From: Ostreococcus lucimarinus
Lineage: Eukaryota
DNA length: 64,000 nucleotides
Direction: 5' to 3' (one strand)
Assembly (NCBI GenBank): GCA_000092065.1
Contig: CP000586.1
In this document: in pieces, positions 1-64,000 of the stretch
Position numbering within the stretch: the first letter of the stretch is position 1
How the letters are laid out: the number at the start of each line of letters is the position of its first letter
Position numbers and translations under genes: made by a program
The notes under the pieces: generated by a model
The model's input: the letters and a program-made list of their open reading frames with translations, nothing else
Told to the model about the DNA's origin: nothing
Database searches by the model: none

Positions 1-245
1 CCCTAAACCCTAAACCCTAAACCCTAAACCCTAAACCCTAAACCCTAAACCCTAAACCCTAAACCCTAAACCCTAAACCCTAAACCCTAAACCCTAAACC
101 CTAAACCCTAAACCCTAAACCCTAAACCCTAAACCCTAAACCCTAAACCCTAAACCCTAAACCCTAAACCCTAAACCCTAAACCCTAAACCCTAAACCCT
201 AAACCCTAAACCCTAAACCCTAAACCCTAAACCCTAAACCCTAAA
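1..245. repeat. Telomeric repeat array (CCCTAAA)n = TTTAGGG-type telomere, chromosome end
   Basis: Perfect tandem heptamer CCCTAAA runs from base 1 to about 245 (about 35 copies). Its reverse complement TTTAGGG is the plant/green-algal telomere unit. The C-rich strand reads 5'->3' from the window edge, as expected for a left chromosome end. Confidence 0.97.
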
Positions 246-467
246 GACGCCGAGGGCGATGGCGACGGCGACGATCGTCGCGATCGTCGCGAACACGCAG
301 CGTTTACCCATCGTGTACGTTCGCGCACGCGCGTCGTTTTCTGGCGACGCGGGCGCGTCATCTGCGAACGGGAGGGGGACGTGCGTATCCGTGTATCGGG
401 TTGTTTTTTGTTTTGGCCGGGATTATCTTCATACATAGCGATCGTGTACCCTAACTAAAAAGCCACA

Positions 468-2210
468 TCACTTGTTCACGAGATACCGCAAAAAGTATCG
501 ATCGCGCTGATTCCCAAGAGTCCACATGCTGTCGAAATATGAAGATCCGTAATCTTCCGGCACCCCACTTACGAACGGACGGTCGACGTGAGGGTGATCC
601 GGGATGAACAACGCGCGAGCCTTGTAAAGCTCGCGACACATGCGCATGGCGTAGGCAGAGTCGTCTGTGACGCAAATTAAGTGACCTCCCGGCTTGAGTA
701 CGCGATACACGTCTCGGATGAATTCTGCTTTAATAAGCACTTGCGAGCTCCCCACCCATTCTGGAGGGTCGGGGTAATTGACGTAGACTTCGCTCGCCGT
801 ATTCATAGGCATCCGTCTCGCGTCAAAAGCGTCACTCGCCATGCCACACACGAGCGCGAGATTTGCGTCCACGCCCGACCGAAGGGCTTTCATCCACGTC
901 ATTGCGACTCTGTTTCGACGCATTTCCACACCGATCCATTGGATTTTGGAATCTTGTTTCGCCTTGCGCGTGATCCAGTCACCGTGACCGCTACACACTT
1001 CGACGCGCACATCCGAATCGCCGGCGATGTTCGGCGGCCTTTCCGCCTCGTCTTCGCCAACTATTCGCACATTTGGCGCCCGATCAACTCCTTTCATGGC
1101 TTTATCGGCGATTTGTTTCCTTCTCGCGAGCGGTACGTCTCTCATGTACGCCTCGACTTCTTCAATTTCCCTAGACGCGTCTTGCGCTCGTAGCTGTAGG
1201 AACAATTGCACGCTCTTCGACGGCGCGTCTGGATCTTCGACGTCATCATCGTCGTATCGAGTCGTCGCGCCCGCTTTCGCCGCGGATTTTTCGGCGTCGA
1301 CGTCGAGCGTTGCTCGGGCGTCGCGACACGCGTTCGCCGCTACGTCTGCGTCGGGCATCATTAAACTAGAAGCTACCGCCAACGCCACGTACGACTGCGC
1401 GGTTACCACGATCCCTTCGCGCTGAGCGTCTCGGATGAAATCCAACGCCTGCTGCACCATGAGCTCACCGCATAGAGTTTTGATGTAATACTCACACACC
1501 GTCGCGTCCAGCGATGCATGGCGTTCGCGCATCATCTCCAGACATTTCGACGCATTCTTCACGTCGCCGTATCGCACGCAATTTCTCAGCAACGTCGCGT
1601 ACGTGCGCTGATTTGGTTCAACGCCGCAATCTATCATCTCACGTATCACTGATCGCGCCCGATCGATATGGCCATTCTGGGACTCTCCCTTGACGAGCAC
1701 GGTGTACGCTACCTCGTTCGCTTCGACGCCCGCGTCGCTCATCGCCTTCCAAATCGTTCTCATTTCCATAACCTCTCCCACGCGCGTGGCTGCGTTGAGC
1801 ATATTTGTGTAGGAATACACGTTCGGCGTCAGGCCAACGCGAGAGATGCGTTCAAACGCTTCCTTGGCGAATCCGTATTGCTTATCGTTCCCGAAATCCT
1901 TGAGCAGCCGATTGAAAAACTTTACATCCTTCACCTTCATCGCTCGCTTGAGCAACGTCTGCGCCTCTCGCGCCCGTTTGCGATTTTGCTTCACCGCGCG
2001 TTTCATGCCTTCATCGAGCGAGGCCAAGTACGAGGTAGATAGCCCGCCATCGGTGTCACCGTCGTCTCGAACAACTTTTTCGCTCGGCGCGTCAACGTCA
2101 TCGCGCGCGCGTTTGCGCGTCGCCGCCGCGGCGTTTCTTCGCGCGGCGCGATTCTGATTCTTCTTTTCGTACTTTTTCTTCTTCCGCGTCGCATTCGACG
2201 TCCGATCCAT
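468..2210 (-). CDS. PPR-repeat protein fused to a TrmB-like tRNA (guanine-N7) methyltransferase domain
   Basis: Track ORF 468..2384 begins at a TTG. The first ATG is at 2210 (MDRTSNATRKKKK...). The middle part has degenerate ~35-aa PPR-type repeats (LTPNVYSYTNMLNAATRVGEVMEMRTIWKAMSDAGVEANEVAYTVLVKG; HIDRARSVIREMIDCGVEPNQRTYATLLRNC). The C-terminal ~190 aa look like TrmB (VEVCSGHGDW, WIGVEMR, VNYPDPPEW in place of FPDPW, LKPGGHLICVTD). Stop TGA at 468-470. Confidence 0.75.
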   Translation of the reverse strand: MDRTSNATRKKKKYEKKNQNRAARRNAAAATRKRARDDVDAPSEKVVRDDGDTDGGLSTSYLASLDEGMKRAVKQNRKRAREAQTLLKRAMKVKDVKFFNRLLKDFGNDKQYGFAKEAFERISRVGLTPNVYSYTNMLNAATRVGEVMEMRTIWKAMSDAGVEANEVAYTVLVKGESQNGHIDRARSVIREMIDCGVEPNQRTYATLLRNCVRYGDVKNASKCLEMMRERHASLDATVCEYYIKTLCGELMVQQALDFIRDAQREGIVVTAQSYVALAVASSLMMPDADVAANACRDARATLDVDAEKSAAKAGATTRYDDDDVEDPDAPSKSVQLFLQLRAQDASREIEEVEAYMRDVPLARRKQIADKAMKGVDRAPNVRIVGEDEAERPPNIAGDSDVRVEVCSGHGDWITRKAKQDSKIQWIGVEMRRNRVAMTWMKALRSGVDANLALVCGMASDAFDARRMPMNTASEVYVNYPDPPEWVGSSQVLIKAEFIRDVYRVLKPGGHLICVTDDSAYAMRMCRELYKARALFIPDHPHVDRPFVSGVPEDYGSSYFDSMWTLGNQRDRYFLRYLVNK

Positions 2211-2240
2211 CCTTTTCGACACAGCTCGACGCGCGACGGA

Positions 2241-2882
2241 ATGGCGGCGACGTTGGCGGCGACGTTTACGCGACTGCACGCGCACGCGCGCGACGCGCAC
2301 GTCGCGCGCGCTGGCAAAGGCAAACGTAAGTCGCAGCGTCTCGGTACCGGTGGTGGCGTGCTGGACGCCGCGACGACGACGCAATCGACGAAGAACATCG
2401 CTGGTGCGGTGGGGCCGGTGTCTTGCGACGCCGACGCGATGACGGACACGGTTGAATTCTTTCTGTTCGCCCGTCGCAAGACGAGCGCCGGTGGAGACGA
2501 CGAGCGTTGGCTGCCGCTCGGCGACGTCGTGTTCGAGCGCTCGACGAACGTGGAGGACGTGGCACGCGAGCGCTATCGCATTCTCTGCGAGTACGCACGG
2601 AAGCGATACTTGCGATTGAATGTGGGCAAGGGTGGGTTAGAAATCGGTGCGCGCGTGCAAAAGGGCGTAGCTAAACATCCAGACGCGCGAGACGCGACGG
2701 AGATCGTTTACGTAGCTTGCGAAGAGACGGCATTGACATGGGACGCGACGGCGGCGGCGGATGCGACGAAAAGATTTGGATCGTTTCCAGCGATGTTGCG
2801 TTTATTAAATAACGCAGAGCCGCTGACGGCTGCGGTAAAGAATAGAATGCTCAAAGCCTCGGCACAGTTCGCGGCGGAATGA
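2241..2882 (+). CDS. Hypothetical protein, possibly organelle-targeted (family not recognised)
   Basis: ATG at 2241, 213 codons. The Ala/Arg/Thr-rich N-terminus resembles a presequence. An alternative ATG lies at 2439 (MTDTVEFFLFARRK...). The core VEFFLFARRK...RWLPLGDVVFE looks conserved, but I cannot name the family with confidence. ATG 2241 is only 30 nt from the divergent ATG at 2210, so 2439 may be the true start. Confidence 0.55.
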   Translation: MAATLAATFTRLHAHARDAHVARAGKGKRKSQRLGTGGGVLDAATTTQSTKNIAGAVGPVSCDADAMTDTVEFFLFARRKTSAGGDDERWLPLGDVVFERSTNVEDVARERYRILCEYARKRYLRLNVGKGGLEIGARVQKGVAKHPDARDATEIVYVACEETALTWDATAAADATKRFGSFPAMLRLLNNAEPLTAAVKNRMLKASAQFAAE

Positions 2883-2945
2883 AATCGTACGTGCCAGTCG
2901 CACGCTGTAATACCAGTTCAGAAATATCAATGATCAACCCATCGC

Positions 2946-5258
2946 TCAGGCAAACTCCATAAGAGCTGCGGCGAGATGCGTGAGCTCCTGACCGTACGCG
3001 ACGCGAATCAGTCGCCCGACGACATCTCTTGAATATTCACCCGCCAAGGCGTGTCCTACCGCGAGCAAGAATATTCGCTCGCTCGATCTGATGGGTCTGA
3101 GGCCGAAATGTCGATTGAGCTCCGTCACCATCTCCACGTGTGAGCTGGCGATTATCGGGAAGACCTGAGACGTGCCATTCGTCTCGTTCGAAGCCTGAAA
3201 CACAAAGTGACCTTGCTCTTTTAATTGCCGAGACGCAGTACTGAGCACGGAAATCGTGACTTCGTATGTCTCGAAGTCGTCGGATCGCTCGGAGACCGCG
3301 TGCAAATCGGCGTCGTTCAAGTTCGTAATCAATTCGACGTCGATCATTTTGCGCGCCTCTCTTCGCGGGCGCGTCGCAGCCTGAAGGCGTTTCATGGGTC
3401 TACCACCCATGGCTGGACGCGTCGATCCGCTACCGACGCGCACTGTCATGTCTGATTCATTCAACCTTCTACCGATGAACGTAATGGCGCGTGCGCTCCC
3501 CACCGCGACGGCTACGGCGCTGGAGCCGACGATGCAAGGTGCGACTGCTTGAGTGCTTTGCGTCCCTACGTGCATGAATTTCAATGGACCTTGCACTCGA
3601 GCGAACGTATCTCGTTGATTCCGAGTAAAGACGTCGACTTGAGTAACGCACTCATTGGAGCTAGTCGACTGCAGTTTTTTCAAAAACATCGCGAACTCGC
3701 CGTTCGGTGTGTTAATGAGCTCGATACCTCGCAACCAAACCTCTTGCGCAGAAAAGTCGACGTCAACCGACTTGGACGGCGATGCGTTCACTTCATCGGT
3801 AAAAAGCTCCGCAAATTCGGTGAGTTGACGTTTCATAGACTCTTTCTGTCTGTTGGTTTGCTTAGGCTTGAACGCGACTCGCACGCCGTCCATGTGAGCT
3901 CTCATCTCTTGAACGCTCATGTGCAGCTCTTTGGAGATGTGTGCGACTTCTTGAACGCTTATGCCAAGCGTCGACGAACTTCGCATCTTAAATTCCGACA
4001 AGTCGCTCTTTTGGGTGTCTTTGCCGAGCAAATATTTATCCGTCGCACGACGCCAAGCTTTGAAGAGTAAACCGCGGCGCACCGCGAACGCGTCCAAACC
4101 CGTTGCTACCAAACTCAGGCTCAGTCTACCGCGTAAGTAAGCAGTAACACGCGACATCGCATTCAAGTGATACCGGAGCGCGAGCGGCGCGAGCGTCGCG
4201 ACAACCCATCCTTTGACGCTAAAGTGCATACGTATGCCGCGATATATCGGAGCGATGTTGTCCAGCCCGACATAAAACGTGGGATACAAGATAAAATTCA
4301 GGACACAGCACGCGAGCGCGGCTTTAAACCTTTCCATGGCGCTGATGAGCGCCATAGCCACGAGCGGTGGCGCGACGAGTAACGTCACAATTTGAGCCGG
4401 GTCAAAGCTGTGCCCAGAGTATTTATAACCGACGATGTTCAACGTAACCGCGGGATGACGCATCACCGACTTGACGACGTGTCGTATGAGAATACCAGCG
4501 TCTTCAAAGTCGTGCATTGGTCGACCGTGCACGTCTATACGGAAGAAACCAATCAAAATGACGTAATCGATAATGGTGGCGAGTGGCAAGTATCGCGTGT
4601 ACAGCCCCTTCAGGAACAACGATGGATCTTGAGTATCGTTGAGTGTTACGTGCGCCACTCCCTGCACGCGCACGCCTCTACACATAAGATAATTTTCGAG
4701 CGTTAACGCCACCATGAAGTAAATCCACATGTAAAACCGGCGCACGTTCAAACCGTGTCCTGGAGACATCCCTAACACGTACCACAAAATCGCGCTGGAG
4801 ACGCGTCGCACCGCGCGCTCGAAGAGGCCCGCCTTTTCGCCGCGCGGCGCTCGGTTTCGTCTTCGATTATCGCGCTCTAAATATTGCAGCACGGCAGCCG
4901 GTTTTATGAACCGTCGCGCCTCGCCCGTCGCGTCTTCCTCCGTCGATCCTCCGTCGTTCGACGACGCGTCCCCTCTTTCCTTTTGTACCCGTTCGCGTTC
5001 GCGTCGTCTGCGCGTCGTCGCGCTCCCATCTCGTTTCTTCTTCGTAGCCTTCGTCGACGACCGCGGCGACGGTGACCGCGACTTAAGCGACGTCGACGCT
5101 CGCGTCGTTCGTCTTGTCCGCATCACTCGCGCATCGTCCGTACCGTCGTCGATAACGTCACCGACGACGTTTACGCAGTCCACGTCGTCCAAGTCCGCGC
5201 CCGCCTCGCGCGGCGCCGTCCCGCGCCTGGTGCGCGACCTCGACCGCGTCGCAGGCAT
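2946..5258 (-). CDS. Multi-pass membrane protein with large C-terminal soluble domain, unknown family
   Basis: Track ORF 2946..6014 runs antisense through the MDH gene at its 5' end. The first plausible ATG outside MDH is at 5258 ([10 protein letters not shown]...). It encodes a basic low-complexity N-terminus, then about 6 hydrophobic helices ([91 protein letters not shown]), then ~400 aa of mixed-composition soluble sequence. No family motif recognised. Confidence 0.6.
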
Positions 5259-5408
5259 CCCGTCTCGCGCTCGACGTCGAGAGGTTTCGCGCGTCGCGCG
5301 CGCGCGTTTGACGGACGCTGCCGCGATCGACGACGCGGATCCGTCCCGTGGCGCACGTCGCGTTCGCGTGGTCACTTCGACGCGTTCGAAGCGCGCGCGA
5401 CCGCGACG

Positions 5409-6416
5409 ATGCCCGCGTCCACGGTCGATGACGTCGTCACCGTTCTCATCACCGGCGCGGCGGGGCAAATCGGGTACGCGCTCGCCCCGATGGTGTGCGC
5501 GGGCGCGGCGACGGGGCCTGGGAAGAAGATTGCGTTGAAACTGTTGGACGTCGAGTTCGCGAGCGAAGCGCTGCGAGGGGTGAAGATGGAGATCATGGAT
5601 TGCGCCTTCGACGCGTGCGTCTCGGTGGACGTGTTCACGGATTGCGAAAAGGCGTGCGAAGGCGTTGACGTGGCGATCATGGTTGGCGGGTTTCCGCGCA
5701 AGCAAGGCATGGAACGCAAGGACGTGCTGGGGAAAAATGTGGCGATTTACAAACAGCAAGCGAGCGCGTTGGCGAGCAAGGCGAAGAAAGATGTGAAGAT
5801 TGTCGTTGTCGCCAATCCCGCGAACACGAACGCGAAAATTTTGGCGAAATTCGCGCCGTCGATTCCCAGAGGCAACGTCACGTGCATGACGCGGCTCGAT
5901 CACAACAGAGCGCTCGCGCAGTTGGGTGAAAGAAGCGGTAAAGCGACGATAGAGGTGAAGAATGCGATCATTTGGGGGAACCATTCGTCGACGCAGTACC
6001 CGGACGTGAATCACGCCACGATCGAGGGTAAGCCCGCGCGGGAGGTGATTGGAAATGACGCCTACCTCGACGGCGATTTCGTAGACGTCGTGCGCGCGCG
6101 AGGCGCGGCAATCATCGAGGCGAGAAAGTTGTCATCAGCGCTCAGCGCGGCGAGCTCGGTGTGTGACCACGTGTACGATTGGATTCACGGCACAAAAGAA
6201 GGTGAATGGACTTCAATGGGAGTCATCTCTGACGGGTCGTACGGCGTCCCAGAGGGGCTGGTGTACTCTTTCCCGGTGACGTGCACGGGTGGCAAATGGC
6301 AAATTGTGCAAGGGTTGAGCATCGACGAGCGCTCGCGGAAACTCATGGACGAGTCCGCGAAGGAGCTTACGGAGGAGTTTGAGTTGGCGGAGCAATGTTT
6401 GGCAGAATCTGCGTAG
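5409..6416 (+). CDS. MDH: NAD-dependent malate dehydrogenase, cytosolic (MDH1) type
   Basis: ATG at 5409, 335 aa. It has the Rossmann motif [20 protein letters not shown], the catalytic-loop TRLDHNRA, and [12 protein letters not shown]. These are hallmarks of cytosolic-type MDH. Confidence 0.93.
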
Positions 6417-6593
6417 CGTCGATCCCGAATGTAATCGTCAATCGTTGTCGCTAAAAGACTTGTGCGCAGTGGGATTCCGCTTCGACGGTTCTAGTTACAA
6501 TGCATCAACGCGAAGGAGTCAGGGGTTATATTCTATAGTTGGGGTTTACGTGACGTCGTTAAGCAGCGCCAATCACGGTTCAACAGTTGTTAT

Positions 6594-7100
6594 TCACGCG
6601 AACGACTCGGCTGGCTTGCCGTCTCCGACGGCCTCTGCGAGCGTAGTCGCCGCCTCAAAGGTCTCCTTCTGTTGTTTCGCGCTCGCTCTTCGCTTGAGTT
6701 TGTTCTGCGCCTCCGTAGAACGTTGCTTTTCTGTCATCTGCAATCGCCTATTTCGACTGCGCAGGCGCTCCTTCTCTCGCTGCTCTTTCGTTTGGTGGCG
6801 TCGGCGTCGCGCGCTTCTCAACCGTTCTCGCTCCTTCCGCGCCACCTCTCGCGCCATCGCCGCGCGTTTCTCCGCGCTCGTCGCGTCGAGCGCGCTCGTC
6901 TTCACCGCGCGCTCTTCGGACGAGCGAAGCTTCTTCTCCAACTCAACCACCATCGCTTGAAGCGTCAGCGCGGGCGGTGAATTCGCCCCCGACCGTTCTC
7001 CGTGGCCGTCGTCGTCGGGGGACAAGAAGACGTCCTCGAACGCGGGCGCGGCGGAACCTCTCTTCGTCGGCGATCGCTCCGACCTCTTTCGCGCGCCCAT
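6594..7100 (-). CDS. Hypothetical basic coiled-coil protein
   Basis: The track ORF starts at a GTG (7247). The first ATG is at 7100 (MGARKRSERSPTKRG...). The C-terminal half is Lys/Arg/Glu-rich (EKRAAMAREVARKERERLRSARRRRHQTKEQREKERLRSRNRRLQ). The opposite-strand ORFs look like low-complexity artefacts. No family recognised. Confidence 0.4.
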   Translation of the reverse strand: MGARKRSERSPTKRGSAAPAFEDVFLSPDDDGHGERSGANSPPALTLQAMVVELEKKLRSSEERAVKTSALDATSAEKRAAMAREVARKERERLRSARRRRHQTKEQREKERLRSRNRRLQMTEKQRSTEAQNKLKRRASAKQQKETFEAATTLAEAVGDGKPAESFA

Positions 7101-7405
7101 GTCGAGGGGGCGACGTCGCGGCGCTTCTCTCGCCGGCGTCGATGTGTCGTCTCGGTCGGTCGGTCGCCAAAGGACGGGCGCGCGTGACGCGGCGAATGCG
7201 CGATCGTGGGGCTGGGCGGGCGCGCGGCGAGCGGGGCGCGCGCGCACGGCTGCGGTGGTCGAGCGGCTCGTGTACCGGTTTTAGAAGAGTGTAACGTCCC
7301 ATTATTATATCATCGTATCATCATCGACGCTTGGTTCGTCGTCGACGGCGAGGAAGCGCCGGCGCGCGCGCGCTGGAATTGCCAAAATTCTCGCGATTCT
7401 CCAAT

Positions 7406-7693
7406 CTACTTCTTGTACTTGGCCATGGCCGCTTCGTAGCGCTTCTTGTCCTTGGCCGCTTCCGCTTCGTACTTGGACTTGTCCGTCGTCTTCGCCCACT
7501 GCGCACCGAGCGCCTTGGCGACGTCCGTGACACCGAACGACGGATTCTTCTTCAAAATCGCCGCGCGTTGATCCTTGGCGAAGAACATGTACGCCGAAAG
7601 CGGGCGCTTCGGGGCGTTCGGGTCTTTCACCTTCTTCGCCTTGACGGCGGTCTTCTTGGTCTTGGTGGTCTTCTTGGCGGCGATCTTAGCCAT
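7406..7693 (-). CDS. HMG-box chromatin protein (HMGB/NHP6-like)
   Basis: ATG at 7693, 95 aa. A Lys-rich N-terminus precedes a single HMG box: DPNAPKRPLSAYMFFAKDQRAAILKKNP...AKALGAQWAKTTDKSKYEAEAAKDKKRYEAAMAKY. Confidence 0.92.
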   Translation of the reverse strand: MAKIAAKKTTKTKKTAVKAKKVKDPNAPKRPLSAYMFFAKDQRAAILKKNPSFGVTDVAKALGAQWAKTTDKSKYEAEAAKDKKRYEAAMAKYKK

Positions 7694-7901
7694 GGTGGAT
7701 GTTACGGTCGTGAGTCGGACGCGTCGCGGTGTGGCGCGCCCGTCGCGCGCGCGCGGCGATTATTCTCTCCGCGTCACCGCGCGACGCGTTTTCGCGGGCG
7801 CGTTCGCTTTCTTTGGGTGTTCTTCATAGGTTAAATCCGTCTAGTATATACATTTTGTGCGCGCATAAATTTTATGCGCTGGCACTTTTTCGAAGATTTG
7901 C

Positions 7902-9743
7902 CTACCGCTTCTGGTGTCGCACGTTTTTCATGACCGCGTACGCCATGGCGATCCAAAACAGCCAAATTCCGAACACGGCTAAGATATTCGTGCCGAGCGA
8001 ATGCGAGACACCGTAAAAATCTGACACACCGACGGCGGTGCCGGAGTCGTCCACAAACACTTTCGGCTCTGAGTTGCGAAAATGATTTCTCATTTGCGCC
8101 ATCCAGCCGTATCGGACGAAGAGCGTGTGGCGATACCACGCCCATCCCTTCGGCATGCTCTGAACGCGAATGATGATACCGCTAAAAAGAAGTTGTACTA
8201 CGTTGTAAATTGGCAACAGCGTGTTCGCGCTGTCCATGTCGGGCGCCGCGGCGGCGCACACGTACGCCAAAGCGATGCCGCACAGCATGACGCCGTAGTT
8301 TATGATCCAAAAGTAGAAGTAACTTCCTTGAATTCCGCATCCAAGATACAGCATCATTTGCGCGATGAGCGACACTGGAATCGCCAACACGCCTTCTTCG
8401 ATTATTTTGTACGCGATGTAACTCGACAAGGGGTACACGCCGTCGTCTACCTCTCGATAGAACATCGCCCTCTCCATAACGACACTCGGCATGTAACCGG
8501 AAGCTTGAAAACTAGGCAAAATGTTCAGCATCGAAAGCAAACTTGCGACGTTTAACTGAGTCGATTGGTCTTGTGCCGCGCCGGTTGGTTCGCCAATTTT
8601 CCAGAACAACGACATCATAACGAATCCAAACAAAAAGTTGCCTGCGGAACGCGCGGCGACAAAATCGGGCGTTTTGTAATTGTATCGCGTTCGATATTTG
8701 ATGAGAGTCGCGACTTTCGACATCGCACCACGCGTGATTTTGGGTTGAGGCGGCGCCGGTAGTTGTTGTTTCGACATCATCGACTTGACGCGCGACGCGT
8801 TCGCTGCGCCGGCGGCACTTTTGGCGAACGCGCCGACGAAATCGACGTCGTCGCTCGCCACGGTGCCGACGAAAAAGTCCGCCATGCTATACGACGCATC
8901 GTAATCGTAGCCCAATCCACGGAAGTACGGCGTGACAGAATCGAGCGCTCCAGCAAACGCAACGCGCCCTTTCTTCAACATCAGCAATGAATCGAATAGC
9001 CGAAACGCCTCCGAAGTTGGAGAGTGAATGGTGGCGACGACGCAAACGCCGGAACAGGCCAAGTGCTTCAGAATTTGCACAATATCAAGCGAAGTCGCGC
9101 TGTCCAATCCACTCGTCGGTTCATCGAGGAAAAGGACGTCCGGATCCGTGACCAGCGCGAGTGCCAAGTTCGTGCGTTTCGCTTGCCCACCCGAGATGCC
9201 GCGCTTGAGCGCGTCTCCGACGATGACTTCAGAGCATTCACCCAAGTTTAAATCTTCGATGATCGCCGGCACTCGAGCCAAAATTTCCACGCGTTCTTCT
9301 TCGTTTCGTGCTCTCAATTCAGCCCAATAGTTGAGCGTCTCTTTGACCGTCAGCATTGCCAGCAGAGTGTCCCTCTGCTCGACGTACGCCGCGCACTGCC
9401 GAAACATCGCCTTTGACGCCCGTCTGCCGCCGTAGTAGACGCCGCCCCCACTCACCTCTCCCGACGTCACTCGATCGGTGATGACGTCCAGCAGCGTCGT
9501 CTTCCCAGCTCCCGACGCTCCCATCAACGCGTGCACCTTGCCGTGTTCGAACGACGCCGTGACGTTTGACAATAGGGCGAGCGGTTCCGACGACGCCTTT
9601 GCATTCGTCACCGTGTACGAAACATCGTCGACGACGACGTCGAGCGCGTGGCGCGCTTTGTTCGTGCTCAGCGAACCCACTGAAGGCACGCGTTTCATGT
9701 CCGGGACGTCGACCGCCGTCGAGGGCGTGCGCTTGAACGACAT
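7902..9743 (-). CDS. ABC transporter, G-subfamily half-transporter (NBD-TMD)
   Basis: ATG at 9743, 613 aa. It has Walker A GASGAGKTTLL, the signature ISGGQAKRTNLA and Walker B VLFLDEPTSGLD. An ABC2-type six-helix membrane domain follows. The NBD-before-TMD order is typical of ABCG/WBC. Confidence 0.9.
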   Translation of the reverse strand: MSFKRTPSTAVDVPDMKRVPSVGSLSTNKARHALDVVVDDVSYTVTNAKASSEPLALLSNVTASFEHGKVHALMGASGAGKTTLLDVITDRVTSGEVSGGGVYYGGRRASKAMFRQCAAYVEQRDTLLAMLTVKETLNYWAELRARNEEERVEILARVPAIIEDLNLGECSEVIVGDALKRGISGGQAKRTNLALALVTDPDVLFLDEPTSGLDSATSLDIVQILKHLACSGVCVVATIHSPTSEAFRLFDSLLMLKKGRVAFAGALDSVTPYFRGLGYDYDASYSMADFFVGTVASDDVDFVGAFAKSAAGAANASRVKSMMSKQQLPAPPQPKITRGAMSKVATLIKYRTRYNYKTPDFVAARSAGNFLFGFVMMSLFWKIGEPTGAAQDQSTQLNVASLLSMLNILPSFQASGYMPSVVMERAMFYREVDDGVYPLSSYIAYKIIEEGVLAIPVSLIAQMMLYLGCGIQGSYFYFWIINYGVMLCGIALAYVCAAAAPDMDSANTLLPIYNVVQLLFSGIIIRVQSMPKGWAWYRHTLFVRYGWMAQMRNHFRNSEPKVFVDDSGTAVGVSDFYGVSHSLGTNILAVFGIWLFWIAMAYAVMKNVRHQKR

Positions 9744-10013
9744 CAGGCGACTGAGACCAAGCGTCGAAGTGTCGACACGGGTGACCTAGCGCGCAGAGCT
9801 TCGCAGAGCTGCGGCTTCGCGACGAAAACCGTCGTAGCGTCGAACATCCGCTCGGATGATCGCATTCGGGCGTGCCGATGCATTAAGAAAACTATCGCTA
9901 CTTTAAGTCGTGTCGCTCGTCTATATCGGGGAGCGTTCACGCGCTGGCTGGGCTATGTGAATTTGAGGTTTTGTTCCGACGTCTCCGCGTCTTGGCTCAG
10001 TCGTCTTCTTCGT

Positions 10014-10640
10014 CTAGTCTTTTTCTTCCCACCAAGAGCACAAACCTAAACCGTCTTCGTTGATATCCGCGATGACGAGCATGGGTGCGAACGCGGCGTC
10101 GCCTCCATCTCGCGGCGCGGCGCCGCTCTCCCGGGTGAGACTCGCCAGTTCCTCCGCCGTCTTTGGCGATTCGGGAAAGCGCACGGCGACGACTTTAAAG
10201 CGAAACCGCTCGCCCACCTTCATCTCCATCAATTCGCCATCGTAGTCCCACATCCAGACCTTGGAGTCATCGTCGTACTCACTCGGCGCCTGCATGTTCG
10301 TCGGGGGCACGAATATATCTTTGAAGAACCCAATCGACACGTGCGCCCCGTGCGCGTCGGCGCTCAGCAACGTTCCCTCGATCACCTCTCCCGCGAACGG
10401 CTTGAAGAGCACCACTTTGAACGTCACCTCGAAGCACACGCACCCTTCGCCCGCCAACACGGTCCCTCCAGAGATATTTGTGATGGAATACAGCGTCACG
10501 CACAACCCCCCGCACTCTGCGAGCACCTTATCGACGTACAACGACTCCAACTCTTGCGTCACCGCCTCGAGCGTGCTCTTGCCCAAGTTCACCGGCGCGA
10601 TTTTCACCGCGCCGTCGCTCAGGGCGACGATCTGAAACAT
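10014..10640 (-). CDS. RPC25: RNA polymerase III subunit RPC25/RPC8 (Rpb7-like)
   Basis: ATG at 10640, 208 aa. The Rpb7-type N-terminal domain is MFQIVALSDGAVKIAPVNL...GLCVTLYSI...FKVVLFKPFAGEVIEG. The S1-like part is GAHVSIGFFKDIFVP...KVWMWDY...ERFRFKVV. The C-terminal GLGLCSWW is characteristic of the Pol III paralogue. Confidence 0.85.
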   Translation of the reverse strand: MFQIVALSDGAVKIAPVNLGKSTLEAVTQELESLYVDKVLAECGGLCVTLYSITNISGGTVLAGEGCVCFEVTFKVVLFKPFAGEVIEGTLLSADAHGAHVSIGFFKDIFVPPTNMQAPSEYDDDSKVWMWDYDGELMEMKVGERFRFKVVAVRFPESPKTAEELASLTRESGAAPRDGGDAAFAPMLVIADINEDGLGLCSWWEEKD

Positions 10641-10774
10641 CGCGGTTGCTCGCGTTCGTTCGCGGCGGCCTTTGAATCACCTCGTCCTCCCCGAGCGCGC
10701 CGATCGGTCCGCACCGCGCCGCACCGCGGGCGCGCCGTCCGTCGGTTCGGCACGCCGCCGCCTCGCGTTCGTCC

Positions 10775-10862
10775 TCGCGTCGCGTCGGCGCGTTCGAGGT
10801 CGCGTCGCGTCGGCGCGGTCGTCCTCGCGTCGCGTCGGCGCGGTCGACCTCGCGTCGCGTCG
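10775..10862. repeat. Tandem 25-nt repeat (~3.5 copies) in the RPC25/cyclase divergent intergenic region
   Basis: The core TCGCGTCGCGTCGGCGCGG recurs at 10775, 10800, 10825 and 10850 with an exact 25-nt period. Confidence 0.8.
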
Positions 10863-11216
10863 TTCGCCGTCGTCGTCTCGCCCGCGTCGGCGTCGCGGTG
10901 TGCCATCCAACCGCGACGGGCGCCGACGCGCCGATGCGCCGATGCGCGCGACGACGGCCATCGCAATCGAACGCGAATGCGACTGCGTCAGAAGACGTCG
11001 GTGCGCGCGACGTCCCGTCGGACGGGACGCGCGACGCGTGGGATGGCGCCGACGCGACGACGCGGACGCCGACGCGGCGCGGGCGACGACGCGCGCGACG
11101 ACGACGCGGATGGGTGCGATTTCAGTCGACGGTTGGCGCGAGGCGCGACGACGACGACGAAATTGAAGACGAACGCGGTGACGAATGCGCGACGACGACG
11201 CGCGCGTGGACGCGGT

Positions 11217-14200
11217 ATGGCGTGGAGGGTGGTAGCGGTGATAACGTGCGCGACGTCGTGGACGTGGGCGACGGTGTCGGCGAACGCCGTGACGTTGATC
11301 GGCGCCGGCGCGTCCTTTCCGGCGAGCGTGTACGGAGAGGCGATGAGCGCGTACGCGCAGGCGACGGCGAACGTGACGGTGACGTATAACTCATTTGGAA
11401 GTGGAAGTGGATTGTGTCGAATACAAAACGCCAGCGTGGAGTGTACGGATAGTAAAGGCGTGGACGAGGTAGATTTCGCGTGCAGTGACGCGTTGTTGAA
11501 TGATACGGCGTACGCGGCGTACCCCGATTTACAGATGTACCCCGTCATCGCAGGAGCGGTGGCGTTGGTGTACAATCTCCCAGACTCTACGTATAGCGGC
11601 ACGGCGACGGTGCTTAAATTCCTTAAATTCGACGCCAACGCCTTGTTGGGGGTGTTTTTGGGAAATATCACGCGTTGGAACGACGCCGCGATAACGGCGT
11701 TGAATCCGACGATGACGCTTCCGAACGAGTTGATCAAAATAGTGGTGCGTCAAGACAGTTCTGGGACGACGGAGGCTTGGACAAGTGCTTTATCGACGAT
11801 GAATGCATCTTTTGCGAGCGGGGTGGGGACGTCAAAGCTACCCGACTGGTCCGCGGTGTTGTCGAGTTACGTGACGAGATCTCAAGGGATCGGTGTCACG
11901 TCCTACGTCAAGGCGACGAATTACTCGTTGGGCTATGCCGTTTTGGCTGACGCAAACGCGGTGAACGCATCCATCGCTGGTTACGTTCACGCAGGCACCT
12001 CAACAGCGGTGCTCCCAAACTCTGCGTCGATTTTGCAAGCCGTGAAGACGCGAGGATTGCAATTTGGCAACAACGGCGACAACCCGGTGCGCCTGACGGC
12101 CACCATCGCTCCGGTGCTCACGAATGCTTTAGCTTGGCCGTTTACGACGTACTCGTACGTCGTATTGCGGACTGGTATGGTTGGCTTCACGGAGAGCGAT
12201 CGATTACGAGCCGGGGCGTCTTGTGAAAACGTGAAGCAGACAGTGGCGTTCTGGAACTGGTTTCTCACGAGCGCACAATCGTCGCGAATCGCCGAACAAC
12301 ATGGCTTTGCTGCGATGCACGACGAAATAGGCGCGCTTGTGTCTGCAAGACTCATCGCAGATGTCTATTGTCAAGGGACTCGCGTCGCGGCTGTGACAAC
12401 ATCAACCACTGTACAGGCTATACAGGTCGGAGTCACTGCTCCAGTCACACTCAATAGGCTTCTGTACTCGTTACGCGCCCTGTACGAAGCGTACAATTCG
12501 AGCTCAACGCTCGCCATTAGAGAACTGACCACTGCGGAGGGCGCACTGGCAAATATCCTTGCCGATAACGGTATGGCGATTGGGATTGATTTGGTTGGCA
12601 CTCCTCTCGCCGCTCTATCAAGGCTACCGTTGTTCTCGATTGAGGCACGAATGGGACTGAATAAAGGTGTTCTTCAATTAGGAGCGACAGGGACGACTCT
12701 GGCGCTCGACTCTGTGGCCGTCGCGGCAATTTTAAGCGGCGACGCCACGACGTGGGGGCATCCCGAAATAGTGCGCTTGAACACCTTTTTAAACGGGGTA
12801 ACGGCACCAATCGTCTTGGCTGGCATTCTCGATCCCGAAGCAAATGCATTCTATCGCACTTACCTTTCACAACTGGTCACTGCAAACGCTTCTTTTACGT
12901 TGGCTACACCGAGCTTTCGTGGGTTGTCATATTCTGAAGTCGCTGCTTTTGTTGTTGAAACTCCAAGCTCGATCGCTTTTCTTCCTGGAGACGTAGTGAA
13001 TGCTTTTAAGCCTTATCTGTCGTCGTCGAGCGCGTTGAGTAACCTCGCGGCTACCCAAATGGATGTGTATTACAAACCAGTCAATAGCGGCGCAGAGTGT
13101 GGGGGGGCAATGCGCCAGGCGCTCAAATCCATGCTCAGCATGTTAGAATGGATGGCTTCCGACACCGATGTACAAGGTATTATTACAGAAGCTGGTGTGA
13201 CGCCATCGTTTGCCTCATCACCGGCTGTGCTGCAGACATTTTTATCGAATGTGCGAAGCGTGACGTGCAACGGCGTCTCCATTCTGAATCCACAAAATGC
13301 GCAGTCGTCGGCTGCGTTGAGTGTGAGTCCACTGATAATGGCCCTATCTGTTGGCCTTGGGTTGTTGACGTTCGCGATGTTCGCATTCTTTGGAGGGGCA
13401 CTGCTGAAAAGTTTATTTGTCCAGACAATTTTGAATCAATACAAGCGCTCGCATCCTCCAACCGATGCGGAAGTCACAATCGTCGTCACAGACGTCCAAG
13501 CTTCGACGCAGCTTTGGCAAAAAGCTTCGGTTCACATGAATCGGGCTCTTGCAATACACGACAAAATAATGCGGGCGGCGATTCATCAAACATTTGGTTA
13601 TGAGGTTTTGACGGAAGGAGACAGTTTTGTCATCGCGTTCCACTCTGCAGGAGATGCGCTCAAGTTCGCGATGCTGGTTCAAGAGCGCATGCAAAACTAC
13701 GCCTGGGACTCACCGCTCATTAGAGTGTGTAATGAAGTCTACGACGCGTACGACGCAGAAATCTTCGAGCAAGCTACACAAGGTCGCAACTTTAAGGCAA
13801 AGGAACTTTTACTCAACGCCGTTTCGAGTCGTAGAGTGATTCAAGAAGACACCATGTACGACGAAGGCGACGTGAGTACTCATGCTGGTAGAGGACAAAT
13901 GAATGCGTTTAGAGTTCCTCTCGGGGCGAAGGCTAGTCCCTTGAGTGAAATTCCTAAGATTCACGGTCTTCGCGTACGTATCGGCATGCATACCGGATTC
14001 TGTCAGAGCAGAACGCATCCCACGACGCGACGACGAGAATACTACAAGGGGGCCGTGACGATTGCCAGCGCCGTCTCCGATTGTGCCACTGGTGGTCAGA
14101 CTGTGATTTCAGGGGAAACAATGGCGGCGATACTAGGTGAGATCAAAGAAACGTCCCGAGCTTTCCATGCGCTTCACATGGGACGCCATCAAATGGGGTT

Positions 14201-16226
14201 GAACGCCAAAGAGCTGGATTTGACGGAGGCTGTCGACGAGAGAACCGTGCAAGTTGACGGCAAGGTTGGGCTGGACGACTCGTCAGCGCCTACTGACGAC
14301 GTCACGTTTGCGCTGACCACGGATAGCACAAGACTAAGATGGCGTGCGTCCGATTCTGAAACATCGACAGAGGAAGGCTCGTTGGAAGTGAACCCGGCGT
14401 ACCGCTACGCGCAAAACGCGAAAGTCTCAATCATAAAGAAGGTGGCTTACGATAAAATACACCAGACGAGTCTATTCCAGTCCGAGCTGGTGCAAGCCGT
14501 GCCGAAGTCGCTTGCAACTCGTTTGGCGTTATTCTCTAATCTGCGCACTGTGCGTCAATTGGAGCCATCTTATTATGATTCGCCAGGACTGAACGATATG
14601 AAAGTCACCATCGTTTTCACGTACATCGAAGGTTTGAAGGAACTCAGCGTGGCATTAAAGGACGTGATGGAAGACTCCGTGGGTCTTCTAAATGCGGCTG
14701 TGCGCGCCACGCTACCAGTTTTTAACGGTTACGAGTCTAGAGAATCAAATGGCGAATTTTTGCTCGCTTTCCACTCGCCCAATGATGCGTACAAATGGGC
14801 TCTTCTTGCTCAAAGCGCGTTCATGAAGCTCGACTGGCCGAAAAAACTGTTGACGCATCGGAGCGCGAGACGCATGCGCAATGGAAGACGCGACGTATTC
14901 TTTGGACTCCGCGTGGGGATGGGTGTATGTTCTGGTAAGTGTGCCGACATCAGACCATGTATCCGCACCGGACGCTCCGAGTATTTCGGTGCAATCTTGA
15001 ATTTTGCGTCGAGGGTTGCACGCAGCGCCAAAGGTGGGCAAATTTTAACAGATTATGAAACCTTGAAATCGGCCATTCAAAACGATTATGTGGTTGAATT
15101 TTGTCACGATCTAGGAATGTACCAATTTAAGGGCATCGACAACACCGTACGAGTCATTCAAGTCTCCGACGCGTCGCTGATGATGCGTTCTTTTGAGGAA
15201 ATTGACGCAATCCAAGTCGCACCGCCGGTTGGATTGGATGAAGATCGCGATTTAAGGTCGCAAACACGGAGTGACGATCGTTCAAGTGTATGTATTTTGT
15301 TGTGTACGGCTAAATCACCACTGATAAAGATTGTGCAGTCGTTGGTGCGAGCCATTCGTAAAGAGATACAAGTCGTCAGTGCGCAGAGGATCGACGACGT
15401 CGTCAGTCAATTAAGACATCGTAATTCAGCTGGCCTCATTCATAACCACATGGTGATTGTTTCTGATGAGATCGAACGTTTAGACGTCGTGGATGCTTGC
15501 CGACAAATCCGCAGAAAACTCAACTTGTTTATGCAGCCGAGGCTCGCAGTGTACGCTTCACTCCTAAACGATCTCGACGCTGAACAGCTCGGCATTGACT
15601 GCCTTTTGCCTACTTTGGATGCACCTTTTGACGCTAGTTCATCCCGCAATTCATATGTCGATGGTGATAGTGATTCGGAGTACGAAGAAGATATGATTGC
15701 GTTCAAACAAGTGGTTGAATCTTTCCTTTTGGGAGAAGCGAGCGAGAGTGGCTTGGGCGTCTTGCAAAGGCTGTCAGAATCAGGCGGTATTGCATCAGCA
15801 CCGACTCTTGAAGCGAATCAAAACGATGAGAAACTACCAACGTTCAAACAAGCGCCCGTGCCAACTCATAACAAGCCGCTTTTGAGCATGTCCAACATTG
15901 GGATGTTGACTACGACGCTTGAGGCGGTTTGCGCAAGAGCTTTCGCAATCGACGTGAATCAACAGCTCATATTTGCTACGCGCCGCGCCGTGAAGGCTGG
16001 TGTGGGCGCTTCTTCGGGACCACTTCCGCCATCAGACTGGCTATCTCGAGTAAGTACTGTCGCTGCGAAGGCGCAAAGGGGTATACTCCGTCAGTCTTGG
16101 GTTGAAACGATAAAAGGCAGTTGGCTCGACGAAAATTCAGAGGACGAATACGTCGACGCCGTGCACAAACCGATTCGTCTCGGCGATGATTTCGCAGTTG
16201 TTTTAGTGACTTTGCAAAGTCGTTGA
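11217..16226 (+). CDS. Receptor-type class III nucleotide cyclase: signal peptide, PstS-like ectodomain(s), one TM helix, two cyclase homology domains, receiver-like tail
   Basis: Track ORF 10341..16226 is antisense to RPC25 at its 5' end. The convincing start is ATG 11217 (MAWRVVAVITCATSWTWATVSANA, signal-peptide-like). A ~310-aa PstS/phosphate-binding-protein-like domain follows (GAGASFPASVY, YNSFGSGSG, DFACSD, LVYNLP, FLGNITRWND, VRQDSSGTTEAWT, LGYAV). Next comes a second degenerate PBP-like module (ILSGDATTWGHPEIVRLN). The ectodomain carries many NxS/T sequons. There is one TM helix (LIMALSVGLGLLTFAMFAFFGGALL, ~13327-13405). CHD1 spans ~13470-14130 (VTIVVTDVQAST, GDSFVIAF, RIGMHTG). CHD2 spans ~14600-15165 (VTIVFTYIEG, NGEFLLAF, RVGMGVCSG, FGAILNFASRVA). 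A ~350-aa C-terminal tail completes the protein. Confidence 0.85.
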   Translation: MAWRVVAVITCATSWTWATVSANAVTLIGAGASFPASVYGEAMSAYAQATANVTVTYNSFGSGSGLCRIQNASVECTDSKGVDEVDFACSDALLNDTAYAAYPDLQMYPVIAGAVALVYNLPDSTYSGTATVLKFLKFDANALLGVFLGNITRWNDAAITALNPTMTLPNELIKIVVRQDSSGTTEAWTSALSTMNASFASGVGTSKLPDWSAVLSSYVTRSQGIGVTSYVKATNYSLGYAVLADANAVNASIAGYVHAGTSTAVLPNSASILQAVKTRGLQFGNNGDNPVRLTATIAPVLTNALAWPFTTYSYVVLRTGMVGFTESDRLRAGASCENVKQTVAFWNWFLTSAQSSRIAEQHGFAAMHDEIGALVSARLIADVYCQGTRVAAVTTSTTVQAIQVGVTAPVTLNRLLYSLRALYEAYNSSSTLAIRELTTAEGALANILADNGMAIGIDLVGTPLAALSRLPLFSIEARMGLNKGVLQLGATGTTLALDSVAVAAILSGDATTWGHPEIVRLNTFLNGVTAPIVLAGILDPEANAFYRTYLSQLVTANASFTLATPSFRGLSYSEVAAFVVETPSSIAFLPGDVVNAFKPYLSSSSALSNLAATQMDVYYKPVNSGAECGGAMRQALKSMLSMLEWMASDTDVQGIITEAGVTPSFASSPAVLQTFLSNVRSVTCNGVSILNPQNAQSSAALSVSPLIMALSVGLGLLTFAMFAFFGGALLKSLFVQTILNQYKRSHPPTDAEVTIVVTDVQASTQLWQKASVHMNRALAIHDKIMRAAIHQTFGYEVLTEGDSFVIAFHSAGDALKFAMLVQERMQNYAWDSPLIRVCNEVYDAYDAEIFEQATQGRNFKAKELLLNAVSSRRVIQEDTMYDEGDVSTHAGRGQMNAFRVPLGAKASPLSEIPKIHGLRVRIGMHTGFCQSRTHPTTRRREYYKGAVTIASAVSDCATGGQTVISGETMAAILGEIKETSRAFHALHMGRHQMGLNAKELDLTEAVDERTVQVDGKVGLDDSSAPTDDVTFALTTDSTRLRWRASDSETSTEEGSLEVNPAYRYAQNAKVSIIKKVAYDKIHQTSLFQSELVQAVPKSLATRLALFSNLRTVRQLEPSYYDSPGLNDMKVTIVFTYIEGLKELSVALKDVMEDSVGLLNAAVRATLPVFNGYESRESNGEFLLAFHSPNDAYKWALLAQSAFMKLDWPKKLLTHRSARRMRNGRRDVFFGLRVGMGVCSGKCADIRPCIRTGRSEYFGAILNFASRVARSAKGGQILTDYETLKSAIQNDYVVEFCHDLGMYQFKGIDNTVRVIQVSDASLMMRSFEEIDAIQVAPPVGLDEDRDLRSQTRSDDRSSVCILLCTAKSPLIKIVQSLVRAIRKEIQVVSAQRIDDVVSQLRHRNSAGLIHNHMVIVSDEIERLDVVDACRQIRRKLNLFMQPRLAVYASLLNDLDAEQLGIDCLLPTLDAPFDASSSRNSYVDGDSDSEYEEDMIAFKQVVESFLLGEASESGLGVLQRLSESGGIASAPTLEANQNDEKLPTFKQAPVPTHNKPLLSMSNIGMLTTTLEAVCARAFAIDVNQQLIFATRRAVKAGVGASSGPLPPSDWLSRVSTVAAKAQRGILRQSWVETIKGSWLDENSEDEYVDAVHKPIRLGDDFAVVLVTLQSR

Positions 16227-16302
16227 AGTGCGTTTAGTTTTATTATACATTACCTAGTAAGATCACTTGTAGAACAATTGCGAGCGCTGTAAAAGCAATC
16301 AC

Positions 16303-19300
16303 CTAATAACCGGTATCTCCAACGAGCGACGCATACGTCGAGTTCTCTCTTTCATCCGCTCGTCGGTCCCGAAGTTTTCCCGAAGCTTTCAGCATGAAAG
16401 CTGGGAGGTCTAGTCCTAGTAAACTATAAATTATTTTGCGTGTTTCTTTCATGACACTCGGTGGTGCGTCCCACGAATTCAACGACAGGGTTTCAGCTGC
16501 GTTTTCAGTTCCCCGACTCGGTTCGGCGACAGCAAGGAGGGCAATGTACAAATGCTCCGCCGCTGCGCAACGCACGCGAGGGAAGCGGTTCGCCATGAGT
16601 GCGAGTAGCCCCATCGATGCTGATTCGTGAACGACGCTATCAGCAGCACCGACGAAGTGAGCCAGGCATGCGCTCCCAGTGACGAGCTTTGAAATATCTC
16701 TGCTCGAGAAACACTCACAACGAATAGCTTCGATGAGTTGAATCGCGTGCGTGTGCGCCTGATCCAACGCGCCGTGCGAAATTAGGGCATCGCACACTCG
16801 TAAAGCCGGTACCGTAACGCGATCAACGTGCTTGTTTTGACACAGATCTTGTATAATCGATGCCACAACAATATCTGGAAGGCCCTCAAACCGCCTAATC
16901 GCTCGTAACAACGCATCGGTCGAAAAGCGCACCAGACTGTCGCCTACACTTCCGCAACTCAGAAACCATCCGCTCAACGCGGCGTTGACGTACGCCTCTG
17001 CGCCGAGAACGGGAGTTAACGTCGCGAAAATTGTCGAGACATGGGAAGCATCTGGCGCTGTTTCGACAGTCGCTGGCAAGCAACATTGTAAAACATCGTA
17101 GTCTGGCACACCAGAGAGCGCGTGTACTGTTAGTTTGGCCTGCACTCGCATTCTAACTCGAATCGCGTCACCACCACGCACGAGCTGCACGAGCGTCACA
17201 AGCGCTTGACATCGAATGCGGTCGATTTTTTCGAATGCTTGCTTGAGAAGTGCTGTCATGATGTTTTGCGACTGATCTGCAGCTAAAGCATTGCGCATTT
17301 GCAAAGCGGCGACAAGCACAGGGAAGCATTTCATCGCCGATTCTCGCACCCACGAGCCGACGTCGCCACGGTTGTCAACGCTGTAGTCGCACAAACATCC
17401 GAGTAAAGTGGCGATCGCAGTGTCCGATACAAAGGCGATGTCGTCGTCATCGATATCATGGCACTCTGCACACATTAATTTCACACTCAGCTCCGAGAGA
17501 CTGATCGTTGCGTTCACCCGCGTCTCGGCGTCTCTCATTTCTACATCTTCTTCCGGTTTCGTGGCTACCGACAGCGCCGTGATGACCGCGCGCAGAGTTG
17601 CACTTTTATCTTCACTATTTTTCGCGGCGAGAAGACTTGTCACAGGAAATCCGCCTAATACGAGCGCCGATCCACGCCGCACGACACCTACGAGATCGTT
17701 GACGACGATTTCAGCGTGCCTCAATAGCAAGCAATGAGCACGGTGAGATCCACGCGAAGCGTAATTCGTCTCTGTAAATGCGGCGATGGCGTCTGAGGCG
17801 GCAGCCTGTACGTCTCCGTTGCAGCACTGCAGACTCTCTTCCGCAAAGTAGACAAAGGCATCTGTCGCCTTCGAGTCAATCTTGTGATTCTCGTCGCAGC
17901 ACAAAAACACGCACTCAATGAGCCTACACGTCGCGCCACGCATTATTTCGCCGCCTTTTCCTTTGTACATCTTCTCCCTTTCCATACTTTGAACTAAATC
18001 GGCTACTCGTTCGAAACAGTCGTCTTCGAGTTTTGTTTTTGCACGCTGTGTCACGAGTAACATCTCACCGATCGAAAGCACAGCGCCGTGGCGCGTCGAC
18101 AAGTCAGAACTCGTCGCGCGCGACAGAACTGTTTTTATGCCTACGTCACCGATCCACTGCGGGTCTAAATTACCCAGAGCTCTGATTGTTTTCGTCGCGA
18201 GTTGCCGCGTGGCAAGTTCCCAGTGCGTGAGCTTCGTGTCCAACACGTGCTCGAGTAACGAACGCCTATATTCTTCAAACTGACAGATGAATGGTGCCAC
18301 CGTCAACGCAGCTCGGGTTCGCGATCCAAGCGAAAAGTAATCCGCCACGGTGACAATGTCGATGCCGTGAGGAAACTTGCCGAGCCGTCCGACGGCTTCT
18401 TGAAAGGCAGCGGATGCGGCTCGGCGACAATTAACTTCACGATCGAAACACGATATCATGAGAAGCCTCGGTGCAAGTTGGTCGACAAAAGGTTCGAAAA
18501 CGCCCGGTTCATATGCGCGCGCAAACGCCCAACATACATATGCTGCCGCATCTCGCACGTGCGCACCGATTGAGTGCGCTCCTCGTCGAACGTCGTAGAT
18601 GAGAGCGTCCATGCATCGCGGTACGGCCTCCACCAATCTATTCGGCAACAACAATCCACGTCGAGCGAGCTCAGCCAGAGCTAAACATGCGCCGTGCCAA
18701 GTTGAATCGCTTTCGATAACCGATAAGCACGCCAAAACCGCTCCAACGACTTCGTCACCAAAATCACGCGGGAGTCGAGAGCTAATTCTCCCCAACGCTT
18801 TCGCCGATGTCCAGCGTACGATAGTCTCCGCATCTCGCAAACCGACGAGACATATTTCAACAATATCATCAACAGCCATGTGCACGTCGCATTTATCATC
18901 TTCGTCCGCCGCCGTGGTGAGTTGCTTCGTCGGCGGCTTTTGCATCGCCCCGCTCAAGTTATCTTGCAAACACCGCGCACCACGATCATATCGCCACGAC
19001 ACCACTCGAGGTTTCATAAAAACCAAACCCACGCGACTGGCGAGCTTGATACTCAGTTGTCTCACCATGGTCGAGCGTTTCGCCAAACTTAGCCGCGTCG
19101 CGCAATACTGCGCGTCGTCCCAGTTTCCCTCCGCGTACGGCAGCAACTGCTCTCGAGATCCAATCTTGTATATCGCCGCGAGCGCCCGCAGTACACCCGG
19201 TACTAAGAAAATCATTTCTCTTTCCTTTTCATCATTGACGTCTCCACGAAGCGTCGCGCTCGACCAGGTCATGAACTCGCGCAACGCCTCGCTCATGTCC

Positions 19301-19989
19301 GGTCGCGTGAGAAGCTTGGCGAGCGTTTGCGCCGCCACGTCGCGCACCGCGGACGGATCGCCTAAAAAGTGCTTGCACTCTCGCATCAAATCACTCACGA
19401 CGCTCGGAATTTTCGAACGCGACGAATGCGGATCGATCGCGCTATCGATCGACACCAAGTCAAACGGCGCCAACGCCAAAATCGACAACCAACTCGTGAG
19501 CACGCGTTGCGTTTCCCACGTATTGTCTCCACGCACTCGCGCTTCCCGCAGCAGACGCACCGCCGGCTCTAAATACTTCGCCGCGTTCGGATAGAACCGC
19601 ACGCACGTCTTCCATCCGCGCACGCTCGACAGCGCATCCAGCGCCCTGCAGCACGCGTTCGCGTTCGCCTTCGCGTTCGCGTTCTCGTTTTCGTTTTCGT
19701 TCGCCTCCGTCGACGCTCGCGCCACCGCGTCCATCAAAGGCTCGATCACGCCCCCCAGCATCGGATCCAGCACCGTCGGCTGTTCTCTATACTTTTCAAT
19801 CACTCCCACGAACGCCCGCACGTCGTCTTCGTCCGCGGCGTCGTCTTCTTCGTCGCGTCCACGCGCGCTTCGCCGAGTCAACGCGCGAACGATGGCATCC
19901 ATCGCGTCGCCGTCTGCCGCGACGTCCACGCGCGACGTCGCGCGCTCGCGACGACGCGCGTCATCACCCTCACCCTCGCGCGTCCCCAT
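16303..19989 (-). CDS. TBCD: Tubulin-folding cofactor D (beta-tubulin chaperone)
   Basis: ATG at 19989, 1228 aa, HEAT-like repeats throughout. TBCD hallmark stretches are present: VVSWRYDRGARCLQDNL, ETIVRWTSAKALGRISSRLP, WHGACLALAELARRGLLLP, RDAAAYVCWAFARAY, FDREVNCRRAASAAFQEAVGR. Confidence 0.9.
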   Translation of the reverse strand: MGTREGEGDDARRRERATSRVDVAADGDAMDAIVRALTRRSARGRDEEDDAADEDDVRAFVGVIEKYREQPTVLDPMLGGVIEPLMDAVARASTEANENENENANAKANANACCRALDALSSVRGWKTCVRFYPNAAKYLEPAVRLLREARVRGDNTWETQRVLTSWLSILALAPFDLVSIDSAIDPHSSRSKIPSVVSDLMRECKHFLGDPSAVRDVAAQTLAKLLTRPDMSEALREFMTWSSATLRGDVNDEKEREMIFLVPGVLRALAAIYKIGSREQLLPYAEGNWDDAQYCATRLSLAKRSTMVRQLSIKLASRVGLVFMKPRVVSWRYDRGARCLQDNLSGAMQKPPTKQLTTAADEDDKCDVHMAVDDIVEICLVGLRDAETIVRWTSAKALGRISSRLPRDFGDEVVGAVLACLSVIESDSTWHGACLALAELARRGLLLPNRLVEAVPRCMDALIYDVRRGAHSIGAHVRDAAAYVCWAFARAYEPGVFEPFVDQLAPRLLMISCFDREVNCRRAASAAFQEAVGRLGKFPHGIDIVTVADYFSLGSRTRAALTVAPFICQFEEYRRSLLEHVLDTKLTHWELATRQLATKTIRALGNLDPQWIGDVGIKTVLSRATSSDLSTRHGAVLSIGEMLLVTQRAKTKLEDDCFERVADLVQSMEREKMYKGKGGEIMRGATCRLIECVFLCCDENHKIDSKATDAFVYFAEESLQCCNGDVQAAASDAIAAFTETNYASRGSHRAHCLLLRHAEIVVNDLVGVVRRGSALVLGGFPVTSLLAAKNSEDKSATLRAVITALSVATKPEEDVEMRDAETRVNATISLSELSVKLMCAECHDIDDDDIAFVSDTAIATLLGCLCDYSVDNRGDVGSWVRESAMKCFPVLVAALQMRNALAADQSQNIMTALLKQAFEKIDRIRCQALVTLVQLVRGGDAIRVRMRVQAKLTVHALSGVPDYDVLQCCLPATVETAPDASHVSTIFATLTPVLGAEAYVNAALSGWFLSCGSVGDSLVRFSTDALLRAIRRFEGLPDIVVASIIQDLCQNKHVDRVTVPALRVCDALISHGALDQAHTHAIQLIEAIRCECFSSRDISKLVTGSACLAHFVGAADSVVHESASMGLLALMANRFPRVRCAAAEHLYIALLAVAEPSRGTENAAETLSLNSWDAPPSVMKETRKIIYSLLGLDLPAFMLKASGKLRDRRADERENSTYASLVGDTGY
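19655..19702. repeat. Hexanucleotide microsatellite (GCGTTC-like, 8 units) inside the TBCD coding region
   Basis: GCGTTC GCGTTC GCCTTC GCGTTC GCGTTC TCGTTT TCGTTT TCGTTC. On the minus strand this encodes NENENENANAKANANA in TBCD. The same hexamer recurs at 28189..28218. Confidence 0.85.
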
Positions 19990-20246
19990 CGCCGACGCCA
20001 GACGCGCGTGCGCGGCGCCTAGTCCGCCGCGCGCGCGTCTGGCGATGACGCGTGTGGCGGTTGGCGCGTTCGGGCGCGCGGCGCGCGCGCGCGCGGCGGA
20101 CTAGGGTTAGAGCTTGGAGTCAACGCGCGCGCGCGAAAGGATGGACCGTCGCGATCGGACGTGCTTTTATACAATTCTAAACGCTCGCCGCGCTCGCGCG
20201 CTCGCGCGCGTCCGCGGCGGCGCGATTCAAACGCCGCGCGGCGACG

Positions 20247-20540
20247 CTAGGAAAACGCCCACCGCGCGAAGAAGACGAAGACGAAGACCAAGCACACGAC
20301 TTGCCAAAAATATCCCTGCCTTCTCGCCTGCTCCACGACCTGCGCGAACGCGCGCGCGCTTTCTCTCAGAGCGTCTCTCGCTCGCGCGAAGTCATCGCTC
20401 TGTTCGTCGAGCATTCTTCGCTGCGCGCCGACTTCGTCGTGAATGTCGATGGTGATGTTCTTCAGCGCCGACGCGCGTTCGCTCACGCGGTCGATGTCTC
20501 GATCGTTTTCGCGCTCCATCGCGCGCGTCGCGGCGTGCAT
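20247..20540 (-). CDS. Bet1/Sft1-family Qc-SNARE (tail-anchored)
   Basis: The track ORF begins at a TTG (20810). The first ATG is at 20540, giving 97 aa. The sequence MHAATRAMERENDRDIDRVSERASALKNITIDIHDEVGAQRRMLDEQSDDFARARDALRESARAFAQVV forms a SNARE heptad motif. It ends in a C-terminal TM anchor (YFWQVVCLVFVFVFFARWAF). Size and layout match Sft1/Bet1. Confidence 0.75.
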   Translation of the reverse strand: MHAATRAMERENDRDIDRVSERASALKNITIDIHDEVGAQRRMLDEQSDDFARARDALRESARAFAQVVEQARRQGYFWQVVCLVFVFVFFARWAFS

Positions 20541-20890
20541 CGCGCGTCGGCGACCGCGCTCTGTCGCCGTCGTCGTCGCGTCGTCGTCAGTCGCGTCGTC
20601 GTCGGTCGTCGTCCATCGTCGTCGTCGTCCATCGTCGTCGTCGTCCAGCGTCCATCGCGCATCGTTCGCGTCGTTCGCGTCGCGCGTCGTTCGCGTCCGT
20701 CGCGCGACCTCGCGATCGATTCGCGCGCGTTCCGTCGTCCACCGCGCGCGCGTCGCACCTCTCGCGCGTCCGCGCGCGTCGTCGCGCGTCGCGACGTGCC
20801 GCTCGACCAACGGCTGCGGGACGACGGAACGCGACGCGCGATGCGCTGACGCCGACGCGCGAGAGGTGCGACGCGCGACGCGCTCGAACG

Positions 20891-23569
20891 ATGGCGATGA
20901 TACCGGTCGACGACGCCCTGGCGATCGCGCTCGATGTCGTCGCGCGTGGCGCGCGCGCGACGACGACGAAGACTCGAGTGGAGCGCAGCGCGAACCGCGT
21001 GTCGGCCGAGGACGTGCGCGCGACGACGCCGCATCCCGCGTTCGCGGCGAGCGTCATGGATGGGTACGCGCTGAACGCGCGCGCGAGCGCGGCGGCGATG
21101 CGGGCGAACGACGACGGTGGGGCGACGCGACGATGGGAGTTTGAGATTGTCGACGACGAGGCGTCGCGGGCGGGACCGGCGAAGGCGACGCGCGACGACG
21201 AAGGACGCGAATTTGGCGCCATGGAGTGTGCGTACGTCACCACGGGCGCGGTGTTACCTCGAGGATGTGATTGCGTCGTGCCGGAGGAAGCGTGCGAGGT
21301 GGTGAGGGAGGGATCTGGACGCGCGCGCGCGGACTCGAGCGACGTCGTTTCGGGAAAGTGGACGCGCGCCGTCGGGAGCGACGTGCGAGGCCGAGGGGAA
21401 GTTTTGATCGCGAAAGGTGAACGGTTGAGCGCGTATGATGTTGGCGTGCTAAAGTACGCTCGGGATGTCGTTGAGACGTACGAGCCTCCGCGCGTTCGCG
21501 TTTTGAGCACGGGCGATGAGTTGGCGGCGAGTGCGAGCGACGTCGCCGTTCGCGGATGCGTCGTGGACACAAACGGTCCGATGTTGGAAGCGCTGTGCGG
21601 TGAAGAGGGCGCAGAAGTAATATCGCGCGATATAGTGCGAGACGACGAGGCTGCGACGAGGGCAGCGTTCGAAATGGCCGTCGCCGACGCTTCGTGCGAC
21701 GCGCTCATCACCTCTGGCGGCGCCTCGGTGGGTGACAGAGATTTCGTGAAACAGACGATCGAAGGTCTCGGTGGGAAGATTTACTTTAGACGTTTGGCGA
21801 TGAAACCGGGGAAGCCGACGATGTTCGCGACGATTCCTAGAGCGACGGGTCCGCCACTTCTCGTATTCGCACTGCCGGGCAATCCTGTCAGCGCGGCGGT
21901 GACGTTTACGCTCATCGTCGCGCCGTGCATTCGCGCGCTCGGTGGAGTTCGCGAATCTGGACTTCGGCGCATCCATTGCGTATTAGATGAGACGTTACGT
22001 CTCGACCCAGAGCGCGCTGAGTATCATCGCGTCACACTAGATTGGACGCGGGGGAACTTACCCGTCGCGCGCTCCACTGGCGCGCAAATCAGTAGCCGCT
22101 TACTGTCCATGCGAAACGCGGACGCGCTAATCGAGCTTCCGCGAGGACCAGGGGTGGTGGAAAAAGGCGCCATCGCGAGTGCGCTGTTGATTTCAGATGT
22201 AAGACACGCGAAAGGTGCGAACATGGAGAAAATACAATGGCCCAAAAAGTCACGCGGCGACGAGAGTCGGCGTTCGAACGAGGCGCTCGACTCCATCGTG
22301 ACCGTGCTCGACGCCGAGGGATCCGTCCGGGATTTGAAACGCGTCGTAGGGCTTGAAGAAGACGCGAGGCGTCATTGCCGTGCCGCCGGAGATTGCGTGG
22401 ACGCGCTTAATGAACTGAGGATGTATTCAGATGGCGATTCCACGCACGTTGCGGTGACAGACGCGCAGTCGCCAGGATTACGAAGAGGAATCGCAACAAC
22501 TTTGGAACGACTGCGCGTCGTCACGCCGATTGGCGACGTTATCACTAAACGCGCGTATGCCCGCGTGGGTTTAGTTGGGAATCCGTCCGATGCATACGGA
22601 GGCAAGTGTGTGGCGTTTACCATTTCAAACTTTTTCGCTGAAGCGTCGCTACGCCGAACGCCATCATCGAAGCGCGTAACGTTCGCGCCGGGCCCGTACG
22701 ACGGAAACGCGTTCGATTCATTCGACGCCTTGTCGACGCACGTATCCCAACACGGTGTCGATGGTGGTGTGCGTCTACTTAAGTCGCTATGTTGCAACCT
22801 CATGCGATATTGCGAGTCGACAAAGCAGAGAATCGATACGTCATGTGGCTTTGAGATGTCATACACGTCGAACATCCCGAAACAAACCGGCTTGAGCGGT
22901 TCGAGCGCCATCGTCATCGCCGCGATGAGATGTCTTCTCGAAATGTATAGAATCAACATTTCGTTGGATGATCAGACCGAGCTGGCTTTACGCGTCGAGC
23001 GCGATGTCGGCATCAACGCCGGACCGATGGATAGAGTCGCGCAGGTGTATGAAGGCGCGGTGTTTATGGATTTCACAAAACCGCGCGCGTCAACAGCATG
23101 CGGTTGGCGCATTCACGGTGAATACACGCGCGTGGAGACGGATGAATTGCCTCCTTTGTATCTCGTGTGGGCCAAAGACAACGAGAGTGAGAGCTCTCGA
23201 ATTCACGCCGACGTTCGGCGTCGATGGGACGCTGGAGACGCGGATGTCGCAACGTCGATGTCGCGCCTCGCGTCGCTCGCCGACGACGTATTCAAAGCTA
23301 TGGCAACGCGACAAATCAACGTCGAAGAACTCAAAACGTCGATCGACACGAACTTTGATATTCGTCGAGCGCTTTTCGGTGATCAAGCGATCGGCGCGTT
23401 GAATGTAACACTCGTCTCGGTGTGTCGCGAACGCGCGGGTTGTGCGGCAAAGTTTGCCGGCAGCGGTGGCGCTTGCGTCGTCGTTTGCGAAAACGACAGA
23501 GCGCGCGCTTTAAAGGAAGCGTGCGACGCGCACGGGTTCGAAGTCGAACGCGTCGTCGTGCGAAAGTAA
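20891..23569 (+). CDS. Single ORF fusing a complete MoeA/Cnx1E-type molybdopterin molybdenumtransferase domain to a glucuronokinase-like GHMP kinase
   Basis: ATG at 20891, 892 aa, no stop. The N-terminal ~440 aa are MoeA-like (MIPVDDALAI, VMDGYAL, STGDEL, VDTNGPML, SGGASVGDRDFVKQ, MKPGKPTMFA, LPGNPVSAAVTF, plus a MoeA C-terminal domain ending ...ASALLISDV). A ~95-aa linker follows. The last ~355 aa are glucuronokinase-like (RAYARVGLVGNPSDAYGGKCVAFTISNF, GGVRLLKSLC, PKQTGLSGSSAIVIAAMRCLLEMY, NAGPMDRVAQVYEG, PPLYLVWA, FDIRRALFGD, KFAGSGGACVV). Confidence 0.85.
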   Translation: MAMIPVDDALAIALDVVARGARATTTKTRVERSANRVSAEDVRATTPHPAFAASVMDGYALNARASAAAMRANDDGGATRRWEFEIVDDEASRAGPAKATRDDEGREFGAMECAYVTTGAVLPRGCDCVVPEEACEVVREGSGRARADSSDVVSGKWTRAVGSDVRGRGEVLIAKGERLSAYDVGVLKYARDVVETYEPPRVRVLSTGDELAASASDVAVRGCVVDTNGPMLEALCGEEGAEVISRDIVRDDEAATRAAFEMAVADASCDALITSGGASVGDRDFVKQTIEGLGGKIYFRRLAMKPGKPTMFATIPRATGPPLLVFALPGNPVSAAVTFTLIVAPCIRALGGVRESGLRRIHCVLDETLRLDPERAEYHRVTLDWTRGNLPVARSTGAQISSRLLSMRNADALIELPRGPGVVEKGAIASALLISDVRHAKGANMEKIQWPKKSRGDESRRSNEALDSIVTVLDAEGSVRDLKRVVGLEEDARRHCRAAGDCVDALNELRMYSDGDSTHVAVTDAQSPGLRRGIATTLERLRVVTPIGDVITKRAYARVGLVGNPSDAYGGKCVAFTISNFFAEASLRRTPSSKRVTFAPGPYDGNAFDSFDALSTHVSQHGVDGGVRLLKSLCCNLMRYCESTKQRIDTSCGFEMSYTSNIPKQTGLSGSSAIVIAAMRCLLEMYRINISLDDQTELALRVERDVGINAGPMDRVAQVYEGAVFMDFTKPRASTACGWRIHGEYTRVETDELPPLYLVWAKDNESESSRIHADVRRRWDAGDADVATSMSRLASLADDVFKAMATRQINVEELKTSIDTNFDIRRALFGDQAIGALNVTLVSVCRERAGCAAKFAGSGGACVVVCENDRARALKEACDAHGFEVERVVVRK

Positions 23570-23641
23570 GTTCGATAGCATAGATAGAATGATGAAAGGA
23601 CGAAAGGACGAAAATCGTTGTGAACGTTGAAAGTTTTGCTA

Positions 23642-25270
23642 CTACATGGATACGTGCGCGGCGATGCCCACTTGAAACCCGTCGCTGACGCGATCGTTTG
23701 TCCCCGCGCGCACGACTTTGCCGTAATTCATTTCGATCTGACCGATCGGCAACGGCCAAACAATGCCAACGCCCAAAGACGCGCGCGTGGCGTCGCGAAC
23801 AACCTTGATCGCGTCTTTCGGCGCCCCTGACAGAGCGGCGAGCGGTAAGAGCGTCCCGGCGGTCGCAAACGCGTGGAAATGAATCCCAGCCTCCCTCATG
23901 GCTTCAAATTTCTCTCCCGGAATATCCATCTGCAACGCAGCCGTGGCGCTCCACACGAAATCGCCTCCTAAAGCGTCTCTCGTGAGCGACGGTTCTCCAT
24001 CTTCGGCGCTCGACGGCGTCTTTGCGCCCGGTGATTCCTCCGCCGCTGCGGTCTTTTTCGTTCCACGACGCGCGTCACTCGGGCCAACGCCGTTATTTTC
24101 GAACTGGCGCAGACACCCGACGCCACCTAAGAAGAATCTATCCGCAATGCACGTCCTACTGTCACCATCGTTGCCAGATTTCCCCCACGGAAATAACACG
24201 CCAAAGCGCCCAGACGCCGACGCCGTGATACCGCGCGACGCGTCCAACGTCTCAACGACGTGCGCGCTGACTTCAGACTTAACGAACTTTGCCGCGAGCG
24301 CGTTATCCATAAACCCGATGCCCGCTAACTCGGACCGAATCTTCCACAAATAGCCCGACGTCGGCCTCACCTGTCTGTCGAGGCGGTCGGAGACGTACGT
24401 GTGCGTCACCGCCGACTTGAGCGAGTGTCCGAGCTGACGTCGAACTTCCCGGCTAGCCATGCGCGTTGGATCTTGAACATCTCGCCACGCGATTTCGTAA
24501 TCCACCGTTCCCGGTCCGTCACCCGCGACGCCCACGCGAATGCCCCTCGACGTCACGTCGAATGAGCTCAACTTTTTAAAGCACTCGACGGACTGAAAAG
24601 CGCGCGCGTCCAAATTTACGTCGCTCCCGTAAAGTTTTGGTTGTTCCCACGCCGCAGAGTACGTCGAGCTCGAATTCTGCCCCTTGATGAGTTCGACCTC
24701 AAACTTTTCCCCGTACCCGAGCGGGTTGCGCAGCCCAAACGTCGCCTCCGCCTCGCCCTCGCCGCGTTTGCTCACGTACGTTCCGACTTTAAAATGAAAC
24801 GCGTCTTTTTCCTCCACGCTCACCACCACCTTCGCCCCCGGCACGTCCCCACCGTCCAACCGTCCTCCCTCGTGATCCGCATCGATCACGATCGCGACGT
24901 CTTTAAATATCCCGTATTCATACAGCCTCGCGTTCGCCGCGAAGAGCGCGTCCTTGATCCCGTCCAGCGTCCTCGCCTCGTACGCCCTCGCCAACTCTCG
25001 TTCGATCACCGACGCTCGCGTCCGTTCGTTTCCTCGTATCTCGATCGACGACACCGCGCACGCGTCATCGCGCACTCGGTCGTACCGCGCTCGGAATTCA
25101 TTCACCGGCGGCGTCGACGTCGTCGCCCCCGCGTCCGCCGACGCCGAGGATTCCGCCGACGCCGAGGATTCCGCCGCGTCCGCCGCGTCCGACGTCGCGT
25201 CGCGTCGTTCGCCTCGCGCCGTGAAGCTCGCGTCGTCGTCGCGCGCGTCCGTCGTCGTCGTCGTCGCCAT
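23642..25270 (-). CDS. SAM50: Sam50/Omp85-family outer-membrane beta-barrel protein (single POTRA)
   Basis: The track ORF starts at a TTG (25858). In-frame ATGs lie at 25651 and 25270 (MATTTTTDARDD...). There is one POTRA-like unit (VSSIEIRGNERTRASVIERELARAYEARTLDGIKDALFAANARLYEYGIFKDVAIVID). A bacterial-surface-antigen barrel follows (GLRNPLGYGEKFEVEL, RFFLGGVGCLRQFENNGVGP, GGDFVWSATAALQMDIP, IGQIEMNYGK). The start at 25270 is preferred because a divergent exon is predicted at 25717. The Arg/Ser-rich extension from 25651 cannot be excluded. Confidence 0.8.
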   Translation of the reverse strand: MATTTTTDARDDDASFTARGERRDATSDAADAAESSASAESSASADAGATTSTPPVNEFRARYDRVRDDACAVSSIEIRGNERTRASVIERELARAYEARTLDGIKDALFAANARLYEYGIFKDVAIVIDADHEGGRLDGGDVPGAKVVVSVEEKDAFHFKVGTYVSKRGEGEAEATFGLRNPLGYGEKFEVELIKGQNSSSTYSAAWEQPKLYGSDVNLDARAFQSVECFKKLSSFDVTSRGIRVGVAGDGPGTVDYEIAWRDVQDPTRMASREVRRQLGHSLKSAVTHTYVSDRLDRQVRPTSGYLWKIRSELAGIGFMDNALAAKFVKSEVSAHVVETLDASRGITASASGRFGVLFPWGKSGNDGDSRTCIADRFFLGGVGCLRQFENNGVGPSDARRGTKKTAAAEESPGAKTPSSAEDGEPSLTRDALGGDFVWSATAALQMDIPGEKFEAMREAGIHFHAFATAGTLLPLAALSGAPKDAIKVVRDATRASLGVGIVWPLPIGQIEMNYGKVVRAGTNDRVSDGFQVGIAAHVSM

Positions 25271-25716
25271 CGCGTCGTCGTCGTCGTCGTCTGCGGTGAC
25301 GAAGTCGACGCATCCATCCGGCCGGCGATCCCATCCCAGCCATCGTCCGCTCGAGTCCCCCTCGCGACGGTTCACGACTCGTCCGCGTCGACGCCCGTTC
25401 GCCCGCGCGTCACTGCGCGACGCGACGCGACGCGACGGACGACGGACGACGGACGACGGACGACGCGCGAGCGCGCGAGCGACGAACGGTGAACGACCGC
25501 GGTGCGACGCGCGACGCGACGCGACGCGAGGACGCGACGCGAGGACGCGCGCGACGGATGATTCGGATTCGCATTCAAAAGGGGAACGGCTGTCGAACGA
25601 CGACCGACGACGACGACGACCGACGACGACGACTGACGAAGACACCGACATCGCGCGCGCGACGGGGTGAAATAGGACGAGGATACATGTTTCGCAGACG
25701 AGAGACGGCGGGTGGG

Positions 25717-25807
25717 ATGGCGACGCCGACGGCGTTGCGGACGGCGACGAACGACGACGGGGACGAAGCGCGGACGCCGACGCCGCTGAGAAGCGCGTTG
25801 AAGAAGG
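25717..25807 (+). CDS. Predicted exon 1 of a hypothetical coiled-coil protein gene (inferred)
   Basis: ATG at 25717 (or 25687) opens MATPTALRTATNDDGDEARTPTPLRSALKK. It ends 1 nt into a codon at a GTGCGA donor (25808). The phase matches the acceptor at 25918/25919 (G+GT = Gly). Confidence 0.35.
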
Positions 25808-25918
25808 GTGCGAGACGCGACGCGACGCGACGCGATGCGATGGGTGAGGGATGGGCAATGCATGCGCGACGATGATCTATCGATGACGCGCGACTGACGG
25901 ATGGGCGAACGCGCGCAG
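25808..25918 (+). other. Predicted spliceosomal intron (111 nt)
   Basis: Donor GTGCGA at 25808, ACTGAC at 25893-25898 (21 nt before the 3' end), acceptor GCGCAG ending at 25918. It removes the in-frame TGA at 25873-25875 and joins two segments in the same frame. The grammar is the same as the three firm PSMA6 introns. Confidence 0.4.
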
Positions 25919-26727
25919 GTGGATTGAGTAAAGCTCGCGTCGTCGTGGAGAGCGACGGGTTCAAGTATAAAAAACGCAAGAGCGCGAAGGGCGCGCTGGG
26001 GGTGACTATTTCGGAGCCGCTTTGGGCGATCGAACGGGCGTCTTCGCGCGCGTTGGTGGTGGGAGCGACGACGACGTCTTCGAACGGCGCGCACATGTCG
26101 TCCGATGAAGCGCGCGGAAGGGAAGATTTCCACGAACAACTTCCAAACAACATGCCCGAAGACGAGCGCATGCAACTGCTGTGCGAGAGCGTGTGCGCGG
26201 CGGAGTGCGCGGCGGTGGTGCCGCAGTTGAAGGGCGACAACGCGTTCGCGGCGAACGCGATTAGTGACGCGTTACAAGAGTTTCAGTTGCGCGTCGAGCA
26301 GTTATTGATTGATGAGGAGGTAAAGTTTGCCGAAGGACCGCAAACCGTCGCGGCGAAGATTGACGCGCGCAAGGCGCAGTTGCGAGCGCTCCGAGACGCG
26401 CTCGAGCAAGAGTCCACGCAGTGGTCTTGCATGCTCGAAGGTTCGGCGAAAAAAGTCACCGCGGAGGTGCCCGTCATAGATACCTCCGAACTCGGTCCGA
26501 GCGAAGCCGGTTCGCTCGCCGAGGCGTGCGAAAACACCCAGCGACGGTTGCTGTTACAAACCGAAGGCGCGAGAGGCTTGGTCGAAGGCGTCGAGAGTTT
26601 GTGCGTCCGCGCCGAGCGCGCGTGTGAAGTTTTCGCGAGTGCGATCGCCGCGAACGATTTCCGTTCGCTGCCGTCGTACCAGTCACCGCACCGATTAATC
26701 TCGAGTCTCATCGGAGGCGCGAGGTAA
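25919..26727 (+). CDS. Hypothetical coiled-coil protein, main exon
   Basis: Track ORF 25924..26727 starts at a TTG. The first in-frame ATG is only at 26095. However, codons 25919-26094 (GLSKARVVVESDGFKYKKRKSAKG...) keep a strong G/C third-position bias, which argues for an upstream exon. The C-terminal half looks coiled-coil (LQEFQLRVEQLLIDEEVKF...KAQLRALRDALEQE). No family recognised. Confidence 0.55.
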
Positions 26728-26844
26728 AGCCTCGCTGTAATAAAACTGATCCTTCCTCACTCGCCGTCGTCGTGTTCGCGGCTTCATCGCGTCCTCCCGC
26801 CCTCGTCCCGTCCCTCGGTCGCTCGAAAACATCAAAGGTACGGC

Positions 26845-27837
26845 ATGGGATTCGGTCAACTCGTCACCGGCCCGCCGGGCGCGGGAAAGACGACGTACTG
26901 CGTCGGCATGAAGCACTTTTACGAGCTTCGTGGACGACGCGTGGCGATCGTCAACTTAGATCCAGCGAACGACGTGGCGCCGTACGAAGCCGCGGTATCG
27001 CTCGAAGACCTCATATCCGTCGATGAAGTGCAAGAGGAGCTCGGACTCGGGCCGAACGGGGCGATGATTTACTGCATGGAGTATTTGGAAAAGAACGCCG
27101 ACTGGTTGCGGGACGCGTTGACGCCGCTTCGGGACACGCACTACTTCATCTTCGATTGCCCGGGGCAATTGGAGTTGTTCAACGTGCACGGATCTTTCCG
27201 TAATGTGCTGCATCGAATGATGAATGAGTGGGATTATCGACTGTGCACGGTGCATTTGAGTGATTCACACCTGTGTTGCGACCCGGGCTCGTACGTCAGC
27301 GCGTTGCTCGTGACGCTCCAGTCGATGTTGCATTTAGAGACACCGCACGTGAGCGTGTTGAGCAAAATCGACATGCTGGAACAATACGGCGAGTTGGCGT
27401 TCAGCTTAGACTACTATGCGGAGGTGATGGATTTAGATTATATAGTGGAACACATCGGAAACGATCCGAAACTCGCCAAGTATAAAAAGCTCACGAGCGG
27501 GTTGTGCGAAGTCATCGAGGACTTCGGGCTCGTGCGCTTCGTACCGATGTCGATCGAAGACGAAGAAACGGTGAGCAGAGTAGCGACGTTAGTGGATAAG
27601 TCCATCGGGTATTCACTCGGCGTGCACAAAGGCGCACGTCTCGGCACGGAGGAGCTTCGCGAACGCGCCGCGCGCGGTGACGAGGACGAGGACGAAGAGG
27701 CGTTCGACATGCGCAACGCCGTCGCGAAGGCGCCAGCGATCGAATCGTACTCGCAAAACCTCGAAATTCAGGAGCGATACTTCCCCAAGAGCGACCGTAA
27801 CGACGATGGCGGATCGAAAACCCCGACCGCGGAGTAG
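26845..27837 (+). CDS. GPN2: GPN-loop GTPase 2
   Basis: ATG at 26845, 330 aa. It has the P-loop FGQLVTGPPGAGKTTYC, VAIVNLDPAN, the GPN motif LGLGPNGAMIYCMEYL, and FDCPGQLELF. The GPN2-type C-terminal region is LAFSLDYYAEVMDLDY...LVRFVPMSIEDEE. Confidence 0.9.
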   Translation: MGFGQLVTGPPGAGKTTYCVGMKHFYELRGRRVAIVNLDPANDVAPYEAAVSLEDLISVDEVQEELGLGPNGAMIYCMEYLEKNADWLRDALTPLRDTHYFIFDCPGQLELFNVHGSFRNVLHRMMNEWDYRLCTVHLSDSHLCCDPGSYVSALLVTLQSMLHLETPHVSVLSKIDMLEQYGELAFSLDYYAEVMDLDYIVEHIGNDPKLAKYKKLTSGLCEVIEDFGLVRFVPMSIEDEETVSRVATLVDKSIGYSLGVHKGARLGTEELRERAARGDEDEDEEAFDMRNAVAKAPAIESYSQNLEIQERYFPKSDRNDDGGSKTPTAE

Positions 27838-28188
27838 ACGCAGTAGACTTAGTGTAGAGCAATCGACGCCGCGCGCGCGACGTCGGAAATGATACAAAAT
27901 TAAAACAAAATGCGCGCGCGCATCGCCTACGTCTGCGAAACAAAGGAGCAACGCGCGGTCAGCGCCACGTTCACCGCGCGCGATGGACAAAAAAAATCCA
28001 AGCGAATGTCCCGGGAATTGCTCACGGCTTCGACGTCGACCGATACGACGGAAGCCCCGATTGTCCCCGGCAATTTTATATCGCGTGTTATTATTTTATG
28101 ATGGTTCATCGCACAGGTGGGTATCAACCACCCTCGATCGACGAACCCGTCCCACACGCTTTTCCCTTCTCGCGAAAAAGTCGCGCTC

Positions 28189-28218
28189 GCGTTCGCGTTC
28201 GCGTTCGCGTTCGCGTTC
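28189..28218. repeat. (GCGTTC)5 microsatellite in the intergenic region
   Basis: Five perfect GCGTTC units at 28189-28218, preceded by the variant GCGCTC. Confidence 0.9.
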
Positions 28219-28423
28219 GCCTCGCCTCGAGTCGGGTCAGAGCAAAGATGACATCGTGTGCGTTCGTGTCTTCACGCGTCCATCGCCGATCGACGGGCGT
28301 CGGAGAGAAGATTAGCGTACGCGTGTGACTCATCATCCCCGTCGCGCGGTCGCCGTCGCGTCGCGCCGTCCCGTCGCACCTCTCCACCGTTCCGACGCAA
28401 AACCTCACCGCCGCGCGTCGTCG

Positions 28424-28457
<34 letters not shown>

Positions 28458-28656
28458 CGCGTCGCCGCGCCGTCCCTTCGCGCCGCGCCGCGCCGTCCTT
28501 CGCGCCGTCCTTCGCGCCGCGCCGCCGCGTCGACGCGCGTCGCGTCTTGACGTCGTCGCGTCTGACGTCGCGCGGTCGACGCGATCTCACGACGAACGGG
28601 CGACGTCAAAACGCGACGCGACGCGCGACCGGCTCGAACGCGCGCGGACGCGCGGC

Positions 28657-29364
28657 ATGAGCGATGGAAGGTACTCGTTCTCCCTCACGACATTCTCCCC
28701 GAGCGGAGAGCTGGTGCAGATAAAACACGCGCTCGCCGCGATCGGGGCGGGGGCGACGAGCCTCGGGATCAAGGCGAAGGATGGTGTCGTGCTGGCGACG
28801 GAGAAGAAAGTGCCGAGCGCGCTCGTGGACGCGACGACGGTGAAGAAGATCGCGCTGCTGACGGATGAGATCGGGATGACGTACAGCGGGATGGGACCGG
28901 ACTTTAGAGTGCTGACGCGAATGGCGAGGAAGGAGACGCAGACGTATTACCGGACGTATAAGGAGAGCGCGCCGGTGAGCCAGTTGGTGCGAGAGACGGC
29001 GACGACGATGCAAGAGTTTACGCAACAAGGTGGTGTGCGACCGTTCGGGGTGTCGTTGCTCGTCGCGGGGTACGATGAGAGCGGACCGAGTTTGTATCAA
29101 GTCGATCCGAGCGGGTCGTACTTTGCGTGGAAGGCGAGCGCCATCGGAAAGAATATGGTCAACGCGAAGACGTTCTTGGAGAAACGGTATAGCGATGACA
29201 TAGAATTGGAAGATGCGATTCACACCGCGATTCTGACGCTCAAAGAAGGTTTCGATGGGCAGATTTCTGCGGAGAACATTGAAATCGGCGTCGTCGGCGT
29301 CGACAGGAAATTTCGAGTGCTCACCTCGAGCGAAATCGCAGATTACCTCGAAGAAGTCGAATAA
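28657..29364 (+). CDS. PSMA2: 20S proteasome subunit alpha type-2 (alpha2/PAB)
   Basis: Track ORF 28258..29364 has an Arg-rich artefactual 5' end. The real start is ATG 28657, giving 235 aa: [29 protein letters not shown]...[15 protein letters not shown]...GMGPDFRVL...[37 protein letters not shown]. Intronless. Confidence 0.95.
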
Positions 29365-29415
29365 GCGTCGCTAGTTCTAGATTTACTTAATGATATGCTA
29401 CTTTGCTACTTTGTT

Positions 29416-31116
29416 TCACTCGTCTTCGCTGTCGTTCGTCGTCGCGTCGGAATCCCAAATCGAGTCGTCGAGTGGAAAGTTCCACGAGTCGCGCGCGCGT
29501 CGAGAGCAAAACATGACGTACGCGAGAGATCGACGTCTCGCAGAATCGTTCGCACCGCCCTTATGCATGACGCGGTAGTCATAAATGAGTACAGAACCGG
29601 GAAATAACAGTTCAGGCTGCGTTCGAGGCGCCAAAGCCTGTGCCTTGCGCTCGGGTGTCGACACATAACACGCGTCGTGGTCCCACTCGTGTGACCCGTG
29701 AATGAACGCAGTCGGTCCATCTATCGTTTCAACCTTTGCTGTGTTTATAAATACGTTGAAAATACCGAACACACGTCCATCGGCGTGAAAGTGCTGCTCC
29801 GGCGCGCCGGGCTCGGAGCTCACGCACCCGAGAGATTTGGTCGTAAAGTCGTAGTCGGCACCGTACGCCTTAGAGAGAATTGGAGAAACCCACGGCGAGA
29901 CGTACGCTCCCAAAGCTTCCCACGCGCTCACCGCGCGCTGCCCGTTTGGTTTCGCGAGAGCGCGCACTCGTTCGCATTCGGGACGAGTAAAGTCATATCG
30001 CAGTCCGCAGCGCGCCCTACTACAGATCTCGGCGTAGCGAAAGATGTCTCGACGCGAATCGACGCCTCGTGTTTCGGCGCGAGCGAGCAACTCGTCTAAG
30101 TGCTCGTCATTCGCCCGCGCGCACTCGGCGAGAGTGTCCTCGGGCACGATCGCACCAGACGCCACCGGTGATAACACCACGAAGCCGTGCACGCGCAAAC
30201 TCTCCGCCGCAGCGTCGATGGTGTCCGCGTCAGGCGTTGCGCGCTCGACGCGCAGCGCGTACGAGCACGCATCATCAAAGTCGACGCGCAACGAGCACTC
30301 ATCACCGTCATCACCGTCATCACCGTCACCATATCGTCGCACTTCCCCGTCTTCACTATGCACCGCGAGAGCTTCCACAAAATCTGCCAACACCGCCGCC
30401 TCGTCGCGTTCGGCGATCAACAACCTGTATCCGCCCTTGGCGGTTATTTCGTCGTCGTGCGCGTGTTCCGCCGCCGTCGTTCGCATGTCTTCGCACACAT
30501 CCGCGTCCAACGCCTCCGTCCGAACGACAAAACCTCGAGCGCGCAACGCGCTCTCGAACGCCGCCGCGAGCGCGGGCTTTCGCACGCCGAACGCCGCGAT
30601 AAACCGCGTCCCGCCGCCGCTCTTCGCGTGCGCGTCCACCGCCGTCGCCAATTCCTCCGCGTGTTCCTCTAAATACAGCATATCCGCCGCCACGATCACG
30701 TCATACGCGCGTCGTTCGTTTTCGTTTTCGTCCCACGTCTCCCGTCGCCCCCAATCGAGCGCCTTGACGCGGACGTCGCACGCTCGCGTCCCGTCGAACC
30801 AACCGTTTCGCAGCGCGTTGCCGTGCGCCAGCGCCAGGGTGCCTTCGTCTCGATCCGACAACGTGACCGATCGCGCTCCGAGCGCGGCGCACGCCAAGCC
30901 AACCGCACCGACGCCCGCGCCGAGCTCGAGGACGCGTCGGTCGCGCACGTCCGCGCCGTCGCGCGCGGATAAGCGCTCGACCAGGGCGTAGGCGGCGCTC
31001 CAGAGCCGACACCCGGTTCTCAACGGGACGTCGTCGGCGTCGTGGGCGATCGTGAGCGACAGCGGGGGGTGCGGGAAACTGGGGGTGGTGAACGCGCGGC
31101 GCTCGGTGAAGACCAT
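29416..31116 (-). CDS. Fusion of a Methyltransf_16-type (protein-lysine methyltransferase-like) domain and a PhyH-like Fe(II)/2-oxoglutarate dioxygenase domain
   Basis: The track ORF starts at a GTG (31197). The first ATG is at 31116 (MVFTERRAFTTP...). The N-terminal half has TGCRLWSAAYALVERL, SAM motif I VLELGAGVGAVGLACAALGA, LSDRD, and DVIVAADMLYLEEH. The C-terminal half has PEQHFHADG (HxD), GPTAFIHGSHEWDH, GSVLIYDYRVMHKGGAN (distal His) and SARRRSLAYVMF. Confidence 0.75.
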   Translation of the reverse strand: MVFTERRAFTTPSFPHPPLSLTIAHDADDVPLRTGCRLWSAAYALVERLSARDGADVRDRRVLELGAGVGAVGLACAALGARSVTLSDRDEGTLALAHGNALRNGWFDGTRACDVRVKALDWGRRETWDENENERRAYDVIVAADMLYLEEHAEELATAVDAHAKSGGGTRFIAAFGVRKPALAAAFESALRARGFVVRTEALDADVCEDMRTTAAEHAHDDEITAKGGYRLLIAERDEAAVLADFVEALAVHSEDGEVRRYGDGDDGDDGDECSLRVDFDDACSYALRVERATPDADTIDAAAESLRVHGFVVLSPVASGAIVPEDTLAECARANDEHLDELLARAETRGVDSRRDIFRYAEICSRARCGLRYDFTRPECERVRALAKPNGQRAVSAWEALGAYVSPWVSPILSKAYGADYDFTTKSLGCVSSEPGAPEQHFHADGRVFGIFNVFINTAKVETIDGPTAFIHGSHEWDHDACYVSTPERKAQALAPRTQPELLFPGSVLIYDYRVMHKGGANDSARRRSLAYVMFCSRRARDSWNFPLDDSIWDSDATTNDSEDE

Positions 31117-31236
31117 GACATGGGCGCCGCGTCCGTCGCGGTGTGCGGACGCGCTCGCGACTGGGACGCGCTCGCGGGCGACAACTTTTACTGACACAAA
31201 CGCGCGGCGAACTACGAAGCGCTGGGTTAGGTTGAG

Positions 31237-32901
31237 TCACGCTCGCGCGTTCACGCCGTCGCGTTTGCTGACGAGTTGGAGCACGATGAAACGCCGAGTG
31301 AGAACGAGAATGGCCGCGCACGCAACGACGACGCCGGCGCCGACGAACGCGTACGCGGGATCTGCGGCAAACAACTTGCCGAAAACGATCGGCGCGATGA
31401 TGCGAGCGACGGCATTGATGGCTGAATCAACACCCATGACGGTACCACGTCTCGTTGGTGGCACGCATTGCATGAGAAGGATCGGGATAGCGGGCGTAAA
31501 CAGCGGCAAACCGGCGACGTAGACGAAGGCGGCGGGCGGCACCAATGCGGGCGCCGCTTGACCGATCGCGACGAGACCGGTGGCGACGAGAGTCAAACCG
31601 ATGACTGTTGTTTTTGTGAGTCCAAATAGCTTTTGCGTCGGCGCGAATAGCGTCGCGCTAACCGTCAAAGAGACGGCAGACAACGCGGTGAGCAAGGCGC
31701 CGATTTGCGTCGGCGCCATGGAGAGCTTCTTTGACAGTAAGAGCGGAAAGAACGAATCAAACGTGCTCTGACCGGCGTTGTACAGGAAACTCGTCATACA
31801 AATCGTCGCGACCGCTGGCAGGTATTGCTGCCCGAGCGGACAACTCAGCGCGTCGGGGTCGTATACGCCAGGAAGCGACGTCTTCGGAAGCGTCGTCTGC
31901 GTCGGAACGCCCGCAATGGGACTCGAAGGCGTCGCATAAGCGGCGCTGGGCTTACCTTCGTCGACTTTATCTTTTTCCAACTCTGACGCATCGTCGACAT
32001 CGCCTTCCGTCGTCTCTCGCATCGACGCCTTCATCGCTTGCGGCGGCGTCATGAATAAGAGCACCAACGTCGCCGCCGCGACGCTCGCCCAACCGGTCAC
32101 GCTAATCGCCGCGCTCAGACTAAATCCGGCGAACAACACCCCTCCCAACGTCGGCCCGACGATAAACGCCAGCGTGCACGACGCCTCGCGCCACGCCATG
32201 AGCTGTGGCAAAAATTCTGGCGTCGAAGCGTCGGCGAGATACGCCTTCACCACCGGACTCGCCCCCGCGAACGCGCCGCTCAGCACGCGCAAGAGCAAAA
32301 ACGTCTCGAACGACGCCCCAGATCGCACACACAACCCTTGCAAAATCAACCCTATCCCTACTCCCATCAAACTCAACACGATGATCGGTTTCCGACCAAC
32401 CTTGTCGCTCAACTGCGGCCAAAAAAAGAGCGCTCCGAACATCCCGAGCGGATACGCGCTCGTGAGATATCCCACGTTCTCCGCCGCGACGCCGAACCGT
32501 CGCACCAAACCGGGCGTGATCGGCCCCGTCACCGTAAATCCAAGCAGGTGCAGAAACACCGCGAGCATCACACACGCGATGCTGAGCTTTTGTCGCCATT
32601 CGATCCGCGCCGCGTCCGGCGCCGCGCGTTCGCTCGCCTTCGCGTCGTTCGCGCGCGTCCTCGTCCTCATCCTCGCGTGCTCCGCGCCCGCGCGCCGCGC
32701 GCCGCGCTCAAACGCGCGCATTTCGACGCCCGCGTCCTCCGCGCGCGCGCCCACGCGCACGCGTCGTCGCGCGTCGCCCGTCCCCATCGCGCGCCCGCCC
32801 GGTTTCGCCCGCGAACCGCCGTCGCGTCTCTCGCGTCGTCTCTCCGTCGTCGTCGTCGTCCGAGCCGCGCGGTGCGCGCGCGCGACGATCGCGCGCGTCA
32901 T
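31237..32901 (-). CDS. Major facilitator superfamily transporter
   Basis: ATG at 32901, 554 aa. A basic ~110-aa N-terminal extension precedes 12 predicted helices with a central loop. MFS motif A is present (WPQLSDKVGRKPIIVLS). Substrate not inferable. Confidence 0.8.
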   Translation of the reverse strand: MTRAIVARAHRAARTTTTTERRRERRDGGSRAKPGGRAMGTGDARRRVRVGARAEDAGVEMRAFERGARRAGAEHARMRTRTRANDAKASERAAPDAARIEWRQKLSIACVMLAVFLHLLGFTVTGPITPGLVRRFGVAAENVGYLTSAYPLGMFGALFFWPQLSDKVGRKPIIVLSLMGVGIGLILQGLCVRSGASFETFLLLRVLSGAFAGASPVVKAYLADASTPEFLPQLMAWREASCTLAFIVGPTLGGVLFAGFSLSAAISVTGWASVAAATLVLLFMTPPQAMKASMRETTEGDVDDASELEKDKVDEGKPSAAYATPSSPIAGVPTQTTLPKTSLPGVYDPDALSCPLGQQYLPAVATICMTSFLYNAGQSTFDSFFPLLLSKKLSMAPTQIGALLTALSAVSLTVSATLFAPTQKLFGLTKTTVIGLTLVATGLVAIGQAAPALVPPAAFVYVAGLPLFTPAIPILLMQCVPPTRRGTVMGVDSAINAVARIIAPIVFGKLFAADPAYAFVGAGVVVACAAILVLTRRFIVLQLVSKRDGVNARA

Positions 32902-33002
32902 GCGCGTCGCGTCTCGCGCGCGCGGTCGCGAACGCGCGTCGCGAACGCGCGCGTCGGCGTCCTCGAGTGAGGCCCCCTCGACACTCGTCGACGCGACGAA
33001 GG

Positions 33003-33566
33003 ATGTCGACGATGCCGACGACGACGATCTCGGCGCCCGCGCGAGCGGTGCGCGCGAACCGCGCGCGAGGCGCCGTGCGCGCGCGCTCGACGGTGTACGC
33101 GTACGAAACGATCGCGCTCGGACGCACGCTCACCGGGACGCACTTCATCGACTTGACGGAACACATCGACGCCGCGGTGGCGAAGAGCGGCGTGAAGAAC
33201 GGCGTGGTGCACGTGCTGAGTCGACACACGACGACGGCGGTGACGATAAACGAAAACGAGGCGCGATTGATGGACGACGCGAGGATGTACTTTGCGAAGC
33301 TGGCGCCGGCGACGGATTTCTATCTGCACAACGACTTGGACAGACGAAGCGGACCGGCGGATTGGCCGGGCGGCGACGAGGCGTGGCGCGCGCAAGAACC
33401 CGAGAACTGTCACGCGCACTTGTTGAGCATGGTGATCGGGAACAGCGAGACGATTCCAGTGAGCGAGGGGAAGACGACGCTGGGGACGTGGCAGAGTTGC
33501 ATGTTCGTCGAATTAGACGGACCGCGCGAACGCACGGTGGGGATTCAAGTCGTCGGCGAGCGATAG
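33003..33566 (+). CDS. YjbQ/UPF0047 family protein with N-terminal presequence
   Basis: The track ORF starts at a GTG (32967). The first ATG is at 33003. The N-terminus is Arg/Ala/Thr-rich. The YjbQ core follows: VHVLSRHTTTAVTINENE, ENCHAHLLSMVIGNSETIPVSEGKTTLGTWQSCMFVELDGPRERTV. Confidence 0.8.
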   Translation: MSTMPTTTISAPARAVRANRARGAVRARSTVYAYETIALGRTLTGTHFIDLTEHIDAAVAKSGVKNGVVHVLSRHTTTAVTINENEARLMDDARMYFAKLAPATDFYLHNDLDRRSGPADWPGGDEAWRAQEPENCHAHLLSMVIGNSETIPVSEGKTTLGTWQSCMFVELDGPRERTVGIQVVGER

Positions 33567-33607
33567 ATAGATCCGCGCGTGTACTCTATAACTATTCTAT
33601 GTTACAT

Positions 33608-33976
33608 TCATCGCGACCTCGACGCGTCCAGCGCGTCGAGCTGCGAGCGCAAATCGAAGACGCGGCGGCAGCGCGTCCACCACTCGCCAACCTTCGCCTC
33701 GGGCGCCGGTCGCTGCAACGCGCGCGTCACCTCGCCCCACTCCACGCACCGTTCGCTCATCGCCATGTGTCTCGCGAAGTCCACGTCGGGATCGAACGCG
33801 TCGACCGTCGTCATGTGCATGAACAAGCGCACGCCAGAGCGGTAAATGAACATGTCGACCACGCCGACCGCGCGCAGGCTCTCCAAAATCTCTGGCCACG
33901 CGCGCGCGTGTAGGGCGTCGTACGCCTCGATCGCGTCTTCGCTCTCGAGCTCGATCGTCTGCGCGAACGTCTTCAT
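33608..33976 (-). CDS. L-rhamnose mutarotase (RhaM/YiiL, DUF718) family protein
   Basis: The track ORF starts at a GTG (34069). The first ATG is at 33976, giving 122 aa: MKTFAQTIELESEDAIEAYDALHARAWPEILESLRAVGVVDMFIYRSGVRLFMHM...CVEWGEV...WWTRCRRVFDL. This matches the RhaM pattern (H..WPE, G..n..Iy, LF). Confidence 0.7.
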   Translation of the reverse strand: MKTFAQTIELESEDAIEAYDALHARAWPEILESLRAVGVVDMFIYRSGVRLFMHMTTVDAFDPDVDFARHMAMSERCVEWGEVTRALQRPAPEAKVGEWWTRCRRVFDLRSQLDALDASRSR

Positions 33977-34186
33977 TCGCGTCGCGTCGCGTCGCTTCTC
34001 TCGCGCTCCGCTCGCGCGCGTCGATCGCTTCGCGCCGATCGACGCGCGTGAATGCGGGTGCCGCGACACGAACCGTTGCGCGCGGAATTCAAAAATTTCA
34101 TTTCAAAATTTGACTCGCCCGATTGACGCGACCGCGCGTCAATTCGCGACGCGGCGATCGACGCGCGCGAGAAAATCGGCGGAGAT

Positions 34187-35098
34187 ATGGCGATGATGGA
34201 CGTCGACGACGCGCGCGCGCACCCGGCGGCGCGATTGGTGTTTGACGACGACGAGAGCGTGGAAGTTCGAACGAGCGACGTTTTGAGCGAGGATGCGAAC
34301 GCGCGCGTGCGCGTGCTCACGGCGGACGTGGAGGATGCGATGGATGTGAAGATGAGCGCGGCGAACGCGGGGAAGACGAAAATGGGCGCGGCGACGATGT
34401 TTGCGCGATTGTTCGGGACGGATGGCGAGCGAGGGAGCAAGCGGGACCGAGCGGCGTCGCCGGCGGTGAAAATGAACAGACGGAAAGCCGCCGATGGGAC
34501 GCGCACGCAAGATTTAGGGCGTTTGGCGCGAGAGTTGGCGCAACAATTGGATGAGCCGAAGGTGCGCTTGCTCGCGCGAGCGATAAACGAGCTCGGCGAG
34601 GCGCAAGTCAGAGCGTACGTGCTCGAGGCGGCGACGCAACAGCGCCACGGCGGTGAGATGACCGCGTTGGGAGACCGTCGAAGAACGACGGGAGGGATCT
34701 TTTGGGCCATCGTTCGCGCGAGAACGAAACCGGAGGTGTACGACATCATTTACGCCGAAGAACGAGAACGACAAAAGGAACGAAGCAAGGCGCGCGCTCG
34801 TGCGCGCCGCGCCGCCGCAGACGGCAAGGAAAACATTCCTCCTGTCGGTCATGCCAAGCCTACGATGGCGCAAATCTTGTTTGGAAGCATCAGAGATGAG
34901 CACTTCCCCGAAAACCGCGCGCCCTTGGCCCCGATTGTCGTTCCCATCGACGCCGTCACGCCGAAGCCGACGCTGAAAACCGTTGGATGGGCGGACGACG
35001 ACGACGACTTTGACTTCTCCGCTGGATCCGAGCTCGCGGCGCCGATGAAGACACAAAAGCCCGATTTTACGTTCGCACAAATCGCCAAGATGCGTTAG
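34187..35098 (+). CDS. PHAX: PHAX-like snRNA export adaptor (PHAX RNA-binding domain)
   Basis: ATG at 34187, 303 aa. The central segment is LARELAQQLDEPKVRLLARAINELGEAQVRAYVLEAATQQRHGGEMTALGDRRRTTGGIFWAIVRARTKPEVYDIIY. It closely follows the PHAX RNA-binding domain (LQEPKKELL..V..G.E.A..L...T...E..GG....G.RRRTPGGVF). Confidence 0.75.
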   Translation: MAMMDVDDARAHPAARLVFDDDESVEVRTSDVLSEDANARVRVLTADVEDAMDVKMSAANAGKTKMGAATMFARLFGTDGERGSKRDRAASPAVKMNRRKAADGTRTQDLGRLARELAQQLDEPKVRLLARAINELGEAQVRAYVLEAATQQRHGGEMTALGDRRRTTGGIFWAIVRARTKPEVYDIIYAEERERQKERSKARARARRAAADGKENIPPVGHAKPTMAQILFGSIRDEHFPENRAPLAPIVVPIDAVTPKPTLKTVGWADDDDDFDFSAGSELAAPMKTQKPDFTFAQIAKMR

Positions 35099-35402
35099 AC
35101 CGCCAAGACTGGCGACTGACGTCCTCGACGAGCGTTTCGCGTCGCGGCGGTCGATGTCAAACCTCGTCTCGCGTGTACTTTACATCTTTAACCCGCGTCC
35201 ACCGGTGGTGTGATCGCCGTGGAATCACCACCAGATCGACGCAATGTTTAATAACGTCACGATTCACACTCTCTGGCGCCACGTCTCGCCGCGTCGCCGC
35301 GCGCGTTCGCCCGTTCGGCGATGGTTCCAATCGACACACACGGACCTTTGAATCCGAGTCACCGACGCGCGGAATCGCGGGTTCATTCCCTCGCGCGTCA
35401 AC

Positions 35403-35438
35403 ATGTTCACCGTTCAAGCCACGCAAATCGTCACCACG
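35403..35438 (+). CDS. psaN: psaN predicted mini-exon 1 (MFTVQATQIVTT)
   Basis: ATG at 35403 opens 12 codons. They end exactly at a codon boundary on a GTGCGC donor (35439). This exon is needed because the PsaN reading frame downstream has no in-frame ATG after the stop at 35672-35674. Confidence 0.5.
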
Positions 35439-35698
35439 GTGCGCATCGACGCACGCTCTCGCGCCCGTTCGTTTCGGCGCGTCACACCGCGGCGCGCGCG
35501 CGACGCGCGCGTCGCACGACGCCGCGACGATCATCGGAGATAGCGTATCTGGACGATCCCGAACGATCGAGACCGACGCCGCGGGACGCGCGCGCGAACG
35601 GCGCGTCGCGCGACGAAGCGGCGCGAATAAATACCTCGCGATGCGCTCGCGAGGCGAACGAACGCGAAGACTGACGCGCGACGCGCTCGCGATCGCAG
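35439..35698 (+). other. Predicted psaN intron (260 nt, phase 0)
   Basis: Donor GTGCGC at 35439, ACTGAC at 35670-35675 (24 nt before the 3' end), acceptor TCGCAG ending at 35698. The grammar is the same as the PSMA6 introns. Confidence 0.5.
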
Positions 35699-36082
35699 GC
35701 TAAGGCGCCGACGACGAAGCCCGCGAAGCGCGTCCAAAAGGCGGCGTCGCTCGGCTTGGCCGCCGTCGTCGCGGTTTCGCTTCAAGTCGCCCCGGCTCGC
35801 GCCGATCTCACCTCCGATTTGCTCGCGAAGACGGAAGCGAACAAGGAGTTGAACGATAAGAAGCGCGCCGCGACGTCGAGCGCGAACTTTGAACGCTCTC
35901 GCACCGTCACGGATGGGTTTTGCAACTTTCCGCAAAACATCTTCGGGTGCGAAAACGCCGCGGAGAAGGGCGACGTCAAGTTTTTGTCCGACGATTTGAA
36001 GGTCGAGTGCGAAGGCACGGATGCCGGTAAAATCTGCGCCAGCAAGAACTCTGGTTCGTACCCGTCCTTCCTCGGTTTGTAA
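35699..36082 (+). CDS. psaN: Photosystem I subunit N (PsaN), main exon
   Basis: The mature region is DLLAKTEANKELNDKKRAATSSANFERSRTVTDGFCNFPQNIFGCENAAEKGDVKFLSDDLKVECEGTDAGKICAS. It matches plant PsaN (NKELNDKKRLATSGANFARA...CKFPENFTGCQDLAK...FISEDIALECEGKDKYKC). It is preceded by a lumenal-type signal (KRVQKAASLGLAAVVAVSLQVAPARA). The track ORF start at 35756 is a TTG. Confidence 0.85.
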   Translation, partial: AKAPTTKPAKRVQKAASLGLAAVVAVSLQVAPARADLTSDLLAKTEANKELNDKKRAATSSANFERSRTVTDGFCNFPQNIFGCENAAEKGDVKFLSDDLKVECEGTDAGKICASKNSGSYPSFLGL

Positions 36083-36386
36083 GCGTGCGAGCGCGGAGCC
36101 CAAACGCGTCGACGCGTTGTAACTAAGTCACGCAACCGGCGACCCAGAATCGGAATGAGCGAACCGACTCGCGCGTCACATCGCCGCGTCAGCACCGCGC
36201 GTCTTCGCGCGCACGCGTCTTCGCGCGCTCGCAACTCGATCGAACGCGTCTTCACGCGCGTCGCGCCACGCTCCGCGCGCGCGCGTCGCCGATTCGCGCG
36301 CGGACAACGCCGCCGCCGCCGGCTCATCGATTCGTTCGTTCATTCGTTCGCGCGCGCATCGATCCATCGCTCGCGACGCGCGTTAG

Positions 36387-36677
36387 ATGCCCAAGTACGG
36401 CGTGCACGTGAACAAGTACTACGTCCCCGACGACGTCCCGACGTGGGCGAAACTGAACGTGAAACAAGCGAGCAAGAAGATTGCGAAATCGCGAAGCCGA
36501 GAGACGAAGCAAGCGCTCGGGAAAAAAGCCAAAGCGGCGGTGAAACTGGCGAACCGTAAGGGCGGAAGAGGCAAACGAAATCCCGCGAACGCGGATTTTA
36601 AAAAGAATTTAAAGCTCGCGAAGGATTTGAAGAAGAATAAACGTAAAGGACGTCAGGCAAAAAGACCGGGGACGTAG
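36387..36677 (+). CDS. Small lysine-rich basic protein, unknown family
   Basis: ATG at 36387, 96 aa: MPKYGVHVNKYYVPDDVPTWAKLNVKQASKK... followed by a Lys/Arg-rich tail. The TAG stop lies 39 nt before the next ATG, in the same frame. Confidence 0.5.
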   Translation: MPKYGVHVNKYYVPDDVPTWAKLNVKQASKKIAKSRSRETKQALGKKAKAAVKLANRKGGRGKRNPANADFKKNLKLAKDLKKNKRKGRQAKRPGT

Positions 36678-36716
36678 GCGAACGAAGGAACGAAGGAGCG
36701 AAGGAACAAAGGAACG

Positions 36717-38450
36717 ATGGCGGCGAGACGCGAACGAGAGGGTGGCGACGGCGGTGATGATGAAATTTCCGAGACCGAGAGTGATCGTTTCATCGTAAAA
36801 GTTGCGGAGTACTTGCAAGGTGCGATCGGTGCGCACGGTTGGAGCGAGGAGACCGTTCGCGGGGCGTTTGACGAGGCGGTGAAGCACATGCCTAAAGGAA
36901 GAGCTCGAAAGGCTTTGCGAGCGGGTTTCGATGAGTACGCGGATAAATTATGTGACACAATTTACCGCAAAAATGGTCCCTCGATCGAGCGCACGAAAGA
37001 GGAGCGTAAGATTGCAAAGTTGAGCAAGGATCCGTCGAGCGCGTGGTGGGCGTTGCATCAAGAGCCGCTCGAAGATTTTGCGTCGGCGTCTTTGGAAGTA
37101 TTGTGCGTAGAGTTTGACTACTCACTCAAACGTGCATCCTTCGATATCCCCGCATACGTCCTCATGAAGGCGTTGGAGATTTCTGACATGCTGCCTGAAG
37201 ATGTAGCGACGATGGAAGAAATTCGCGAGGCGGCACTTCGTCGTCTCGTCGATATCGCGCAAGCATCCAAAGCTGCGTTTGAAAAGAAGGCAACGAAGAC
37301 GCAGGATGACTTCGTCAAGGTGAATAATCTCGTAGGTAGACTCGCGGGCGCGACGGCTATTCGTCGTAAAATGCAAGGCGCTCGTGATGAAACTGCAAAG
37401 TTGGCGGCGGAGATTGTCATGCTGAGGCACGATTTCCGTAAACTCGCCTCGCAAGACGCGAGTCTGAGTCCACCAGAGCACGAGATCGGCGTCACCGCAT
37501 CACACGATGCCGCGGTGTTATTAGGAAACTATCGTGGGGATTTAGCAGCTTTGCTCGCCGAGAGGTTGCCCGAGGACGAGAACGAGCTCGCGCGCATGTT
37601 TGGCGAAGGCGATTTGCCCATCTTTGAGTGCGCCCTCGGCCTCGGTGGTTTCGACGCCGATTTTGAGAAACGAGGCAAAAAGAATGGACTGATGTTCGGC
37701 ATGTTGGATATCGATGTGAAAGATGTGAAAGATGTCGGCAAGAACGCACCTCCGGCGCTCTTACGTCGACCACCAAAGGCAAAGTTTGATGCCAACAAAG
37801 AGGTGAACGATTACGATATGGAAGCTTTCGCTCACGCGGGGGCCGGGGTATCGACGACCAGTATTGCAGAGTCTGCATTTAATAAGTCCGACTTTATCGA
37901 TACCGACTATCTCACCGAGGCGCTGTCGCTGGTGGGTAAAGACGACGACGAACGTAGCGGACCAGGGCGAGTCAAGTTGTACTTTGCCGTCGTGCGAGTC
38001 GCTCGAGCATACATCAAGCTTTTGAACGAGGCTGGTAAACGTAAGAGGTCCTCGGCTGTGGCGCGATACATGGCAGTCGCACCTGCGCCTGAGGTGCTTC
38101 TCATGCACGTTCCGGAGTCGTCTGGAATCGATAATACAGATGCTCGCGCGATGTCCGTCGAGCTCTCCGTCGCCTCCATCAAGGCGCTGCAAAGCATCGT
38201 CAACGAATGGAACGAAATGCGTACGCTGTTCAAATCTGCGGCGCAGAGTGAAGGTGGCTTTTTCATCGATGTTAATCGTACCGCAGGAGATGCCGCGAGG
38301 TTGGCGTTTGAAGAAGGTGAGTCTGCCGAGGACGACGGCGCGGGCGTCGACGACGAAACCGAAAAAGAACTCATGGCCATGCTCGACAAGCTCGAAGGCC
38401 CGGATGCATCTAGCGACGATAGCGACGACGAGGCGAGCGATGAAGATTAG
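36717..38450 (+). CDS. Hypothetical protein (577 aa) with acidic C-terminus
   Basis: ATG at 36717. The composition is mixed and non-repetitive (FIVKVAEYLQGAIGAHGWSEETVRGAFDEAVKHMPKG..., SAWWALHQEPLEDF, VKLYFAVVRVARAYIKLLNEAGKRK). The acidic tail is DASSDDSDDEASDED. No family recognised. Confidence 0.65.
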   Translation: MAARREREGGDGGDDEISETESDRFIVKVAEYLQGAIGAHGWSEETVRGAFDEAVKHMPKGRARKALRAGFDEYADKLCDTIYRKNGPSIERTKEERKIAKLSKDPSSAWWALHQEPLEDFASASLEVLCVEFDYSLKRASFDIPAYVLMKALEISDMLPEDVATMEEIREAALRRLVDIAQASKAAFEKKATKTQDDFVKVNNLVGRLAGATAIRRKMQGARDETAKLAAEIVMLRHDFRKLASQDASLSPPEHEIGVTASHDAAVLLGNYRGDLAALLAERLPEDENELARMFGEGDLPIFECALGLGGFDADFEKRGKKNGLMFGMLDIDVKDVKDVGKNAPPALLRRPPKAKFDANKEVNDYDMEAFAHAGAGVSTTSIAESAFNKSDFIDTDYLTEALSLVGKDDDERSGPGRVKLYFAVVRVARAYIKLLNEAGKRKRSSAVARYMAVAPAPEVLLMHVPESSGIDNTDARAMSVELSVASIKALQSIVNEWNEMRTLFKSAAQSEGGFFIDVNRTAGDAARLAFEEGESAEDDGAGVDDETEKELMAMLDKLEGPDASSDDSDDEASDED

Positions 38451-38702
38451 TGAACAGTCGTTGTAGTGTATCAGTTCCGCTTCAGAGCCGCTGGAGCGGC
38501 GCCGCCTCGCAGACGGTGAAAAATACAGCCACCGACTCTAGGGATGTTGGCATTGGCGCTCTCGCGTACTTGCTCGCGCCGGAGATGACGGCTTCGCTCG
38601 CCGCCAATTTTGCGCCGACGTAAGGGAGAAGTTTGCTTGGTGTAGTGTTGCTTATTACGGACTAAGATGATATACCAGCACTTGTAGTGGAGAGTTCAGT
38701 TT

Positions 38703-39686
38703 TCATGTAACTTTTTTCCACGCCGACGTGTCAACGTGGGCGGAAACGACGAAGAATATGAAAAGGCCGATCGCGACGGGTGAAAGAGTCGGCAGCGCGC
38801 GGCACACTAACCGACGCACGCCGTGCGTATCTTTCGCACATTCGTACTTGTACCACACCAACGCGCACGCACAGAAGATTATTAAAAAGTATCTCATGTA
38901 TCGTGCCTTTTGGGCCCACGTCATCTTGCGGAAGCCGTACCTATCGAACGGCGCGACGTGATGCCACACCTCGTACGTGCAATTTTTTCGCCGAAACCGC
39001 ATCGAAATACGCTTCATCTCTCCATCATCGCCATCTTGCACCGGAAGCTCGGTGGCGCGACTCGCCACCGCGAAGTCTTTCTCGTCGCTCACGACGTGCC
39101 AAAACGAACCAAATTTCCGCGTCAATTCTTCTCTGATCGCCGACGCGCGTTCGTCGTGATCGTCATCGGCGGTGTCCGCATCGCTGAGAACTTTCAGCAC
39201 GGTATTCACGATCGCTCGTGGAATCCCATCGACGTCGCTCGTCACCGTCGCCGTCGCCGAACCTTTTCTTCGTTTCGCCGTCTCCGTCGCTTCGTCGTGT
39301 TCGTCCCGCATCGCTTGAAACGCCAACTGTTGCGTTCCATCCACCCCACTCCCGAGGCTCAGCGAATCGAACACCAACACGCGAAACTCCGGCGCTTCCT
39401 TCCCTCCCGCGCTTCCGCGCCTCCCTCGCGCGCGCGCCGTCGCGTAGGCCAACGATTTCTTCGCGAATCTCAAATTCACGTTAAAATCCCCCCTCCCCAC
39501 CACGACGTGCGTCGCCGCGTCGTCGATTCCTCGCGCGATCGCTTCCGCGATGCGTTTCATCCCTCCCGCGTCGCCCGCGACCGCGCGCGCGTCGCCCTCG
39601 CGCTCGAACGCCTCGCGCACCGCGCGCAGGATTTCAAGCCTTCGCCGCGGCGCGCAGTCGCATCGCCGCAGCGCGACGTCCGCCAT
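38703..39686 (-). CDS. Membrane-anchored protein with two dynein-light-chain (LC8)-like segments (tentative)
   Basis: The 5' part of track ORF 38703..40460 is the antisense mirror of the NOT2 gene. The plausible start is ATG 39686 (MADVALRRCD...). Two LC8-like stretches are present: MKRIAEAIARGIDDAATHVVVGRGDFNVNL, and ASAIREELTRKFGSFWHVVSDEKDFAVAS (compare [25 protein letters not shown]). Two C-terminal hydrophobic helices follow (YFLIIFCACALVWYKY, LSPVAIGLFIFFVVSAHV). Confidence 0.45.
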   Translation of the reverse strand: MADVALRRCDCAPRRRLEILRAVREAFEREGDARAVAGDAGGMKRIAEAIARGIDDAATHVVVGRGDFNVNLRFAKKSLAYATARARGRRGSAGGKEAPEFRVLVFDSLSLGSGVDGTQQLAFQAMRDEHDEATETAKRRKGSATATVTSDVDGIPRAIVNTVLKVLSDADTADDDHDERASAIREELTRKFGSFWHVVSDEKDFAVASRATELPVQDGDDGEMKRISMRFRRKNCTYEVWHHVAPFDRYGFRKMTWAQKARYMRYFLIIFCACALVWYKYECAKDTHGVRRLVCRALPTLSPVAIGLFIFFVVSAHVDTSAWKKVT

Positions 39687-40009
39687 CGCGGTCGAGTTCG
39701 CGTCGGTCGACGTCGACGTCGACGTCGCGCGTCGCCTCGCGCGCGCGCGCGCTCGCTCTCGCGTCGCGCGGTGCGGGCTCGCGCGGAATCGACGGACGGT
39801 TCGCGAACCGTGAAAGAGTCGTCCGTCGAGCGCGACGCGCGCCGCACACGGCGACGCATCGCGACGACGGCGCGCGCGACCGACGCGGCGACGACGATCG
39901 ACGCGCGGCGACGACGCGCGCGGCGACGACGCGCGACGCGACGCGACGCGCGTGAACGACGCGAAGGGAAGGAATCGACGACGGCGATCTCGCGGCGAGA
40001 ATTCATTCG

Positions 40010-40041
<32 letters not shown>

Positions 40042-40137
40042 ACGTGAGGCGCGCGCGCGACGGCTCGGGTGGTTTGAACGGCGGTGAAAGCGGCGTCGGA
40101 CGGGGCGTCGGGAGGCCGTCGCGTCGGACGGGCGGCG

Positions 40138-41718
40138 ATGCAGAGCAACGGATACGGGCCGCAGGGCACCGCGCCGCCGCCGGGACCGTACGGGCAGCAA
40201 GGAGGGCTGCCGGGGATGCCGTATAACGCGGTTCCGCGTCCGGGAGGACAGTTTGCGCAGCAACGTCCGATGCAGAACCCGCCGGGGATGCAAGGGGCGC
40301 CGGCGATGCCGCGCGGAGTGATGGGCGGGGCGGCGCGACAAGGTTCGCTGCCGCTGCCGTACGGGGGGGTTCCGGGAACGCAGCAGCAGCCGGGCATGAT
40401 GGGAACGTCCGGAGCGGGAGGACAAGGCTCGATGGCGCAGGGTGGTATGAGCGGCGTCATGGGCGGCGTGCAGCGAGGGGTTATGCTAGACCGCAGCGCG
40501 AGCCAACCCGTGCAAGGGCAAGGGGTTCCGCAGATTCAGCGCGCCGCGAGTGGGTTGCCGATGCCGAGCGCGGGCATGAGCGCGCCCAGAGCGGGAGGTG
40601 TGATGGGCTCTGGGCCGCTGCCGCGAGCGTATCCCACGATTGGGTCGCAAGGAGACGTGAACGGAATGCCGAAGATGCAAGGCGTGGGAGGATTGGACAT
40701 GGATCCGTCGGGTGGTATGATGGGCGGATTAGGCGGTTTTGGGCGAGATCAGAAAGCGCCCGGGTTTGATGATTCCGAGTTCCCGACGTTGGGCGGTGGC
40801 GGTATGCCGCAGCGAGGGCCGTCTTTCGGAAACGGGTACGGAGGCATGCCGGGCGAAGGGTACGAGGGCGTGTACGACTTTTCAAAGCCTCAGCAGGACT
40901 TTAGCATGGAGAAGGAAGATTTCCCCGCCCTCGGTGGAAAAGGGCAAGGAAATATGGGTGGACTCGTTCCTCCGCCGGGGCTGGATGCGTCGGAGGGATC
41001 GAGTCCGTCGTATCCGCCTTTGGCTCGTCAAAGTTCGAGCGGCGTGGGTTTCGGCGCGCAAGCGCCGGGACGTCAAGCGGGTGCGCCGGGTGGAATTCAC
41101 TTCGATGGCGGAGCACCGCCGCCGCCGGGTAAGCCCGGCACGGCGGTACCGGCTAGAACGAGTGGTGGGACTTCGCAGAAGGACCGATACGGCTTGCTCG
41201 GCTTGTTGCCGGTGATTCGAATGGCGAATCCAAACGTGTCCACGCTCGCCTTGGGTGCTGACTTGACCATGCTTGGTTTGAACCTCAACTCTCCGGACAG
41301 CTTGTATAAGTCCTTCTCGTTGCCCTGGAACGATTCGGCGCCAAAGAACGACATGGAACTCACTATTCCATCCGCGTATTCGCAGCAAGTGAGTCGTTGC
41401 CATCCGGCGGTGTTCGCGAAGTTCCAGCAGGAGACGCTCTTTTACATCTTCTACAGCATGCCCGGAGAAGAGTCTCAATTATTCGCCGCGGACGAGTTGG
41501 TACAGCGCGGATGGGGGTTCCACAAAGAACTCAAGGCTTGGTTGATGCGCGTGGCGAACACCGAACCGGCGAATCAAAACGAGCAGGGCGAGCGCGGCTC
41601 TTTCTGGGTGTTCGATCCCATGACGTGGGAGCGAGTGAGGAAAGACAATTTCACGCTGCAGTACGATCAGTTGGAGACGCGCCCGACGGTTCCCTTGGCC
41701 GAAAGGAGCTTGCGTTGA
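40138..41718 (+). CDS. NOT2: CCR4-NOT complex subunit 2 (NOT2/3/5 C-terminal domain)
   Basis: The track start at 40084 is a GTG. The first ATG is at 40138 (MQSNGYGPQG...). The N-terminal part is Gly/Pro/Met/Gln-rich and low-complexity. The NOT box follows: DRYGLLGLLPVIRM, LGADLTMLGLNLNS, FAKFQQETLFYIFYSMPGEESQLFAADELVQRGWGFHKELKAWL, ERGSFWVFDPMTWERV. Confidence 0.9.
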   Translation: MQSNGYGPQGTAPPPGPYGQQGGLPGMPYNAVPRPGGQFAQQRPMQNPPGMQGAPAMPRGVMGGAARQGSLPLPYGGVPGTQQQPGMMGTSGAGGQGSMAQGGMSGVMGGVQRGVMLDRSASQPVQGQGVPQIQRAASGLPMPSAGMSAPRAGGVMGSGPLPRAYPTIGSQGDVNGMPKMQGVGGLDMDPSGGMMGGLGGFGRDQKAPGFDDSEFPTLGGGGMPQRGPSFGNGYGGMPGEGYEGVYDFSKPQQDFSMEKEDFPALGGKGQGNMGGLVPPPGLDASEGSSPSYPPLARQSSSGVGFGAQAPGRQAGAPGGIHFDGGAPPPPGKPGTAVPARTSGGTSQKDRYGLLGLLPVIRMANPNVSTLALGADLTMLGLNLNSPDSLYKSFSLPWNDSAPKNDMELTIPSAYSQQVSRCHPAVFAKFQQETLFYIFYSMPGEESQLFAADELVQRGWGFHKELKAWLMRVANTEPANQNEQGERGSFWVFDPMTWERVRKDNFTLQYDQLETRPTVPLAERSLR

Positions 41719-41828
41719 GGCGCTTAGGCGTTGTCGTTTAGGTAAAAAAGCCTTAAAAGTTTCATAAAAAAATCACAAAATCTTAAAACCTTCGCGTTGC
41801 GCGCGCGCTTAATCGTACACGTTTTGAT

Positions 41829-43031
41829 CTACATCGTGAAATTTGACACAGGAATGATGATTTCGTTTCGCCTGAGGAACGGGTTCGTGAATGGATCGTT
41901 GTACTGCGCCAACGCGGCGGCGCCGCTCGCCTCCAAACCGTCGTTCTCGATCAATTTTCGCAACTGCTTCTCCACGTCACGAGCCGCCTCCTCGGTCGCG
42001 ACGCCAGAAAATTTCTTAGCGACAAAAATACCGCCACTTTCTTCCCGCAACACTACGTTTTCATTCGTGCTCGCTGGGAGCGCGTCCACGGAGTCGCCGC
42101 TCACGACAAATTGCATCGTGGCGTTCTTCGTAAACACAGGCGTCGTCATCTCCATTTTCGTCCCACTCGCGTTGGCTTGGCCGAAGATGTAACCCGCCAA
42201 AGAATTAAAAGCTTGGCCCGCGACTTGACCGTTCATTTTTGCGCTGCTCGACGACACTTCCTTGACGTTCAGACCCGGACCCGTGGCGGCGACCAAGTAC
42301 GGCTCGTATCGTCGCACTTCGTAATCGCGCCTCTTCTTCAGCACCACGTACCCTGGGGTGTCCAAATCCGGCGTCTGCGCGAAATCAAAAATCTGTTTCA
42401 GCACCTCCACCACGCCCTCCGCACTGAGATGCCTCTGATTCTCAATCGAATCCCACGTGTCCACGTGGCGCGTCACCTTCTTAGTCTCCTCGTCGATCCC
42501 CATGATGGACGTTCCCGTAAAAGTCAGCGTCGGTCTCCAAGCGAAAGGAAACGTCGGCAATCCCATCACCATCGTCCATCGCGTCGTGATCTCCCAAGGT
42601 CCGCTCTGATATATTTCATGCATCGCGTACGTCGGCGAGAACACCCGTCGCAGCATCTGAATGTTAAACGCGTACCCGTCGAACGAGTCGTACTTCGTCA
42701 GCGGGTCCTCGAACGACACGTCTTTCGCGTACAGCGACGGATCGATCCCCTCGTCGTCGAACAGGTGCGTCAGATCCTCCGCCAGCGCCTTTCGCATCCG
42801 CGCGGACTCTTCTTCATCCATTCCCTTCGCCGTCGATGACGTCGTCGTCGTCGCGCGCGTCGCCGTCGTCGTCCGGCGTCGCGCGTCGCGCGTCGTCGGT
42901 CGCGTCGTCCGTCGCGTCATCGCGCGCGTCGGTCGCGTCGTCATCGCGCGCATCGTCGTCGTCCGTCGTCCGTCGTCTGTCGTCGTCCGTCGCCATCCGC
43001 CATCCGCCGTCGATCCACGATTTTGCCTCAT
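41829..43031 (-). CDS. SOUL heme-binding-family protein with N-terminal DUF2358/NTF2-like domain and Thr/Arg-rich presequence
   Basis: ATG at 43031, 400 aa. The leader is low-complexity (T/R/D-rich). The DUF2358-like part has LFDDEGIDPSLYAKDVSFEDPLTKYDSFDGYAFNIQMLRRVF...TTRWTM. The SOUL part has PGYVVLKKRRDYEVRRYEPYLVAAT, FNSLAGYIFG, MEMTTPV, FVAKKFSG, YNDPFTNPFLRRNEI. Confidence 0.8.
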   Translation of the reverse strand: MRQNRGSTADGGWRRTTTDDGRRTTTMRAMTTRPTRAMTRRTTRPTTRDARRRTTTATRATTTTSSTAKGMDEEESARMRKALAEDLTHLFDDEGIDPSLYAKDVSFEDPLTKYDSFDGYAFNIQMLRRVFSPTYAMHEIYQSGPWEITTRWTMVMGLPTFPFAWRPTLTFTGTSIMGIDEETKKVTRHVDTWDSIENQRHLSAEGVVEVLKQIFDFAQTPDLDTPGYVVLKKRRDYEVRRYEPYLVAATGPGLNVKEVSSSSAKMNGQVAGQAFNSLAGYIFGQANASGTKMEMTTPVFTKNATMQFVVSGDSVDALPASTNENVVLREESGGIFVAKKFSGVATEEAARDVEKQLRKLIENDGLEASGAAALAQYNDPFTNPFLRRNEIIIPVSNFTM

Positions 43032-43143
43032 TTTCGTCGATTTGGCGAGTCATGACTCGTCCCGAGTACCGTCGTCCGCCATCCGTCGCGCGCGGTGCCG
43101 AGTTCGTCGCGATCCGGGCACGCGCGCACATCGCGACGCCGCG

Positions 43144-43162
43144 ATGGTGCGGTCGCGCGCGC

Positions 43163-43193
<31 letters not shown>

Positions 43194-46100
43194 ACGCGAC
43201 GACGTCGACGCGCGCGCGCGGGTCGCGGACGGACGACGAGGGACGGACGCGCGCGAACGCGCGGACGACGGGCGCGGGTCACGGTTTCCGAGAGACGCGC
43301 GCGCGGCGACGCGCGCGGACGCGACGCGCGGGACGCGCGAGACGGCGCGGACGTCGACGCGAGAGGACGATGGAGACGACGCGCGAGTAGACGATGGGGA
43401 CGACGGCGACGCGGGACGCGCGCGGAGGGACGCGCGACGGCGAACGGTGATGCGGGCGAAGACGCGCGCGCGATTCGACGACGACGAGAGAGGCGAGGAG
43501 ACGTTGGCGGATTTCGCGTTCGGACGGGACGTCGCGACGCGAGAATGCGTTCCGGATTTTGTGAAGCGTCCGGTAGACGCGTGGGGACGCGCGCGCGGGA
43601 GAGGTGGACTCGACGCGGCGATGTATAGATTGTCGAACGCGATGGACGACGGCCGATTCGATCCGTCGAGTTTGCGAATTGAAGACGGCGATTTTTCAAA
43701 GATTAACGGTGAGTTTGCGAAGCAGTTTTGGAGAATTAAGATGCAGTTGATGGATTGCGTCGTGATGGTAAAGCACGGATCGTTCTATAACATGTTTGAT
43801 GTGGACGCCGACGCCGGGAAGGCGGTTGGACTTCAGCAGACGGGGACGAATTCAGGATTCATGCGCAAGGTTGGCTGTCGGGCGGAGTCGTTCGATACGT
43901 GGGCGGCTCGTTTACTCGCTCGTGGGTACACGGTTGCCCGGGTGGAACAGATGAGCGAAGCGGCGAGAGAGACCTCGGTGATGAAGCGGGAGTGTTGCGA
44001 AATATTGACTCCCTCGCTCGATCGCGGGCTGACGAACAACGAGCGCGCGAATTTCTTCATCACCATCGCGGGAAGCTCCGTGAAATCTTTGCACTCGTGC
44101 GACTATTTGGGTGTGTGCGCGGTTGACGCAGATTCTGGCACCGCCGCGTTGGGTGTCGTGACGCCTCAAGATCTGCACACCGTCTTGGTGCAATACGAGC
44201 CACGAGAGGTCGTGATTAGTGAACAGCTTTCTGACGACGCGAGAAAGATGCTCGTGTCGTACGTGCGTGAAGGCGGTGACGCGACAGACTGCGTTTTACG
44301 CGTTATAGAACGTGGCAAAGTGAAAAACCCGTCGATCGAGCGCTCGAACATTCTGAATTGGTTCAAATATCACACCGACGAGCCCGTTTCAAATATTCTT
44401 CAGGAAGCCACTGAGGCAGAGTTACGAGCCGTCGGCTTTGCGATGCGTCATCTCGCTTGGTGTGGTGTGTTGCAAGACGTCTTTTCTCGAACAAAGTTTA
44501 TGTCCATAGTGTCTGTTGAGCCAAGACGAACGAATGCTGAAGAAAACCAGTCGGCTTTTGCGCTCTCGCGCGAGCTCACGCACGTCATGCGACTCGATGG
44601 CGACGCGATCAAGAACTTGCACTTGCTCTATGGCGACACTGGGAAGACTACGGGTTCGCTCTACGAGTTTCTTAATCACACGTTTACCGCTCCCGGTCGT
44701 CGACGGCTGCGACAATGGCTTCTCCGTCCGCTACAAGATGTGCGCGCCATCGACGCTCGCCTGGACGTCGTGCGAGAGTTCTCCAACAATCACGTCTTGC
44801 TACAAACTTTCCGTGACAGACTCAAGCACTTCAAGTGGGACCACGAGCGACTTTTCGCAAAGTCGTGTCGATTGGCTATCAAGTGTACGAAAGTGTACAA
44901 TATCGTTCGATTCAATCAAACGTCGCCGTTGACGCAAGAAGACGAGATGGGTCTCAGAGAACTCGCGCCGAAAGGCGCGACGAAGCTCGAAGAGATTCTT
45001 ATCGACGCTGTGAATATGATTAGCTTTTGGGAAATGCACAAAAGCGCACTTGTTACATTTGTGGACTTGGTTCGCGCGTTGATCGAGATACGCGACGTGG
45101 TTTCCACCTTGAGTGAAATTGCAGAGCGTAACGTCTCCGTTGCGAGCTTACATCGCGACGTCGAAGACGCGATATCGTTTCTTCGTGAGTTGCGTTCGTG
45201 TCTAGAAGATAGACGGAAAGAAAACACGAAAAACAAAGAAAGATACATCGTTCCAAGCGCACTTGTGTTTCGTGACTACGGTGAGTTTGCGGCGGCGGCG
45301 GAGCGAGAGAGAGCGCAAGATCCAATAGTTCGAAAACACGCGCAGCGCCAACGGCGAGAACTGCTGAGAAACATTTACATTCCACTCAGCGATGATGACG
45401 AGCGAGACGATGAAGAGCAAGACGCGGCCGACCGCGCTGACTTAGCGGCGGCTAACGCATTTACTGAAGTGATGCATGCCTTTTACGAAGAAATCCCTCG
45501 TTTTGAACGAGTGGTGAGCGCCATGGCAGATTTAGACGTTTTACAAAGTTTTGCCACGTCTTGTGCGTCTTCAAGAGGTGCTGTTGGTTTCACTCGACCA
45601 CGTTTTACTACTGACACATCCTCGAGTACTTTAGAGCTCGTCTGCAGTTGGCACCCTCTACTCAAGCCGAGTATGGTGGACGACGCCAAGAGAATCACGC
45701 ATAACAGTGGCATCGTCGATAATGATGTATCGATGAAGACGCCCTTCGTGCTTCTTACTGGTCCTAATATGTCGGGAAAATCTTCCATACTACGCCAAGT
45801 TGCTATTATTGTCATCATGGCGCAAATTGGTTGCTACGTTCCCGCGGCATCTTGCGAAATCAGCGTGGCCGACGCTGTGATGACCCGACTTGGCGGCGAC
45901 GACAATTTCGCCAACGGCGTAAGCACATTTTTGAACGAAATGAAAAGTACGGCGAAAATCATGAACGACGTAACTTCGTCTACACTGGTCATACTTGATG
46001 AACTGGGCAGAGGTACGTCTACCTTGGATGGCTACTCGATCGCATTCGCGACGAGCCTTGAATTATGCTCTTGTGCTCAAGCTCCTCGCGTGTTGTTCGC

Positions 46101-46554
46101 CACGCACTACCACGAGTTGGACAAAGATTTGGCGAGACAAGAGATTGCGCGAGGTAAGTTTGTCACAAAGCACATAGACGTATCCAGTACTCGCTCAGGC
46201 GCGCTTAAGATGACGTATAAGCTCAAGAATGGTCCAGCACCTCTCGGATCGTGCGCGTTGAATGTCGCACGCCTCGCTGGCTTTCCTCCTGGAATTCTCA
46301 CCCGCGCTTCGCACGTCTCGCAAACCGTCACCTTCAAAGGGCGAGTTAAGGATAGCGGCTTCTCAAGATCCTCGTATGTACCGCCAAAGGCGTTACTAAG
46401 TAATGAAGAACATCTCATGCTTTCAGCGCTCCTGGGCGATCCCGCTCTGACCGGTGACGCCGATAGGCTCGGCGACGGCGTTGAGTGGTGCCGACGCTTC
46501 CATGCCCTGTGGCGGAAGTGCAACGATTTATCGAACCGCGCGAACGAGCCGTGA
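43144..46554 (+). CDS. MSH6: MutS homologue, MSH6/MSH7-type DNA mismatch repair protein
   Basis: The 5' part of track ORF 42661..46554 is antisense to the SOUL gene. The start is ATG 43144 (MVRSRARDDDDD...). MutS domain I has KQFWRIKMQLMDCVVMVKHGSFYNMFDVDADAG...VGCRAESFDTWAARLLARGYTVARVEQ. The ATPase has LLTGPNMSGKSSILRQVAIIVIMAQIGCYVPA, STFLNEM, LVILDELGRGTSTLDGYSIA, and LFATHYHEL. Assignment to the MSH6 rather than the MSH7 subtype is not certain. Confidence 0.85.
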
Positions 46555-46702
46555 GGAAAGTTTGCGATATGTTGTCTCGCTGCCATTGTCGCGCACATTC
46601 ATGAACCACACTGTTGAGAAACATGTAACAAAAACTTTAATCGCATCGCATAACATGGCACTACACACGGTATATACTGGCACGCAAACTTCAAGATGTT
46701 CG

Positions 46703-49700
46703 TTAAATTTGAGGCAAAGCGATGTCGGCGATGTCATCACTGGAGACAAAGCGGATGTTGGCCCAATCACCGGCAGCAGCGGTAGACTTCGTGCGCTCAA
46801 GCGCGGCGATACCCGCATCACCGTCTTCGAGCACGGACGGAGTGGATGCGTTGACATCGAGGCGCTGGCGAGAAATCATAATGATATCACCGATTTGCCA
46901 GTCGCCGGGAGATGGAGCTGGCGTGGAGACGTCTTCTACCCAATAACCGAGACCTAAGACGTCAAGACTGGTGGAATCTTGCACGATCTGCTTAGGATTG
47001 ATTGGTTTTGGTTTCTCCGGTGAGGATTCCTCGGTGTAGACGGGTTTGTAAACAATCATCGTCGTCGCCGTGGCATCGGACTCTGCGTTGGACACCGGCG
47101 TCTCAAGCCGTTTTGGCGCCGAAAGGCAGCAGGAGAGAAAACCCGTCGGGTTTCTGTACGGGGTTTTCTGCACGGGAGCGTGCGACGCCATCGGCATCAC
47201 AGCTTGCGTCGTCGCCGGCGGCATCGGCATCACTGCCGCCGCAACTGGTGAAGGCTTGTCGGCGGGCACGGGTTCCGAAGGTTTTTGTGTGTGAGAGGCG
47301 ACGTAAGTTTCTAGAACGGTTTCATCCGGTTTGTCCGCGAGCATCACTTTGCCCTTCTTGCCGTTTCGCAAGTTTAAAACTTCGTAAGTGCCGGCCCAGT
47401 TCGACCCGTCGCACTTCCCACAGTTTAGCGCACGTACGGCGTCTTTATCGAAACGGAAAATCGAGCCATCGGACGGATAACCGTGTCGCCGAATGTCGAG
47501 AACATTGATGGCGGTGGACGTGCCGAGAATATTGGCGTGAATACCGCCGCCAGAGCGCGCCGTCGAGTTCGCGAGCTTGTGCAAGTCCGTTGATTCCCAT
47601 CGCACACGCACGGCGGACACATCATCCATGATCGACTTGAACGCCCGTCCCCAGCGAACGTTTTCTGTACTGAGCTCTATTTTATGCCACTTTCCATCCG
47701 AACGCAGCGCTTTCGCCGTGAACGGAAGAGCTTCGAACGACGCATCCGTGTGAACGCCGTAAATTCGTGTCCCCACGCTCGCGGCTTCAATCTGAAATTC
47801 AATCTCCAGTTCTTTCCACCACGGACCGACAAGACCGCATTGACCATACCGAATTAAATGCCCGGGTAAGTTCCAACCAGTTTCCGTCTGGCACACGTAG
47901 TTGTCCATCGACAGCGTGAATGTGTACGGCGGAGGTTGGTTGTCATGCGAATACGCCAACAACTCGATGCGATCGCCCGGCTTCCAATCCCCTTCGTGGG
48001 CGTAATCGCAAGGATTCGCGCAACCGACGCCGATGCCCGACTCGTGCTGAAACACTATGACGCTCCCACGTCGTTCGCCCGCGCTCGTGTCGTTGGGGAT
48101 CGCGAATGAGGCGCCATCGCCGCCTTTTATGACGCCCGTCTTCCAGCCTTCGTAACTCGCATCGCCCCAATCTTCAATGCCCGTGATGGCAGAGAGCTGC
48201 GAGCTCTTGAAGCGAAACCACTTCCCTTTAGGCTCTGGCTCTGTTTTGCCGGGCATGACACCGCCGGGGTAATCGATGCTCACGACATCAAGGTGTGGAT
48301 CGACGAGCTTTCTTCGTTGTCGAGGGAACACAAACGCATCGGGCTTCAGCTTTACGACTTTCTTCTCACCCGACGCCGTTTTGTACGTCCGCTCTTTCGG
48401 GGGCGGTGGTTTTTTGTGAGGATTGTACACGTAAAACTCGTCACGCTCCTGCGCGTTTGGCCCACTGATGGATTTGTCGCCCCATTTTGATGCGTCATCA
48501 ACGCACTCTTCGCCGCGGTTGCCTTCGTCCTTGGTTGGCCACTTGTTAGACCCCCAACCAACCCCGAGCAAGTCAGGATCACCCTCGAGTAAGCCGACGT
48601 GAACACCGCCGCCGTACTTTTCACTGTAGCACGGCACCCCGGGGGCGCCTTTGTCAGGCACACGAACATTAAACTTAAAGTGAGTGATAGGTTCGTACTT
48701 TCTGTCGCGATGCAGCATGAGAGCTCCGAAATGTTGCTTGTTTTTATCATCCGTGCACAGTCCACTTCGAAAAGAAGGTTGACCTTCACCTTGACTGTTA
48801 ATGCCCTCGTTGTCGCGGCAGTTGTATGTCTGACAACAACCACCCGCTTGCAGGAGCGTTCGATTATCGATGAAGACGCCGATTGGAGTGTACGGACGCC
48901 CGTTGATCAACTCGGGGTCTGATCCGGTGGGATGCTTCAGCTTGATCTCGAACATGAGCCACATCGTACGCTTGCCTCCTCGGTAATTTTGCTCTTTCGG
49001 GTAAATTCCACTTTGGCCAGGGAATATTCGCTCGATTGGCTCGTCGTTGACGCCGCCCGTCATGAAGTGGGCGTCGTCGTCTTTGGAGTAGTCTTCAACA
49101 AACTTGATCGAATCGAATTTGCTCGGATCCATGAATCGCACACCCTTCGGCAAGCCACGGTACGCGATGAGTTCGATGGGCTCGCCGACGAGCCAGTCGC
49201 CCGGCTGCGCGCTCTCGACGGGGTGATAACAGCCCACGCCCATGCCGTTTGGACCGCCAAAAACGACGATCGCCGAACGCTTTTCTTGTCGATACACACA
49301 GAAAGTCGCGCCTTTCCCCGATTTGACGCTAAAATTTTCTGTTTTGTACGCCTTCAGATCCTTATTCGCCCACTCGTGTCCGATGACGCGCGTGAGCTCA
49401 TCCATGTCGAAGCGAAAGAATCTCCCATCCGCCGGCTTGGATTTGTCCGGATACTCCAACGACGTGACGTGTACGTACTTCCGATCGGGAACTTCATCAG
49501 GAAACACGACAACATCACCCTCATCAACTTTTGAAAGCCCTTGGTCGACCGTCGATCCGTTCGGTTTCACGTCTGGAATCGTCCCGAGCGCCGGCGCCCT
49601 CCCGTCCCCCGCGAGTCCAAAGCTCAACGTTTTCGACAACTGCCTGAGCATCGACGGTTGCTTTTTAAACACGTGCACGTTATGTTCCACCACCACCACC

Positions 49701-50077
49701 GTCGTTTTCAGCGCCGCAGCCTTCATTCGCGCCGCCACCGTGCCGTCCAGCAGCGCTCCCGGTTTCAACCGCTTCGCCGCATCCACGAAGCGTTCGACGA
49801 GCGCGTACAGCCCCGTGTTGCTCGAGCACGTCGACGCGAAGTCCTCCAGCGTCACCCGTCGATCGCACGGTTCGGTGTGATTGATCGCGATCCACGCTTC
49901 GATCGCCGCTTTCTCGTACGTCCGTCCCGTCTTCGCGACGACGACGGGATTCTTCATCACTCGCAGCGTGAGCGCGCACACGTACGCGTCCGGCGCCGCG
50001 GCGTGGAACGCGGGATCGGCGTACATCGCGGCGTCGACGTCGATGTCGCGAGGGAACGGGTTCGCGCGTCGGCCCAT
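46703..50077 (-). CDS. Large U-box E3 ubiquitin-ligase-like protein with unrecognised internal repeats
   Basis: ATG at 50077, 1124 aa. The N-terminal U-box is PDAYVCALTLRVMKNPVVVAKTGRTYEKAAIEAWIAINHTEPCDRRVTL. About 120-aa repeats occur at aa ~190-310 and ~581-710, with a partial third copy at ~858-915. They share G(R/K/S)xFRF..., GxGASF/ATF, S(A/V)IVVF..., G(M/I)GVGC, GDWxxG(E/D)xIEL(I/L)AY. No family recognised beyond the U-box. Confidence 0.8.
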   Translation of the reverse strand: MGRRANPFPRDIDVDAAMYADPAFHAAAPDAYVCALTLRVMKNPVVVAKTGRTYEKAAIEAWIAINHTEPCDRRVTLEDFASTCSSNTGLYALVERFVDAAKRLKPGALLDGTVAARMKAAALKTTVVVVEHNVHVFKKQPSMLRQLSKTLSFGLAGDGRAPALGTIPDVKPNGSTVDQGLSKVDEGDVVVFPDEVPDRKYVHVTSLEYPDKSKPADGRFFRFDMDELTRVIGHEWANKDLKAYKTENFSVKSGKGATFCVYRQEKRSAIVVFGGPNGMGVGCYHPVESAQPGDWLVGEPIELIAYRGLPKGVRFMDPSKFDSIKFVEDYSKDDDAHFMTGGVNDEPIERIFPGQSGIYPKEQNYRGGKRTMWLMFEIKLKHPTGSDPELINGRPYTPIGVFIDNRTLLQAGGCCQTYNCRDNEGINSQGEGQPSFRSGLCTDDKNKQHFGALMLHRDRKYEPITHFKFNVRVPDKGAPGVPCYSEKYGGGVHVGLLEGDPDLLGVGWGSNKWPTKDEGNRGEECVDDASKWGDKSISGPNAQERDEFYVYNPHKKPPPPKERTYKTASGEKKVVKLKPDAFVFPRQRRKLVDPHLDVVSIDYPGGVMPGKTEPEPKGKWFRFKSSQLSAITGIEDWGDASYEGWKTGVIKGGDGASFAIPNDTSAGERRGSVIVFQHESGIGVGCANPCDYAHEGDWKPGDRIELLAYSHDNQPPPYTFTLSMDNYVCQTETGWNLPGHLIRYGQCGLVGPWWKELEIEFQIEAASVGTRIYGVHTDASFEALPFTAKALRSDGKWHKIELSTENVRWGRAFKSIMDDVSAVRVRWESTDLHKLANSTARSGGGIHANILGTSTAINVLDIRRHGYPSDGSIFRFDKDAVRALNCGKCDGSNWAGTYEVLNLRNGKKGKVMLADKPDETVLETYVASHTQKPSEPVPADKPSPVAAAVMPMPPATTQAVMPMASHAPVQKTPYRNPTGFLSCCLSAPKRLETPVSNAESDATATTMIVYKPVYTEESSPEKPKPINPKQIVQDSTSLDVLGLGYWVEDVSTPAPSPGDWQIGDIIMISRQRLDVNASTPSVLEDGDAGIAALERTKSTAAAGDWANIRFVSSDDIADIALPQI

Positions 50078-50526
50078 GGTCGAGCGCGTCGCGGCGTCGC
50101 GGCGTCGCGGCGTCGCGGCGTCGCGCCACGCTCGCGATTCTCCGGCTCGCCGCGCCGCGCTCCGGCGACTCGGCGTTTCGGCGATCCGCGTCGCGCGCGC
50201 GGCGACGGACCGCGCCCCGCCCGCCCGTCGAGGCGCGCGAACGCCATGGAATACGCGATGGGTTTAAAAAAAGTACAGTACGCGATATCAAATGATACCG
50301 CGGTAAGGTTGTTGGACTTTGTGGAACATCCCAACCCCAACGAACGAGGATGTTGGCGCGTTGACGCGGCGCGCGCGCGGCATCGCTCGACGCCGAGCGA
50401 CGCGCGACGCTCGCGCGACTCTCTCGCGCGGCGAAACGCGTCGATCTAAAAAGTTTGCGCGGCGCGAGACCGCGCGCGCGCGAACGCGGCGGGACCGCGC
50501 GACGGACGCGCGCGAAAACGTCAATC

Positions 50527-50591
50527 GCGTCGCGCATCCCGGAGACGGTTCGCGGCGTCGCGCATCCCGGAGACGGTTCGCGGCGTCGCGC
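50527..50591. repeat. Tandem 28-nt repeat (2.3 copies)
   Basis: GCGTCGCGCATCCCGGAGACGGTTCGCG occurs at 50527-50554 and 50555-50582, with a partial third copy. It lies in the U-box/Lon-N divergent intergenic region. Confidence 0.9.
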
Positions 50592-50687
50592 GCGTGTTTT
50601 CGGCTCGCGACGCGAGCCGAACCCGCGACCCGTGTATTACACAATTTTGAATCAATAATAATGTTTACGACGTTTCACGAGCGCGTG

Positions 50688-50729
50688 CGTCCGTCCCGTC
50701 TTCGCGACGACGACGGGATTCTTCATCAC
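50688..50729. repeat. Exact 42-nt copy of the U-box coding core (second copy at 49919..49960)
   Basis: CGTCCGTCCCGTCTTCGCGACGACGACGGGATTCTTCATCAC is identical at 49919-49960 and at 50688-50729. At 49919-49960 it lies inside the U-box gene and encodes VMKNPVVVAKTGRT on the minus strand. The copy at 50688-50729 ends 34 nt before the Lon-N gene ATG. Confidence 0.95.
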
Positions 50730-50763
50730 GCCGACGTTCGGCGTCGCGCCAGACGCCCGCGCG

Positions 50764-51690
50764 ATGCGCGCGTCGTCGCGCGCGTCGGCGACGCGCGTCG
50801 CGCGCGTCGCGCGCGTCGACGCGAGGCGGCCGCGGGCTCGAGCGCGCGCGCGCGCGCGCGACGGTGCCGGCGACGACGACGACGCATCCGCGCTGGACAT
50901 GGACGCGCTGCGAGCGCGCGTCCGCGCGCTGGCGAAGCGCGAAGAAGCGCTGGAAACGCTGCGCATCGTCGTGCTGGACGCGAGCGTGCCGAAACAAGTG
51001 CTGCCGCTGGAGTTCGACGGCGCGAACGTCGAGAGGACGCTCAACGCGGGGACGGCGCTCGGGCGAGACGCGCGCGTGGGCGATCGATTCGGGATGCTCG
51101 GGCAAGCGCCGAGCAACGGACAGATACTGCCGAACGGAGTGGAGGTGACGGTGACGCGAGCGATGGTTCGGCCGAACGGGGGGGAGAGTTTGATCGAACT
51201 CACGGCGTCGCGGCGGTTTAAAATCGTGGGGGCTCCGTTCGAGGACGAGGCGAACGGATCGGCGCCGAGCGCGAGGGTGTGCTGGATTCCCGATACCGAA
51301 GGCGCGGGCGAGCAAACCGTCGCGGGCGGCGTGGAGGAGCCGGGCGCGGTGGATCCCGCCGAGTGCGACGCCGAGTGCGCGGCGCTCGCCGCGGAGCTTC
51401 CCGCGCTCGTCGACGAATGGCGGGCGCTGGTGATTTCGAGAAAGCGCGAGCGTCAGCCCGATCAGTTGAAGTTGATCTTATCGCAAATCGGCGACATCCC
51501 TGGGTCGAACCGACCGGCCGAGCTCTCGCTTTGGGTCGCCGCGCTCATCAACCCGATTCCCGCCCTCGGCGTGGCGTACGAGATTCGTCCGGCGATCCTG
51601 TGCGCGCCGACGACGGGTCACATGGTTCGCATCGCGTCCCAAGGCATCAAACTTTCCATCAACAGTCTGCGCGACGGGCCTCAAATTTGA
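50764..51690 (+). CDS. Lon protease N-terminal (LON substrate-binding/PUA-like) domain protein, probably organellar
   Basis: ATG at 50764, 308 aa. An Arg/Ala-rich presequence comes first. Then [50 protein letters not shown], and the C-terminal helical part [47 protein letters not shown]. This is typical of stand-alone LON_N domain proteins. Confidence 0.6.
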
Positions 51691-51973
51691 CCCTCGAGCG
51701 TTCGGCCCGAAAATTGAGCGACTGAGCGTTCGGCGCCGCGCCGCCGCCGTGTTTCGCTCGCGTCCTCGCGATAGTCCCGCCCCTGAACCGCTGTACATCA
51801 TCACACCGCGACATCAAACGCATCAAACGCATCAAAGGCAACGCTCGCTCTCACGCGCGCCCTCGACCCGATCTCTGTCTCGGGCACTCGGCATTTTCGA
51901 GTCGTCGGAATCCGCGCCCGCCTTCGCCGCGCGTCTGTTGTCACACCTCGCCGCGGTCAAATCACCGAGTCCG

Positions 51974-52049
51974 ATGTCCCGCGGTGCCGGCGCCGGATAC
52001 GATCGGCACATCACCGTATTCTCTCCCGAAGGACGTCTGTACCAAGTCG
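51974..52049 (+). CDS. PSMA6: Proteasome subunit alpha type-6 (alpha1/PAA), exon 1
   Basis: ATG at 51974 opens [25 protein letters not shown] plus the first base of the Glu codon. The GTGCGT donor is at 52050. Confidence 0.92.
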
Positions 52050-52168
52050 GTGCGTGTTCGCGCGCGCGCCGACGCCTCCTCGCGCCGTCACCTCGCCCGC
52101 GACGCGCGACGTTCACCGACGAAACGATCTCACCGACTGACCGCGATTCGACGACTTTCGACGCGCAG
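52050..52168 (+). other. PSMA6 intron 1 (119 nt)
   Basis: GTGCGT donor, ACTGAC at 52136-52141, acceptor GCGCAG ending at 52168. Splicing restores the conserved ...RLYQV-EYAFKAI... Confidence 0.9.
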
Positions 52169-52263
52169 AGTACGCGTTCAAGGCGATCAAATCCGTCGGC
52201 GTCACCACCATCGGCGTGCGAGGGAAAGACTCCGTGTGCGTCGTGACGCAGAAGAAGATTCCG
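52169..52263 (+). CDS. PSMA6: PSMA6 exon 2
   Basis: (E)[31 protein letters not shown] matches the conserved EYAFKA...[17 protein letters not shown]. Confidence 0.92.
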
Positions 52264-52432
52264 GTGCGCGAAACGGGCGAACGCGAGGGCGAAGAACGAT
52301 CTCGTCGGCGAACGCGAAGGCGCGAACGCGCTCGAGACGACGCGGGAGGGATCGACCGCGCTGGATCCCGCGAACGCGCGCGCGAGAGGAAGACTGACGC
52401 GTGGTGTGTGATCGGACGTCGCGCGAGCGCAG
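52264..52432 (+). other. PSMA6 intron 2 (169 nt)
   Basis: GTGCGC donor, ACTGAC at 52393-52398, acceptor GCGCAG ending at 52432. Confidence 0.9.
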
Positions 52433-52514
52433 GATAAATTGATCGATGCGTCGGATGTGACGCACATGTATAAGATTACGAAAACCGTGGGCATGTGCGC
52501 GACGGGAAAAGGAC
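52433..52514 (+). CDS. PSMA6: PSMA6 exon 3
   Basis: [27 protein letters not shown] plus 1 nt. Compare plant DKLLDQSSVTHLFPITKYIGLVATGIT. Confidence 0.9.
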
Positions 52515-52637
52515 GTACGTTTTCGTTTTCGTCGCTCGGCGGCTTTGTTTGAATGAACACGTACGCGCGCCCGCGCGAGCGCGACTTTTCGCTCGACCGA
52601 TCGACTGACGACTGCTCGCGTCGATTTCGTTTCGCAG
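52515..52637 (+). other. PSMA6 intron 3 (123 nt)
   Basis: GTACGT donor, ACTGAC at 52604-52609, acceptor TTCGCAG ending at 52637. Confidence 0.88.
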
Positions 52638-53125
52638 CGGATATCCGAGACATAGTACAAAAGGCGCGCAGAAAGGCGGCGGATTTCAAGCAACACTACG
52701 GGTACGAGGTCCCGGTGGACGTGTTGGCGAACATACTCGCCGATGAGTTCCAGGTGTACACGCAGCACGCATACATGCGTCCGCTCGCGGTGATGGTGAT
52801 ATTAATCGCCGTAGATGAGGATCGCGGGCCGAGTCTGTTCAAGTGCGATCCGGCAGGATACTTTGTCGGTTACAGCGCGACGAGCGCGGGGGCGAAGGAG
52901 GTCGAGGCGGTGAACTTCTTGGAGAAGAAGGTCAAGAGCGGCGCATCGTTCGATGTGAATCAGACGGCCCAGCTCGCGATCAGCGCTCTTCAGCACGTGC
53001 TCGGGGAAGAGGTCAAGGCGAGCGAGTTAGAAGTCGCCGTCGTCACGGCGGACAATCCCAATTTCCGCGTCATCAGCGAGAGCGAAGTGGAAGATCATTT
53101 GACATCGATTTCTGAGAGAGACTAG
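52638..53125 (+). CDS. PSMA6: PSMA6 exon 4 (to stop)
   Basis: (P)DIRDIVQKARRKAADFKQHYGYEVPVDVLANILADEFQVYTQHAYMRPLAVMVILIAVDEDRGPSLFKCDPAGYFVGYSATSAGAKEVEAVNFLEKKVK...HLTSISERD. The four exons sum to 741 nt, i.e. 246 aa plus stop, the canonical alpha-6 length. Confidence 0.93.
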
Positions 53126-53184
53126 CAGTAGTTTTTAATTGTGTACCGCGCCCTAGTAGACGCTCTAATTATTCTCGGTCCAGA

Positions 53185-55542
53185 TCAGATGTTGTCCTCG
53201 TCGCTGAGCTCATCGGCGTCGAGTTTCTCGATGGCGCCCTTGATCGAGTTCACGTCCGCGTTCGATGGACGCAAATCGAGCGCGATGCTAAAGTTAATCA
53301 TCGCTTTCTCTTGAAGCCCAAGCTTTTTGTAGATTCTTCCCATGAGAAAAAACACGCTCGCTTCCTTGGGGGCGATCTCTTGCAATTTGTTAAGCTCCGC
53401 CAACGCGGCGTCGTAATTTTCTTCGCTCATCAACACGGCGGCCATTTCGTAACGAGCCAGAGGATTCTTACCATCGAGCGCGATCGCTTGAGAGAGAAGC
53501 GATAACGCTGCATCGTTATCGTTTAGTGCATGCTTTGCCATACCGGCGTAGCAGTACAACACGCTCGACTTCGGATTGATGTTGAGCGCGTATGTGAAGT
53601 GATACTCGCTCATGACGTACTTTTCTTGGCGGTAATACACCGTACCGAGGCCGTACCAGGCGTTGTAATGTCTCGCATCTAATCTCAACGCAGCCCGATA
53701 GCAATTCATACTTTTTTCAAAGTCTTCGTTCGCAAAGTACTCGTGTCCGCTCAGCGTATGCGCGTACGTGCACTTCGGATCGAGTTGGATGGCGCGCTGA
53801 AAAAATTTCAAAGCCGTCTCGTGTTCCTTTTGTAACGAGAAACAGTTTCCGAGCACGCACCACGTTTCTGGAGCTAGACGATCGAGAGACTGAACTTCTT
53901 GTGCCAAATGTGCGAGCTTCACTTCCTCCTTCAAATGCCAAAGAACGGTTGAGTACACATCGAGACCTTCCAAGCGATACGGCGCGGCCGCGCGCGCTTC
54001 TTCAAACGCCTGCGCTGCGTTGGCGTAATCCACCATCTCTGAGTGCGCTTTCGCCATCGCGCACAGCACATAGGCGGTGTCGTATTGAGATCGCGAAAGC
54101 TGTTGAAACGAATGGATCGCTTCTTCGCATCGATACATGGCGAGATGCCTCAGACCCTCCGCGAGCGGACGCAGCTCTTTGAACGCCAACACGGCGCCCT
54201 CGGCTGTTCGCGCGGGCTGCCAACTCCAAGTACCCTGATCGCGCTGATCGCTGTAATGACCACTTTCATACGAAACTTCACCGTCTTCCGGGACTTGACT
54301 CAGGTTTGCCATCATGTCGTCGTGATCGCGATGGTCGTCGTCGGGCGATGCCCCGACGTGTTGCAGTCTCGCGGCGTGTATGCGCGAGCTCCTACGAACG
54401 GCCGTAGACGCTGGATCGTCGCTAAACAATCTACCAGAAACCTTTCTAAGTTTTCCTTCATCCATGAATTTTCGCCGCTCCCCTCCGAATAGCCCGCGAG
54501 CCGCTGTGGACGCCGGCGCGCCTGTGTCTTGAGCGCTCGGCTGTTGCGACGTGCTCTGTCGTCCCGTGCGCGGAGCGCCCGTGGTCGGTGGCGCGCGTCC
54601 TCCGATCGCCTTTTGAGGCGGCGGAGGAGCGGCGGCGGCAGAGCTCGGTGAAGGCGTCACGAAGGCGCCTCCCATGGAATCCGCAGCATCGACGCGAGGG
54701 CCTCCGCCGCCGACGGCGGGCGTTTGAAGTTCCGCGTCGTCCCATCCCTCTCCCGCGCGCGTTCGCTCGCTCGCGCCCGTGCTCGGTGGAACGCCCACGT
54801 CGTGCATGTGTACGTGTGCCGGCGTGCGCGCGAGAGCCTCGCCGTGTTCGCGACCACGCGACCTCGTCGGCGACAGCGGCGGCAATCCACCCGTTCTCGG
54901 CGCGAACGTCTCGCCGCTCGACTTTTGCGCCTCGAACGCGACGTCGTTCGACTCCAACGATGGGTACATCGCCAGAATACTCTCTTCCCGACTCTCCGAC
55001 GCGCACGCCTTCGCCTCGGCGTCGGCACCGAGCGCACACAATCCCTCGTACGCGCACCACATCAACGGATCCGCCATCAACGCGCGCGTAAACCGCGTAA
55101 TCGCCGCCGCGCGTCGCCCCGTATCCTTACAGATCATACCGAGCAGATACTCCCCCGCCGCTCCTCCCGACGCCATCGCCTCGTCCTCGCCCGCGCTCGG
55201 TCGTCGTCTCGCGCCGTACGCCCCCGCGAATCCGTCGTGGTCCGCCTCTCCGCGCAGCGCGCGCTCCGCCTCGTCCAGCTCGCCGCAATCGTAGCACGCC
55301 CTCCCGAACAGGTACCTCGCCCGCTGGCTCGTCAAACGCGTCCCGAGCACCGCGCGCGCGGCGCGCGCTTTGCCTGCCGCGTACAGGCACCGAGCGTGCA
55401 GCAGCGCGTTCGCGTCGCTGTCGCGAACCGCGCGCAGGCGTTCGCTCAAAAATATCGCGTTTTCGACGCAGTGCGCGTCGAGCGAGCGCGTCGCGGCCTC
55501 GGCGAGCGTGGCCTCGAGGGCGTCCGCGTCGACGGCGCGCAT
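53185..55542 (-). CDS. CDC27: Anaphase-promoting complex subunit 3 (CDC27), TPR protein
   Basis: The track start at 55602 is a GTG. The first ATG is at 55542 (MRAVDADALEATL...). The C-terminal TPR block is WCVLGNCFSLQKEHETALKFFQRAIQLDPKCTYAHTLSGHEYFANEDFEKSMNCYRAALRLDARHYNAWYGLGTVYYRQEKY...FFLMGRIYKKLG. This is diagnostic of CDC27. Confidence 0.9.
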   Translation of the reverse strand: MRAVDADALEATLAEAATRSLDAHCVENAIFLSERLRAVRDSDANALLHARCLYAAGKARAARAVLGTRLTSQRARYLFGRACYDCGELDEAERALRGEADHDGFAGAYGARRRPSAGEDEAMASGGAAGEYLLGMICKDTGRRAAAITRFTRALMADPLMWCAYEGLCALGADAEAKACASESREESILAMYPSLESNDVAFEAQKSSGETFAPRTGGLPPLSPTRSRGREHGEALARTPAHVHMHDVGVPPSTGASERTRAGEGWDDAELQTPAVGGGGPRVDAADSMGGAFVTPSPSSAAAAPPPPQKAIGGRAPPTTGAPRTGRQSTSQQPSAQDTGAPASTAARGLFGGERRKFMDEGKLRKVSGRLFSDDPASTAVRRSSRIHAARLQHVGASPDDDHRDHDDMMANLSQVPEDGEVSYESGHYSDQRDQGTWSWQPARTAEGAVLAFKELRPLAEGLRHLAMYRCEEAIHSFQQLSRSQYDTAYVLCAMAKAHSEMVDYANAAQAFEEARAAAPYRLEGLDVYSTVLWHLKEEVKLAHLAQEVQSLDRLAPETWCVLGNCFSLQKEHETALKFFQRAIQLDPKCTYAHTLSGHEYFANEDFEKSMNCYRAALRLDARHYNAWYGLGTVYYRQEKYVMSEYHFTYALNINPKSSVLYCYAGMAKHALNDNDAALSLLSQAIALDGKNPLARYEMAAVLMSEENYDAALAELNKLQEIAPKEASVFFLMGRIYKKLGLQEKAMINFSIALDLRPSNADVNSIKGAIEKLDADELSDEDNI

Positions 55543-55658
55543 CGCGCGAAGCGCACCGCGCGCGGCGCGGACGACCGACGCGAAGTGAAGATGAACAGGC
55601 ACCTCGATGGATTTGCAACAGTTTTTTCAAACGCGCCGAGGCGTCGGCGGCGAACGGG

Positions 55659-57215
55659 CTAAACGTGCGGAAGGTTGCGCGACGGCGAGCGCACGCGCGA
55701 GGCGGCGGCTTGGCTCAAATCTGCGAAAGGATCGCTCGCGGGCGATCGCGAGGGCGCGGCGCGAGAGGGCGTCGGCGGCGAGACGGAGTCGCGCGCGAAC
55801 GCGGCGGGATTCATCGGTCGCATGCCCTCCGGGAGCGGTCTGGCCGGTCGATACCGCTCGTCGGCGAACATCGGGTTGGTCTGCATCGGAGGCGGCGACG
55901 GTGACGTCGTCGACGGGAAGTGAACGATCGGACGCGGCGGGGTGGGACCGGCGGCAAATGGATTGGACGACGACGACGACGGTCCGGCGATGGAAGCCGT
56001 CGGCAAGACGTCGCCGAAAGGGTTCGCGGAGCTTTGGCTCGTCGTCGTGGCGGCGGTGGACGCTCGCATGACGTCGTCGAGTTCGCTCAGTAAACTTTCC
56101 GCCGTGTGCGTTCGCGTCGCGGCCACTGGCGCGGCGAGTCGAGCCCGCGATGCGACGTCGCCCGCCGCGGCTTTCACGAGCAAATCGTATCGTTCCATCT
56201 CCTTGGTCAACTCGTCGTTCAAATGTATGGCGCTCGCGAGCAAGCCCTCGTCTTCGGCGTTCGAGATAAGCTCGATCAGACGTGGCTGCATCGCGCGGCA
56301 CTGCTCCGAGAGCTCGTTCGCTAAACTAGACGGAGACGGCGGGCGAAGGGCGACGCAGCCGTCGAGGACTTGCGTGAACACCTTGAGCGAATTCGTCGCG
56401 ACGGCGATGTCGCCCTTCAATTTTTCTACGTCTTGCGAATTGTACGTCGTCGACACGGATGTCGTGGCGCGAGATGCCTCGGCAGCGGCTGTGCGCTCGC
56501 TTTCGCGAAGCGCTCTCTGTAATTCGCTCTCAGCGCGGTCCGCGAGTCGTCCCGAGGCGTGCGGCGAGCTCAGATGCGGCGCTCGCACGGGCGTACCCAT
56601 GGCGATGTTCCCAGGGTAAATCCCGTGTCTTTGACGCTGCACCGGTGTCATTGCTTCTTCTTCGTCTTCCTCGAGCGCGCGCGCGATCGCGGCTCGATCC
56701 TCCTCGGAGATATCTTCTCTCTTCGACCAGTCGCCGCCGCCGTTCCAGTCCTCGCGAGCCGCCGACGACGTCGCCCCCCGCGCCACCGACCGTCGCTCAA
56801 CCTCGGGAAACTGAAACCCACGCGCGCGCAACTGATGAAACGCCCCCGCGAACGCGGGCTCTCGCCTCAAATTTACCGCCCACTCGTGAACCAACGCCAA
56901 GGTCTTGTCGCGAACCTCCAAATTCGGCGCTCTCTCGCACAACCGCACCATCGTCTCCGGCACCTCCTTCGCCACCGCCATCGCGTGAAACCGTCCTCCG
57001 CAGTTCTTCATGCACATCTCCAGCGCGAACAGCGCCTTGAGCGTCGCGTCCGCGTCCATCACCGCCCGTCCCTTCGTCGGCGCCGTCAGCTTTGCCCGCA
57101 GCGCCTTGACGCAATCCTTCCCGTGCGCGACGAAATCATCGTTCACGCAGTCGCACAGCCGCAGATTAATCTCCAGCGCGTCATCGACCGTTCGTCTCGC
57201 GCCCGATTTGCACGC
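55659..57215 (-). CDS. TOM1-like/TOL ESCRT-0-type protein (VHS, UIM-like, GAT), main exon
   Basis: The VHS core is RRTVDDALEINLRLCDCVNDDFVAHGKDCVKALRAKL...ALFALEMCMKNCGGRFHAMAVAKE...VRDKTLALVHEWA. UIM-like stretches are EEDRAAIARALEEDEEE and ESELQRALRESE. The GAT-like part is VEKLKGDIAVATNSLKVFTQVL...CRAMQPRLIELISNAEDEGLLASAIHLNDELTKEMERYD. The open frame extends upstream of the track start (a GTG at 57146) to 57281 without any ATG. Confidence 0.85.
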   Translation of the reverse strand, partial: ACKSGARRTVDDALEINLRLCDCVNDDFVAHGKDCVKALRAKLTAPTKGRAVMDADATLKALFALEMCMKNCGGRFHAMAVAKEVPETMVRLCERAPNLEVRDKTLALVHEWAVNLRREPAFAGAFHQLRARGFQFPEVERRSVARGATSSAAREDWNGGGDWSKREDISEEDRAAIARALEEDEEEAMTPVQRQRHGIYPGNIAMGTPVRAPHLSSPHASGRLADRAESELQRALRESERTAAAEASRATTSVSTTYNSQDVEKLKGDIAVATNSLKVFTQVLDGCVALRPPSPSSLANELSEQCRAMQPRLIELISNAEDEGLLASAIHLNDELTKEMERYDLLVKAAAGDVASRARLAAPVAATRTHTAESLLSELDDVMRASTAATTTSQSSANPFGDVLPTASIAGPSSSSSNPFAAGPTPPRPIVHFPSTTSPSPPPMQTNPMFADERYRPARPLPEGMRPMNPAAFARDSVSPPTPSRAAPSRSPASDPFADLSQAAASRVRSPSRNLPHV

Positions 57216-57301
57216 CTGCGTCGCGTCGCGCGTCGTCGTCGTCGTCAGTCGTCGCGTCGTCTCCGACAGAATCAGAATTCGTCACAGCGTCGCGCACGCA
57301 C
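57216..57301 (-). other. Predicted intron (86 nt, phase 0) of the TOM1-like gene
   Basis: On the minus strand: donor GTGCGT at 57301-57296, ACTGAC at 57249-57244 (29 nt before the 3' end), acceptor GACGCAG ending at 57216. Both junctions fall on codon boundaries. Confidence 0.55.
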
Positions 57302-57364
57302 GTGATCGACGATTTTGTACGCCAAGCGGTCGCTCTTATCGTTCAGGAACATCGTCTTGAGCAT
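57302..57364 (-). CDS. TOM1-like gene, predicted exon 1 (MLKTMFLNDKSDRLAYKIVDH)
   Basis: ATG at 57364 (alternative at 57352). The 21 codons end exactly at the GTGCGT donor. This exon supplies the start codon missing from the VHS exon. Confidence 0.5.
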
Positions 57365-57581
57365 CCTCGAGCGTCGACGCGCGCGCGGCGAGGACCGACG
57401 CGAATCCACGGTCGACGCGCGATCGTGTGACCGACGCCTCGGCGACCGCTGGGCACTGTGACGTTTCACATTTTTCACGTTTCGAGGCGCGGTCCCGCGC
57501 GCGCGCGGGCGCGAGAGGACGAAACGCGAGGCGCGCGCGCTGGAGAAAATATTCCGTCGCGCGGGCGCGCGCGCGGCGGCG

Positions 57582-58250
57582 ATGCGGCGCGCGGCGGCGG
57601 CGGCGGTGGCGGCGTGCGTCGCGGCGGCGGCGTTCGTCCGGTGTTCGAGGCGCGAAACGGTGGACGTCGTCGAGCGCGCGCGGGTGCCGTTCGCGTTCGG
57701 CGCGCTCGGGCCGGTGGGAACGGCGCGCGAGGGACTGCGATATTACGACGCCGCGCTCGGGGCCGCGTTGTCGTCGTCGCCGCGCGCGCAGAGCGCGCTC
57801 GAAATCGGGTGCGTGAAACCGGCGTTCGCGCGACACCTCTCTTGGATTCGCGATAAGACGTGCGTCGCACCGTATTACGCCGGGTACAAGACGACGGCGG
57901 GCGACGACTCGATCGACGCGACGGACGACGTGCGGTACGTCGTGGGGGATTTCGCCAACGCGAGCCTCGCGCCGTCGTACGATTTGTGTCTCTGCATGCA
58001 AGTCTTGGAACACTTGGATTTCGACGCCGCGAGCGATTTCGTGCGTCGCATGTTCGAGCTGTGCCGTGTGTCCGTCGTGTCGGTGCCGTACAGATGGCCG
58101 GAGTGCGGATCGACGTGCTCGCACAAGCAACACGCCATCGACGAGTCGACGCTCGCTCGATGGAGCGGCGTCGACGCGCCCGCGACGACGACCATCGTGC
58201 GCGAACGCGGCGGCGGCGCGGCGCGCGCCATCGTGGTTTACGACGCATGA
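57582..58250 (+). CDS. Putative signal-anchored class I SAM-dependent methyltransferase-like protein
   Basis: ATG at 57582, 222 aa. The N-terminus is hydrophobic (AAAAAVAACVAAAAFV). Then come SALEIGCVKPAFARHL and YDLCLCMQVLEHLDFDAASDFVRRMFEL, which is Methyltransf_11/23-like. The call is tentative. Confidence 0.5.
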   Translation: MRRAAAAAVAACVAAAAFVRCSRRETVDVVERARVPFAFGALGPVGTAREGLRYYDAALGAALSSSPRAQSALEIGCVKPAFARHLSWIRDKTCVAPYYAGYKTTAGDDSIDATDDVRYVVGDFANASLAPSYDLCLCMQVLEHLDFDAASDFVRRMFELCRVSVVSVPYRWPECGSTCSHKQHAIDESTLARWSGVDAPATTTIVRERGGGAARAIVVYDA

Positions 58251-58297
58251 GTCGCTCGAACGCGTATGTTTCTCTTTTAGTGACTACATTTTAGCGT

Positions 58298-58708
58298 TTA
58301 GGTTTGCGCCTTGGTCATGACTTGCGGCGTCGCGGCGCGCATGACTTCGGCGAGGATCGCGACGGCTTCGTCCGGGGACGACGAAGAGAAGCGAAAAGCG
58401 TCGCGCGCGGGATACTTCTTACCGAGCTCGACGTTGCGCACGTTCGTCCGTCTACCATGGATCAACCGAGAGCGCGGTGTCGTGAGTTGATGCGCGTCCG
58501 GCGTGAAGATCATTCCCGCCGACCGAACGGTGTAATCGTGAAACTTGGCCGTCTCGTCGTCGACGTGCGCCGCGAACCCGTCGTGTCCGCCGAGACAAAA
58601 GCACCACGGCTCGACTCGCGTCGCGTCGCGCCGCCGCGCGATCGATCGCTCGATCGCCCGAAGACGCGCGTCGCCGTACCGCGCGGCGCGTCGCGACGTC
58701 GCGACGCG
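58298..58708 (-). CDS. Coding-like segment with no own upstream ATG, in frame with the preceding ORF across a single TGA
   Basis: Minus-strand translation after the TGA at 58711-58709 reads RVATSRRAARYGDARLRAIERSIARRRDATRVEPWCFCLGGHDGFAAHVDDETAKFHDYTVRSAGMIFTPDAHQLTTPRSRLIHGRRTNVRNVELGKKYPARDAFRFSSSSPDEAVAILAEVMRAATPQVMTKAQT*. The composition is mixed and the third positions are strongly G/C-biased along the whole segment. The only ATG is at 58513. Family not recognised. Confidence 0.4.
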   Translation of the reverse strand, partial: RVATSRRAARYGDARLRAIERSIARRRDATRVEPWCFCLGGHDGFAAHVDDETAKFHDYTVRSAGMIFTPDAHQLTTPRSRLIHGRRTNVRNVELGKKYPARDAFRFSSSSPDEAVAILAEVMRAATPQVMTKAQT

Positions 58709-59377
58709 TCAGCGCGGGCGCGCCGCGGCCGCCGCGGCCGACGCCTTGAACGCGTCGCGAACCGCGCGACTGGTCGCGTTCACGCGGTCCCTGATCTCGC
58801 CCAAATCCTCCTCGCGCGCGAGGTCGAGATACTTTGAAAACTTGTCGGGGTGCCAGCGCACCAACTCCTCGCGAAGCCTCGCGCGCGCGTCGCCTCTCGG
58901 CGCGTCCGACGTCAGAAAATCGCGAAGCGTCGCCGCGCGCGACGTCAGGGCGTCGTCGACGAACGGGAAATCTTTCGCCCGCATCGCTCGCGCGGGCGAT
59001 TTTCGCGCGCGCGCGCGCTCCAATCTTCGCCACGCGCGTCGATACGCGTCGATCGTCGTCGCCCCGGTCGTCGCGTCCGCGTCGCCGCGCGCCCCTCTCG
59101 TCGTCCCGTTCGCGCGCGTCGTTTCGCTTTTCCGCGAATCATTGTCTCTCGCGTTTCGTCTCGACGTCGCTTCTCGTCGTCCCGCGTCGTCGCGCGCGCG
59201 TCGTCGCCTCTCGCTCGCCGCCCACACGCGCGCTCGATGCGTTTCGTCGCCCAGCGGTCCCGTCGCGCTCCACTCGCGCTCGGCGCGCGCGTACGTCGCC
59301 CACGCGTCGTCGGCGCCCGACTCGAGCGCGCGTTCGTCGCGCAACCGCGCCTCGAACGCGTCGTCGTCGAGAATCAT
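58709..59377 (-). CDS. Hypothetical protein with C-terminal J-like RWHPDKF motif
   Basis: The track ORF starts at ATG 59506, which shares a CATG with the divergent gene. The more plausible start is ATG 59377 (MILDDDAFEARLRDERALESGADDAWATYARAEREW...). The C-terminal part is FPFVDDALTSRAATLRDFLTS...RLREELVRWHPDKFSKYLDL. It ends at TGA 58709-58711. Confidence 0.5.
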   Translation of the reverse strand: MILDDDAFEARLRDERALESGADDAWATYARAEREWSATGPLGDETHRARVWAASERRRRARDDAGRREATSRRNARDNDSRKSETTRANGTTRGARGDADATTGATTIDAYRRAWRRLERARARKSPARAMRAKDFPFVDDALTSRAATLRDFLTSDAPRGDARARLREELVRWHPDKFSKYLDLAREEDLGEIRDRVNATSRAVRDAFKASAAAAAARPR

Positions 59378-59504
59378 CGCGCGCGGTCGACGGCGGCGAC
59401 GTACGCGAGCGCCGAGCGCGACGCGCGGGTCCCCGCTTACGCGTCGCGCGGTCGACGCGGTCGCGCGTCGCTCGCGTCGACCGCGCCGCACTGCGCGACG
59501 CGAC

Positions 59505-59583
59505 ATGCCGTCGGCGTCGACGTCGTCGTCGATCGACGATTCCGCGCCGCTCGCCGCGATCGCGCGCGCGATCGCGCGCGACG

Positions 59584-59615
<32 letters not shown>

Positions 59616-60260
59616 CGCGACGCCGACGGTATCGGCGCGCGCGCGATCGCGGCGCGCCTGGACGCGACGGCGGAATCGTCGCAAAGAAAAAATGCGCCGA
59701 CGGACGCGTCGAAACCGCGACCGCGACCGCCGAAACCGGATTGGGGGTGCGCGCGGTGCGGGACGCGCGTGAACGTCGTGCGGTGGCACAGCGCGGACGC
59801 GAAGTGGTACTACCATCACAGCCGCACGCGCATGTGCAGGCGGTGCGAACGCGAACGCGAGGCGCGAGAGCGCGGAAGACGCGAGGCGGCGGCGACGACG
59901 ACGACGACGACGCGCGACTACGACGACGACGACCACGACGACCACGCCGACGACGACGGGACGGCGAGCGACGACGACGGGACGGACGACGACGCGCGCT
60001 TCGGCCGGGTCGCGCGAGCGACGCGACGACGGCGGTGCGGCCAGTGCGGCTCTCAGACGAACGTGGAGACGTTCGACGCGAAGACGCGACGGTGGACGTG
60101 GACGCGACCGAAGACGCGCATGTGCGAGGGGTGCGACGAGGCGTACGAGGACGCGGCGCGCGCGTACGAGGCGATTTTCGCGAGCGAGACGCGCGCGCGC
60201 GACGGCGAACCGGCCCTCGCGCCGGCGCCGCCGACGTTCGTGTACGACGTCGCGGATTAG
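59505..60260 (+). CDS. Hypothetical protein with two CxxC...CxxC zinc-ribbon-like repeats
   Basis: ATG at 59505, 251 aa (the upstream part of track ORF 58545..60260 is an Arg/Ser-rich artefact). The repeated motif appears as WGCARCGTRVNVVRWHSADAKWYYHHSRTRMCRRCE and as RRCGQCGSQTNVETFDAKTRRWTWTRPKTRMCEGCD. The two copies are separated by an acidic linker. Confidence 0.5.
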
Positions 60261-60291
60261 AGACGTTTAATGACGATACATTTGATGATAG

Positions 60292-61416
60292 ATGTGCGAC
60301 GCGTTCGAAGCGCGTCGGCGCTCGGGCGCTTCGGCGTCACTCGTCGACGCGTCCCGCGCGATGGCGTCTCGCGCGGCCGTCGACCGCGTCGTCGCGCGCG
60401 CGCGCCTCGCCCTCGAGCGCTGCGAGCTCGCGGTGCCGATCCATTTCGACGCGTGCGCGCGCGCCGCGCTCGCCGACTCCTCGCGCTGGGTCGTCGCGGA
60501 CGACGTCGACGCGTCGCGCGCGCACCCGCTCGTCGTCCCGCTCGCGCGCGCGGCGACGACGACGCGCGCGCCCGTCGTCCTCGGCGTCGCCGTCGGCGCG
60601 CGCGCCGTCGACGCGCGATTCGCGTCCAGCGGCGGGTTCTACGCGCGCGCGCGATCGGCGCAGGCGTCGACGCCGTGGGTCGTCGCGGGCGCGCGGGGCG
60701 CGCGCCTGCTCGCGCCGTCGGCGACGGCGATGCTGCGACGCGCGCTCGCCGAGGACGAGCGCGCGCACGGCGTCGGCGGCGGCGCGGCGACGGCGGCGTG
60801 CGGAAGCGACGCGCTGGACGCGTACGCGCCGGGAGAGCTGACGAATTCGCCGTACGCGACGCGCGTCGAGGCGTTTCTGACGCGACGCGTCGGGCGATTT
60901 CTGGACGCGGACGAAACGCTGATCGAGCGACACGTAGAGCGAGGGGACGTCACGAGCGCGCTGGTGACGGCGGAGTGGTGCGCGGACGGGCCGTACGCCG
61001 GGTGGTCCAGGCCGCACGCGGTGCACGCGGCGACGCTGGCGCGATTCGGACGCGCGGCGGAGGCGAGGGACCAGGCGCGCGTGGCGCTGAGCGTCGGACC
61101 GTGGTGGACGATGGGAGAGGACGGCGCGATGATGACGCAGATGCAAACGCTGAGCGGGTACGCGGGACGAAGCGCGGCGGACGTGCGGAGGACGCTCGAG
61201 GGAGGGGACGTGGACGCGGGAGGCGCGAGCGGCGGCGAACCGGCGCCGACGAGGGAGGAGACGGCGCTGAAGCGCGCGATGGACGCCATGGACGCGGTGG
61301 CGTGGGGGGAGCGCGGTGAGACGTGGGCGTCGGTTCGCGAGCGCGTCGCGGAGAGCCTCGACGAGGCGGGGTTGCGCGCGCTGTCCGCGCACGTGCTCGC
61401 GCCTTTGCGCGAGTGA
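60292..61416 (+). CDS. Hypothetical protein (374 aa)
   Basis: ATG at 60292, only 31 nt after the previous stop. This frame has mixed composition (TNSPYATRVEAFLTRRVGRFLDADETLIERHVERGDVTSALVTAEWCADGPYAGWSRPHAVH, GPWWTMGEDGAMMTQMQTLSGYAG). The other overlapping frames are Arg-rich artefacts. No family recognised. Confidence 0.5.
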   Translation: MCDAFEARRRSGASASLVDASRAMASRAAVDRVVARARLALERCELAVPIHFDACARAALADSSRWVVADDVDASRAHPLVVPLARAATTTRAPVVLGVAVGARAVDARFASSGGFYARARSAQASTPWVVAGARGARLLAPSATAMLRRALAEDERAHGVGGGAATAACGSDALDAYAPGELTNSPYATRVEAFLTRRVGRFLDADETLIERHVERGDVTSALVTAEWCADGPYAGWSRPHAVHAATLARFGRAAEARDQARVALSVGPWWTMGEDGAMMTQMQTLSGYAGRSAADVRRTLEGGDVDAGGASGGEPAPTREETALKRAMDAMDAVAWGERGETWASVRERVAESLDEAGLRALSAHVLAPLRE

Positions 61417-61510
61417 TTAGATTGTATTACGCGACGCGCGAATCGGTAGAACGTGTGTCGCGCGCGCGCGCGCTGGTGCGTTGTTTTACAATGTGTACAA
61501 TGTTCGTTCA

Positions 61511-64000
61511 TCATTCTAATTCTATAACCTCGCGATCGACGTCGTCGCCGTCGCCGTCGCGACGCCGCGCGTCGAGCGCGCGTCGAGCGCGTCCATCCGG
61601 TCGCTCGAGCAGCGCGCGCAATTCGCCCAGGGTCAAGCCTGCGTCCTTGCCCTTCTTCTGCAGGGCGACGTCGCTCGCGATGTCACTCATGGCGTCCGCG
61701 CGTTGGCGCGAAAAATTGTGCACGTTTTCTTCAATCGTGTCGCGAATGAAAAACCTGTGGACGCACGTCGGGCGCGTTTGTCCGATGCGATCGACGCGCT
61801 TGATCGCCTGGGCTTCCATTCCGGGATCGAGCACGGGCTCGAGCAGTAACACGTGCTGCGCTTCGGTGAGGTTCAAACCGTGCGCGCCACGCTTAAGCGG
61901 CAGCAACAGAACGTTGCACGCGGCGTCGTGCTTAAATGTATCGATGACGTCGCGAAACTTTGGACCAGAGACGCCGCGAACGAAGCGAATTTCATTCGCG
62001 CGCATCGCTTTTTCGACCACGTCCAGGACGTCGTCCCATTCAGAAAACACTATCATTTTAGCGTCATCCTCACGCAACAGCAAATATCTCAGACGTCGAA
62101 TGATCGCTTCAATTTTTGTGCCCCAGCTCCCGGAGACGAGCACTTGTTGTTCCCCGCCGAGGAGGTCGGCTTCGACGCCGAGCAGATCCGTAAGAAATCG
62201 CACGTCGCCTCCTTTACCGCGCCTCACGTAATCAGCCGCATCTCGCACTCCCGTGCGATTGTCAACGTTGTTCACGTACATCAACTCTTCGACGTACGCA
62301 CGAACGCGACAGGTGACGCACGACACTCTCTCCCCGTGCTCGCGTCGGACCAAGTCGAGAGCGCACGAGACGCACGTTCGGTGACCGCAAGGGAAAACAC
62401 ATATTTCAGCGTTAGTTCCCGCGAATGACACCATACAGACCGGACAATCAGTTGCTATAGTGTTTTCTCCGCCAGCGTTCTCCGCGCGAAGATTGTCCTC
62501 CAGATACTTGAGTTGAGACATCGCTTTGCGCAAATCCTTTTCGTACACGAGCTTTTGCGTCGTGTAGTTGACGCTCAAACCCTCCACTTCGTCTCGATAG
62601 ATGACCGACCCTCGGAGACCCTCGGGCACGGGATCGTTTTGCATCAACCAACCCGTGAACCGATGGAAGCCGTGCGGTGGAAGCTCGTGATCGTGCCGAG
62701 TGCGTATTCTCGCCACCGCCATGTCGAGCTCGTCGCGAGACGCGACTTCTTCCCTCTGTTGGACGATGAGCTGCGATATTTTGTAAAATTCCTTGCGCAT
62801 CTCTTCAAGCGCAGCGACGTGCGCCGCGGATTCTTCAACATACGAACTGGGTGCACTCAACGAATGCACCATGGGGACTAAAATACGAAGCACGGCTTCC
62901 ACCGAGCTCGCTCCACCGCGGTTGGTTTCCTCTCGTTCATACTTCCGACCGTAACGAGAAACGCGTGGCACAAACGTTTCCCTGTTCTGACTATCGTCGT
63001 CATTGGTGCGATTTTGCTGAAGCCGCAGGTTGCGAACACCGAATATCTTTGCCTCAAACTCCGAAAGTAACGGTTCGGCCTTGCAAAACATACACACCAC
63101 GCCGGGAAGGGCAAAGTCCGTATCTTTACGGCAGTTTGAGCACGAACCGATCGTACGCACATCATCTTCACTCGGATTTTCAACCCGTACGCGGATTTCT
63201 GAGACAGATTCCATGACTCTGGCGCGTGTGTTGTGAATTTCTTCCAAATCGTTCGCCATCGTCATCTTCAAACCGTCGGTGCTTCGAAAAGGTGCTTGCT
63301 TGTCTTGCCAGCGTCCATCCAAAGCTTCAAGCACACGCGCGAGTATATTCGACGCCGCAACATCTTCTGCGGTTCCTTCTGACGTCATCGCATGATCGAG
63401 GATGAATAGCCACCACGTGAATTTGTCCACGCGCGCGATCGAGCCAAACGCTAAATGCTTCGCCACGTTTGCACTCGTAACTTCGAGTTCGCGCGTCGCT
63501 GCAGGGACGCCGCCAGCACGCTGTGCCATGTATGCAGCTCGCTCTAAATTGGCTTCTTTTTCCAAATCATCGTCCCGTATCGTCGGTGCTATTATCTTGC
63601 CTTTTAGTAACTCTTTGTTCGCCTTGACTTCGCGCATGGCCAAGTTGAGATTGTGAAGCGCGTGAAGTCTTTGAAGGGTGTCCATCCGAATGCCTCGCTG
63701 CTTCCCCTCACCTTCGAGCTTAAGGACTTCACGATACGTTTCTATGACGATGTCGAAAGTTCCTAAAATCCAAGCGATCCCAGCGAGGGCGTTGAGCGAA
63801 AACGCCACGAGACGCTGCGCCTCTTCGGCTTCGATGCGAGCTCTTTCGACAAGCTTTTCAGAAATTTGCTCCATCGTCAACACGTTAGCGCCGGCGCGAA
63901 TACCGCCAGCAAGACCGTGTGATCCCGCTTGCGGATGATCACACGCTTGACGCAATCGCAACAAAGGTCCCATGACGCTCGATGCTTTGTTCGGTGGAAG
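61511..64000 (-). CDS. SNF2-family helicase with embedded RING finger (SHPRH/RAD5-RAD16-like E3), 3' part; gene continues beyond the window
   Basis: The frame is open to base 64000 (...PPNKASSVMGPLLRLRQACDHPQ is the end of the SNF2_N lobe). The C3HC4 RING is CPVCMVSFAGTNAEICVFPCGHRTCVSCALDLV...CVTCR. The helicase C lobe is KMIVFSEWDDVLDVV, VLLLPLKRGAHGLNLTEAQHVLLLEPVLDPGMEAQAIKRVDRIGQTRPTCVHRFFIRDTIEE. Stop at 61511. Confidence 0.88.
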   Translation of the reverse strand, partial: LPPNKASSVMGPLLRLRQACDHPQAGSHGLAGGIRAGANVLTMEQISEKLVERARIEAEEAQRLVAFSLNALAGIAWILGTFDIVIETYREVLKLEGEGKQRGIRMDTLQRLHALHNLNLAMREVKANKELLKGKIIAPTIRDDDLEKEANLERAAYMAQRAGGVPAATRELEVTSANVAKHLAFGSIARVDKFTWWLFILDHAMTSEGTAEDVAASNILARVLEALDGRWQDKQAPFRSTDGLKMTMANDLEEIHNTRARVMESVSEIRVRVENPSEDDVRTIGSCSNCRKDTDFALPGVVCMFCKAEPLLSEFEAKIFGVRNLRLQQNRTNDDDSQNRETFVPRVSRYGRKYEREETNRGGASSVEAVLRILVPMVHSLSAPSSYVEESAAHVAALEEMRKEFYKISQLIVQQREEVASRDELDMAVARIRTRHDHELPPHGFHRFTGWLMQNDPVPEGLRGSVIYRDEVEGLSVNYTTQKLVYEKDLRKAMSQLKYLEDNLRAENAGGENTIATDCPVCMVSFAGTNAEICVFPCGHRTCVSCALDLVRREHGERVSCVTCRVRAYVEELMYVNNVDNRTGVRDAADYVRRGKGGDVRFLTDLLGVEADLLGGEQQVLVSGSWGTKIEAIIRRLRYLLLREDDAKMIVFSEWDDVLDVVEKAMRANEIRFVRGVSGPKFRDVIDTFKHDAACNVLLLPLKRGAHGLNLTEAQHVLLLEPVLDPGMEAQAIKRVDRIGQTRPTCVHRFFIRDTIEENVHNFSRQRADAMSDIASDVALQKKGKDAGLTLGELRALLERPDGRARRALDARRRDGDGDDVDREVIELE

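Follow-up and report, generated by a model that had tools for sequence, protein, structure and literature searches.

Introduction

The fusion of PPR motifs to a TrmB-type methyltransferase domain was named the PPR-TGM subfamily by Manna and Barth (2013, BMC Res Notes 6:525), with Dictyostelium PtcE as its founding member and with Ostreococcus proteins already listed (PMC4029402). In that work, the family was predicted to make tRNA m7G46, and the view of the authors was that the PPR motifs give these proteins a further role besides methylation (PMC4029402). The Mamiellales were described as having two PPR-TGM paralogues, and PPR-TGMs were also recorded in Entamoeba, which has no organellar genome; O. 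lucimarinus was reported with the CCCH paralogue only, the other one having been lost, and the copy described here is not listed (PMC4029402). In the literature we found no assay, biochemical data or localisation for any PPR-TGM.

In the E. coli TrmB, the residues H151, R154 and R155 are needed for both activity and tRNA binding, and alanine mutation of R154 or R155 abolishes the activity in multiple-turnover assays (PMC10130221). In the A. aeolicus enzyme, R108, whose equivalence to E. coli R155 we infer through the numbering offset, has been implicated in AdoMet binding (PMC6320965), and D133, at the site of E. coli T179/D180, has been proposed as the catalytic centre, by which the guanine is positioned (PMC6320965, PMC10130221).

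Here we describe a PPR-TGM gene in a stretch of 64,000 nucleotides of O. lucimarinus (contig CP000586.1), hereafter called the window. In the original prediction for this locus, the fusion was put forward as a novelty; it belongs, however, to a subfamily that was published and named in 2013 (PMC4029402), and is no discovery. What appears to be new is the existence of this paralogue in O. lucimarinus, the loss of the basic loop of TrmB, and the conservation and reading of the PPR specificity residues.

The Gene and Its Place at the Chromosome End

The PPR-TGM coding sequence lies on the minus strand at 468..2210 as a single uninterrupted, intron-less and complete ORF of 580 amino acids plus stop, with its first ATG at 2210 and the stop codon at 468-470; upstream of this ATG, the frame stays open as far as 2384 without any ATG. 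The exact 580-aa protein is also found in public assemblies, and its alignment with 23 orthologues extends over the full length. The reported loss of this paralogue may be explained by the 2007 reference chromosome, which probably just ends about 40 bp before the start codon.

The chromosome end is formed by a telomere array at 1..245, where Tandem Repeats Finder gave a period of 7 and 35.0 copies with 100% matches, that is, 35 perfect CCCTAAA units. Between this array and the stop codon there is only a subtelomeric spacer of 222 bp (246..467), with short mechanical ORFs only, none of them credible, and the gene is therefore the last one before the telomere, as had been predicted; the spacer must contain the 3' UTR and terminator of the PPR-TGM gene. 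A Logan contig with the same gene stops 252 bp past the stop codon. We rejected telomere adjacency as a functional feature, given that an orthologue 71% identical to this protein is syntenic yet internal, with further genes downstream of it, and the telomeric location of the gene is thus incidental. In the window, tblastn matched only the gene itself, with no second copy and no CCCH paralogue, and no tRNA genes, sought there for local T-loops, were found.

The protein has no zf-CCCH Pfam match and ends with the methyltransferase domain. Because it lacks this zinc finger, and because the CCCH-type representative (P0241) is only 39% identical to it in the methyltransferase and 26% in the PPR part, we assign this copy to the "traditional" paralogue. 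Of the members listed by Manna and Barth, the closest is probably O. tauri XP_003079628, which likewise lacks the zinc finger and is a putative orthologue.

Two Domains in One Protein

Pfam recovered both parts that had been noticed in one ORF, each above its gathering score. The PPR tract was matched by PPR_2 at 81.4 bits, with an E of 5e-23 and a gathering score of 30, and PPR, PPR_1, PPR_3 and PPR_long likewise exceeded their thresholds; aa 401-531 were matched by Methyltransf_4/TrmB (PF02390) at 70.6-72.9 bits, with an E of 1.4e-19 and a gathering score of 24. The PPR_2 and PF02390 matches are both far beyond chance. The AlphaFold2 (AF2) model, with a pLDDT of 80.9 and a pTM of 0.79, shows 12 PPR helices in pairs and, after them, an alpha/beta methyltransferase. 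In Foldseek, its N-terminal half matched designed PPR proteins and PPR10, and its C-terminal half matched the TrmB of E. coli, B. subtilis and S. pneumoniae with a TM of about 0.7.

The same architecture is present in more than 50 orthologues and also in homologues of Amoebozoa and Heterolobosea, where the PPR array is collinear. The fusion is no gene-calling artefact, since besides these orthologues a transcript assembly of O. mediterraneus (P0022), marked "complete", has both domains. Between them lie an acidic and weakly conserved linker (aa 306-330; 1221..1295, minus strand), with 16% identity to distant orthologues and a pLDDT below 50 at aa 317-324, and a conserved two-helix bridge beginning SKSVQLFLQLR (aa 331-375; 1086..1220, minus strand), with invariant S331, S333, V334, F337, R341 and E353. 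This bridge is common to the eukaryotic PPR-TGMs and missing from bacterial TrmB; in the profile search, distant PPR-TGMs aligned from position 1-5 and bacterial-type matches from about position 58-70. The methyltransferase core and the PPR tract have 53% vs. 54% identity to distant orthologues, respectively, and both halves are shown to be under strong purifying selection.

The N-Terminal Tail, the Basic Helix and the PPR Array

The protein begins with a highly charged and non-conserved tail (aa 1-57; 2040..2210, minus strand), RKKKKYEKK...RKRAR followed by an acidic run, with a pLDDT below 50 and 14% identity to distant orthologues; its first 40 residues comprise 15 K/R (7 K and 8 R), 5 D/E and a single L/I/V/F. 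The N-terminus is thus Lys/Arg-rich as had been predicted, but with its acidic residues, its one hydrophobic residue in 40 and its lack of conservation it is not transit-peptide-like, and its composition would rather make it a candidate for a nuclear localisation signal or an RNA-binding tail. For the O. tauri PPR-TGM without zinc finger, a score of 8% by Mitoprot was reported (Manna and Barth, PMC4029402). As judged from the sequence, the N-terminus would argue against a classical organellar presequence; the chlamydial ancestry and the precedent of other PPR proteins argue for the organelle.

The tail is followed by a basic helix that precedes PPR1 (LDEGMKRAVKQNRKRAREAQTLLKRAMKVKD; aa 58-95; 1926..2039, minus strand) and is the most conserved segment of the protein, with 67% identity to Micromonas/Bathycoccus-like orthologues and with R77, K78, R79, A83, Q84, T85, L86, L87, R89 and A90 invariant; within it, the helix of aa 67-93 was modelled with a pLDDT of 86-95.

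The PPR array consists of six 35-aa repeats, four canonical and two degenerate, at aa 96-305, in a register set by hand and confirmed by the AF2 helix pairs, with which the repeats coincide, and the specificity positions 5/35 were compared over 24 orthologues. On the minus strand, PPR1 (aa 96-130; 1821..1925; helices 96-106 and 109-124) has N/N, for a pyrimidine, with N5 in 24/24 and N35 in 21/24 orthologues, and PPR2 (aa 131-165; 1716..1820; helices 131-143 and 147-159) has T/N, for A, in all 24. PPR3 (aa 166-200; 1611..1715), the best Pfam PPR match (PF01535 at aa 167-197), also has T/N (A), which is kept in 24/24 orthologues and in 53 of 65 distant PPR-TGMs. PPR4 (aa 201-235; 1506..1610) has A/D in this protein, S/D (G) in 17 of the 24 orthologues and mostly N/D (U) in the distant PPR-TGMs. 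PPR5 (aa 236-270; 1401..1505; helices 236-248 and 252-264) has a non-canonical E/T, with E5 in 24/24 orthologues, and PPR6 (aa 271-305; 1296..1400; helices 271-284 and 289-314) is a degenerate capping repeat whose specificity positions vary among orthologues.

The specificity residues are thus largely invariant across the Mamiellales, that is, the Ostreococcus, Micromonas and Bathycoccus-like proteins. The repeats had been taken as sequence-specific RNA-binding modules; PPR1-4 are compatible with the PPR code (N/N, T/N, T/N and A(S)/D), and PPR5 and PPR6 are non-canonical. The predicted code of PPR1-4 would be about 5'-Y-A-A-G-3', four nucleotides that do not suffice to identify a target; four informative motifs would give very little sequence specificity. 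PF17177, the PPR_long model of PRORP, matches aa 146-229; we rejected a specific relationship to PRORP because no PRORP structure was among the top 50 Foldseek matches, and this match is a generic P-class similarity.

The Methyltransferase Core

The core of the class I SAM methyltransferase, of TrmB type by both PF02390 and Foldseek, occupies aa 400-580 (471..1013, minus strand). Against E. coli TrmB 3dxy, Foldseek gave a TM(target) of 0.72 and an rmsd of 3.5 A, and over 3dxy, 3dxx, 1yzh, 7nzj and 2fca the values were 0.68-0.73 and 2.9-3.8 A; for Trm8/METTL1 the TM was 0.67-0.68, slightly below the bacterial TrmB.

The SAM-binding and catalytic residues are present. Motif I, the SAM-binding loop EVCSGHGDW (aa 404-412; 975..1001, minus strand), aligns with EVGTGKG of the B. 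subtilis TrmB, and its E404, C406, G408, G410, D411 and W412 are invariant among the orthologues. E429, at the end of strand beta-2 (924..926, minus strand), is the ribose-binding position of class I methyltransferases; it aligns with B. subtilis E69 and is invariant as well. D481, the equivalent of E. coli D144, is kept and invariant. By alignment, T515-D516 (663..668, minus strand) correspond to E. coli T179/D180, and S557-Y-F-D560 (531..542, minus strand) to E. coli T217-K-F-E220 with conservative substitutions; T515-D516-D517 and S557, Y558 and F559 are invariant in 24 of 24 orthologues, and D560 is kept in 90% or more. In the profile alignment of 149 relatives, the SAM-binding and catalytic residues are also conserved for the most part.

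The canonical relative that ranked first (P0256) is a chlamydial-type TrmB, 36% identical over 173 aa; the proteins 44-58% identical to P0256 come nearly all from Chlamydiota MAGs. In the chlamydial-type relatives, motif I has the form E.CSGNG.W. By this identity ranking, chlamydial TrmB is the nearest to the methyltransferase domain. We did not call it a TrmB orthologue in the strict sense, given that every NCBIfam equivalog model stayed below its cut-off: TIGR00091 gave 56.1 bits vs. a cut-off of 112.65, and the remaining TrmB equivalog models gave about 30 bits or less. Assignment to the A1408 16S rRNA methyltransferases (NpmA/KamB) was also rejected, PF24675 giving 13.8-15.9 bits vs. a cut-off of 60.

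Loss of the TrmB Basic Loop

The canonical FPDPW of TrmB is indeed altered, as had been noticed, reading VNYPDPPEW at aa 477-485. It lies in a divergent loop, NYPDPPEWVGSSQVL (aa 478-492; 735..779, minus strand), which we aligned to 3dxx and 7nyb. The basic loop that carries H151, R154 and R155 in TrmB is replaced by PDPPEWVGSSQVL; the DPW..RH.KRR segment has become DPPEWVGSSQVL, and the equivalents of the three basic residues are G487, Q490 and V491. With a pLDDT below 50 at aa 481-491, the uncharged replacement loop is probably flexible. Since the equivalents of R154 and R155 are absent, the activity and the substrate could differ from those of TrmB.

Among the 149 closest relatives, the loss of the basic loop goes together with the PPR fusion. 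The canonical DPW-plus-basic loop was found in 22 relatives, all of them (22/22) short and without PPR; another 62 are extended at the N-terminus by 250 aa or more, none of which (0/62) has the canonical loop and 60 of which have PPR, as confirmed by Pfam in 10 of 10 sampled. From this coincidence, the PPR module would be required for substrate recognition and would be more than an add-on.

There are also PPR-less relatives with the same non-basic loop, which mostly look like truncated gene models. One of them, P0195, is a complete PPR-less protein of 373 aa with the same loop and a transit-peptide-like N-terminus; its homology search returned 12 relatives only, on environmental contigs of short length, and neither plants nor named algae were among them; for lack of plant matches we made no link between this clade and the plant chloroplast-predicted TrmB-family protein At5g17660.

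Proposed Function and Its Alternatives

We suggest, with somewhat better than even confidence, that the "traditional" PPR-TGM of O. lucimarinus is a SAM-dependent m7G RNA methyltransferase whose PPR module has taken over the binding of RNA. It would be a nuclear-encoded fusion, in a single polypeptide, of a short P-class PPR array and a TrmB-type methyltransferase of chlamydial ancestry, and it would move the methyl from SAM to the N7 of an RNA guanine, as TrmB does. Given that the basic loop is replaced by an uncharged one, the binding and selection of the substrate would be supplied by the N-terminal module, namely, the basic helix of aa 58-95 and PPR1-4. The likeliest substrate is tRNA, at G46, a proposal to which we give about even chances. 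What speaks against it is that canonical PPR binding requires single-stranded RNA, which in a folded tRNA is present only in the loops.

The original prediction went further, proposing an organelle-targeted, site-specific enzyme that the PPR array directs to one plastid or mitochondrial RNA instead of to tRNA G46 in general. The characterised PPR proteins are mostly organellar, and the chlamydia-derived genes of algae and plants often serve plastids. A redirected substrate is compatible with the loss of the generic tRNA-binding basic loop, with the score under the TrmB equivalog cut-off and with PPR specificity residues that stay largely invariant over the Ostreococcus/Micromonas/Bathycoccus-like divergence, and the two Mamiellales paralogues could serve two organelles. 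The organellar part fares worse, because the N-terminus is Lys-rich with acidic residues, almost without hydrophobics and unconserved, because of the Mitoprot score of the O. tauri protein and because PPR-TGMs occur in Entamoeba in spite of its missing organellar genome (PMC4029402). Moreover, about four informative repeats would read about 4 nt, too little for a unique site, and the collinearity of the PPR array over the eukaryotic supergroups would speak for a universal target, tRNA for instance, all of which makes the organellar proposal unlikely.

The loss of the H151, R154 and R155 equivalents, required for activity in E. coli TrmB, in a loop predicted to be disordered and in a protein that misses the TrmB equivalog cut-off, might also indicate a catalytically inactive pseudo-methyltransferase, with the TrmB fold left as an RNA- or protein-binding module. 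We consider this improbable, since motif I, E429, D481, T515-D516-D517 and S557/Y558/F559 are invariant in the 24 orthologues, D560 is nearly so, these residues are largely conserved in the 149 relatives, and the core and the PPR tract are conserved to the same degree, a pattern of an active site under selection. A different chemistry, for example the formation of m1A or m7G in rRNA as by the A1408 family (NpmA/KamB), which in structure is the nearest neighbour of TrmB, is highly improbable: the weak sequence matches to NpmA/NpmB/Kmr (E about 0.005-0.04) and the Foldseek matches to Kmr and NpmB1 are outweighed by a structural match with a TM of about 0.55 vs. about 0.72 for TrmB, by the conserved TrmB-specific D481, T515-D516 and SYFD, and by the 36% identity to a bona fide chlamydial-type TrmB. 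That the fusion itself is an artefact, with two neighbouring genes or transcripts merged by read-through, has a practically negligible probability, given that nothing beyond the low-confidence acidic linker would favour it, and that against it stand the uninterrupted frame, the shared architecture of the more than 50 orthologues and of Amoebozoa and Heterolobosea, the single O. mediterraneus transcript with both domains, the conserved helical bridge joining the two halves and the pTM of 0.79, which would imply a defined inter-domain arrangement.

Coming back to the m7G methyltransferase with PPR-borne RNA binding, a bolder and rather doubtful extension of it is that the PPR-TGM clade gave up the basic loop and thereby made the helix and the PPR array obligatory, with the conserved code reading a defined element. 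The code would in that case be Y-A-A-U family-wide and Y-A-A-G in this lineage, and what it reads might be either the T-loop of tRNA (C56-A57-A58-N59) or some specific site outside tRNA. If this were true, PPR-TGMs would be natural, code-addressed m7G writers, and the two Mamiellales paralogues would differ in their targets or compartments; if the PPR code addresses the enzyme, the design of PPR-guided m7G writers would have a model in nature. Genetic work is feasible in Ostreococcus tauri. The presence in O. lucimarinus of a paralogue reported as lost is, in turn, a small correction to the literature.

Comparison with Known Systems

The protein resembles the PPR-TGM subfamily in its N-terminal array within the 3-7 PPR motifs of the family, in its C-terminal chlamydial-type tRNA guanine-N7 methyltransferase domain, and in being encoded by a nuclear gene of a chlorophyte alga, here without the CCCH finger; it departs from the account of Manna and Barth in the loss of the TrmB basic loop, which is not noted there. 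With the chlamydial-type TrmB (P0256, Parachlamydiales/Waddliaceae) it shares the motifs E.CSG.G.W, VTDD and YG.S[YF]F[DE]..W, whereas these bacterial proteins have about 230 aa, lack the PPR, the basic helix and the helical bridge, and retain FPDPWPKxRHAKxRL. The TrmB of E. coli and B. subtilis (EC 2.1.1.33; 3DXY and 7NYB) has the same fold, SAM motifs and equivalents of D144, T179/D180, T217 and E220, but the identity is only about 20% and its N-terminal region with R26 is absent from the PPR-TGM protein.

PRORP, the protein-only RNase P with a PPR array joined to a NYN nuclease, is similar in fusing a short P-class PPR array to a tRNA-acting catalytic domain, although this catalytic domain is a different one. 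Finally, Trm8-Trm82 and METTL1-WDR4 offer what may be the functional analogy, that of a TrmB-fold unit needing a second module for productive tRNA binding, with the difference that their partner is a separate WD40 subunit and not a fused PPR array.

Domain Architecture and Fold

The minus-strand ORF at 468-2210 (first ATG at 2210, stop codon at 468-470) encodes a 580-aa protein in which, as the original prediction had it, a PPR tract and a TrmB-like methyltransferase domain lie in a single reading frame; upstream of the ATG the frame stays open to 2384 and holds no further ATG. In Pfam searches, PPR_2 (81 bits, E 5e-23), together with PPR, PPR_1, PPR_3, and PPR_long, covers approximately aa 96-270, and Methyltransf_4 (PF02390; 70.6 bits, E 1.4e-19) covers aa 401-531, with all matches exceeding the gathering scores and TIGR00756 (PPR) likewise past its cut-off. 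The AlphaFold2 model, for which 24 orthologues were the input, is confident (pLDDT 80.9, pTM 0.79) and contains six helix-pair repeats, their first helices beginning exactly at aa 96, 131, 166, 201, 236, and 271, followed by a two-helix bridge and an alpha/beta domain. When the two halves were compared with the PDB by Foldseek, the N-terminal one matched designed PPR proteins and PPR10, and the C-terminal one matched the TrmB proteins of E. coli, S. pneumoniae, and B. subtilis (target TM 0.68-0.73, rmsd about 3-3.8 A). The match to METTL1 (TM 0.67-0.68) is comparable to that with bacterial TrmB, whereas the A1408 rRNA methyltransferases are a poorer match (about 0.55).

An Active Site Without the TrmB Basic Loop

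In E. coli TrmB, replacement by Ala of R26, D144, H151, R154, R155, D180, T217, or E220 lowers the activity below 10%, and in multiple-turnover assays D144A, R154A, and R155A abolish it; catalysis has been proposed to centre on T179/D180 (A. aeolicus D133), and tRNA binding depends in part on R155 and T217 (PMC6320965, PMC10130221). We mapped these residues by HMMER alignments to solved TrmB structures and by a profile alignment of 149 relatives, the best of a 1.8-billion-protein search. The SAM-binding residues on which the original prediction depended are present, namely motif I (EVCSGHGDW, 404-412) and the acidic beta-2 residue E429, and D144 and T179/D180 are also kept, as D481 and T515/D516, with T217 and E220 conservatively substituted by S557 and D560. 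These kept positions are invariant in all 24 orthologues, except D560, found in at least 90% of them. On the other hand, H151, R154, and R155 are lost, being replaced by G487, Q490, and V491. The predicted change of the canonical FPDPW to YPDPPEW was found at aa 479-485, where the DPW tryptophan is lost too, and the replacement loop (481-491) is the sole low-confidence stretch within the modelled methyltransferase domain. Since the catalytic and SAM-binding residues are kept, and since conservation of the methyltransferase core is on a par with that of the PPR tract (53% vs. 54% identity to Micromonas/Bathycoccus-like orthologues), the sequence speaks for an enzyme that is active, with a changed mode of RNA binding, rather than for a decaying domain. 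The score against the TrmB equivalog model (56 bits, below its cut-off of 112.65) is consistent with the divergence of this protein.

We therefore consider it somewhat probable that the protein methylates RNA at guanine N7 in a SAM-dependent manner and that its RNA binding has been shifted from the TrmB basic loop to the fused basic helix and PPR module. Most likely, the predicted substrate is tRNA G46.

Loop Loss and PPR Fusion Among Relatives

Among the 149 relatives, loss of the canonical loop, defined as DPW plus at least 4 basic residues, goes together with PPR fusion. The loop occurs in 22 of them, all 22 having an N-terminal extension shorter than 100 aa and no PPR; conversely, at least 250 aa precede the methyltransferase core in 62 relatives, none of which has the canonical loop and 60 of which carry PPR repeats. 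Pfam found both PPR and PF02390 in 10 out of 10 diverse long relatives, and the named relatives of this fused type come from Protostelium, Planoprotostelium, and Acrasis. The R155-equivalent column holds Arg, His, or Lys in 82 of 125 non-Mamiellales members and Val or Cys in the Mamiellales orthologues.

Distant fused proteins, unlike bacterial-type ones, match the helical bridge (aa 331-375), and their PPR arrays are collinear with ours, which suggests that the fused architecture arose once. The top-ranked canonical relatives show 36% identity to the methyltransferase core and have unusual motifs in common with it; the sequences close to these are in turn nearly all from Chlamydiota MAGs, in apparent agreement with the published proposal that the methyltransferase is of chlamydial origin. 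One relative, P0195 (373 aa, from an environmental contig), is complete and PPR-less; its N-terminus is transit-peptide-like, it has the helical bridge as well, and its DPPVWHGSRMRL loop is non-basic; a homology search with it gave about 12 relatives, all on short contigs.

Reading of the PPR Array

The best-conserved part of the protein is the basic helix just before PPR1 (aa 58-95, NRKRAR.AQTLLKRA), with 67% identity to distant orthologues. Read in the standard register at positions 5/35 across the 24 orthologues, PPR1 is N/N (N5 in 24, N35 in 21), PPR2 and PPR3 are both T/N in all 24, PPR4 is A/D in the window protein (S/D in 17 orthologues, A/D in 5), PPR5 is E/T (E5 in all 24), and PPR6 is a degenerate V/D that varies among orthologues. 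In the PPR code, reportedly set out by Barkan in 2012 and Yin in 2013, T/N stands for A, S/D or T/D for G, N/D for U, and N/N for a pyrimidine. The Mamiellales array would thus be predicted to read about Y-A-A-G, and the distant proteins, whose PPR4 is mostly N/D, Y-A-A-U. The tRNA T-loop consensus, C56-R57-A58-N59, is compatible with Y-A-A-N, and as a lead the T-loop may be a candidate element read by the array; the T-loop bases are tied up in tertiary pairs, which counts against such a reading. In bacterial TrmB, the T-arm is the main determinant (PMC6320965). ARAGORN found no tRNA or tmRNA gene in the 64-kb window (1-64000).

N-Terminus and Compartment

The original prediction went on to direct the enzyme to an organellar RNA rather than to generic tRNA G46 methylation. 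The fusion itself holds up, and a redirected recognition of the substrate is a reasonable idea, but both organellar targeting and a target other than tRNA stay hypothetical. The N-terminus is Lys/Arg-rich, as had been stated (7 K, 8 R, 5 D/E, and a single L/I/V/F in the first 40 aa), but it is unlike a mitochondrial or plastid presequence and would be closer in appearance to a nuclear localisation signal or an RNA-binding tail. Model confidence is low over the first 57 aa, which lack conservation, and orthologue N-termini also show K/R clusters amid acidic runs, with a common acidic-plus-basic motif, PEWEVIPDDVLVPRRT.RRHRVV, instead in the Micromonas-like ones. The GC-rich Micromonas-like orthologues P0029, P0033, P0034, P0036, P0039, and P0046 have a conserved N-terminal PEWE[VI]IPDDVLVPRRTARRHRVVASDVQVFG that is missing from the Ostreococcus proteins.

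Also against an organelle, the O. tauri protein of this type lacking a zinc finger has a Mitoprot score of 8%, and Entamoeba, which has no organellar genome, possesses such proteins (PMC4029402). Chlamydial ancestry and PPR precedent, by contrast, would favour an organelle. Land plants lack the fused proteins and have the chloroplast-predicted TrmB-family protein At5g17660 beside Trm8/Trm82; the homology search with P0195 gave no link between At5g17660 and the fused clade.

The Chromosome End

The stop codon lies only 222 bp from 35 perfect CCCTAAA repeats (1-245), the C-strand of a plant/green-algal type telomere, and the gene is therefore terminal on the chromosome, as originally described. 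Its neighbour, a plus-strand gene of 213 aa (2241-2882; XP_001418128.1), lies head to head with it, the start codons being 30 bp apart (2210 vs. 2241), so that the promoter and 5' UTR space common to both is extremely small; the neighbour's first codons hold short GC-rich tandem repeats (2242-2311). Next come a called minus-strand gene of 770 aa without a Pfam match (2946-5258), which a mechanical ORF list lengthens to 1022 aa (2946-6014), antisense through the malate dehydrogenase gene, and malate dehydrogenase itself (5409-6416), identical to XP_001418129.1 of Ostreococcus lucimarinus CCE9901. GC content in 2-kb windows is strongly heterogeneous, about 50-52% at 12000-18000 and about 70% at 58000-62000, the average of the window being near 59%.

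Upstream, a 71%-identical Ostreococcus orthologue is flanked by the same set of genes (a divergent small gene, a large gene without a Pfam match, and malate dehydrogenase), yet it is trailed by at least 5 more genes (L082/L083/L084, the stretch holding this orthologue, 6001-13845), including HMG-box and Rpb7-like genes and one that encodes a protein of 1200-1766 aa containing guanylate cyclase and PBP domains. Thus, the telomere adjacency is specific to the O. lucimarinus lineage, and the chromosome end differs between the two. Adjacency in itself is probably without functional significance; its chief effect would be that the older assembly missed the gene.

The Known PPR-TGM Family

The fusion is already known as the PPR-TGM subfamily of Manna & Barth 2013, defined by 3-7 PPR motifs together with, at the C-terminus, a tRNA guanine-N7 methyltransferase domain, with 22 proteins listed from slime moulds, Entamoeba, Perkinsus, chlorophyte, cryptophyte, and haptophyte algae, and diatoms, two of them from O. 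tauri and one from O. lucimarinus (PMC4029402). In chlorophytes, the 'traditional' paralogue is accompanied by a diverged one with an extra CCCH zinc finger, and O. lucimarinus was said to hold only the latter, a loss of the traditional one being suggested (PMC4029402). In the 2007 CCE9901 reference, XP_001418128.1 is the first annotated protein, a 'partial' one of 209 aa on an 818,664-bp record, starting at residue 5 of the 213-aa protein. The simplest reading of this annotation is that the 2007 sequence starts near window position 2253, about 40 bp beyond the PPR-TGM start codon, in which case the assembly stopped short of the gene, which was not lost. A later NCBI record (an 826,362-bp contig) includes a 99%-identical protein, a form widespread in NCBI, JGI, and ENA data, and a public read-set assembly holds the exact 580-aa protein on a contig that stops 252 bp past the gene.

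A 2026 review still calls PPR-TGM function 'predicted', the founding member, Dictyostelium PtcE, was described bioinformatically only, and our full-text literature search found no PPR-TGM biochemistry in 13 years; the association of loop loss and PPR fusion offers a concrete testable hypothesis. As for its place in the family, the window protein has no CCCH finger by Pfam and shows only 39% (methyltransferase) and 26% (PPR) identity to a CCCH-type representative, and it is therefore of the traditional type.

Follow-up and report, generated by a model that had tools for sequence, protein, structure and literature searches.

The 64,000-nucleotide stretch of Ostreococcus lucimarinus DNA analysed here (contig CP000586.1, assembly GCA_000092065.1; the window) carries an ORF in which a molybdenum insertase is joined to a sugar kinase, and the question that this locus raises is whether the two form one bifunctional protein, are merged neighbours that still give separate products, or have been joined only by an artefact. 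A first-pass annotation, made from the sequence alone, had described an 892-codon ORF with no stop between a MoeA part and a kinase part. The ORF listing gives exactly this frame (892 aa, ATG start, both domain sets), all the motifs then quoted were located in its translation, and Pfam, PDB and homologue matches agree that it encodes a complete Cnx1E-type MoeA and a full-length glucuronokinase-like GHMP kinase. The order from the N to the C terminus is Cnx1E/MoeA domain, a spacer of 28 aa, a middle module and the kinase (Table 1). We consider it probable that the ORF is a single real gene and encodes a bifunctional protein whose two activities most likely work independently, and that it came from a single-origin merger of neighbouring genes that implies no shared pathway.

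Table 1. Features of the fusion gene and its upstream neighbours (window positions; aa, residues of the fusion protein).
Feature	Position	Strand	Basis or remark
Tubulin-folding cofactor D (TBCD) gene	16303..19989	-	Pfam; syntenic anchor
Small divergently transcribed gene between TBCD and fusion	20247..20810	-	ORF; minus-strand gene at the same place in relatives
Whole fusion gene	20891..23569	+	892 codons plus TAA stop; intron not required; ORF and full-length orthologues
Mo-insertase E domain (MoeA/Cnx1E type, domains I-IV), aa 1-438	20891..22204	+	Pfam, PDB, Foldseek
STGDEL motif, aa 206-211, with T207 and E210 (Cnx1E Thr198, Glu201; Mg2+/water shell)	21506..21523	+	HMMER-alignment mapping
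Variable spacer, aa 439-466, predicted disordered, holds Met445 (22223-22225)	22205..22288	+	Identity, pLDDT
Conserved middle module, aa ~467-548, predicted beta-beta-alpha-beta-beta-alpha	22289..22534	+	Fusion family only
Glucuronokinase-family GHMP kinase domain, aa 549-892	22535..23566	+	Identity to plant glucuronokinases; tblastn
GHMP motif I region, RVGLVGNPSD, aa 558-567	22562..22591	+	G560, G563, N564, P565 and D567 invariant in fused and stand-alone kinases
GHMP motif II, phosphate-binding loop, PKQTGLSGSSAIV, aa 663-675	22877..22915	+	Pfam GHMP_kinases_N
GHMP motif III, KFAGSGGA, aa 854-861	23450..23473	+	K854, G857, S858, G859 and G860 invariant

In the N-terminal half, Pfam matches above the cut-offs were obtained for MoeA_N (aa 4-187, E 4e-30), MoCF_biosynth (aa 204-348, E 2e-34) and MoeA_C (aa 365-432, E 1e-12), which correspond to domains I-II, III and IV and together satisfy the four-domain architecture of E domains over aa 4-432. 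The earlier claim that domain IV is included and ends with ASALLISDV near codon 440 is in keeping with these limits, the motif lying at aa 429-437. The closest solved relative in a PDB sequence search was A. thaliana Cnx1E (aa 3-438, E 4e-67 to 4e-66), and when the full predicted model was submitted to Foldseek, the top 50 matches were all Cnx1E, gephyrin-E or MoeA, with Cnx1E and gephyrin E as the best. In Cnx1E, Thr198, Glu201, Asp242 and Asp274 are Mg2+/water-shell residues essential for MPT-AMP hydrolysis (PMC6954367), and they map to T207, E210, D251 and D284 of the fusion. The residues probed for molybdate binding in Cnx1E (Lys294, Ser328 and Arg369, with the MKPGKP and LPGNPVS motifs), whose identities were taken from the variant names of PDB entries 6gax, 6gb4 and 6gbc, are also conserved: K305/K308 correspond to K294/K297, S334 to S328 and R375 to R369. 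T207, E210, D251, D284, K305, K308, S334 and R375 are all invariant in 19 orthologues. The N-terminal half is most likely a catalytically competent Mo-insertase E domain, which would take adenylylated molybdopterin and molybdate and yield the molybdenum cofactor.

That the C-terminal half matches GHMP kinases and glucuronokinases, a point on which the first-pass annotation had made its reading depend, is shown by a Pfam match to GHMP_kinases_N (aa 643-722, E 3.5e-15) and by 41-48% identity over the whole kinase (~340 aa) to proteins from many plants that bear the name glucuronokinase or glucuronokinase 1 (E 1e-72 to 1e-95), a similarity that chance does not give; of the other characterised kinases, those next in rank (heptose, mevalonate and galacto-kinases) gave E 1e-8 or worse. 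The match to GHMP_kinases_C (aa 841-881) was weak, with an E of 1.8e-3 just under the cut-off (19 vs 21 bits), and the same domain is recorded for orthologues. Stand-alone kinases map by tblastn to 22535-23542, and "glucuronokinase" is the JGI annotation of fragments from the same cluster. The GHMP superfamily motifs I, II (PxxxGLxSSA) and III (KxxGxGGG-type) are all present, P663, Q665, G667, L668, S669, G670, S671 and S672 of motif II being invariant, as are Asp714 and Arg715 of the catalytic loop. An AF2 model of aa 551-892 had pLDDT values mostly of 75-93 and the expected alternation of strands and helices, the fold search with the full model being dominated by MoeA matches. This half is most likely a catalytically competent sugar-1-kinase of the glucuronokinase family, which would use ATP to convert glucuronate into glucuronate-1-phosphate, or act on a closely related sugar acid. 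With the plant stand-alone enzymes of the Arabidopsis GlcAK1 family (~350-370 aa) it shares motifs I-III and the N-terminal signature AYARxGLxGNPSD, but it stands behind a MoeA and differs at two places: AGLQDR beside the catalytic Asp is AGPMDR (L to P, Q to M), and GYYGG, or G(Y/H)YGG across the stand-alone members examined, is GVDGG (YY to VD). Both changes were present in all fused orthologues and in none of the stand-alone glucuronokinases examined and, as clade-specific substitutions at otherwise invariant positions, they could alter the specificity. We also considered, as evidence of neofunctionalisation, an acceleration of the kinase after fusion, and rejected it: identity to plant outgroups in fused vs Micromonas proteins was 42.6 vs 50.2% for the kinase and 39.2 vs 44.9% for MoeA, so that both halves are about equally more diverged, which indicates a lineage effect and not a kinase-specific one.

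Fused relatives were found in 18 clusters (90% identity level), 49-57% identical to the query with 96-100% coverage, with the same architecture and always in one open frame; the fused orthologues represent at least six lineages, and the same fusion in O. tauri (XP_003079619.1/Q017Z7) is annotated as a single exon of 2700 nt. Since an exhaustive HMMER scan of 1.84 billion representatives disclosed just three 50% clusters and one fragment with this architecture, it belongs to one narrow clade. Comparison with related picoalgae, which the first-pass annotation had proposed, showed that the genes are fused in at least six Ostreococcus-type lineages and separate in four of Micromonas type (M. commoda RCC299, CP001324.1, and three other high-GC lineages), where MoeA and the kinase lie 2.2-8 kb apart. 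TBCD lies beside the fusion where MoeA and kinase are joined and beside the two separate genes in Micromonas, and the neighbourhood of the Micromonas-type stand-alone kinase (361-368 aa) has Rpb7, PPR, Omp85 and ATP_bind_1 in common with that of the fusion as well. With the unfused genes close together in this shared TBCD-anchored setting, the fusion looks like the result of an old merger between neighbours, which took place on the Ostreococcus side of the Mamiellales. By TBCD identity, the fused lineages group together (48-57%) vs Micromonas (41-44%), which is consistent with a single event. The possibility that the stand-alone Mamiellales kinases are paralogues existing beside the fusion was discarded, since every such locus examined is of Micromonas type and has an unfused MoeA, which makes these kinases unfused orthologues. 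We propose that the fusion had a single origin, in the ancestor shared by the Ostreococcus-type Mamiellales, when two genes within a few kb of each other and next to TBCD merged, and that the merged gene would then have been fixed and maintained in very compact genomes. The direction, fusion rather than fission, we infer from outgroups with separate genes and not from a rooted tree. MoeA and the kinase are linked even in genomes where they are unfused, which may be a sign that they are co-regulated and not neighbours by chance.

The region between the two enzymes is not a plain linker: the spacer, with a mean pairwise identity of 32% vs 56-61% in the domains and pLDDT values below 50 across aa 435-468, is followed by a conserved, predicted-structured module of ~80 aa. 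This module was absent from the first-pass account, and our searches detected no relatives of it outside the fusion family. A derivation from the interval between the unfused genes (a RING-type gene and intergenic DNA) found no support when all the unfused loci, translated in six frames, were searched with an HMM (best E 0.37), and neither did one from the tail of an M. pusilla-like MoeA, for which the hhalign probability was 0.1%. When the module profile was used to search the PDB, a marginal match (E 0.003) to 27 residues of a phage DNA alpha-glucosyltransferase was obtained and treated as chance. Conserved and unique as it is, the module shows that selection has acted on more than passive tethering. 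The predicted protein would consist of two competent halves joined by a floppy spacer of ~30 aa and a small, lineage-specific structured module. Its fused and unfused syntenic loci offer a clean natural case of the fusion of neighbouring genes in compacting genomes, with the birth of a new inter-domain module.

The Mo insertases of eukaryotes have been described with E and G domains fused, in plants, fungi and animals, or encoded by split genes, in some green algae. The gene studied here represents a third, undescribed state, E plus a sugar kinase, which is conserved throughout a branch of marine picoalgae that are ecologically dominant. Plant Cnx1 (E-G) and animal gephyrin (G-E) have in common with its N-terminal half the type of E domain and all the catalytic and molybdate-site residues probed, and Cnx1 resembles it further in that an N-terminal E domain is followed by a second ATP-using domain; the difference is the partner, a GHMP sugar kinase and not a MogA-type G domain. 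As in the split CNX1E/CNX1G genes of Chlamydomonas, Volvox and Micromonas (PMC13262936; PMC4620153), E is encoded apart from G, but in those algae it stands alone (in M. commoda, the syntenic region encodes the unfused orthologue, an E protein of 438 aa), whereas the fusion adds ~450 C-terminal residues comprising spacer, middle module and kinase. In the bifunctional zebrafish-type pyrophosphorylase-glucuronokinase (GKUP; PMC3938481) and the ~640-aa NTP_transferase plus kinase proteins found in our searches, the N-terminal partner carries out the next step of the same pathway, as is classic for pathway fusions. Since a nucleotidyltransferase for the next pathway step is the usual partner of this kinase family elsewhere (profile scan; PMC3938481), MoeA, from an unrelated pathway, is not a pathway-logical one, and the case is a caution against taking "Rosetta-stone" fusions as pathway links. 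The NCBIfam models of the known bacterial and archaeal MoeA fusions (MobB-MoeA PRK14491, the "MoeA/unknown domain fusion protein" PRK14497, and PRK14498) match the N-terminal half far below their cut-offs, and the partners there are MobB, periplasmic-binding-like or unknown domains, none with a GHMP kinase. The first-pass annotation had seen no established link between the kinase family and synthesis of the cofactor; this agrees with our literature searches on glucuronokinase plus molybdenum cofactor, MoeA plus GHMP kinase and the O. tauri accessions, which retrieved nothing relevant and no mention of the architecture.

An assembly or sequencing error, a very recent loss of a stop codon or a pseudogenised junction in this genome alone could also give such a frame, and GC-rich compact genomes typically contain many long spurious ORFs, several of which are seen in other frames here. 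This is scarcely conceivable for the present gene: the ORF recurs, identical or 99% identical, on dozens of independent metagenomic contigs, independent assemblies that include the finished O. tauri genome give the full-length orthologues described above, both sides have invariant catalytic residues, and a GC1>GC2<GC3 coding signature is present in all four segments of the gene. As the same error would otherwise be needed in every one of those assemblies, the artefact reading is already refuted, and recent stop loss is ruled out since at least six divergent lineages have retained one ORF with its catalytic residues intact. The two readings originally offered, a bifunctional protein or a merger of adjacent genes, stand together as one history from which only the recent loss of the stop has to be dropped, and sequence comparison indicates that the continuous ORF is a conserved fusion protein. 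It is quite unlikely that one locus gives two products, with the kinase (with or without the middle module) made separately from Met445, from an internal promoter or by cleavage of the spacer, in which case the continuity of the ORF would have little functional meaning. The in-frame ATG directly after the end of domain IV (MEKIQWPKK, aa 445-453), which the first-pass annotation had thought could allow separate expression, would fit this, the disordered and poorly conserved spacer is a plausible cleavage site, and separately expressed domains of other bifunctional sugar-kinase fusions do work (PMC3938481). In contrast, 7 of 13 aligned orthologues have Ala in place of Met445, Met511, the only other Met within aa 430-560, is not conserved either, and no data support an internal promoter. 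Moreover, at least six lineages, separated by a deep divergence, keep an open frame across a spacer whose length and sequence vary, which separate products would not need. The gene would be expressed as one polypeptide, whose two activities most probably work independently; these activities, the substrate and their independence are what we infer.

The fusion has no G domain: its single PF00994 match is domain III of MoeA itself, a plant G-domain HMM had no match in the window and gave weak matches to MoeA domain III only in relatives, and the middle module had no similarity to the G domain profile (hhalign probability 0.5%). A 250-aa C-terminal tail of MoeA in a 69%-GC Micromonas-type lineage was also tried as a G domain and rejected (hhalign 1.3%, a 17-residue "PEATK" patch only, no Pfam match). 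A separate CNX1G has been reported for O. lucimarinus and both Micromonas genomes (PMC2944026; PMC13262936), BlastP/TBlastN did not recover it in O. tauri (PMC2944026), and only a "merged" CNX1E-CNX1G gene has been stated for O. tauri, Ostreococcus RCC809 and Bathycoccus (PMC4620153). This statement probably misreads the MoeA-kinase gene, and with this correction one would again have to ask which gene of those species encodes MPT adenylylation. The reports on O. tauri, RCC809 and Bathycoccus, together with the lack of a G domain in the fusion, the unique module, the substitutions beside the catalytic Asp, the position of the kinase C-terminal to E, exactly that of G in plants, and the fact that a stand-alone kinase was seen at none of the fused-lineage loci, could suggest that after fusion the kinase half and the module gained a role in the synthesis or delivery of the cofactor, be it by replacing or assisting MPT activation by the G domain, by scaffolding the insertase as in Cnx1 and gephyrin, or by tying Mo insertion to sugar-nucleotide status. 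Such a recruitment is unlikely, as the kinase keeps all the phosphotransfer motifs of true glucuronokinases and their full-length identity, both halves have accelerated to a similar degree, the module is unlike G domains and O. lucimarinus, itself an Ostreococcus, has a reported separate CNX1G. In addition, GHMP kinases transfer the gamma-phosphate, and none of them is known to adenylylate. We regard as very unlikely the stricter version, that kinase and module have taken over, or are required for, the ATP-dependent step or the scaffolding of MogA/Cnx1G in Ostreococcus-type algae, or at least in O. tauri, RCC809 and Bathycoccus, where two studies found no separate CNX1G. If true, a cofactor pathway that ranks among the most conserved would contain a non-homologous replacement, and any action of the kinase in Moco synthesis would make the finding much more important. 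A bifunctional protein with independent halves remains our preferred reading.

Some minor observations complete the picture of the locus. Tara records labelled "gene_type:complete" were discarded as transcript evidence because P0178 and P0177 begin with a GTG-called Val and are prokaryote-style ORF calls. The 99% variants differed by just 4 codons and 1 in-frame indel, which makes a population dN/dS uninformative. The small gene upstream leaves only ~80 bp before the ATG of the fusion and, without a significant Pfam match, its product looks tail-anchored and SNARE-like by eye.

Window 20891-23569, on the plus strand, holds an ATG-initiated ORF of 892 codons. A first-pass annotation had placed a MoeA and a GHMP kinase domain in this one frame, and this is confirmed here by the ORF listing and by Pfam, all the motifs that it quoted being present where it had located them. 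Among solved structures, aa 3-438 came closest to the E domain of Arabidopsis Cnx1 (E 4e-67), with gephyrin E and E. coli MoeA next in rank. Queried alone, the C-terminal part matched glucuronokinase-named proteins of dozens of plants with 41-48% identity along the whole kinase body (E 1e-72 to 1e-95). For other GHMP kinases, the best PDB match was to a heptose kinase (about 1e-8), and the NCBIfam models for mevalonate kinase, heptose kinase and galactokinase gave 1e-11 to 1e-8, all of them far under their cut-offs. The sequence criteria applied place the protein both in the MoeA/Cnx1E family and in the glucuronokinase branch of the GHMP kinases. We divided it into four parts from two alignments of full-length orthologues (13 and 19 sequences), from identities per region and from an AlphaFold model (mean pLDDT 70.7); the middle module shows invariant residues at V470, L482-K483-R484, G487, E489-E490, R493, C496, S513, H519 and R540.

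Coordinates of the fusion gene, its parts, its neighbours and unfused counterparts
Feature	Location	Strand	Remarks
MoeA_N	aa 4-187		Pfam
MoCF_biosynth	aa 204-348		Pfam
MoeA_C	aa 365-432		Pfam
GHMP_kinases_N	aa 643-722		Pfam
GHMP_kinases_C	aa 841-881		Pfam, sub-threshold
E domain	aa 1-438		61% mean pairwise identity among orthologues
Spacer	aa 439-466		32% identity; length varies; pLDDT <50
Middle module	aa ~467-548		47% identity
Kinase	aa 549-892		56% identity
AGPMDR and GVDGG	aa 710-715 and 622-626, in window 22535-23566		all fused kinases
ABCG transporter	window 7902-9743	-
Giant ORF, 1961 aa	window 10341-16226	+	PstS-like periplasmic-binding domain (PBP_like_2) and adenylate/guanylate cyclase catalytic domains
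Small gene between TBCD and fusion	window 20247-20810	-	Asp/Arg/Thr-rich low-complexity N-half, C-terminal heptad region, hydrophobic tail
Omp85/POTRA beta-barrel protein	window 23642-25858	-
GPN-loop ATPase	window 26845-27837	+
Proteasome alpha subunit	window 28258-29364	+
Micromonas commoda unfused MoeA/glucuronokinase pair	L008 (CP001324.1) 10001-11107 and 19029-20405
Stand-alone MoeA ORF with tail, Micromonas-type locus	L010 5433-7571	-	likewise L009, L011, L022

The fusion is real. A full-length search returned 18 clusters with 49-57% identity, 96-100% query coverage and an identical Pfam set, one of them including the O. tauri protein XP_003079619.1 / CAL53264.1 / Q017Z7 (899 aa), annotated in GCA_000214015.2 as a single exon of 2700 nt. 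Orthologues were found in at least six lineages, the frame being open across the length-variable spacer in every one, and many independent metagenomic contigs encode either exactly the protein of the window or 99% variants; an assembly error is thus excluded. The codon-position signature agreed with coding sequence, GC2 being the lowest in all four protein segments. An exhaustive HMMER scan of 1.84 billion representatives recovered no more than three 50%-identity clusters and one fragment with this architecture, so that the fusion is restricted to one narrow clade. Tara records labelled "complete" were rejected as transcript support, being prokaryote-style ORF calls. Compared with the form of this species that is more common in the environment, the window differs in only four codons besides a one-codon in-frame length polymorphism at about 23490 (CENDRARAL, 892 aa, versus CENDDRARAL, 893 aa, in L016-L019). 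It had been suggested that an internal ATG could allow separate expression of the kinase, but 7 of the 13 orthologues aligned have Ala in place of this Met445, and Met511, the only other Met in aa 430-560, is likewise unconserved; nothing conserved favours an internal start.

Comparison with related picoalgae, which the first-pass annotation had recommended, showed the genes fused on the Ostreococcus side and separate but neighbouring in four Micromonas-type lineages. The best stand-alone kinase matches include the cluster of M. commoda XP_002500329.1 (368 aa). On chromosome CP001324.1 of this species, a stand-alone kinase lies downstream of the anchor gene TBCD, and 8 kb beyond the kinase, also on that strand, there is a stand-alone MoeA (438 aa annotated, 458 aa as a translated continuous ORF) without kinase, evidently XP_002500333.1, which is listed as an E domain without G (PMC13262936). 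Three more Micromonas-type lineages (GC 67-70%, versus 54-61% for the fused loci) carry MoeA (-), one RING-type gene (-) and then the kinase (+) inside about 4.5 kb. Across the four, the unfused genes remain 2.2-8 kb apart despite local rearrangements, which could reflect chance retention of an ancestral linkage or co-regulation. All fused loci share TBCD, the PBP-like/guanylate-cyclase giant, Omp85, a GPN-type ATPase, a proteasome subunit, Rpb7 and PPR. TBCD identity was 48-57% among fused lineages, whereas the two Micromonas lineages compared were 41-44% identical to that group and 66% to each other. In the simplest history, both genes were already neighbours when the Mamiellales arose, and a single merger followed on the Ostreococcus side. 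We take the Ostreococcus side to be Bathycoccaceae and the Micromonas side to be Mamiellaceae. Of the earlier proposal that adjacent genes merged through stop loss, the merger is supported by the unfused syntenic neighbours, but a recent stop loss is excluded by a frame open in at least six lineages at 49-57% identity. The middle module had no detectable counterpart in any unfused locus (best E 0.37) and is therefore new, or diverged past recognition.

In the 67-70% GC lineages, the MoeA ORF extends about 250 aa beyond the E domain end, with patches resembling MogA (ELILTVV, IVVVAPCGPG, LGPEATKK). Comparison of this tail with G domains gave an hhalign probability of 1.3% and Pfam no match; it may be GC-rich sequence that is simply read through, or a domain that has degenerated strongly.

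Cnx1/gephyrin insertases carry a MogA-type G domain, whereas the fusion protein does not, and because this defining domain is absent it is not a two-domain insertase of that type. McDonald et al. (2010) reported one CNX1E in each of four Mamiellales genomes; they recovered CNX1G from O. lucimarinus and the two Micromonas genomes and did not find it in O. tauri (PMC2944026). Sanz-Luque et al. described CNX1E and CNX1G as merged in O. tauri, Ostreococcus RCC809 and Bathycoccus (PMC4620153, Table 1/S1; JGI IDs 33158, 91876, Bathy10g00300/Bathy05g00280). In O. tauri the MoeA-kinase fusion is the only CNX1E gene, and domain III of MoeA, being homologous to MogA, gives weak matches to a CNX1G query; this claim is therefore probably a misreading of the architecture described here. 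A survey from 2026 on how eukaryotic Mo insertases are organised makes no mention of a kinase (PMC13262936), and we found no paper pairing glucuronokinase with molybdenum cofactor (Moco), or MoeA with a GHMP kinase. The gene model is already in public databases, and the architecture is undescribed in the literature that could be searched; what is new is the kinase as domain partner of a Mo insertase, plus a small new module.

Both halves have kept their key residues. In Cnx1E, Thr198, Glu201, Asp242 and Asp274 position the Mg2+/water shell, as shown experimentally (PMC6954367), and Lys294, Ser328 and Arg369 are residues probed for molybdate binding (PDB variant entries). By alignment they map to T207, E210, D251, D284, K305 (and K308), S334 and R375, all invariant across 19 orthologues; the kinase half shows the same invariance in GHMP motifs I-III and in the catalytic-loop Asp-Arg. 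We believe that a single polypeptide with two independent putative enzymes, created when neighbouring genes merged, is the likely explanation. The Cnx1E-type half would finish the Moco on which nitrate reductase and further Mo enzymes depend, the other would act as a glucuronokinase-type sugar-1-kinase serving nucleotide-sugar salvage, and the fusion would have been kept because neither half is dispensable. Glucuronokinase elsewhere fuses with a nucleotidyltransferase that catalyses the following step of the kinase's pathway (PMC3938481), whereas MoeA is not a pathway-logical partner. That the kinase was instead recruited to Moco synthesis or delivery seems to us very improbable, although the middle module is conserved, published studies found no separate CNX1G in some fusion-bearing species, and clade-specific substitutions lie near the kinase active site. 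The latter (AGLQDR to AGPMDR, G(Y/H)YGG to GVDGG) adjoin the presumed catalytic Asp at sites invariant in all stand-alone members examined (plants, Micromonas), and could indicate a shifted specificity. Nevertheless, measured against plant outgroups, the two halves have moved further away than their Micromonas counterparts, and by a similar amount (kinase 42.6 versus 50.2% identity, MoeA 39.2 versus 44.9%); the acceleration thus affects the whole lineage and is not peculiar to the kinase. The fusion is a surprise for Moco specialists and a neat evolutionary case, new chemistry being improbable.

The fusion's neighbours are ordinary eukaryotic housekeeping genes, intronless and set only 50-250 bp apart, in keeping with a nuclear chromosome of the Mamiellales; the Omp85, GPN-loop ATPase, proteasome and ABCG genes are not tied to Moco or sugar metabolism. 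The product of the small gene next to TBCD had no significant Pfam match and by eye looks like a tail-anchored Bet1-type SNARE; only about 80 bp are left between this gene and the fusion for any shared divergent promoter. Several ORFs (183-374 aa) at window 20443-21711 overlap the fusion 5' part in other frames and on the opposite strand, but their translations are Arg/Ser/Asp-rich and they are thus by-products of 67% GC, not genes. The 1961-aa ORF accompanies TBCD and the fusion gene at every Ostreococcus-side locus and could encode a ligand-sensing cyclase.

Follow-up and report, generated by a model that had tools for sequence, protein, structure and literature searches.

A conserved pair of genes in Ostreococcus lucimarinus as a candidate bicistronic nuclear locus translated by leaky scanning

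The window, a stretch of 64,000 nucleotides from contig CP000586.1 of Ostreococcus lucimarinus (assembly GCA_000092065.1), contains a short ORF1 and a long ORF2 on the same strand, separated by a purine-rich spacer (Table 1). A preliminary description of this DNA had reported the coordinates of both ORFs, the stop codon of ORF1, the 39-nt purine-rich spacer and a reading frame common to both ORFs. All of these were confirmed by recomputation, with (36717-36387) mod 3 = 0 for the frame, and the in-frame translation of the spacer, ANEGTKERRNKGT, which has no in-frame stop, is also as first given. The spacer, GCGAACGAAGGAACGAAGGAGCGAAGGAACAAAGGAACG, consists of 18 A, 15 G, 6 C and no T (85% purine). 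Tandem Repeats Finder detected 4.8 copies of an imperfect 8-nt unit, GAACGAAG, at 36680-36717.

Upstream of the pair, the PsaN gene ends at 36082, and a TGTAA motif is located 36 nt past its stop codon. The 5' flank of ORF1 contains a (TTCG)5 microsatellite at 36331-36350, and an in-frame stop codon (TAG, 36384-36386) immediately precedes the ATG of ORF1. This flank would be expected to include the promoter and the transcription start, followed by a short 5' leader. Downstream of ORF2, a convergent ORF on the minus strand (38703-40460) shows a weak dynein-light-chain match, and the region between the two stops is where a common 3' UTR with its poly(A) site would be located. In a crude ORF map, the 39 nt between ORF1 and ORF2 are the tightest same-strand gap in the window, all others being at least 116 nt. 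An Rfam scan of 35500-39000 gave no match.

Table 1. Features of the ORF1-ORF2 locus (positions in the window)
Feature	Coordinates	Strand	Basis or remark
5' flank of ORF1, ATG-free	36156..36386	+	nearest ATG upstream at 36155
ORF1 start codon, weak context	36384..36391	+	ttagATGcc: -3 = T, +4 = C
ORF1, putative upstream cistron, 96 aa	36387..36677	+	ATG 36387 to TAG 36675-36677
Inter-ORF spacer, 39 nt	36678..36716	+	base counts and Tandem Repeats Finder
ORF2 start codon, strong context	36714..36721	+	acgATGgc: -3 = A, +4 = G
ORF2, putative downstream cistron, 577 aa	36717..38450	+	ORF call, homologues
Region between ORF2 and the stop of the convergent gene	38451..38702	+	candidate 3' UTR

The product of ORF1 is a lysine/arginine-rich protein without internal Met, and its coding sequence is also devoid of out-of-frame ATGs. 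AF2 predicted two helices, comprising residues 19-55 and 69-87 (pLDDT 73). Homologues of ORF1 (36 with identities of 60-88%) were found, and the exact ORF1 sequence is carried by Transcript_7835 of an MMETSP transcriptome re-assembly. Among Ostreococcus-like lineages, ORF1 differs at 37-48 of its 96 third codon positions and at 7-16 second positions, an excess that points to purifying selection on the encoded protein. Of 1.84 billion proteins, an exhaustive profile search with ORF1 recovered just 26 representatives, and none of these was named from outside Mamiellales.

The protein encoded by ORF2 is all-alpha in its N-terminal half, and its C-terminal tail is acidic. Ten homologues have identities of 60-97%, and the orthologues in Bathycoccus and Micromonas-like algae are about 30% identical. 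A profile search with ORF2 added solely a partial 242-aa match, and no distant relatives were detected when the Bathycoccus and Micromonas-like sequences were included in the profile. The AF2 model of ORF2 has a mean pLDDT of 59.5, and a Foldseek search of this model against PDB gave nothing at E <= 0.001. Neither ORF1 nor ORF2 had a match above the cut-off in Pfam or one better than E = 0.3 among PDB sequence profiles. Residues 16-32 of ORF2, which lie ahead of the next in-frame Met (Met58), are kept between genera, so that translation of ORF2 must start at 36717. By these comparisons, both ORFs are real conserved protein-coding genes under purifying selection at the protein level, an indirect sign of their translation, and both protein families appear to be confined to Mamiellales.

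The adjacency of ORF1 and ORF2 is kept in 90+ contigs, which represent at least 13 intronless lineages (Ostreococcus-like algae and Bathycoccus prasinos) and several Micromonas-like lineages; the names B. prasinos and M. pusilla were assigned via K8EVM9 and MICPUCDRAFT_58596, respectively. The preliminary description had raised the question whether the pair and its spacing are conserved in relatives. This holds for the pair and not for the spacing, as spacer lengths range from 0 to 94 nt and all three frame offsets occur. The stop codon of ORF1 also varies among lineages (TAG, TAA, TGA). In Micromonas-like algae, ORF1 holds a genuine GT..AG intron, and the junction between ORF1 and ORF2 is without intron. 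According to look-ups in Logan, ENA and JGI, every informative contig is genomic, as indicated by neighbour genes or unspliced introns, and a search for a spliced, transcript-like contig among 95 loci found none. In another lineage, a homologue of ORF1 precedes an unrelated QueH gene with a spacer of 233 nt that contains no ATG; the 167-aa ORF after ORF1 in L092 was considered as a homologue of ORF2 and rejected, being QueH. This arrangement suggests that ORF1 encodes a free-standing protein rather than being a mere cis-regulator; use of ORF1 as a reusable upstream cistron is conceivable, though rather doubtful.

The spacer itself is conserved across lineages in none of the respects compared, namely its sequence, its length, its frame and the peptide it would encode. 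It measures 0-65 nt in lineages without an ORF1 intron and 59-94 nt in Micromonas-like algae, and in one lineage (L033, L093, L094) the stop codon of ORF1 directly abuts the start codon of ORF2 (TAGATG). Near-identical contigs differ by the number of spacer repeats, with 39 nt in the window and 31 nt in L016, and spacers of 42, 47 and 52 nt were found in a single Ostreococcus-like population. These changes in repeat number amount to 5 or 8 nt and therefore shift the frame within populations. The predicted fold of 36650-36780 is less stable than 200 of 200 shuffles (z = +2.15). Being so short and unstructured, the spacer would accommodate neither an IRES nor a terminator plus promoter, and the preliminary statement on the latter point thus extends to the homologous spacers. 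An IRES for ORF2 was considered separately and rejected, since the spacer can be as short as 0-16 nt, is unstructured, has no Rfam match and is not conserved.

The two start codons differ in their contexts. For comparison, among 24 long ORFs of the window, 18 carry a purine at -3 and 12 a G at +4. Position -3 of ORF1 is occupied by a pyrimidine in 18 of 19 lineage representatives, the flanks of which are otherwise diverged. The ORF2 start has a purine at this position in all intronless lineages except where TAG abuts ATG, and its context is mixed in Micromonas-like algae (purine at -3 in three of six, C at +4). Judged from these positions, the context of ORF1 is weak relative to that of ORF2 and of local genes, and that of ORF2 is usually strong.

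The region between the two starts is depleted of ATGs. In the window, the first ATG in any frame past the ORF1 start is the start codon of ORF2. Likewise, in 37 distinct intronless sequences of ORF1 plus spacer, scanning from the ORF1 start in any frame leads to no ATG before that of the ORF2 homologue, with two exceptions, the SNP variant L053 and the divergent lineage L046/L092. ATGs return 28-45 nt into ORF2 across intronless lineages (40 nt in the window). In Micromonas-like algae, the exons of ORF1 and the spacer have zero ATGs, whereas the ORF1 intron contains two in L073, one in L074, one in L080 and two in L084. Tolerance of ATGs in the intron and their absence from exons and spacer is the pattern that selection on the spliced mRNA would produce.

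This depletion is also reflected in codon choice. Risky contexts were defined as codons for Asn, Asp, His or Tyr preceding a codon that starts with G, where NAT would create an ATG. In these contexts, ORF1 uses NAC in 59/59 and NAT in 0/59 cases, in contrast to 65 NAT codons among 127 safe contexts, these cross-lineage counts being partly pseudo-replicated since the lineages are related. In ORF2, NAT is used in 214 of 607 such contexts, and in other genes of the window in 250 of 1136 risky contexts. Codons ending with A before Cys or Trp are absent from ORF1 (0/15) as opposed to ORF2 (36/143). For individual lineages, the probability of finding zero ATGs is 0.005-0.27 after dinucleotide shuffling and 0.016-0.27 after synonymous recoding, and about 4-10 ATGs would be expected over the length of ORF1 plus spacer at the ATG density of ORF2. 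Synonymous sites differ by 39-50% among Ostreococcus-like lineages, which makes these lineages largely independent samples. For the window, ATG-free sense-strand windows of 327 nt account for 1.0% in 25 other ORF-called genes, ATG-free runs of at least 330 nt are not rare on the whole strand (25 of 747 gaps), and risky NAT codons (0/7) do not deviate significantly from the genome background (p = 0.36); such single-genome statistics are only suggestive, and it is the comparison across species that carries weight.

ORF1 and ORF2 are separate genes, which are probably carried on one bicistronic nuclear mRNA and translated by leaky scanning. According to this model, ribosomes would load at the cap and scan, and part of them would initiate at the ATG of ORF1, which is in a poor context with a pyrimidine at -3. 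The remaining ribosomes would bypass this codon and, as neither ORF1 nor the short unstructured spacer offers a further ATG in any frame, would start at the ATG of ORF2. The relative amounts of both products would depend chiefly on how strong the start context of ORF1 is. The preliminary description had placed both ORFs on one mRNA, and this placement is now strongly supported by comparative evidence from adjacency, ATG depletion and start contexts, from which we infer a single transcript and the translation of both ORFs from it.

Two independent, overlapping transcription units would provide each protein from its own monocistronic mRNA, if ORF2 had a promoter within ORF1 or ahead of it and the ORF1 mRNA were polyadenylated inside ORF2. 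The compactness of the genome, in which tandem gaps can be as small as about 116 nt and convergent stops in relatives lie as near as 64 nt, is compatible with such an arrangement. However, it would leave unexplained why ATGs are purged in three frames from exactly the start codon of ORF1, why they are tolerated in the ORF1 intron, and why the start context of ORF1 is persistently weak. Where the spacer shrinks to 0 nt (L033, L093, L094), there is no space in which an mRNA 3' end could form ahead of ORF2. Furthermore, the T-rich signature of 3' flanks is missing after the ORF1 stop: the first 39 nt contain no T, the lowest count among 29 ORFs, compared to 12 T past the stop of ORF2. TGTAA occurs within 250 nt past the stop in just 8 of 29 ORFs of the window, so that its absence after ORF1 is uninformative as a poly(A) signal. 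Taken with these observations, overlapping units are an unlikely explanation.

A single bicistronic mRNA could also be translated by termination-reinitiation, in which case ORF2 would be reached by ribosomes that have translated ORF1. The short spacers and the TAGATG abutment in L033, L093 and L094 are in agreement with this route, as stop codons abutting start codons occur in viral termination-reinitiation systems. However, elongating ribosomes ignore internal ATGs, and reinitiation would therefore give no cause for the ATG depletion and the ATG-avoiding codons, nor for the conserved weak start of ORF1. Eukaryotic reinitiation drops steeply once a uORF exceeds about 30 codons, and longer spacers promote it, whereas ORF1 has 96 codons and the spacers span 0-94 nt. 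In Auxenochlorella, strengthening of the ORF1 Kozak context lowered the output of ORF2, which is opposite to the prediction from reinitiation (PMC11291117). This route is accordingly very improbable for the present locus.

Fusion of both ORFs into one protein of about 687 aa, either by readthrough of the ORF1 TAG or by splicing-out of the stop, is scarcely credible, because the common frame and the stop-free spacer that would permit it in the window give way to frame offsets of 0, 1 or 2 in different lineages and even to shifts within populations, the spacer peptide is unconserved, the ORF1 stop codon is variable, the conservation of ORF2 starts just after its own ATG, and the junction has no intron signals. 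By these comparisons, the TAG readthrough that the preliminary description had offered as an alternative is refuted as a conserved mechanism, and the shared frame in the window is a coincidence. The product size of 686 aa proposed for it was corrected to 687 with the TAG residue (688 codons including the final stop). The variable frame and spacer and the lack of intron signals across the junction agree with the earlier view that a mini-intron is unlikely.

Bicistronic nuclear loci translated by leaky scanning have been reported for Chlamydomonas reinhardtii, Chromochloris zofingiensis and Auxenochlorella protothecoides (Gallaher 2021, PMC7896298; Dueñas 2024, PMC11291117), with REX1S-REX1B, TOM22 and OST4 as examples (PMC7896298, PMC11291117). 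In A. protothecoides, the median lengths are 291 nt for ORF1 and 40 nt for the inter-ORF region, and a weak ORF1 Kozak context, ATG depletion before ORF2 and leaky scanning in vivo have been described (PMC11291117, PMC7896298). The present locus resembles these bicistrons in the length of ORF1 (291 nt, equal to the A. protothecoides median), in the gap of 39 nt compared to a median of 40 nt, in independent frames and separate stops, and in the weak ORF1 start and ATG depletion. Colinearity is likewise kept over large evolutionary distances, and the proteins are mostly of unknown function. In contrast to the green-algal loci, which are documented by Iso-Seq, Ribo-seq and reporter assays, the present one is known from sequence; its ATG depletion is absolute instead of statistical. 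Its families also appear to be confined to Mamiellales and could thus not be reached with Chlamydomonas or Auxenochlorella queries, and the pair is not among the two colinear pairs published for O. lucimarinus, which differ from it in size and position. The locus would accordingly be a new example of a mechanism that is already known in green algae.

A bicistronic CDC26-TTM3 transcript is known from land plants and green algae (reference 11 in PMC11291117). It shares with the present pair a small conserved upstream ORF followed by a larger downstream ORF and the conservation of this arrangement over deep time. The families are unrelated, and CDC26-TTM3 is backed by transcript and genetic evidence, the present locus by sequence. 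A likeness also exists to plant CPuORFs, in which an upstream ORF with a conserved peptide precedes the main ORF. CPuORFs are usually shorter and regulate the main ORF in cis, whereas ORF1 has 96 codons and is under purifying selection along its full length.

Leaky scanning on polycistronic nuclear mRNAs has been demonstrated for Chlorophyceae and Trebouxiophyceae. In Mamiellophyceae (Ostreococcus, Micromonas, Bathycoccus), the literature consulted gives only a few colinear pairs, which were inferred with Chlamydomonas queries. The locus described here adds a candidate pair that is specific to its lineage, bears an unusually clear evolutionary signature and was recognised from genomic sequence. 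It suggests a rule by which bicistrons could be flagged in unannotated or metagenomic algal genomes, namely the absence of ATGs between two conserved starts together with a weak first start and a spacer of variable length and frame. Two other tandem pairs of the window, 26095-26727 followed by 26845 and 57059-55659 followed by 55542, were considered as second bicistrons and rejected, since ATG depletion is absent from both.

The weak start, the ATG-free ORF and the purine-rich spacer of about 40 nt might constitute a natural cassette, and two-gene expression from it would be testable in O. tauri, which can be transformed by homologous recombination. It is conceivable, though rather doubtful, that the pair forms an obligate module found only in Mamiellales. 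The ORF1 protein, basic and helical, would then be the partner of the acidic-tailed ORF2 protein, both being produced in a ratio set by leaky scanning, and the hypervariable spacer, with its 8-nt or 5-nt repeat of variable copy number, would serve as a tuning knob for initiation at ORF2. The gene model of ORF1 in the M. pusilla reference annotation seems to represent an unspliced read-through.

A small basic-protein ORF (ORF1) is followed on the same strand by a 577-codon ORF (ORF2). The coordinates of the pair, the common reading frame and the 39-nt purine-rich spacer reported in the preliminary description are all borne out by the sequence. The window is nuclear DNA of a green alga. The PsaN gene lies directly upstream, and the flanking gene order is kept in the related contigs L001, L005 and L007: a PHAX-like gene, PsaN, ORF1, ORF2, a convergent gene that weakly matches dynein light chain, and a NOT2/3/5 gene.

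Coordinates of the ORF pair and of the other features discussed
Feature	Sequence	Position	Strand	Remarks
ORF1	window	36387-36677	+	ATG 36387, TAG 36675-36677; 96 aa, lysine/arginine-rich
Spacer	window	36678-36716		39 nt; T absent, purine 85%, imperfect 8-nt tandem repeat
Spacer microsatellite	window	36680-36717		
ORF2	window	36717-38450	+	577 codons; opens at the next ATG of any frame after the ORF1 start
PsaN	window	35756-36082		Pfam E = 2e-41; TGTAA 36 nt past stop
(TTCG)5 microsatellite	window	36331-36350		37-56 nt 5' of ORF1 start codon, within presumed promoter/5' leader
Conserved gene order	window	~34187-41718		
Second ORF pair, upstream ORF	window	26095-26727		
Second ORF pair, downstream ORF	window	26845-27837		117 nt 3' of the upstream ORF
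ATG-free run	window	26431-26845		414 nt, ending exactly at the start of the downstream ORF
ORF1 variant	L053	3268-3295		GGAGGA to GGATGA
ORF1 homologue and QueH	L092	596-1620		also in L046

By comparison with their relatives, both ORFs are genuine genes. ORF1 has 36 database relatives with identities of 60-88%, and its exact sequence is also found in an MMETSP transcriptome. Among the Ostreococcus-like lineages compared, 37-48 of its 96 third codon positions differ but only 7-16 second positions, the pattern expected when a protein is translated and held by purifying selection. Database relatives of ORF2 are 60-97% identical, and its orthologues in Bathycoccus and Micromonas-like contigs about 30%. 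Since ORF2 conservation begins at residues 16-32, ahead of the next in-frame Met, translation must start at 36717. Close relatives of both ORFs occur in Bathycoccus prasinos (K8EVM9) and Micromonas pusilla CCMP1545. Neither ORF matches Pfam, solved structures or known folds; two helices are predicted for the ORF1 protein, and an all-alpha N-terminal half and an acidic tail for the ORF2 protein. Both families appear restricted to Mamiellales: a search of 1.84 billion proteins gave 26 representatives of the ORF1 family, and a profile search with ORF2 found no distant relatives. The 577-aa ORF2 protein P0037 represents a 90%-identity cluster that also holds 96-aa ORF1 sequences, which suggests that some fused or chimeric database gene model bridges the two ORFs within it. 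P0046 is another chimera, joining an ORF2 fragment to WD40/NLE domains.

Metagenome and run assemblies yielded 95 related loci, and in these an ORF2 homologue lies directly 3' of ORF1 on the same strand, except in one divergent lineage (L092/L046). In the 37 distinct ORF1-plus-spacer sequences from intronless (Ostreococcus-like and Bathycoccus) lineages, the first ATG of any frame to follow the ORF1 initiation codon is the one that opens ORF2, apart from L053 and L046/L092; ATGs return 28-45 nt into ORF2. The Bathycoccus-like contig L053 is the sole violation among loci with the pair: a single G-to-T change shortens the ORF1 product to 93 aa and opens an out-of-frame mini-ORF of 7 codons ahead of ORF2. 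Either a rare allele or an error in sequencing could account for this change. Micromonas-like loci (L073-L087, L011) carry a GT..AG intron in ORF1 after ...NLEK, and this intron contains ATGs in four of seven loci, whereas exons and spacer never do. This internal control shows the spliced mRNA to be the target of the constraint. The 173-aa M. pusilla CCMP1545 model MICPUCDRAFT_58596 (XP_003059401.1, P0162) is probably mis-annotated, as its length and cluster membership fit unspliced read-through of the intron.

Codon choice follows the same pattern. Before a codon starting with G, ORF1 encodes Asn, Asp, His and Tyr by NAC in 59 of 59 cases, against 65 NAT codons in 127 harmless contexts (51%); in risky contexts NAT reaches 35% in ORF2 and 22% in other genes of the window. 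The probability of finding no ATG is 0.005-0.27 per lineage, and only 1.0% of sense-strand stretches of 327 nt from other genes of the window contain no ATG. Because synonymous sites are heavily diverged between lineages, the repeated absence of ATGs is not simple inheritance. Over an entire strand of the GC-rich window, stretches of at least 330 nt that lack ATG are fairly common, and the codon test for the window alone was not significant against the genome background; the case for leaky scanning, in which some ribosomes skip the ORF1 ATG and initiate at ORF2, is one of cross-lineage comparison and not of a single genome. Another ATG-free run in the window precedes the downstream member of a second ORF pair, which appears unlikely to be a leaky-scanning bicistron because its upstream ORF contains five ATGs after the start.

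At the ORF1 start, position -3 is T and position +4 is C; in a set of 24 long ORFs from the window, 18 have a purine at -3 and 12 a G at +4. Of 19 lineage representatives, 18 retain the -3 pyrimidine of ORF1, with the surrounding flank completely diverged. At the ORF2 start, -3 is A and +4 is G, and the -3 purine is present in all intronless lineages but one, in which the ORF1 stop abuts the ATG (TAGATG); among Micromonas-like lineages the context is mixed. The spacer is unstructured (its fold is less stable than 200 of 200 shuffles), matches no RNA family and can be as short as 0-16 nt in other lineages, so neither an IRES nor a terminator plus promoter is credible there, in line with the original argument that the latter would not fit.

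Adjacency, ATG depletion and start contexts together support well the earlier proposal of one mRNA, and leaky scanning on a bicistronic transcript is the likely mechanism. A capped mRNA would start within the 231 nt 5' of ORF1, which contain no ATG, and end past ORF2; a fraction of scanning ribosomes would initiate at the weak ORF1 ATG, and the remainder would scan on through the ATG-free 327 nt to ORF2. A single transcript and translation of both ORFs are inferred; the assembly contigs searched included no transcript-derived contig spanning the pair. Independent overlapping transcripts for the two ORFs are unlikely, as they leave the ATG purge, the intron exception and the weak ORF1 context unexplained. 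Reinitiation at ORF2 after translation of ORF1 is very improbable, being disfavoured after an ORF of 96 codons and offering no reason for ATG avoidance within ORF1.

While the ORF pair is conserved, its spacing and frame are not. Spacers measure 0, 16, 25, 31, 33, 35, 39, 42-47-52, 43, 44, 45, 55-59-65 and 57 nt in intronless lineages and 59-94 nt in Micromonas-like ones, and ORF2 lies in frame 0, 1 or 2 relative to an ORF1 ending in TAG, TAA or TGA. Being a microsatellite, the spacer varies in repeat copy number between near-identical contigs (L016, L024-L030, L035), and its length is thus polymorphic within populations. L016, which is closest to the window (ORF1 98% identical), has one 8-nt unit fewer (31 against 39 nt) and a shifted frame; one Ostreococcus-like population has (GAGGC)n spacers of 42, 47 or 52 nt. 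This variation marks the shared frame in the window as an accident and excludes readthrough or a fused protein as a conserved mechanism. The suggested TAG readthrough, whose product would have 687 residues rather than 686 once the TAG-decoded residue is counted, is refuted by it and can practically be dismissed.

The anatomy resembles that of bicistronic loci in Chlamydomonas, Chromochloris and Auxenochlorella. In A. protothecoides, the median ORF1 is 291 nt, exactly the length found here, and the median inter-ORF distance 40 nt; known loci combine a weak ORF1 Kozak sequence with ATG depletion ahead of ORF2, and leaky scanning was demonstrated in them by mutation of the ORF1 context and added ATGs (PMC11291117; PMC7896298). 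Mamiellophyceae were reached only via Chlamydomonas queries against O. lucimarinus and M. pusilla (PMC11291117; PMC7896298), and the two colinear pairs listed for O. lucimarinus differ from ORF1-ORF2 in coordinates and sizes. Full-text searching of the literature turned up no account of a bicistronic locus having been discovered directly in Ostreococcus, Micromonas or Bathycoccus. Agreeing with the green-algal family in every sequence-level feature, ORF1-ORF2 is probably a further bicistronic leaky-scanning locus. The mechanism itself has already been demonstrated in other green algae; the pair would add a clean, deeply conserved, lineage-specific and directly testable example in ecologically important picoalgae.

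In the divergent lineage L092/L046, a 96-aa ORF1 homologue with G at -3 and an ATG-free spacer of 233 nt precede a gene for the epoxyqueuosine reductase QueH (Pfam E = 4e-30), which takes the place of ORF2. The small protein is thus also present without its ORF2 partner, and here too its gene may be an upstream cistron.

Follow-up and report, generated by a model that had tools for sequence, protein, structure and literature searches.

Why does an exact 42-nt piece of a U-box coding sequence occur a second time directly in front of a neighboring gene that is transcribed in the opposite direction? The question is raised by a 64,000-nt stretch of DNA from Ostreococcus lucimarinus, in the following called the window, which represents a chromosome end. 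A sequence-only reading of this DNA had preferred a regulatory answer, namely pairing between the leader of the neighboring Lon N-terminal-domain (Lon-N) gene and the U-box mRNA, and had named, as fallback, the remains of a partial duplication or a gene-conversion patch. A comparison with strain and metagenome contigs shifts the weight to the fallback. Rather than being a dedicated regulatory element, the upstream 42-mer was probably left behind when a double-strand break was repaired or the DNA was rearranged at the edge of a variable gene cassette, and the best reading of its present state is that of a recombination substrate. The features on which the analysis is based are listed in Table 1.

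Table 1. Coordinates of the features discussed in the text (positions in the window).
Feature	Position	Strand	Remark
Source copy, U-box core codons VMKNPVVVAKTGRT	49919..49960	-	Inside U-box ORF 46703..50077
U-box gene	46703..50077	-	100% identical to O. lucimarinus CCE9901 XP_001418357.1
Ectopic non-coding 42-mer (upstream copy)	50688..50729	+	At the right-hand border of the variable cassette region; ends 34 nt ahead of the Lon-N start codon
Lon N-terminal-domain gene	50764..51690	+	Reference model XP_001418142.1 begins at downstream ATG 50899
Tetranucleotide CGTG left of the upstream copy	50684..50687	+	Source of the extension to 46 nt with one mismatch
Palindrome ACGCCGA-CGT-TCGGCGT, 7-bp stem	50728..50744	+	Read from the sequence; hairpin also predicted
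Exact 21-mer TCACGCCGACGTTCGGCGTCG	50726..50746	+	Identical to coding 23203-23223
Coding counterpart of the 21-mer	23203..23223	+	In MoeA + GHMP-kinase ORF 20891..23569
Exact AT-rich 17-mer ACAATTTTGAATCAATA	50641..50657	+	Identical to coding 13425-13441
Coding counterpart of the 17-mer	13425..13441	+	In PBP-like + guanylate-cyclase ORF 10341..16226
20-nt filler AGCCGAACCCGCGACCCGTG	50615..50634	+	At junction A, left by the giant-gene deletion

The Repeat and Its Source

The 42-mer CGTCCGTCCCGTCTTCGCGACGACGACGGGATTCTTCATCAC is present exactly twice in the 64-kb window, both times on the plus strand (49919-49960 and 50688-50729), and no further match was found there at up to three mismatches. 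It is the longest exact repeat of the window in the non-tandem and non-low-complexity class, and none of 100 dinucleotide shuffles produced a match. The direct repeat in the same orientation reported by the sequence-only reading is thereby confirmed, as is its extension to 46 nt with one mismatch (CGTA versus CGTG) between otherwise unrelated flanks. That the repeat arose by chance or from faulty assembly could be argued from the GC-rich and repeat-rich regional background, and from nothing more; given the shuffles and the finding of the upstream copy, with segregating SNPs, in 27 independent contigs, this explanation retains practically no probability. These contigs come from metagenomes or strains, from different projects and assemblers, and hold the copy in the same place, which is why the assembly artefact considered earlier as a possible objection can be set aside. 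A metagenome scan with the 42-mer core retrieved only the two known contexts and one hybrid, with neither a third family nor a copy in another species.

The first copy lies within the U-box gene, as had been proposed: the minus-strand ORF encodes VMKNPVVVAKTGRT as its residues 41-54, and the Pfam U-box match (residues 28-97, 30.1 bits with a cut-off of 21.4) spans these residues. This source copy is without variation in 10 population loci. Since the amino-acid motif is kept in 10 out of 10 homologues while their DNA is identical at only 31-33 of the 42 positions, the coding copy is regarded as the original. The upstream copy matches the U-box allele of O. lucimarinus itself at 41-42 of 42 positions. 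The U-box homologues of related species (64-66% identical) adjoin other genes, namely GST and zf-MYND, and no second copy of the U-box core was found near them, so that these species provide no cross-species test for conservation of the pair.

The end of the upstream copy lies 34 nt ahead of ATG 50764, in agreement with the sequence-only reading, and the plus-strand ORF starting there matches LON_substr_bdg (35.6 bits with a cut-off of 28.7). The further claim that the minus strand of this copy still reads U-box codons before a stop holds in part: the frame does read ...GVMKNPVVVAKTGRT, but the stop comes only after 11 more codons (HALVKRRKHYY).

Haplotypes of a Hypervariable Interval

The interval between the U-box and Lon-N genes is structurally hypervariable, with the upstream copy at its right edge, and at least seven structural arrangements occur within ~130 nt in one O. 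lucimarinus population. In the majority of wild haplotypes a giant surface-protein gene of ~17 kb lies between the two 42-mer copies. Its product, a Cys-rich surface protein of ~5,500 residues, varies by presence and absence as well as by deeply divergent alleles, and Pfam searches of the gene yielded only weak Cys-rich repeat matches. The window carries the reference-type haplotype A, from which this ~17-kb gene has been deleted. Conservation of the duplication in related strains or species, which had been suggested as a check, turned out to be divided: the upstream copy is present in haplotype classes C, A, B, and D and absent from classes E (L014/L015) and G (L019/L021), as well as from the surroundings of the U-box gene in related species. 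Classes E and G nevertheless encode an identical Lon-N protein. Haplotype B has kept the upstream copy and lost the 5′ part of the U-box gene that contains the target.

All haplotype classes regain homology at 50727-50730, that is, at the left end of the 21-mer. The insert stands at a rearrangement junction: the cassette alleles C and G are unalignable to the left of 50727 and ~99.5% identical to the right, their homology breaking at 50726/27, and in haplotype E intergenic DNA of the U-box gene is fused directly to 50729/30. The palindrome at 50728-50744 sits where all haplotypes converge and, judging by its sequence, might act as a fragile site or form a hairpin in the leader. An empty-site allele differing by the 42-mer alone was not found among 42 loci, as G has unrelated 31 nt in this place and E is without the cassette. 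Two further loci were left out of the evidence because either could be a chimeric assembly, namely L017, in which a different upstream context is joined within CG-rich low complexity, and L035, in which the U-box gene has a paralogue-like N-terminus.

The same ~130 nt have been broken and rejoined repeatedly. At junction A, the 11 nt at 50611-50621 are the reverse complement of 50599-50609, and the first 7 nt of the filler provide the last 7 of them. Such a copy is the signature of a snap-back event, and this junction recurs in the independent wild contig L025. Junction D shows TAC microhomology and lies no more than 5 nt from the A breakpoint, and junction B shows 1-nt homology.

Within the upstream copy, two sites segregate among 28 sequences, namely 50718 (A in 27, T in one) and 50719 (T in 10, C in 18), so that the common SNP leaves a match of 41/42 in 18 of them. 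With two segregating sites in 42 nt versus five in the 53 nt to the left, the SNP density of the copy equals that of its flank and gives no hint that pairing is constrained, and positions 50730-50763 are invariant in the 28 sequences. The tetranucleotide at 50684-50687, which looks like a GCGT slippage duplication, is polymorphic as well (CGTG, CGCG, or AGCG); these 4 nt are found in all 28 C-derived copies and are missing from the hybrid contig L033 described below.

Further Short Patches in Front of Lon-N

Apart from the 42-mer, the 64 kb contain no more than three dispersed exact repeats of high complexity and at least 17 nt. Two of the three, the 21-mer and the 17-mer, are represented in 50641-50746, and in either case the match is to a coding gene. 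According to a rough estimate, the chance of such clustering is ~6e-5. The three patches account for 76 of 129 nt. The last four bases of the 42-mer, TCAC, are also the first four of the 21-mer, a microhomology of which G retains CAC. The 17-mer belongs to an AT-rich element that follows the giant gene and possibly serves as promoter of Lon-N; since the divergent G allele has 16/17 of the 17-mer, this patch is considered older. Both patches are sense relative to their source genes, which means that no antisense logic is shared among the patches. For the remaining 13 nt of the filler at junction A and for the 30-nt spacer at 50658-50687, the flanks contain only 8-mers and the window no template of at least 13 nt; a scan across the loci returned self matches only and was uninformative.

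Origin of the Upstream Copy and the Hybrid Junction

The fallback claim of the sequence-only reading is essentially supported by the haplotype boundary, the microhomology, and the polymorphism. The insert is an exact copy of its template (42/42 versus 49919-49960) that is joined on its right via TCAC, the end of the 42-mer being identical to the start of the recipient 21-mer, and on its left shows CG-type microhomology only, together with the 4-nt indel. In the lineage of the C cassette allele, which is the common one, a broken end at the right border of the cassette might have copied 42 nt of the U-box exon after priming by a short microhomology, and the copied strand would then have re-annealed to the recipient via TCAC/CAC beside CGCCGACGTTCGG. 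Alternatively, a more extended partial copy of the U-box 5′ end may have lain here before a TCAC-microhomology deletion reduced it to 42 nt. Afterwards the copy has drifted and acquired its common SNP; haplotypes A (that of the window), B, and D would have inherited it as deletion derivatives, and at least one ectopic recombination with the U-box copy would have duplicated the 17.8-kb interval in tandem, which gives haplotype H. From these junctions we infer the enzymology, namely repair of a Pol-theta-like or template-switch type, and the sequence in which the founding events took place. Flank-templated inserts of Pol-theta are mostly <25 bp with a template a few bases from the junction, and ~3% have a distant one (PMC5068794); the present insert has 42 nt and a distance to its template of at least 0.45 kb, which in the C arrangement becomes 17.8 kb, and so lies outside this short and near-flank class.

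Haplotype H is represented by L033 (contig Ga0255753_1000251), the positions 1-127 of which contain the cassette flank, the 42-mer, and the U-box 5′ flank in this order (CACGAGCG, 42-mer, TCGCAGCG). The left boundary is the same as that of the upstream copy, and the 42-mer runs on into at least 85 nt of the U-box 5′ flank. The junction forms the end of the contig, 17,823 nt from the normal U-box copy on the same contig, and a contig from another sample begins exactly at base 1 of the 42-mer; the support for the hybrid thus consists of one explicit metagenome contig end and one contig start, taken from assembled contigs. This arrangement points to ectopic recombination between the two 42-mer copies. 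The reciprocal deletion product was not seen among seven metagenome stretches carrying the 42-mer core. An exact look-up of four variants of the truncated U-box ORFs predicted for H in a protein collection gave no match and therefore no independent support for H at the protein level. At four sites the giant gene of L033 has derived alleles in common with the core C cluster, with L005 and L016 in the outgroup state there, and one derived allele is common to L033 and L016. Provided that there was little recombination, these ~5 informative sites place L033 within C-type diversity and suggest that the observed H is secondary and not ancestral.

Alternative Explanations

This nesting bears on the possibility that the 42-mer is what remains of a more extensive tandem or segmental duplication with its left junction at 49919; on this view, the duplicate in an initial H-like arrangement was reduced to 42 nt by the TCAC-microhomology deletion. 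Such an origin is possible, though rather doubtful. It would make an unusually long and distant templated insert unnecessary, it would fit the frequency of cassette-sized microhomology deletions at the locus (A, B, and D), and L033 shows an arrangement with exactly the left boundary expected and is without the 4 nt CGTG of the C-derived copies. However, the giant-gene sequence of L033 makes H look secondary, and this origin leaves the 17-mer and 21-mer patches unexplained, which lie within the same 129 nt and also derive from coding genes.

Regulatory readings have to be weighed against the same haplotypes. The geometry on which the trans-antisense proposal was built is correct: both copies are on the plus strand, which is also the strand of Lon-N, the U-box gene is read from the minus strand, and a Lon-N leader containing 50688-50729 would carry a sequence complementary to the U-box mRNA. 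The TATA-like AATAATAATG at ~50656-50665, about 23-33 nt before 50688, makes it plausible that transcription starts at the copy or shortly ahead of it, and the invariance of 50730-50763 suggests that the leader is under some constraint. Nevertheless, the comparison speaks against the regulatory link itself. Haplotypes E and G have no copy and an identical Lon-N protein, B holds the copy with its target exon deleted, a ~17-kb gene parts the two genes in most wild haplotypes, the majority allele would pair at 41/42 with a SNP density no lower than that of the flank, and no copy stands beside the U-box homologues of relatives. In addition, the 42-mer is predicted to be locked in a hairpin of its own within the leader, the two other patches are sense to their source genes, and Dicer and Argonaute genes are missing from O. 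lucimarinus (PMC4014436). Judged on these sequence data, trans-antisense regulation via the 42-mer is unlikely, and the probability that it couples the expression of both genes appears very small. A cis function for Lon-N, acquired secondarily as a 5′ UTR hairpin, as a promoter-proximal element, or as part of the 3′ end of the giant gene, also has a small probability. The copy reaches high frequency across many samples. It contains an inverted repeat (TCCCGTC...GACGGGA), and with the palindrome next to it the 91-nt putative leader is predicted to fold at -43.2 kcal/mol. This fold is, however, no better than that of shuffles (z = -1.0; 34 of 200 at least as stable) and thus no evidence of a selected structure. 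Moreover, E and G manage without the 42-mer, and the copy holds a common SNP versus none in the 34 nt to its right.

Implications and Comparison With Known Systems

If the upstream copy is a repair scar, it is an ordinary object, a short ectopic copy from break repair, and antisense regulation between U-box and Lon-N need not be postulated. The CCE9901 reference genome represents a deletion allele with a snap-back filler, and the locus offers a natural series of alternative end-joining and ectopic-recombination junctions in a green alga, useful for picoalgal population genomics and for the study of host-virus arms races. More speculatively, and with a rather low probability, the ~130 nt before Lon-N could be a recurrent break-and-rejoin hotspot, at the border of the hypervariable giant-gene cassette, that repeatedly captures short pieces of transcribed genes, with the 42-mer driving expansion and contraction of the 17.8-kb cassette. 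If so, a former repair scar would now enable copy-number changes in a gene that probably acts in cell-surface interactions, for instance with viruses or in mating.

With trans natural antisense pairs the locus shares a potential perfect RNA-RNA complementarity over 42 nt between the transcripts of two genes. It differs from them in that not all haplotypes preserve the pairing, some strains have no target, the species is without RNAi machinery, and transcription of the upstream copy is putative. In the manner of non-allelic homologous recombination (NAHR), direct repeats flank the 17.8-kb interval, and a hybrid repeat with one flank from each copy is observed, as expected of the duplication product; unlike in typical cases, the repeat is very short (42 bp), the joint has a 4-nt deletion, and the reciprocal deletion was not seen. 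The locus also resembles products of microhomology-mediated break-induced replication or fork-stalling template switching (MMBIR/FoSTeS), in that short segments from distant loci of the same chromosome arm are stitched together by microhomology and border a large segment of variable copy number. In contrast to these, the patches differ in age, the 17-mer and 21-mer being shared with G and E and the 42-mer being specific to C, which suggests several events at one hotspot and not one complex event.

Templated insertions and alternative end joining have well-described hallmarks (PMC5068794, PMC4912351, PMC2943611). Compared with typical insertions of this kind (<25 bp, a few bases from their template), the one described here is longer (42 nt) and its template more distant (0.45-17.8 kb), the event is ancient and deduced from population haplotypes, and the enzyme in the alga is putative. 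As in the filler DNA of Pol-theta end joining, of SD-MMEJ, and of plant deletion and T-DNA junctions, an exact copy from elsewhere lies at a breakpoint. It is joined via 3-4 nt of microhomology within a patchwork of short copies, and the neighboring junction A carries a classic reverse-complement snap-back insert.

Two exact copies of a U-box core sequence

The window starts with CCCTAAA telomere repeats (1-~300; ~35 perfect units, then degenerate) and has a GC content of 59.7%. Its U-box protein is 100% identical to Ostreococcus lucimarinus CCE9901 XP_001418357.1, and its Lon-N ORF falls into one cluster with XP_001418142.1. Based on the telomere repeats, the U-box identity and the Lon-N clustering, the window is the reference-type end of an O. 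lucimarinus chromosome, comprising the first 64 kb of ~820 kb.

The two exact 42-mers described in the sequence-only reading were confirmed in the same orientation, one inside the U-box gene (product VMKNPVVVAKTGRT) and one before an ORF with a LON_substr_bdg domain (see table). The match indeed reaches 46 nt when a single mismatch is allowed, and the sequences on either side are unrelated, as stated there. No further match with up to three mismatches was found elsewhere in the window and none in dinucleotide shuffles (0/100), and the 42-mer is the longest dispersed exact repeat without low complexity in these 64 kb. VMKNPVVVAKTGRT lies within the Pfam U-box match (residues 28-97, 30.1 bits, cut-off 21.4). 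The Lon-N ORF comprises 308 aa, or 311 aa in population variants with a length change of 9 nt (3 codons). Its first 45 codons (50764-50898) are R/A/S-rich and overlap CG-rich tandem repeats; the reference model starts at ATG 50899. This part may encode a transit peptide or belong to a long 5′ UTR.

Related loci (42 in total) were retrieved from public assemblies through the proteins of the window and other members of their clusters, supplemented by one metagenome scan using the first 30 nt of the 42-mer as query. Forty of them are contigs of O. lucimarinus that originate from numerous projects and different assemblers, with shared flanks 99.3-99.9% identical to the window; the other two, L041 and L042, contain U-box homologues from relatives. 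Since 27 of the 42 loci carry the upstream copy at the same place, it is not an assembly artefact, a possibility considered earlier. Among 28 sequences including the window, this copy has SNPs at 50719 (T 10, C 18) and 50718 (A 27, T 1), and full 42/42 identity to the U-box copy is found in only 10, the window being one of them. Its SNP density (2 in 42 nt) is similar to that of the left flank (5 in 53 nt). No SNP occurs in the 34 nt on its right side, and the U-box copy showed no variation in 10 loci.

The amino acid motif is conserved in 10/10 detectable homologues of this rare U-box family. At the loci of the two closest relatives (64-66% protein identity) the core DNA is just 31-33/42 identical and has no second copy, and their U-box genes have other neighbours. 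The conserved motif, together with the diverged single-copy core of the relatives, shows that the U-box exon was the source and the intergenic site the recipient, and that the copying took place within the O. lucimarinus lineage. In both homologues (L041 ~5000-5090, L042 ~1290-1375), the ...FHAAAP and DAY... codons appear to be separated by an intron with a GTGCG donor; at this site the O. lucimarinus gene is uninterrupted.

Structural variation between the two copies

The interval between the copies is structurally hypervariable. Most wild O. lucimarinus carry a giant gene here, whose product shows weak matches to Ephrin_rec_like and TNFR Cys-rich repeats and has a C-terminal tail; the reference genome represents a deletion allele. 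Besides presence/absence, the gene has three or more deeply divergent alleles (C, G, X), and at least seven junction types were found at the cassette, all within ~130 nt. This locus, a putative giant Cys-rich surface protein cassette, is a more interesting by-product of the analysis than the 42-mer.

Features of the U-box/Lon-N interval and haplotype classes (window coordinates, + strand)
Feature	Position	Loci	Description
U-box gene	46703..50077		minus-strand ORF
42-mer, U-box (source) copy	49919-49960		within U-box gene
Filler of A junction	50615-50634		~55 nt left of upstream copy
42-mer, upstream copy	50688-50729		ends 34 nt before ATG 50764
Lon-N gene	50764..51690		+ strand ORF
21-mer	50726-50746 = 23203-23223		MoeA + GHMP-kinase ORF
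17-mer	50641-50657 = 13425-13441		PBP-like + guanylate-cyclase ORF
Giant-gene cassette	between 50614 and 50635	L001-L005, L007, L009-L011, L013, L016, L018-L024, L026-L031, L033, L034, L038	~17 kb, + strand, 5,5xx aa
Haplotype C (commonest), right side		L001-L005, L007, L009, L010, L016, L018, L020, L022-L024, L026-L031, L034	U-box(-), intergenic DNA, giant gene, AT-rich element, spacer, 42-mer, CGCCGACGTTCGG, Lon-N
Haplotype C, left side		L011, L013, L039, L040	
Haplotype A	50614/50635	window, L025	giant gene deleted; 20 nt filler
Haplotype D	50275 joined near 50637	L012	via TAC
Haplotype B	47079 to 375 nt before 50635	L006, L008, L032	deletion; 1-nt homology
Haplotype E	50729/30	L014 (817-kb strain contig), L015	U-box intergenic DNA fused to CGCCGACGTTCGG
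Haplotype G	homology back at 50727 (CAC)	L019, L021	deeply divergent giant-gene allele, diverged AT-rich element

Haplotype B has lost the 5′ part of the U-box gene with the source copy and retained the upstream copy, haplotype E contains neither the AT-rich element nor the 42-mer, and in haplotype G an unrelated 31 nt replaces the spacer and 42-mer of C. By this distribution, the 42-mer is confined to the C lineage and the haplotypes derived from it by deletion, and it marks the far right end of the variable segment. The A junction contains an 11-nt reverse-complement copy of a sequence 3 nt away, to which the filler contributes its first 7 nt; this is a snap-back signature.

The window has only three other dispersed exact repeats of high complexity that measure ≥17 nt, and two of them, the 21-mer and the 17-mer, have one copy inside 50641-50746; by our own estimate, the chance of two of three falling into one ~130-nt stretch is about 6e-5. 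In all, 76 of the 129 nt preceding Lon-N exactly match coding sequence located elsewhere on this chromosome arm. The 42-mer ends in TCAC, the four bases that it shares with the start of the 21-mer. All haplotype classes come together at the left end of the 21-mer, with 18 nt of the match kept in E, 20 nt in G and 21 nt in C. The patches are not of one age; the 17-mer, at 16/17 in G, implies several events at a single hotspot. The ORFs matching the 21-mer (20891-23569; MoeA (molybdopterin) and GHMP kinase N domain) and the 17-mer (10341-16226, 1961 aa; PBP-like and guanylate/adenylate cyclase domain) are both unusual fusions.

Further variation was observed in the surroundings. Three repeats upstream of the U-box gene (50086-50125, 50527-50591, ~50380-50614) vary in copy number: the GCGTCGCG repeat (five in the window, 2 in L039, 6 in L012), a 28-nt unit (2.3 in the window, 1 in L011/L013) and a ~250-nt intergenic unit duplicated in L036, L038 and L039; the 8-nt repeat sits in the in-frame upstream extension that the 1144-aa gene call uses. 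In L017 (4700-5010), Maf1, a DEAD helicase and other genes are joined to Lon-N at window 50776, within CG-rich low complexity directly after ATG 50764, representing either a translocation haplotype or an assembly chimera. A second indel hotspot lies at ~58616-58652, where most wild loci contain ~330 extra nt flanked by a 37-nt duplication of 58616-58652; beyond it, identity falls to 92-97%.

A hybrid arrangement in one metagenome contig

The metagenome scan returned seven stretches, all U-box or upstream copies except L033, which covers nt 1-4,305 of the JGI contig Ga0255753_1000251 (69.9 kb). Here, a C-type giant-gene 3′ end and the AT-rich element are followed by ...CACGAGCG, the 42-mer and TCGCAGCGTGAGC..., which belongs to the 5′ coding flank of the U-box copy. 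The contig breaks off after 85 nt of this flank, and its normal U-box copy lies 17,823 nt from the hybrid junction. The terminal 127 nt are identical to the contig's internal copy, which would be the expected trace of a k=127 assembly-graph loop at a tandem duplication. Locus L038, from another sample, starts exactly at base 1 of the 42-mer and continues into the U-box 5′ flank, as expected if two left contexts converge there.

Over 4.1 kb of giant gene, L033 differs from the core C cluster at 9 positions, compared to 12 and 30 for the ordinary C haplotypes L005 and L016. When G is taken as outgroup, four sites are derived in both L033 and core C but have the outgroup state in L005 and L016; one derived allele is common to L033 and L016. 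L033 does not contain the 4-nt CGTG that all 28 C-derived copies carry. Judged from this allele sharing, the hybrid, seen in one explicit contig, is most simply read as having arisen secondarily, through ectopic recombination or break-induced copying between the two 42-mers, and the C junction probably does not descend from it. The truncated ORFs predicted for it were not found in the protein collection, and no reciprocal deletion product was among the seven stretches.

In L035 (1-400; MDSW01133718.1), the first ~36 codons of a U-box allele (MPDRWPPALEIPRAL...) resemble the distant homologue P0010, with a different upstream neighbour on the same strand. The switch adjoins the 42-mer (next to window 49961-49965) and reflects either ectopic recombination between paralogues or a chimeric assembly.

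Origin and possible function of the upstream copy

The sequence-only reading had proposed putative trans-antisense pairing of the Lon-N leader with the U-box mRNA. The geometry of this proposal is sound. Since a TATA-like AATAATAATG stands ~25-30 nt before 50688, it is plausible that the leader starts at or near the upstream copy. A function of such pairing nevertheless appears highly improbable. Haplotypes E and G do not carry the copy and yet encode the same Lon-N protein, haplotype B keeps it without its target, and identity to the U-box gene is not maintained. Rather than being divergent neighbours, the two genes are separated by 17 kb on most wild chromosomes, the other patches are sense to their sources, and the 42-mer pairs with itself in the predicted leader fold (-43.2 kcal/mol, no better than shuffles, z = -1.0). 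Moreover, O. lucimarinus has neither Dicer nor Argonaute (PMC4014436). A secondary cis role of the 42-mer is improbable as well, and the object is quite probably a by-product of repair or rearrangement without dedicated regulatory function.

The best-supported route to the 42-mer is templated repair: the C cassette would have been broken at its right border and mended by copying 42 nt of the U-box exon, followed by re-annealing of the copied strand via TCAC, i.e., by microhomology-mediated, synthesis-dependent repair in the form of a templated insertion or template switch. The snap-back filler at the A junction shows that this style of repair operates at the locus. Typical Pol-theta inserts, however, are <25 bp and flank-templated, with only ~3% originating from distant sites (PMC5068794), whereas the 42-mer is longer and its template more distant. 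An older partial duplication followed by a microhomology deletion therefore stays a serious, if less probable, alternative. By either route, the 42-mer is a repair scar, in essential agreement with the fallback of the sequence-only reading, a partial-duplication relic or gene-conversion patch. It belongs to known kinds, namely filler DNA or templated insertions and short repeats serving as NAHR substrates, of which it is a new, well-documented natural example in a prasinophyte.
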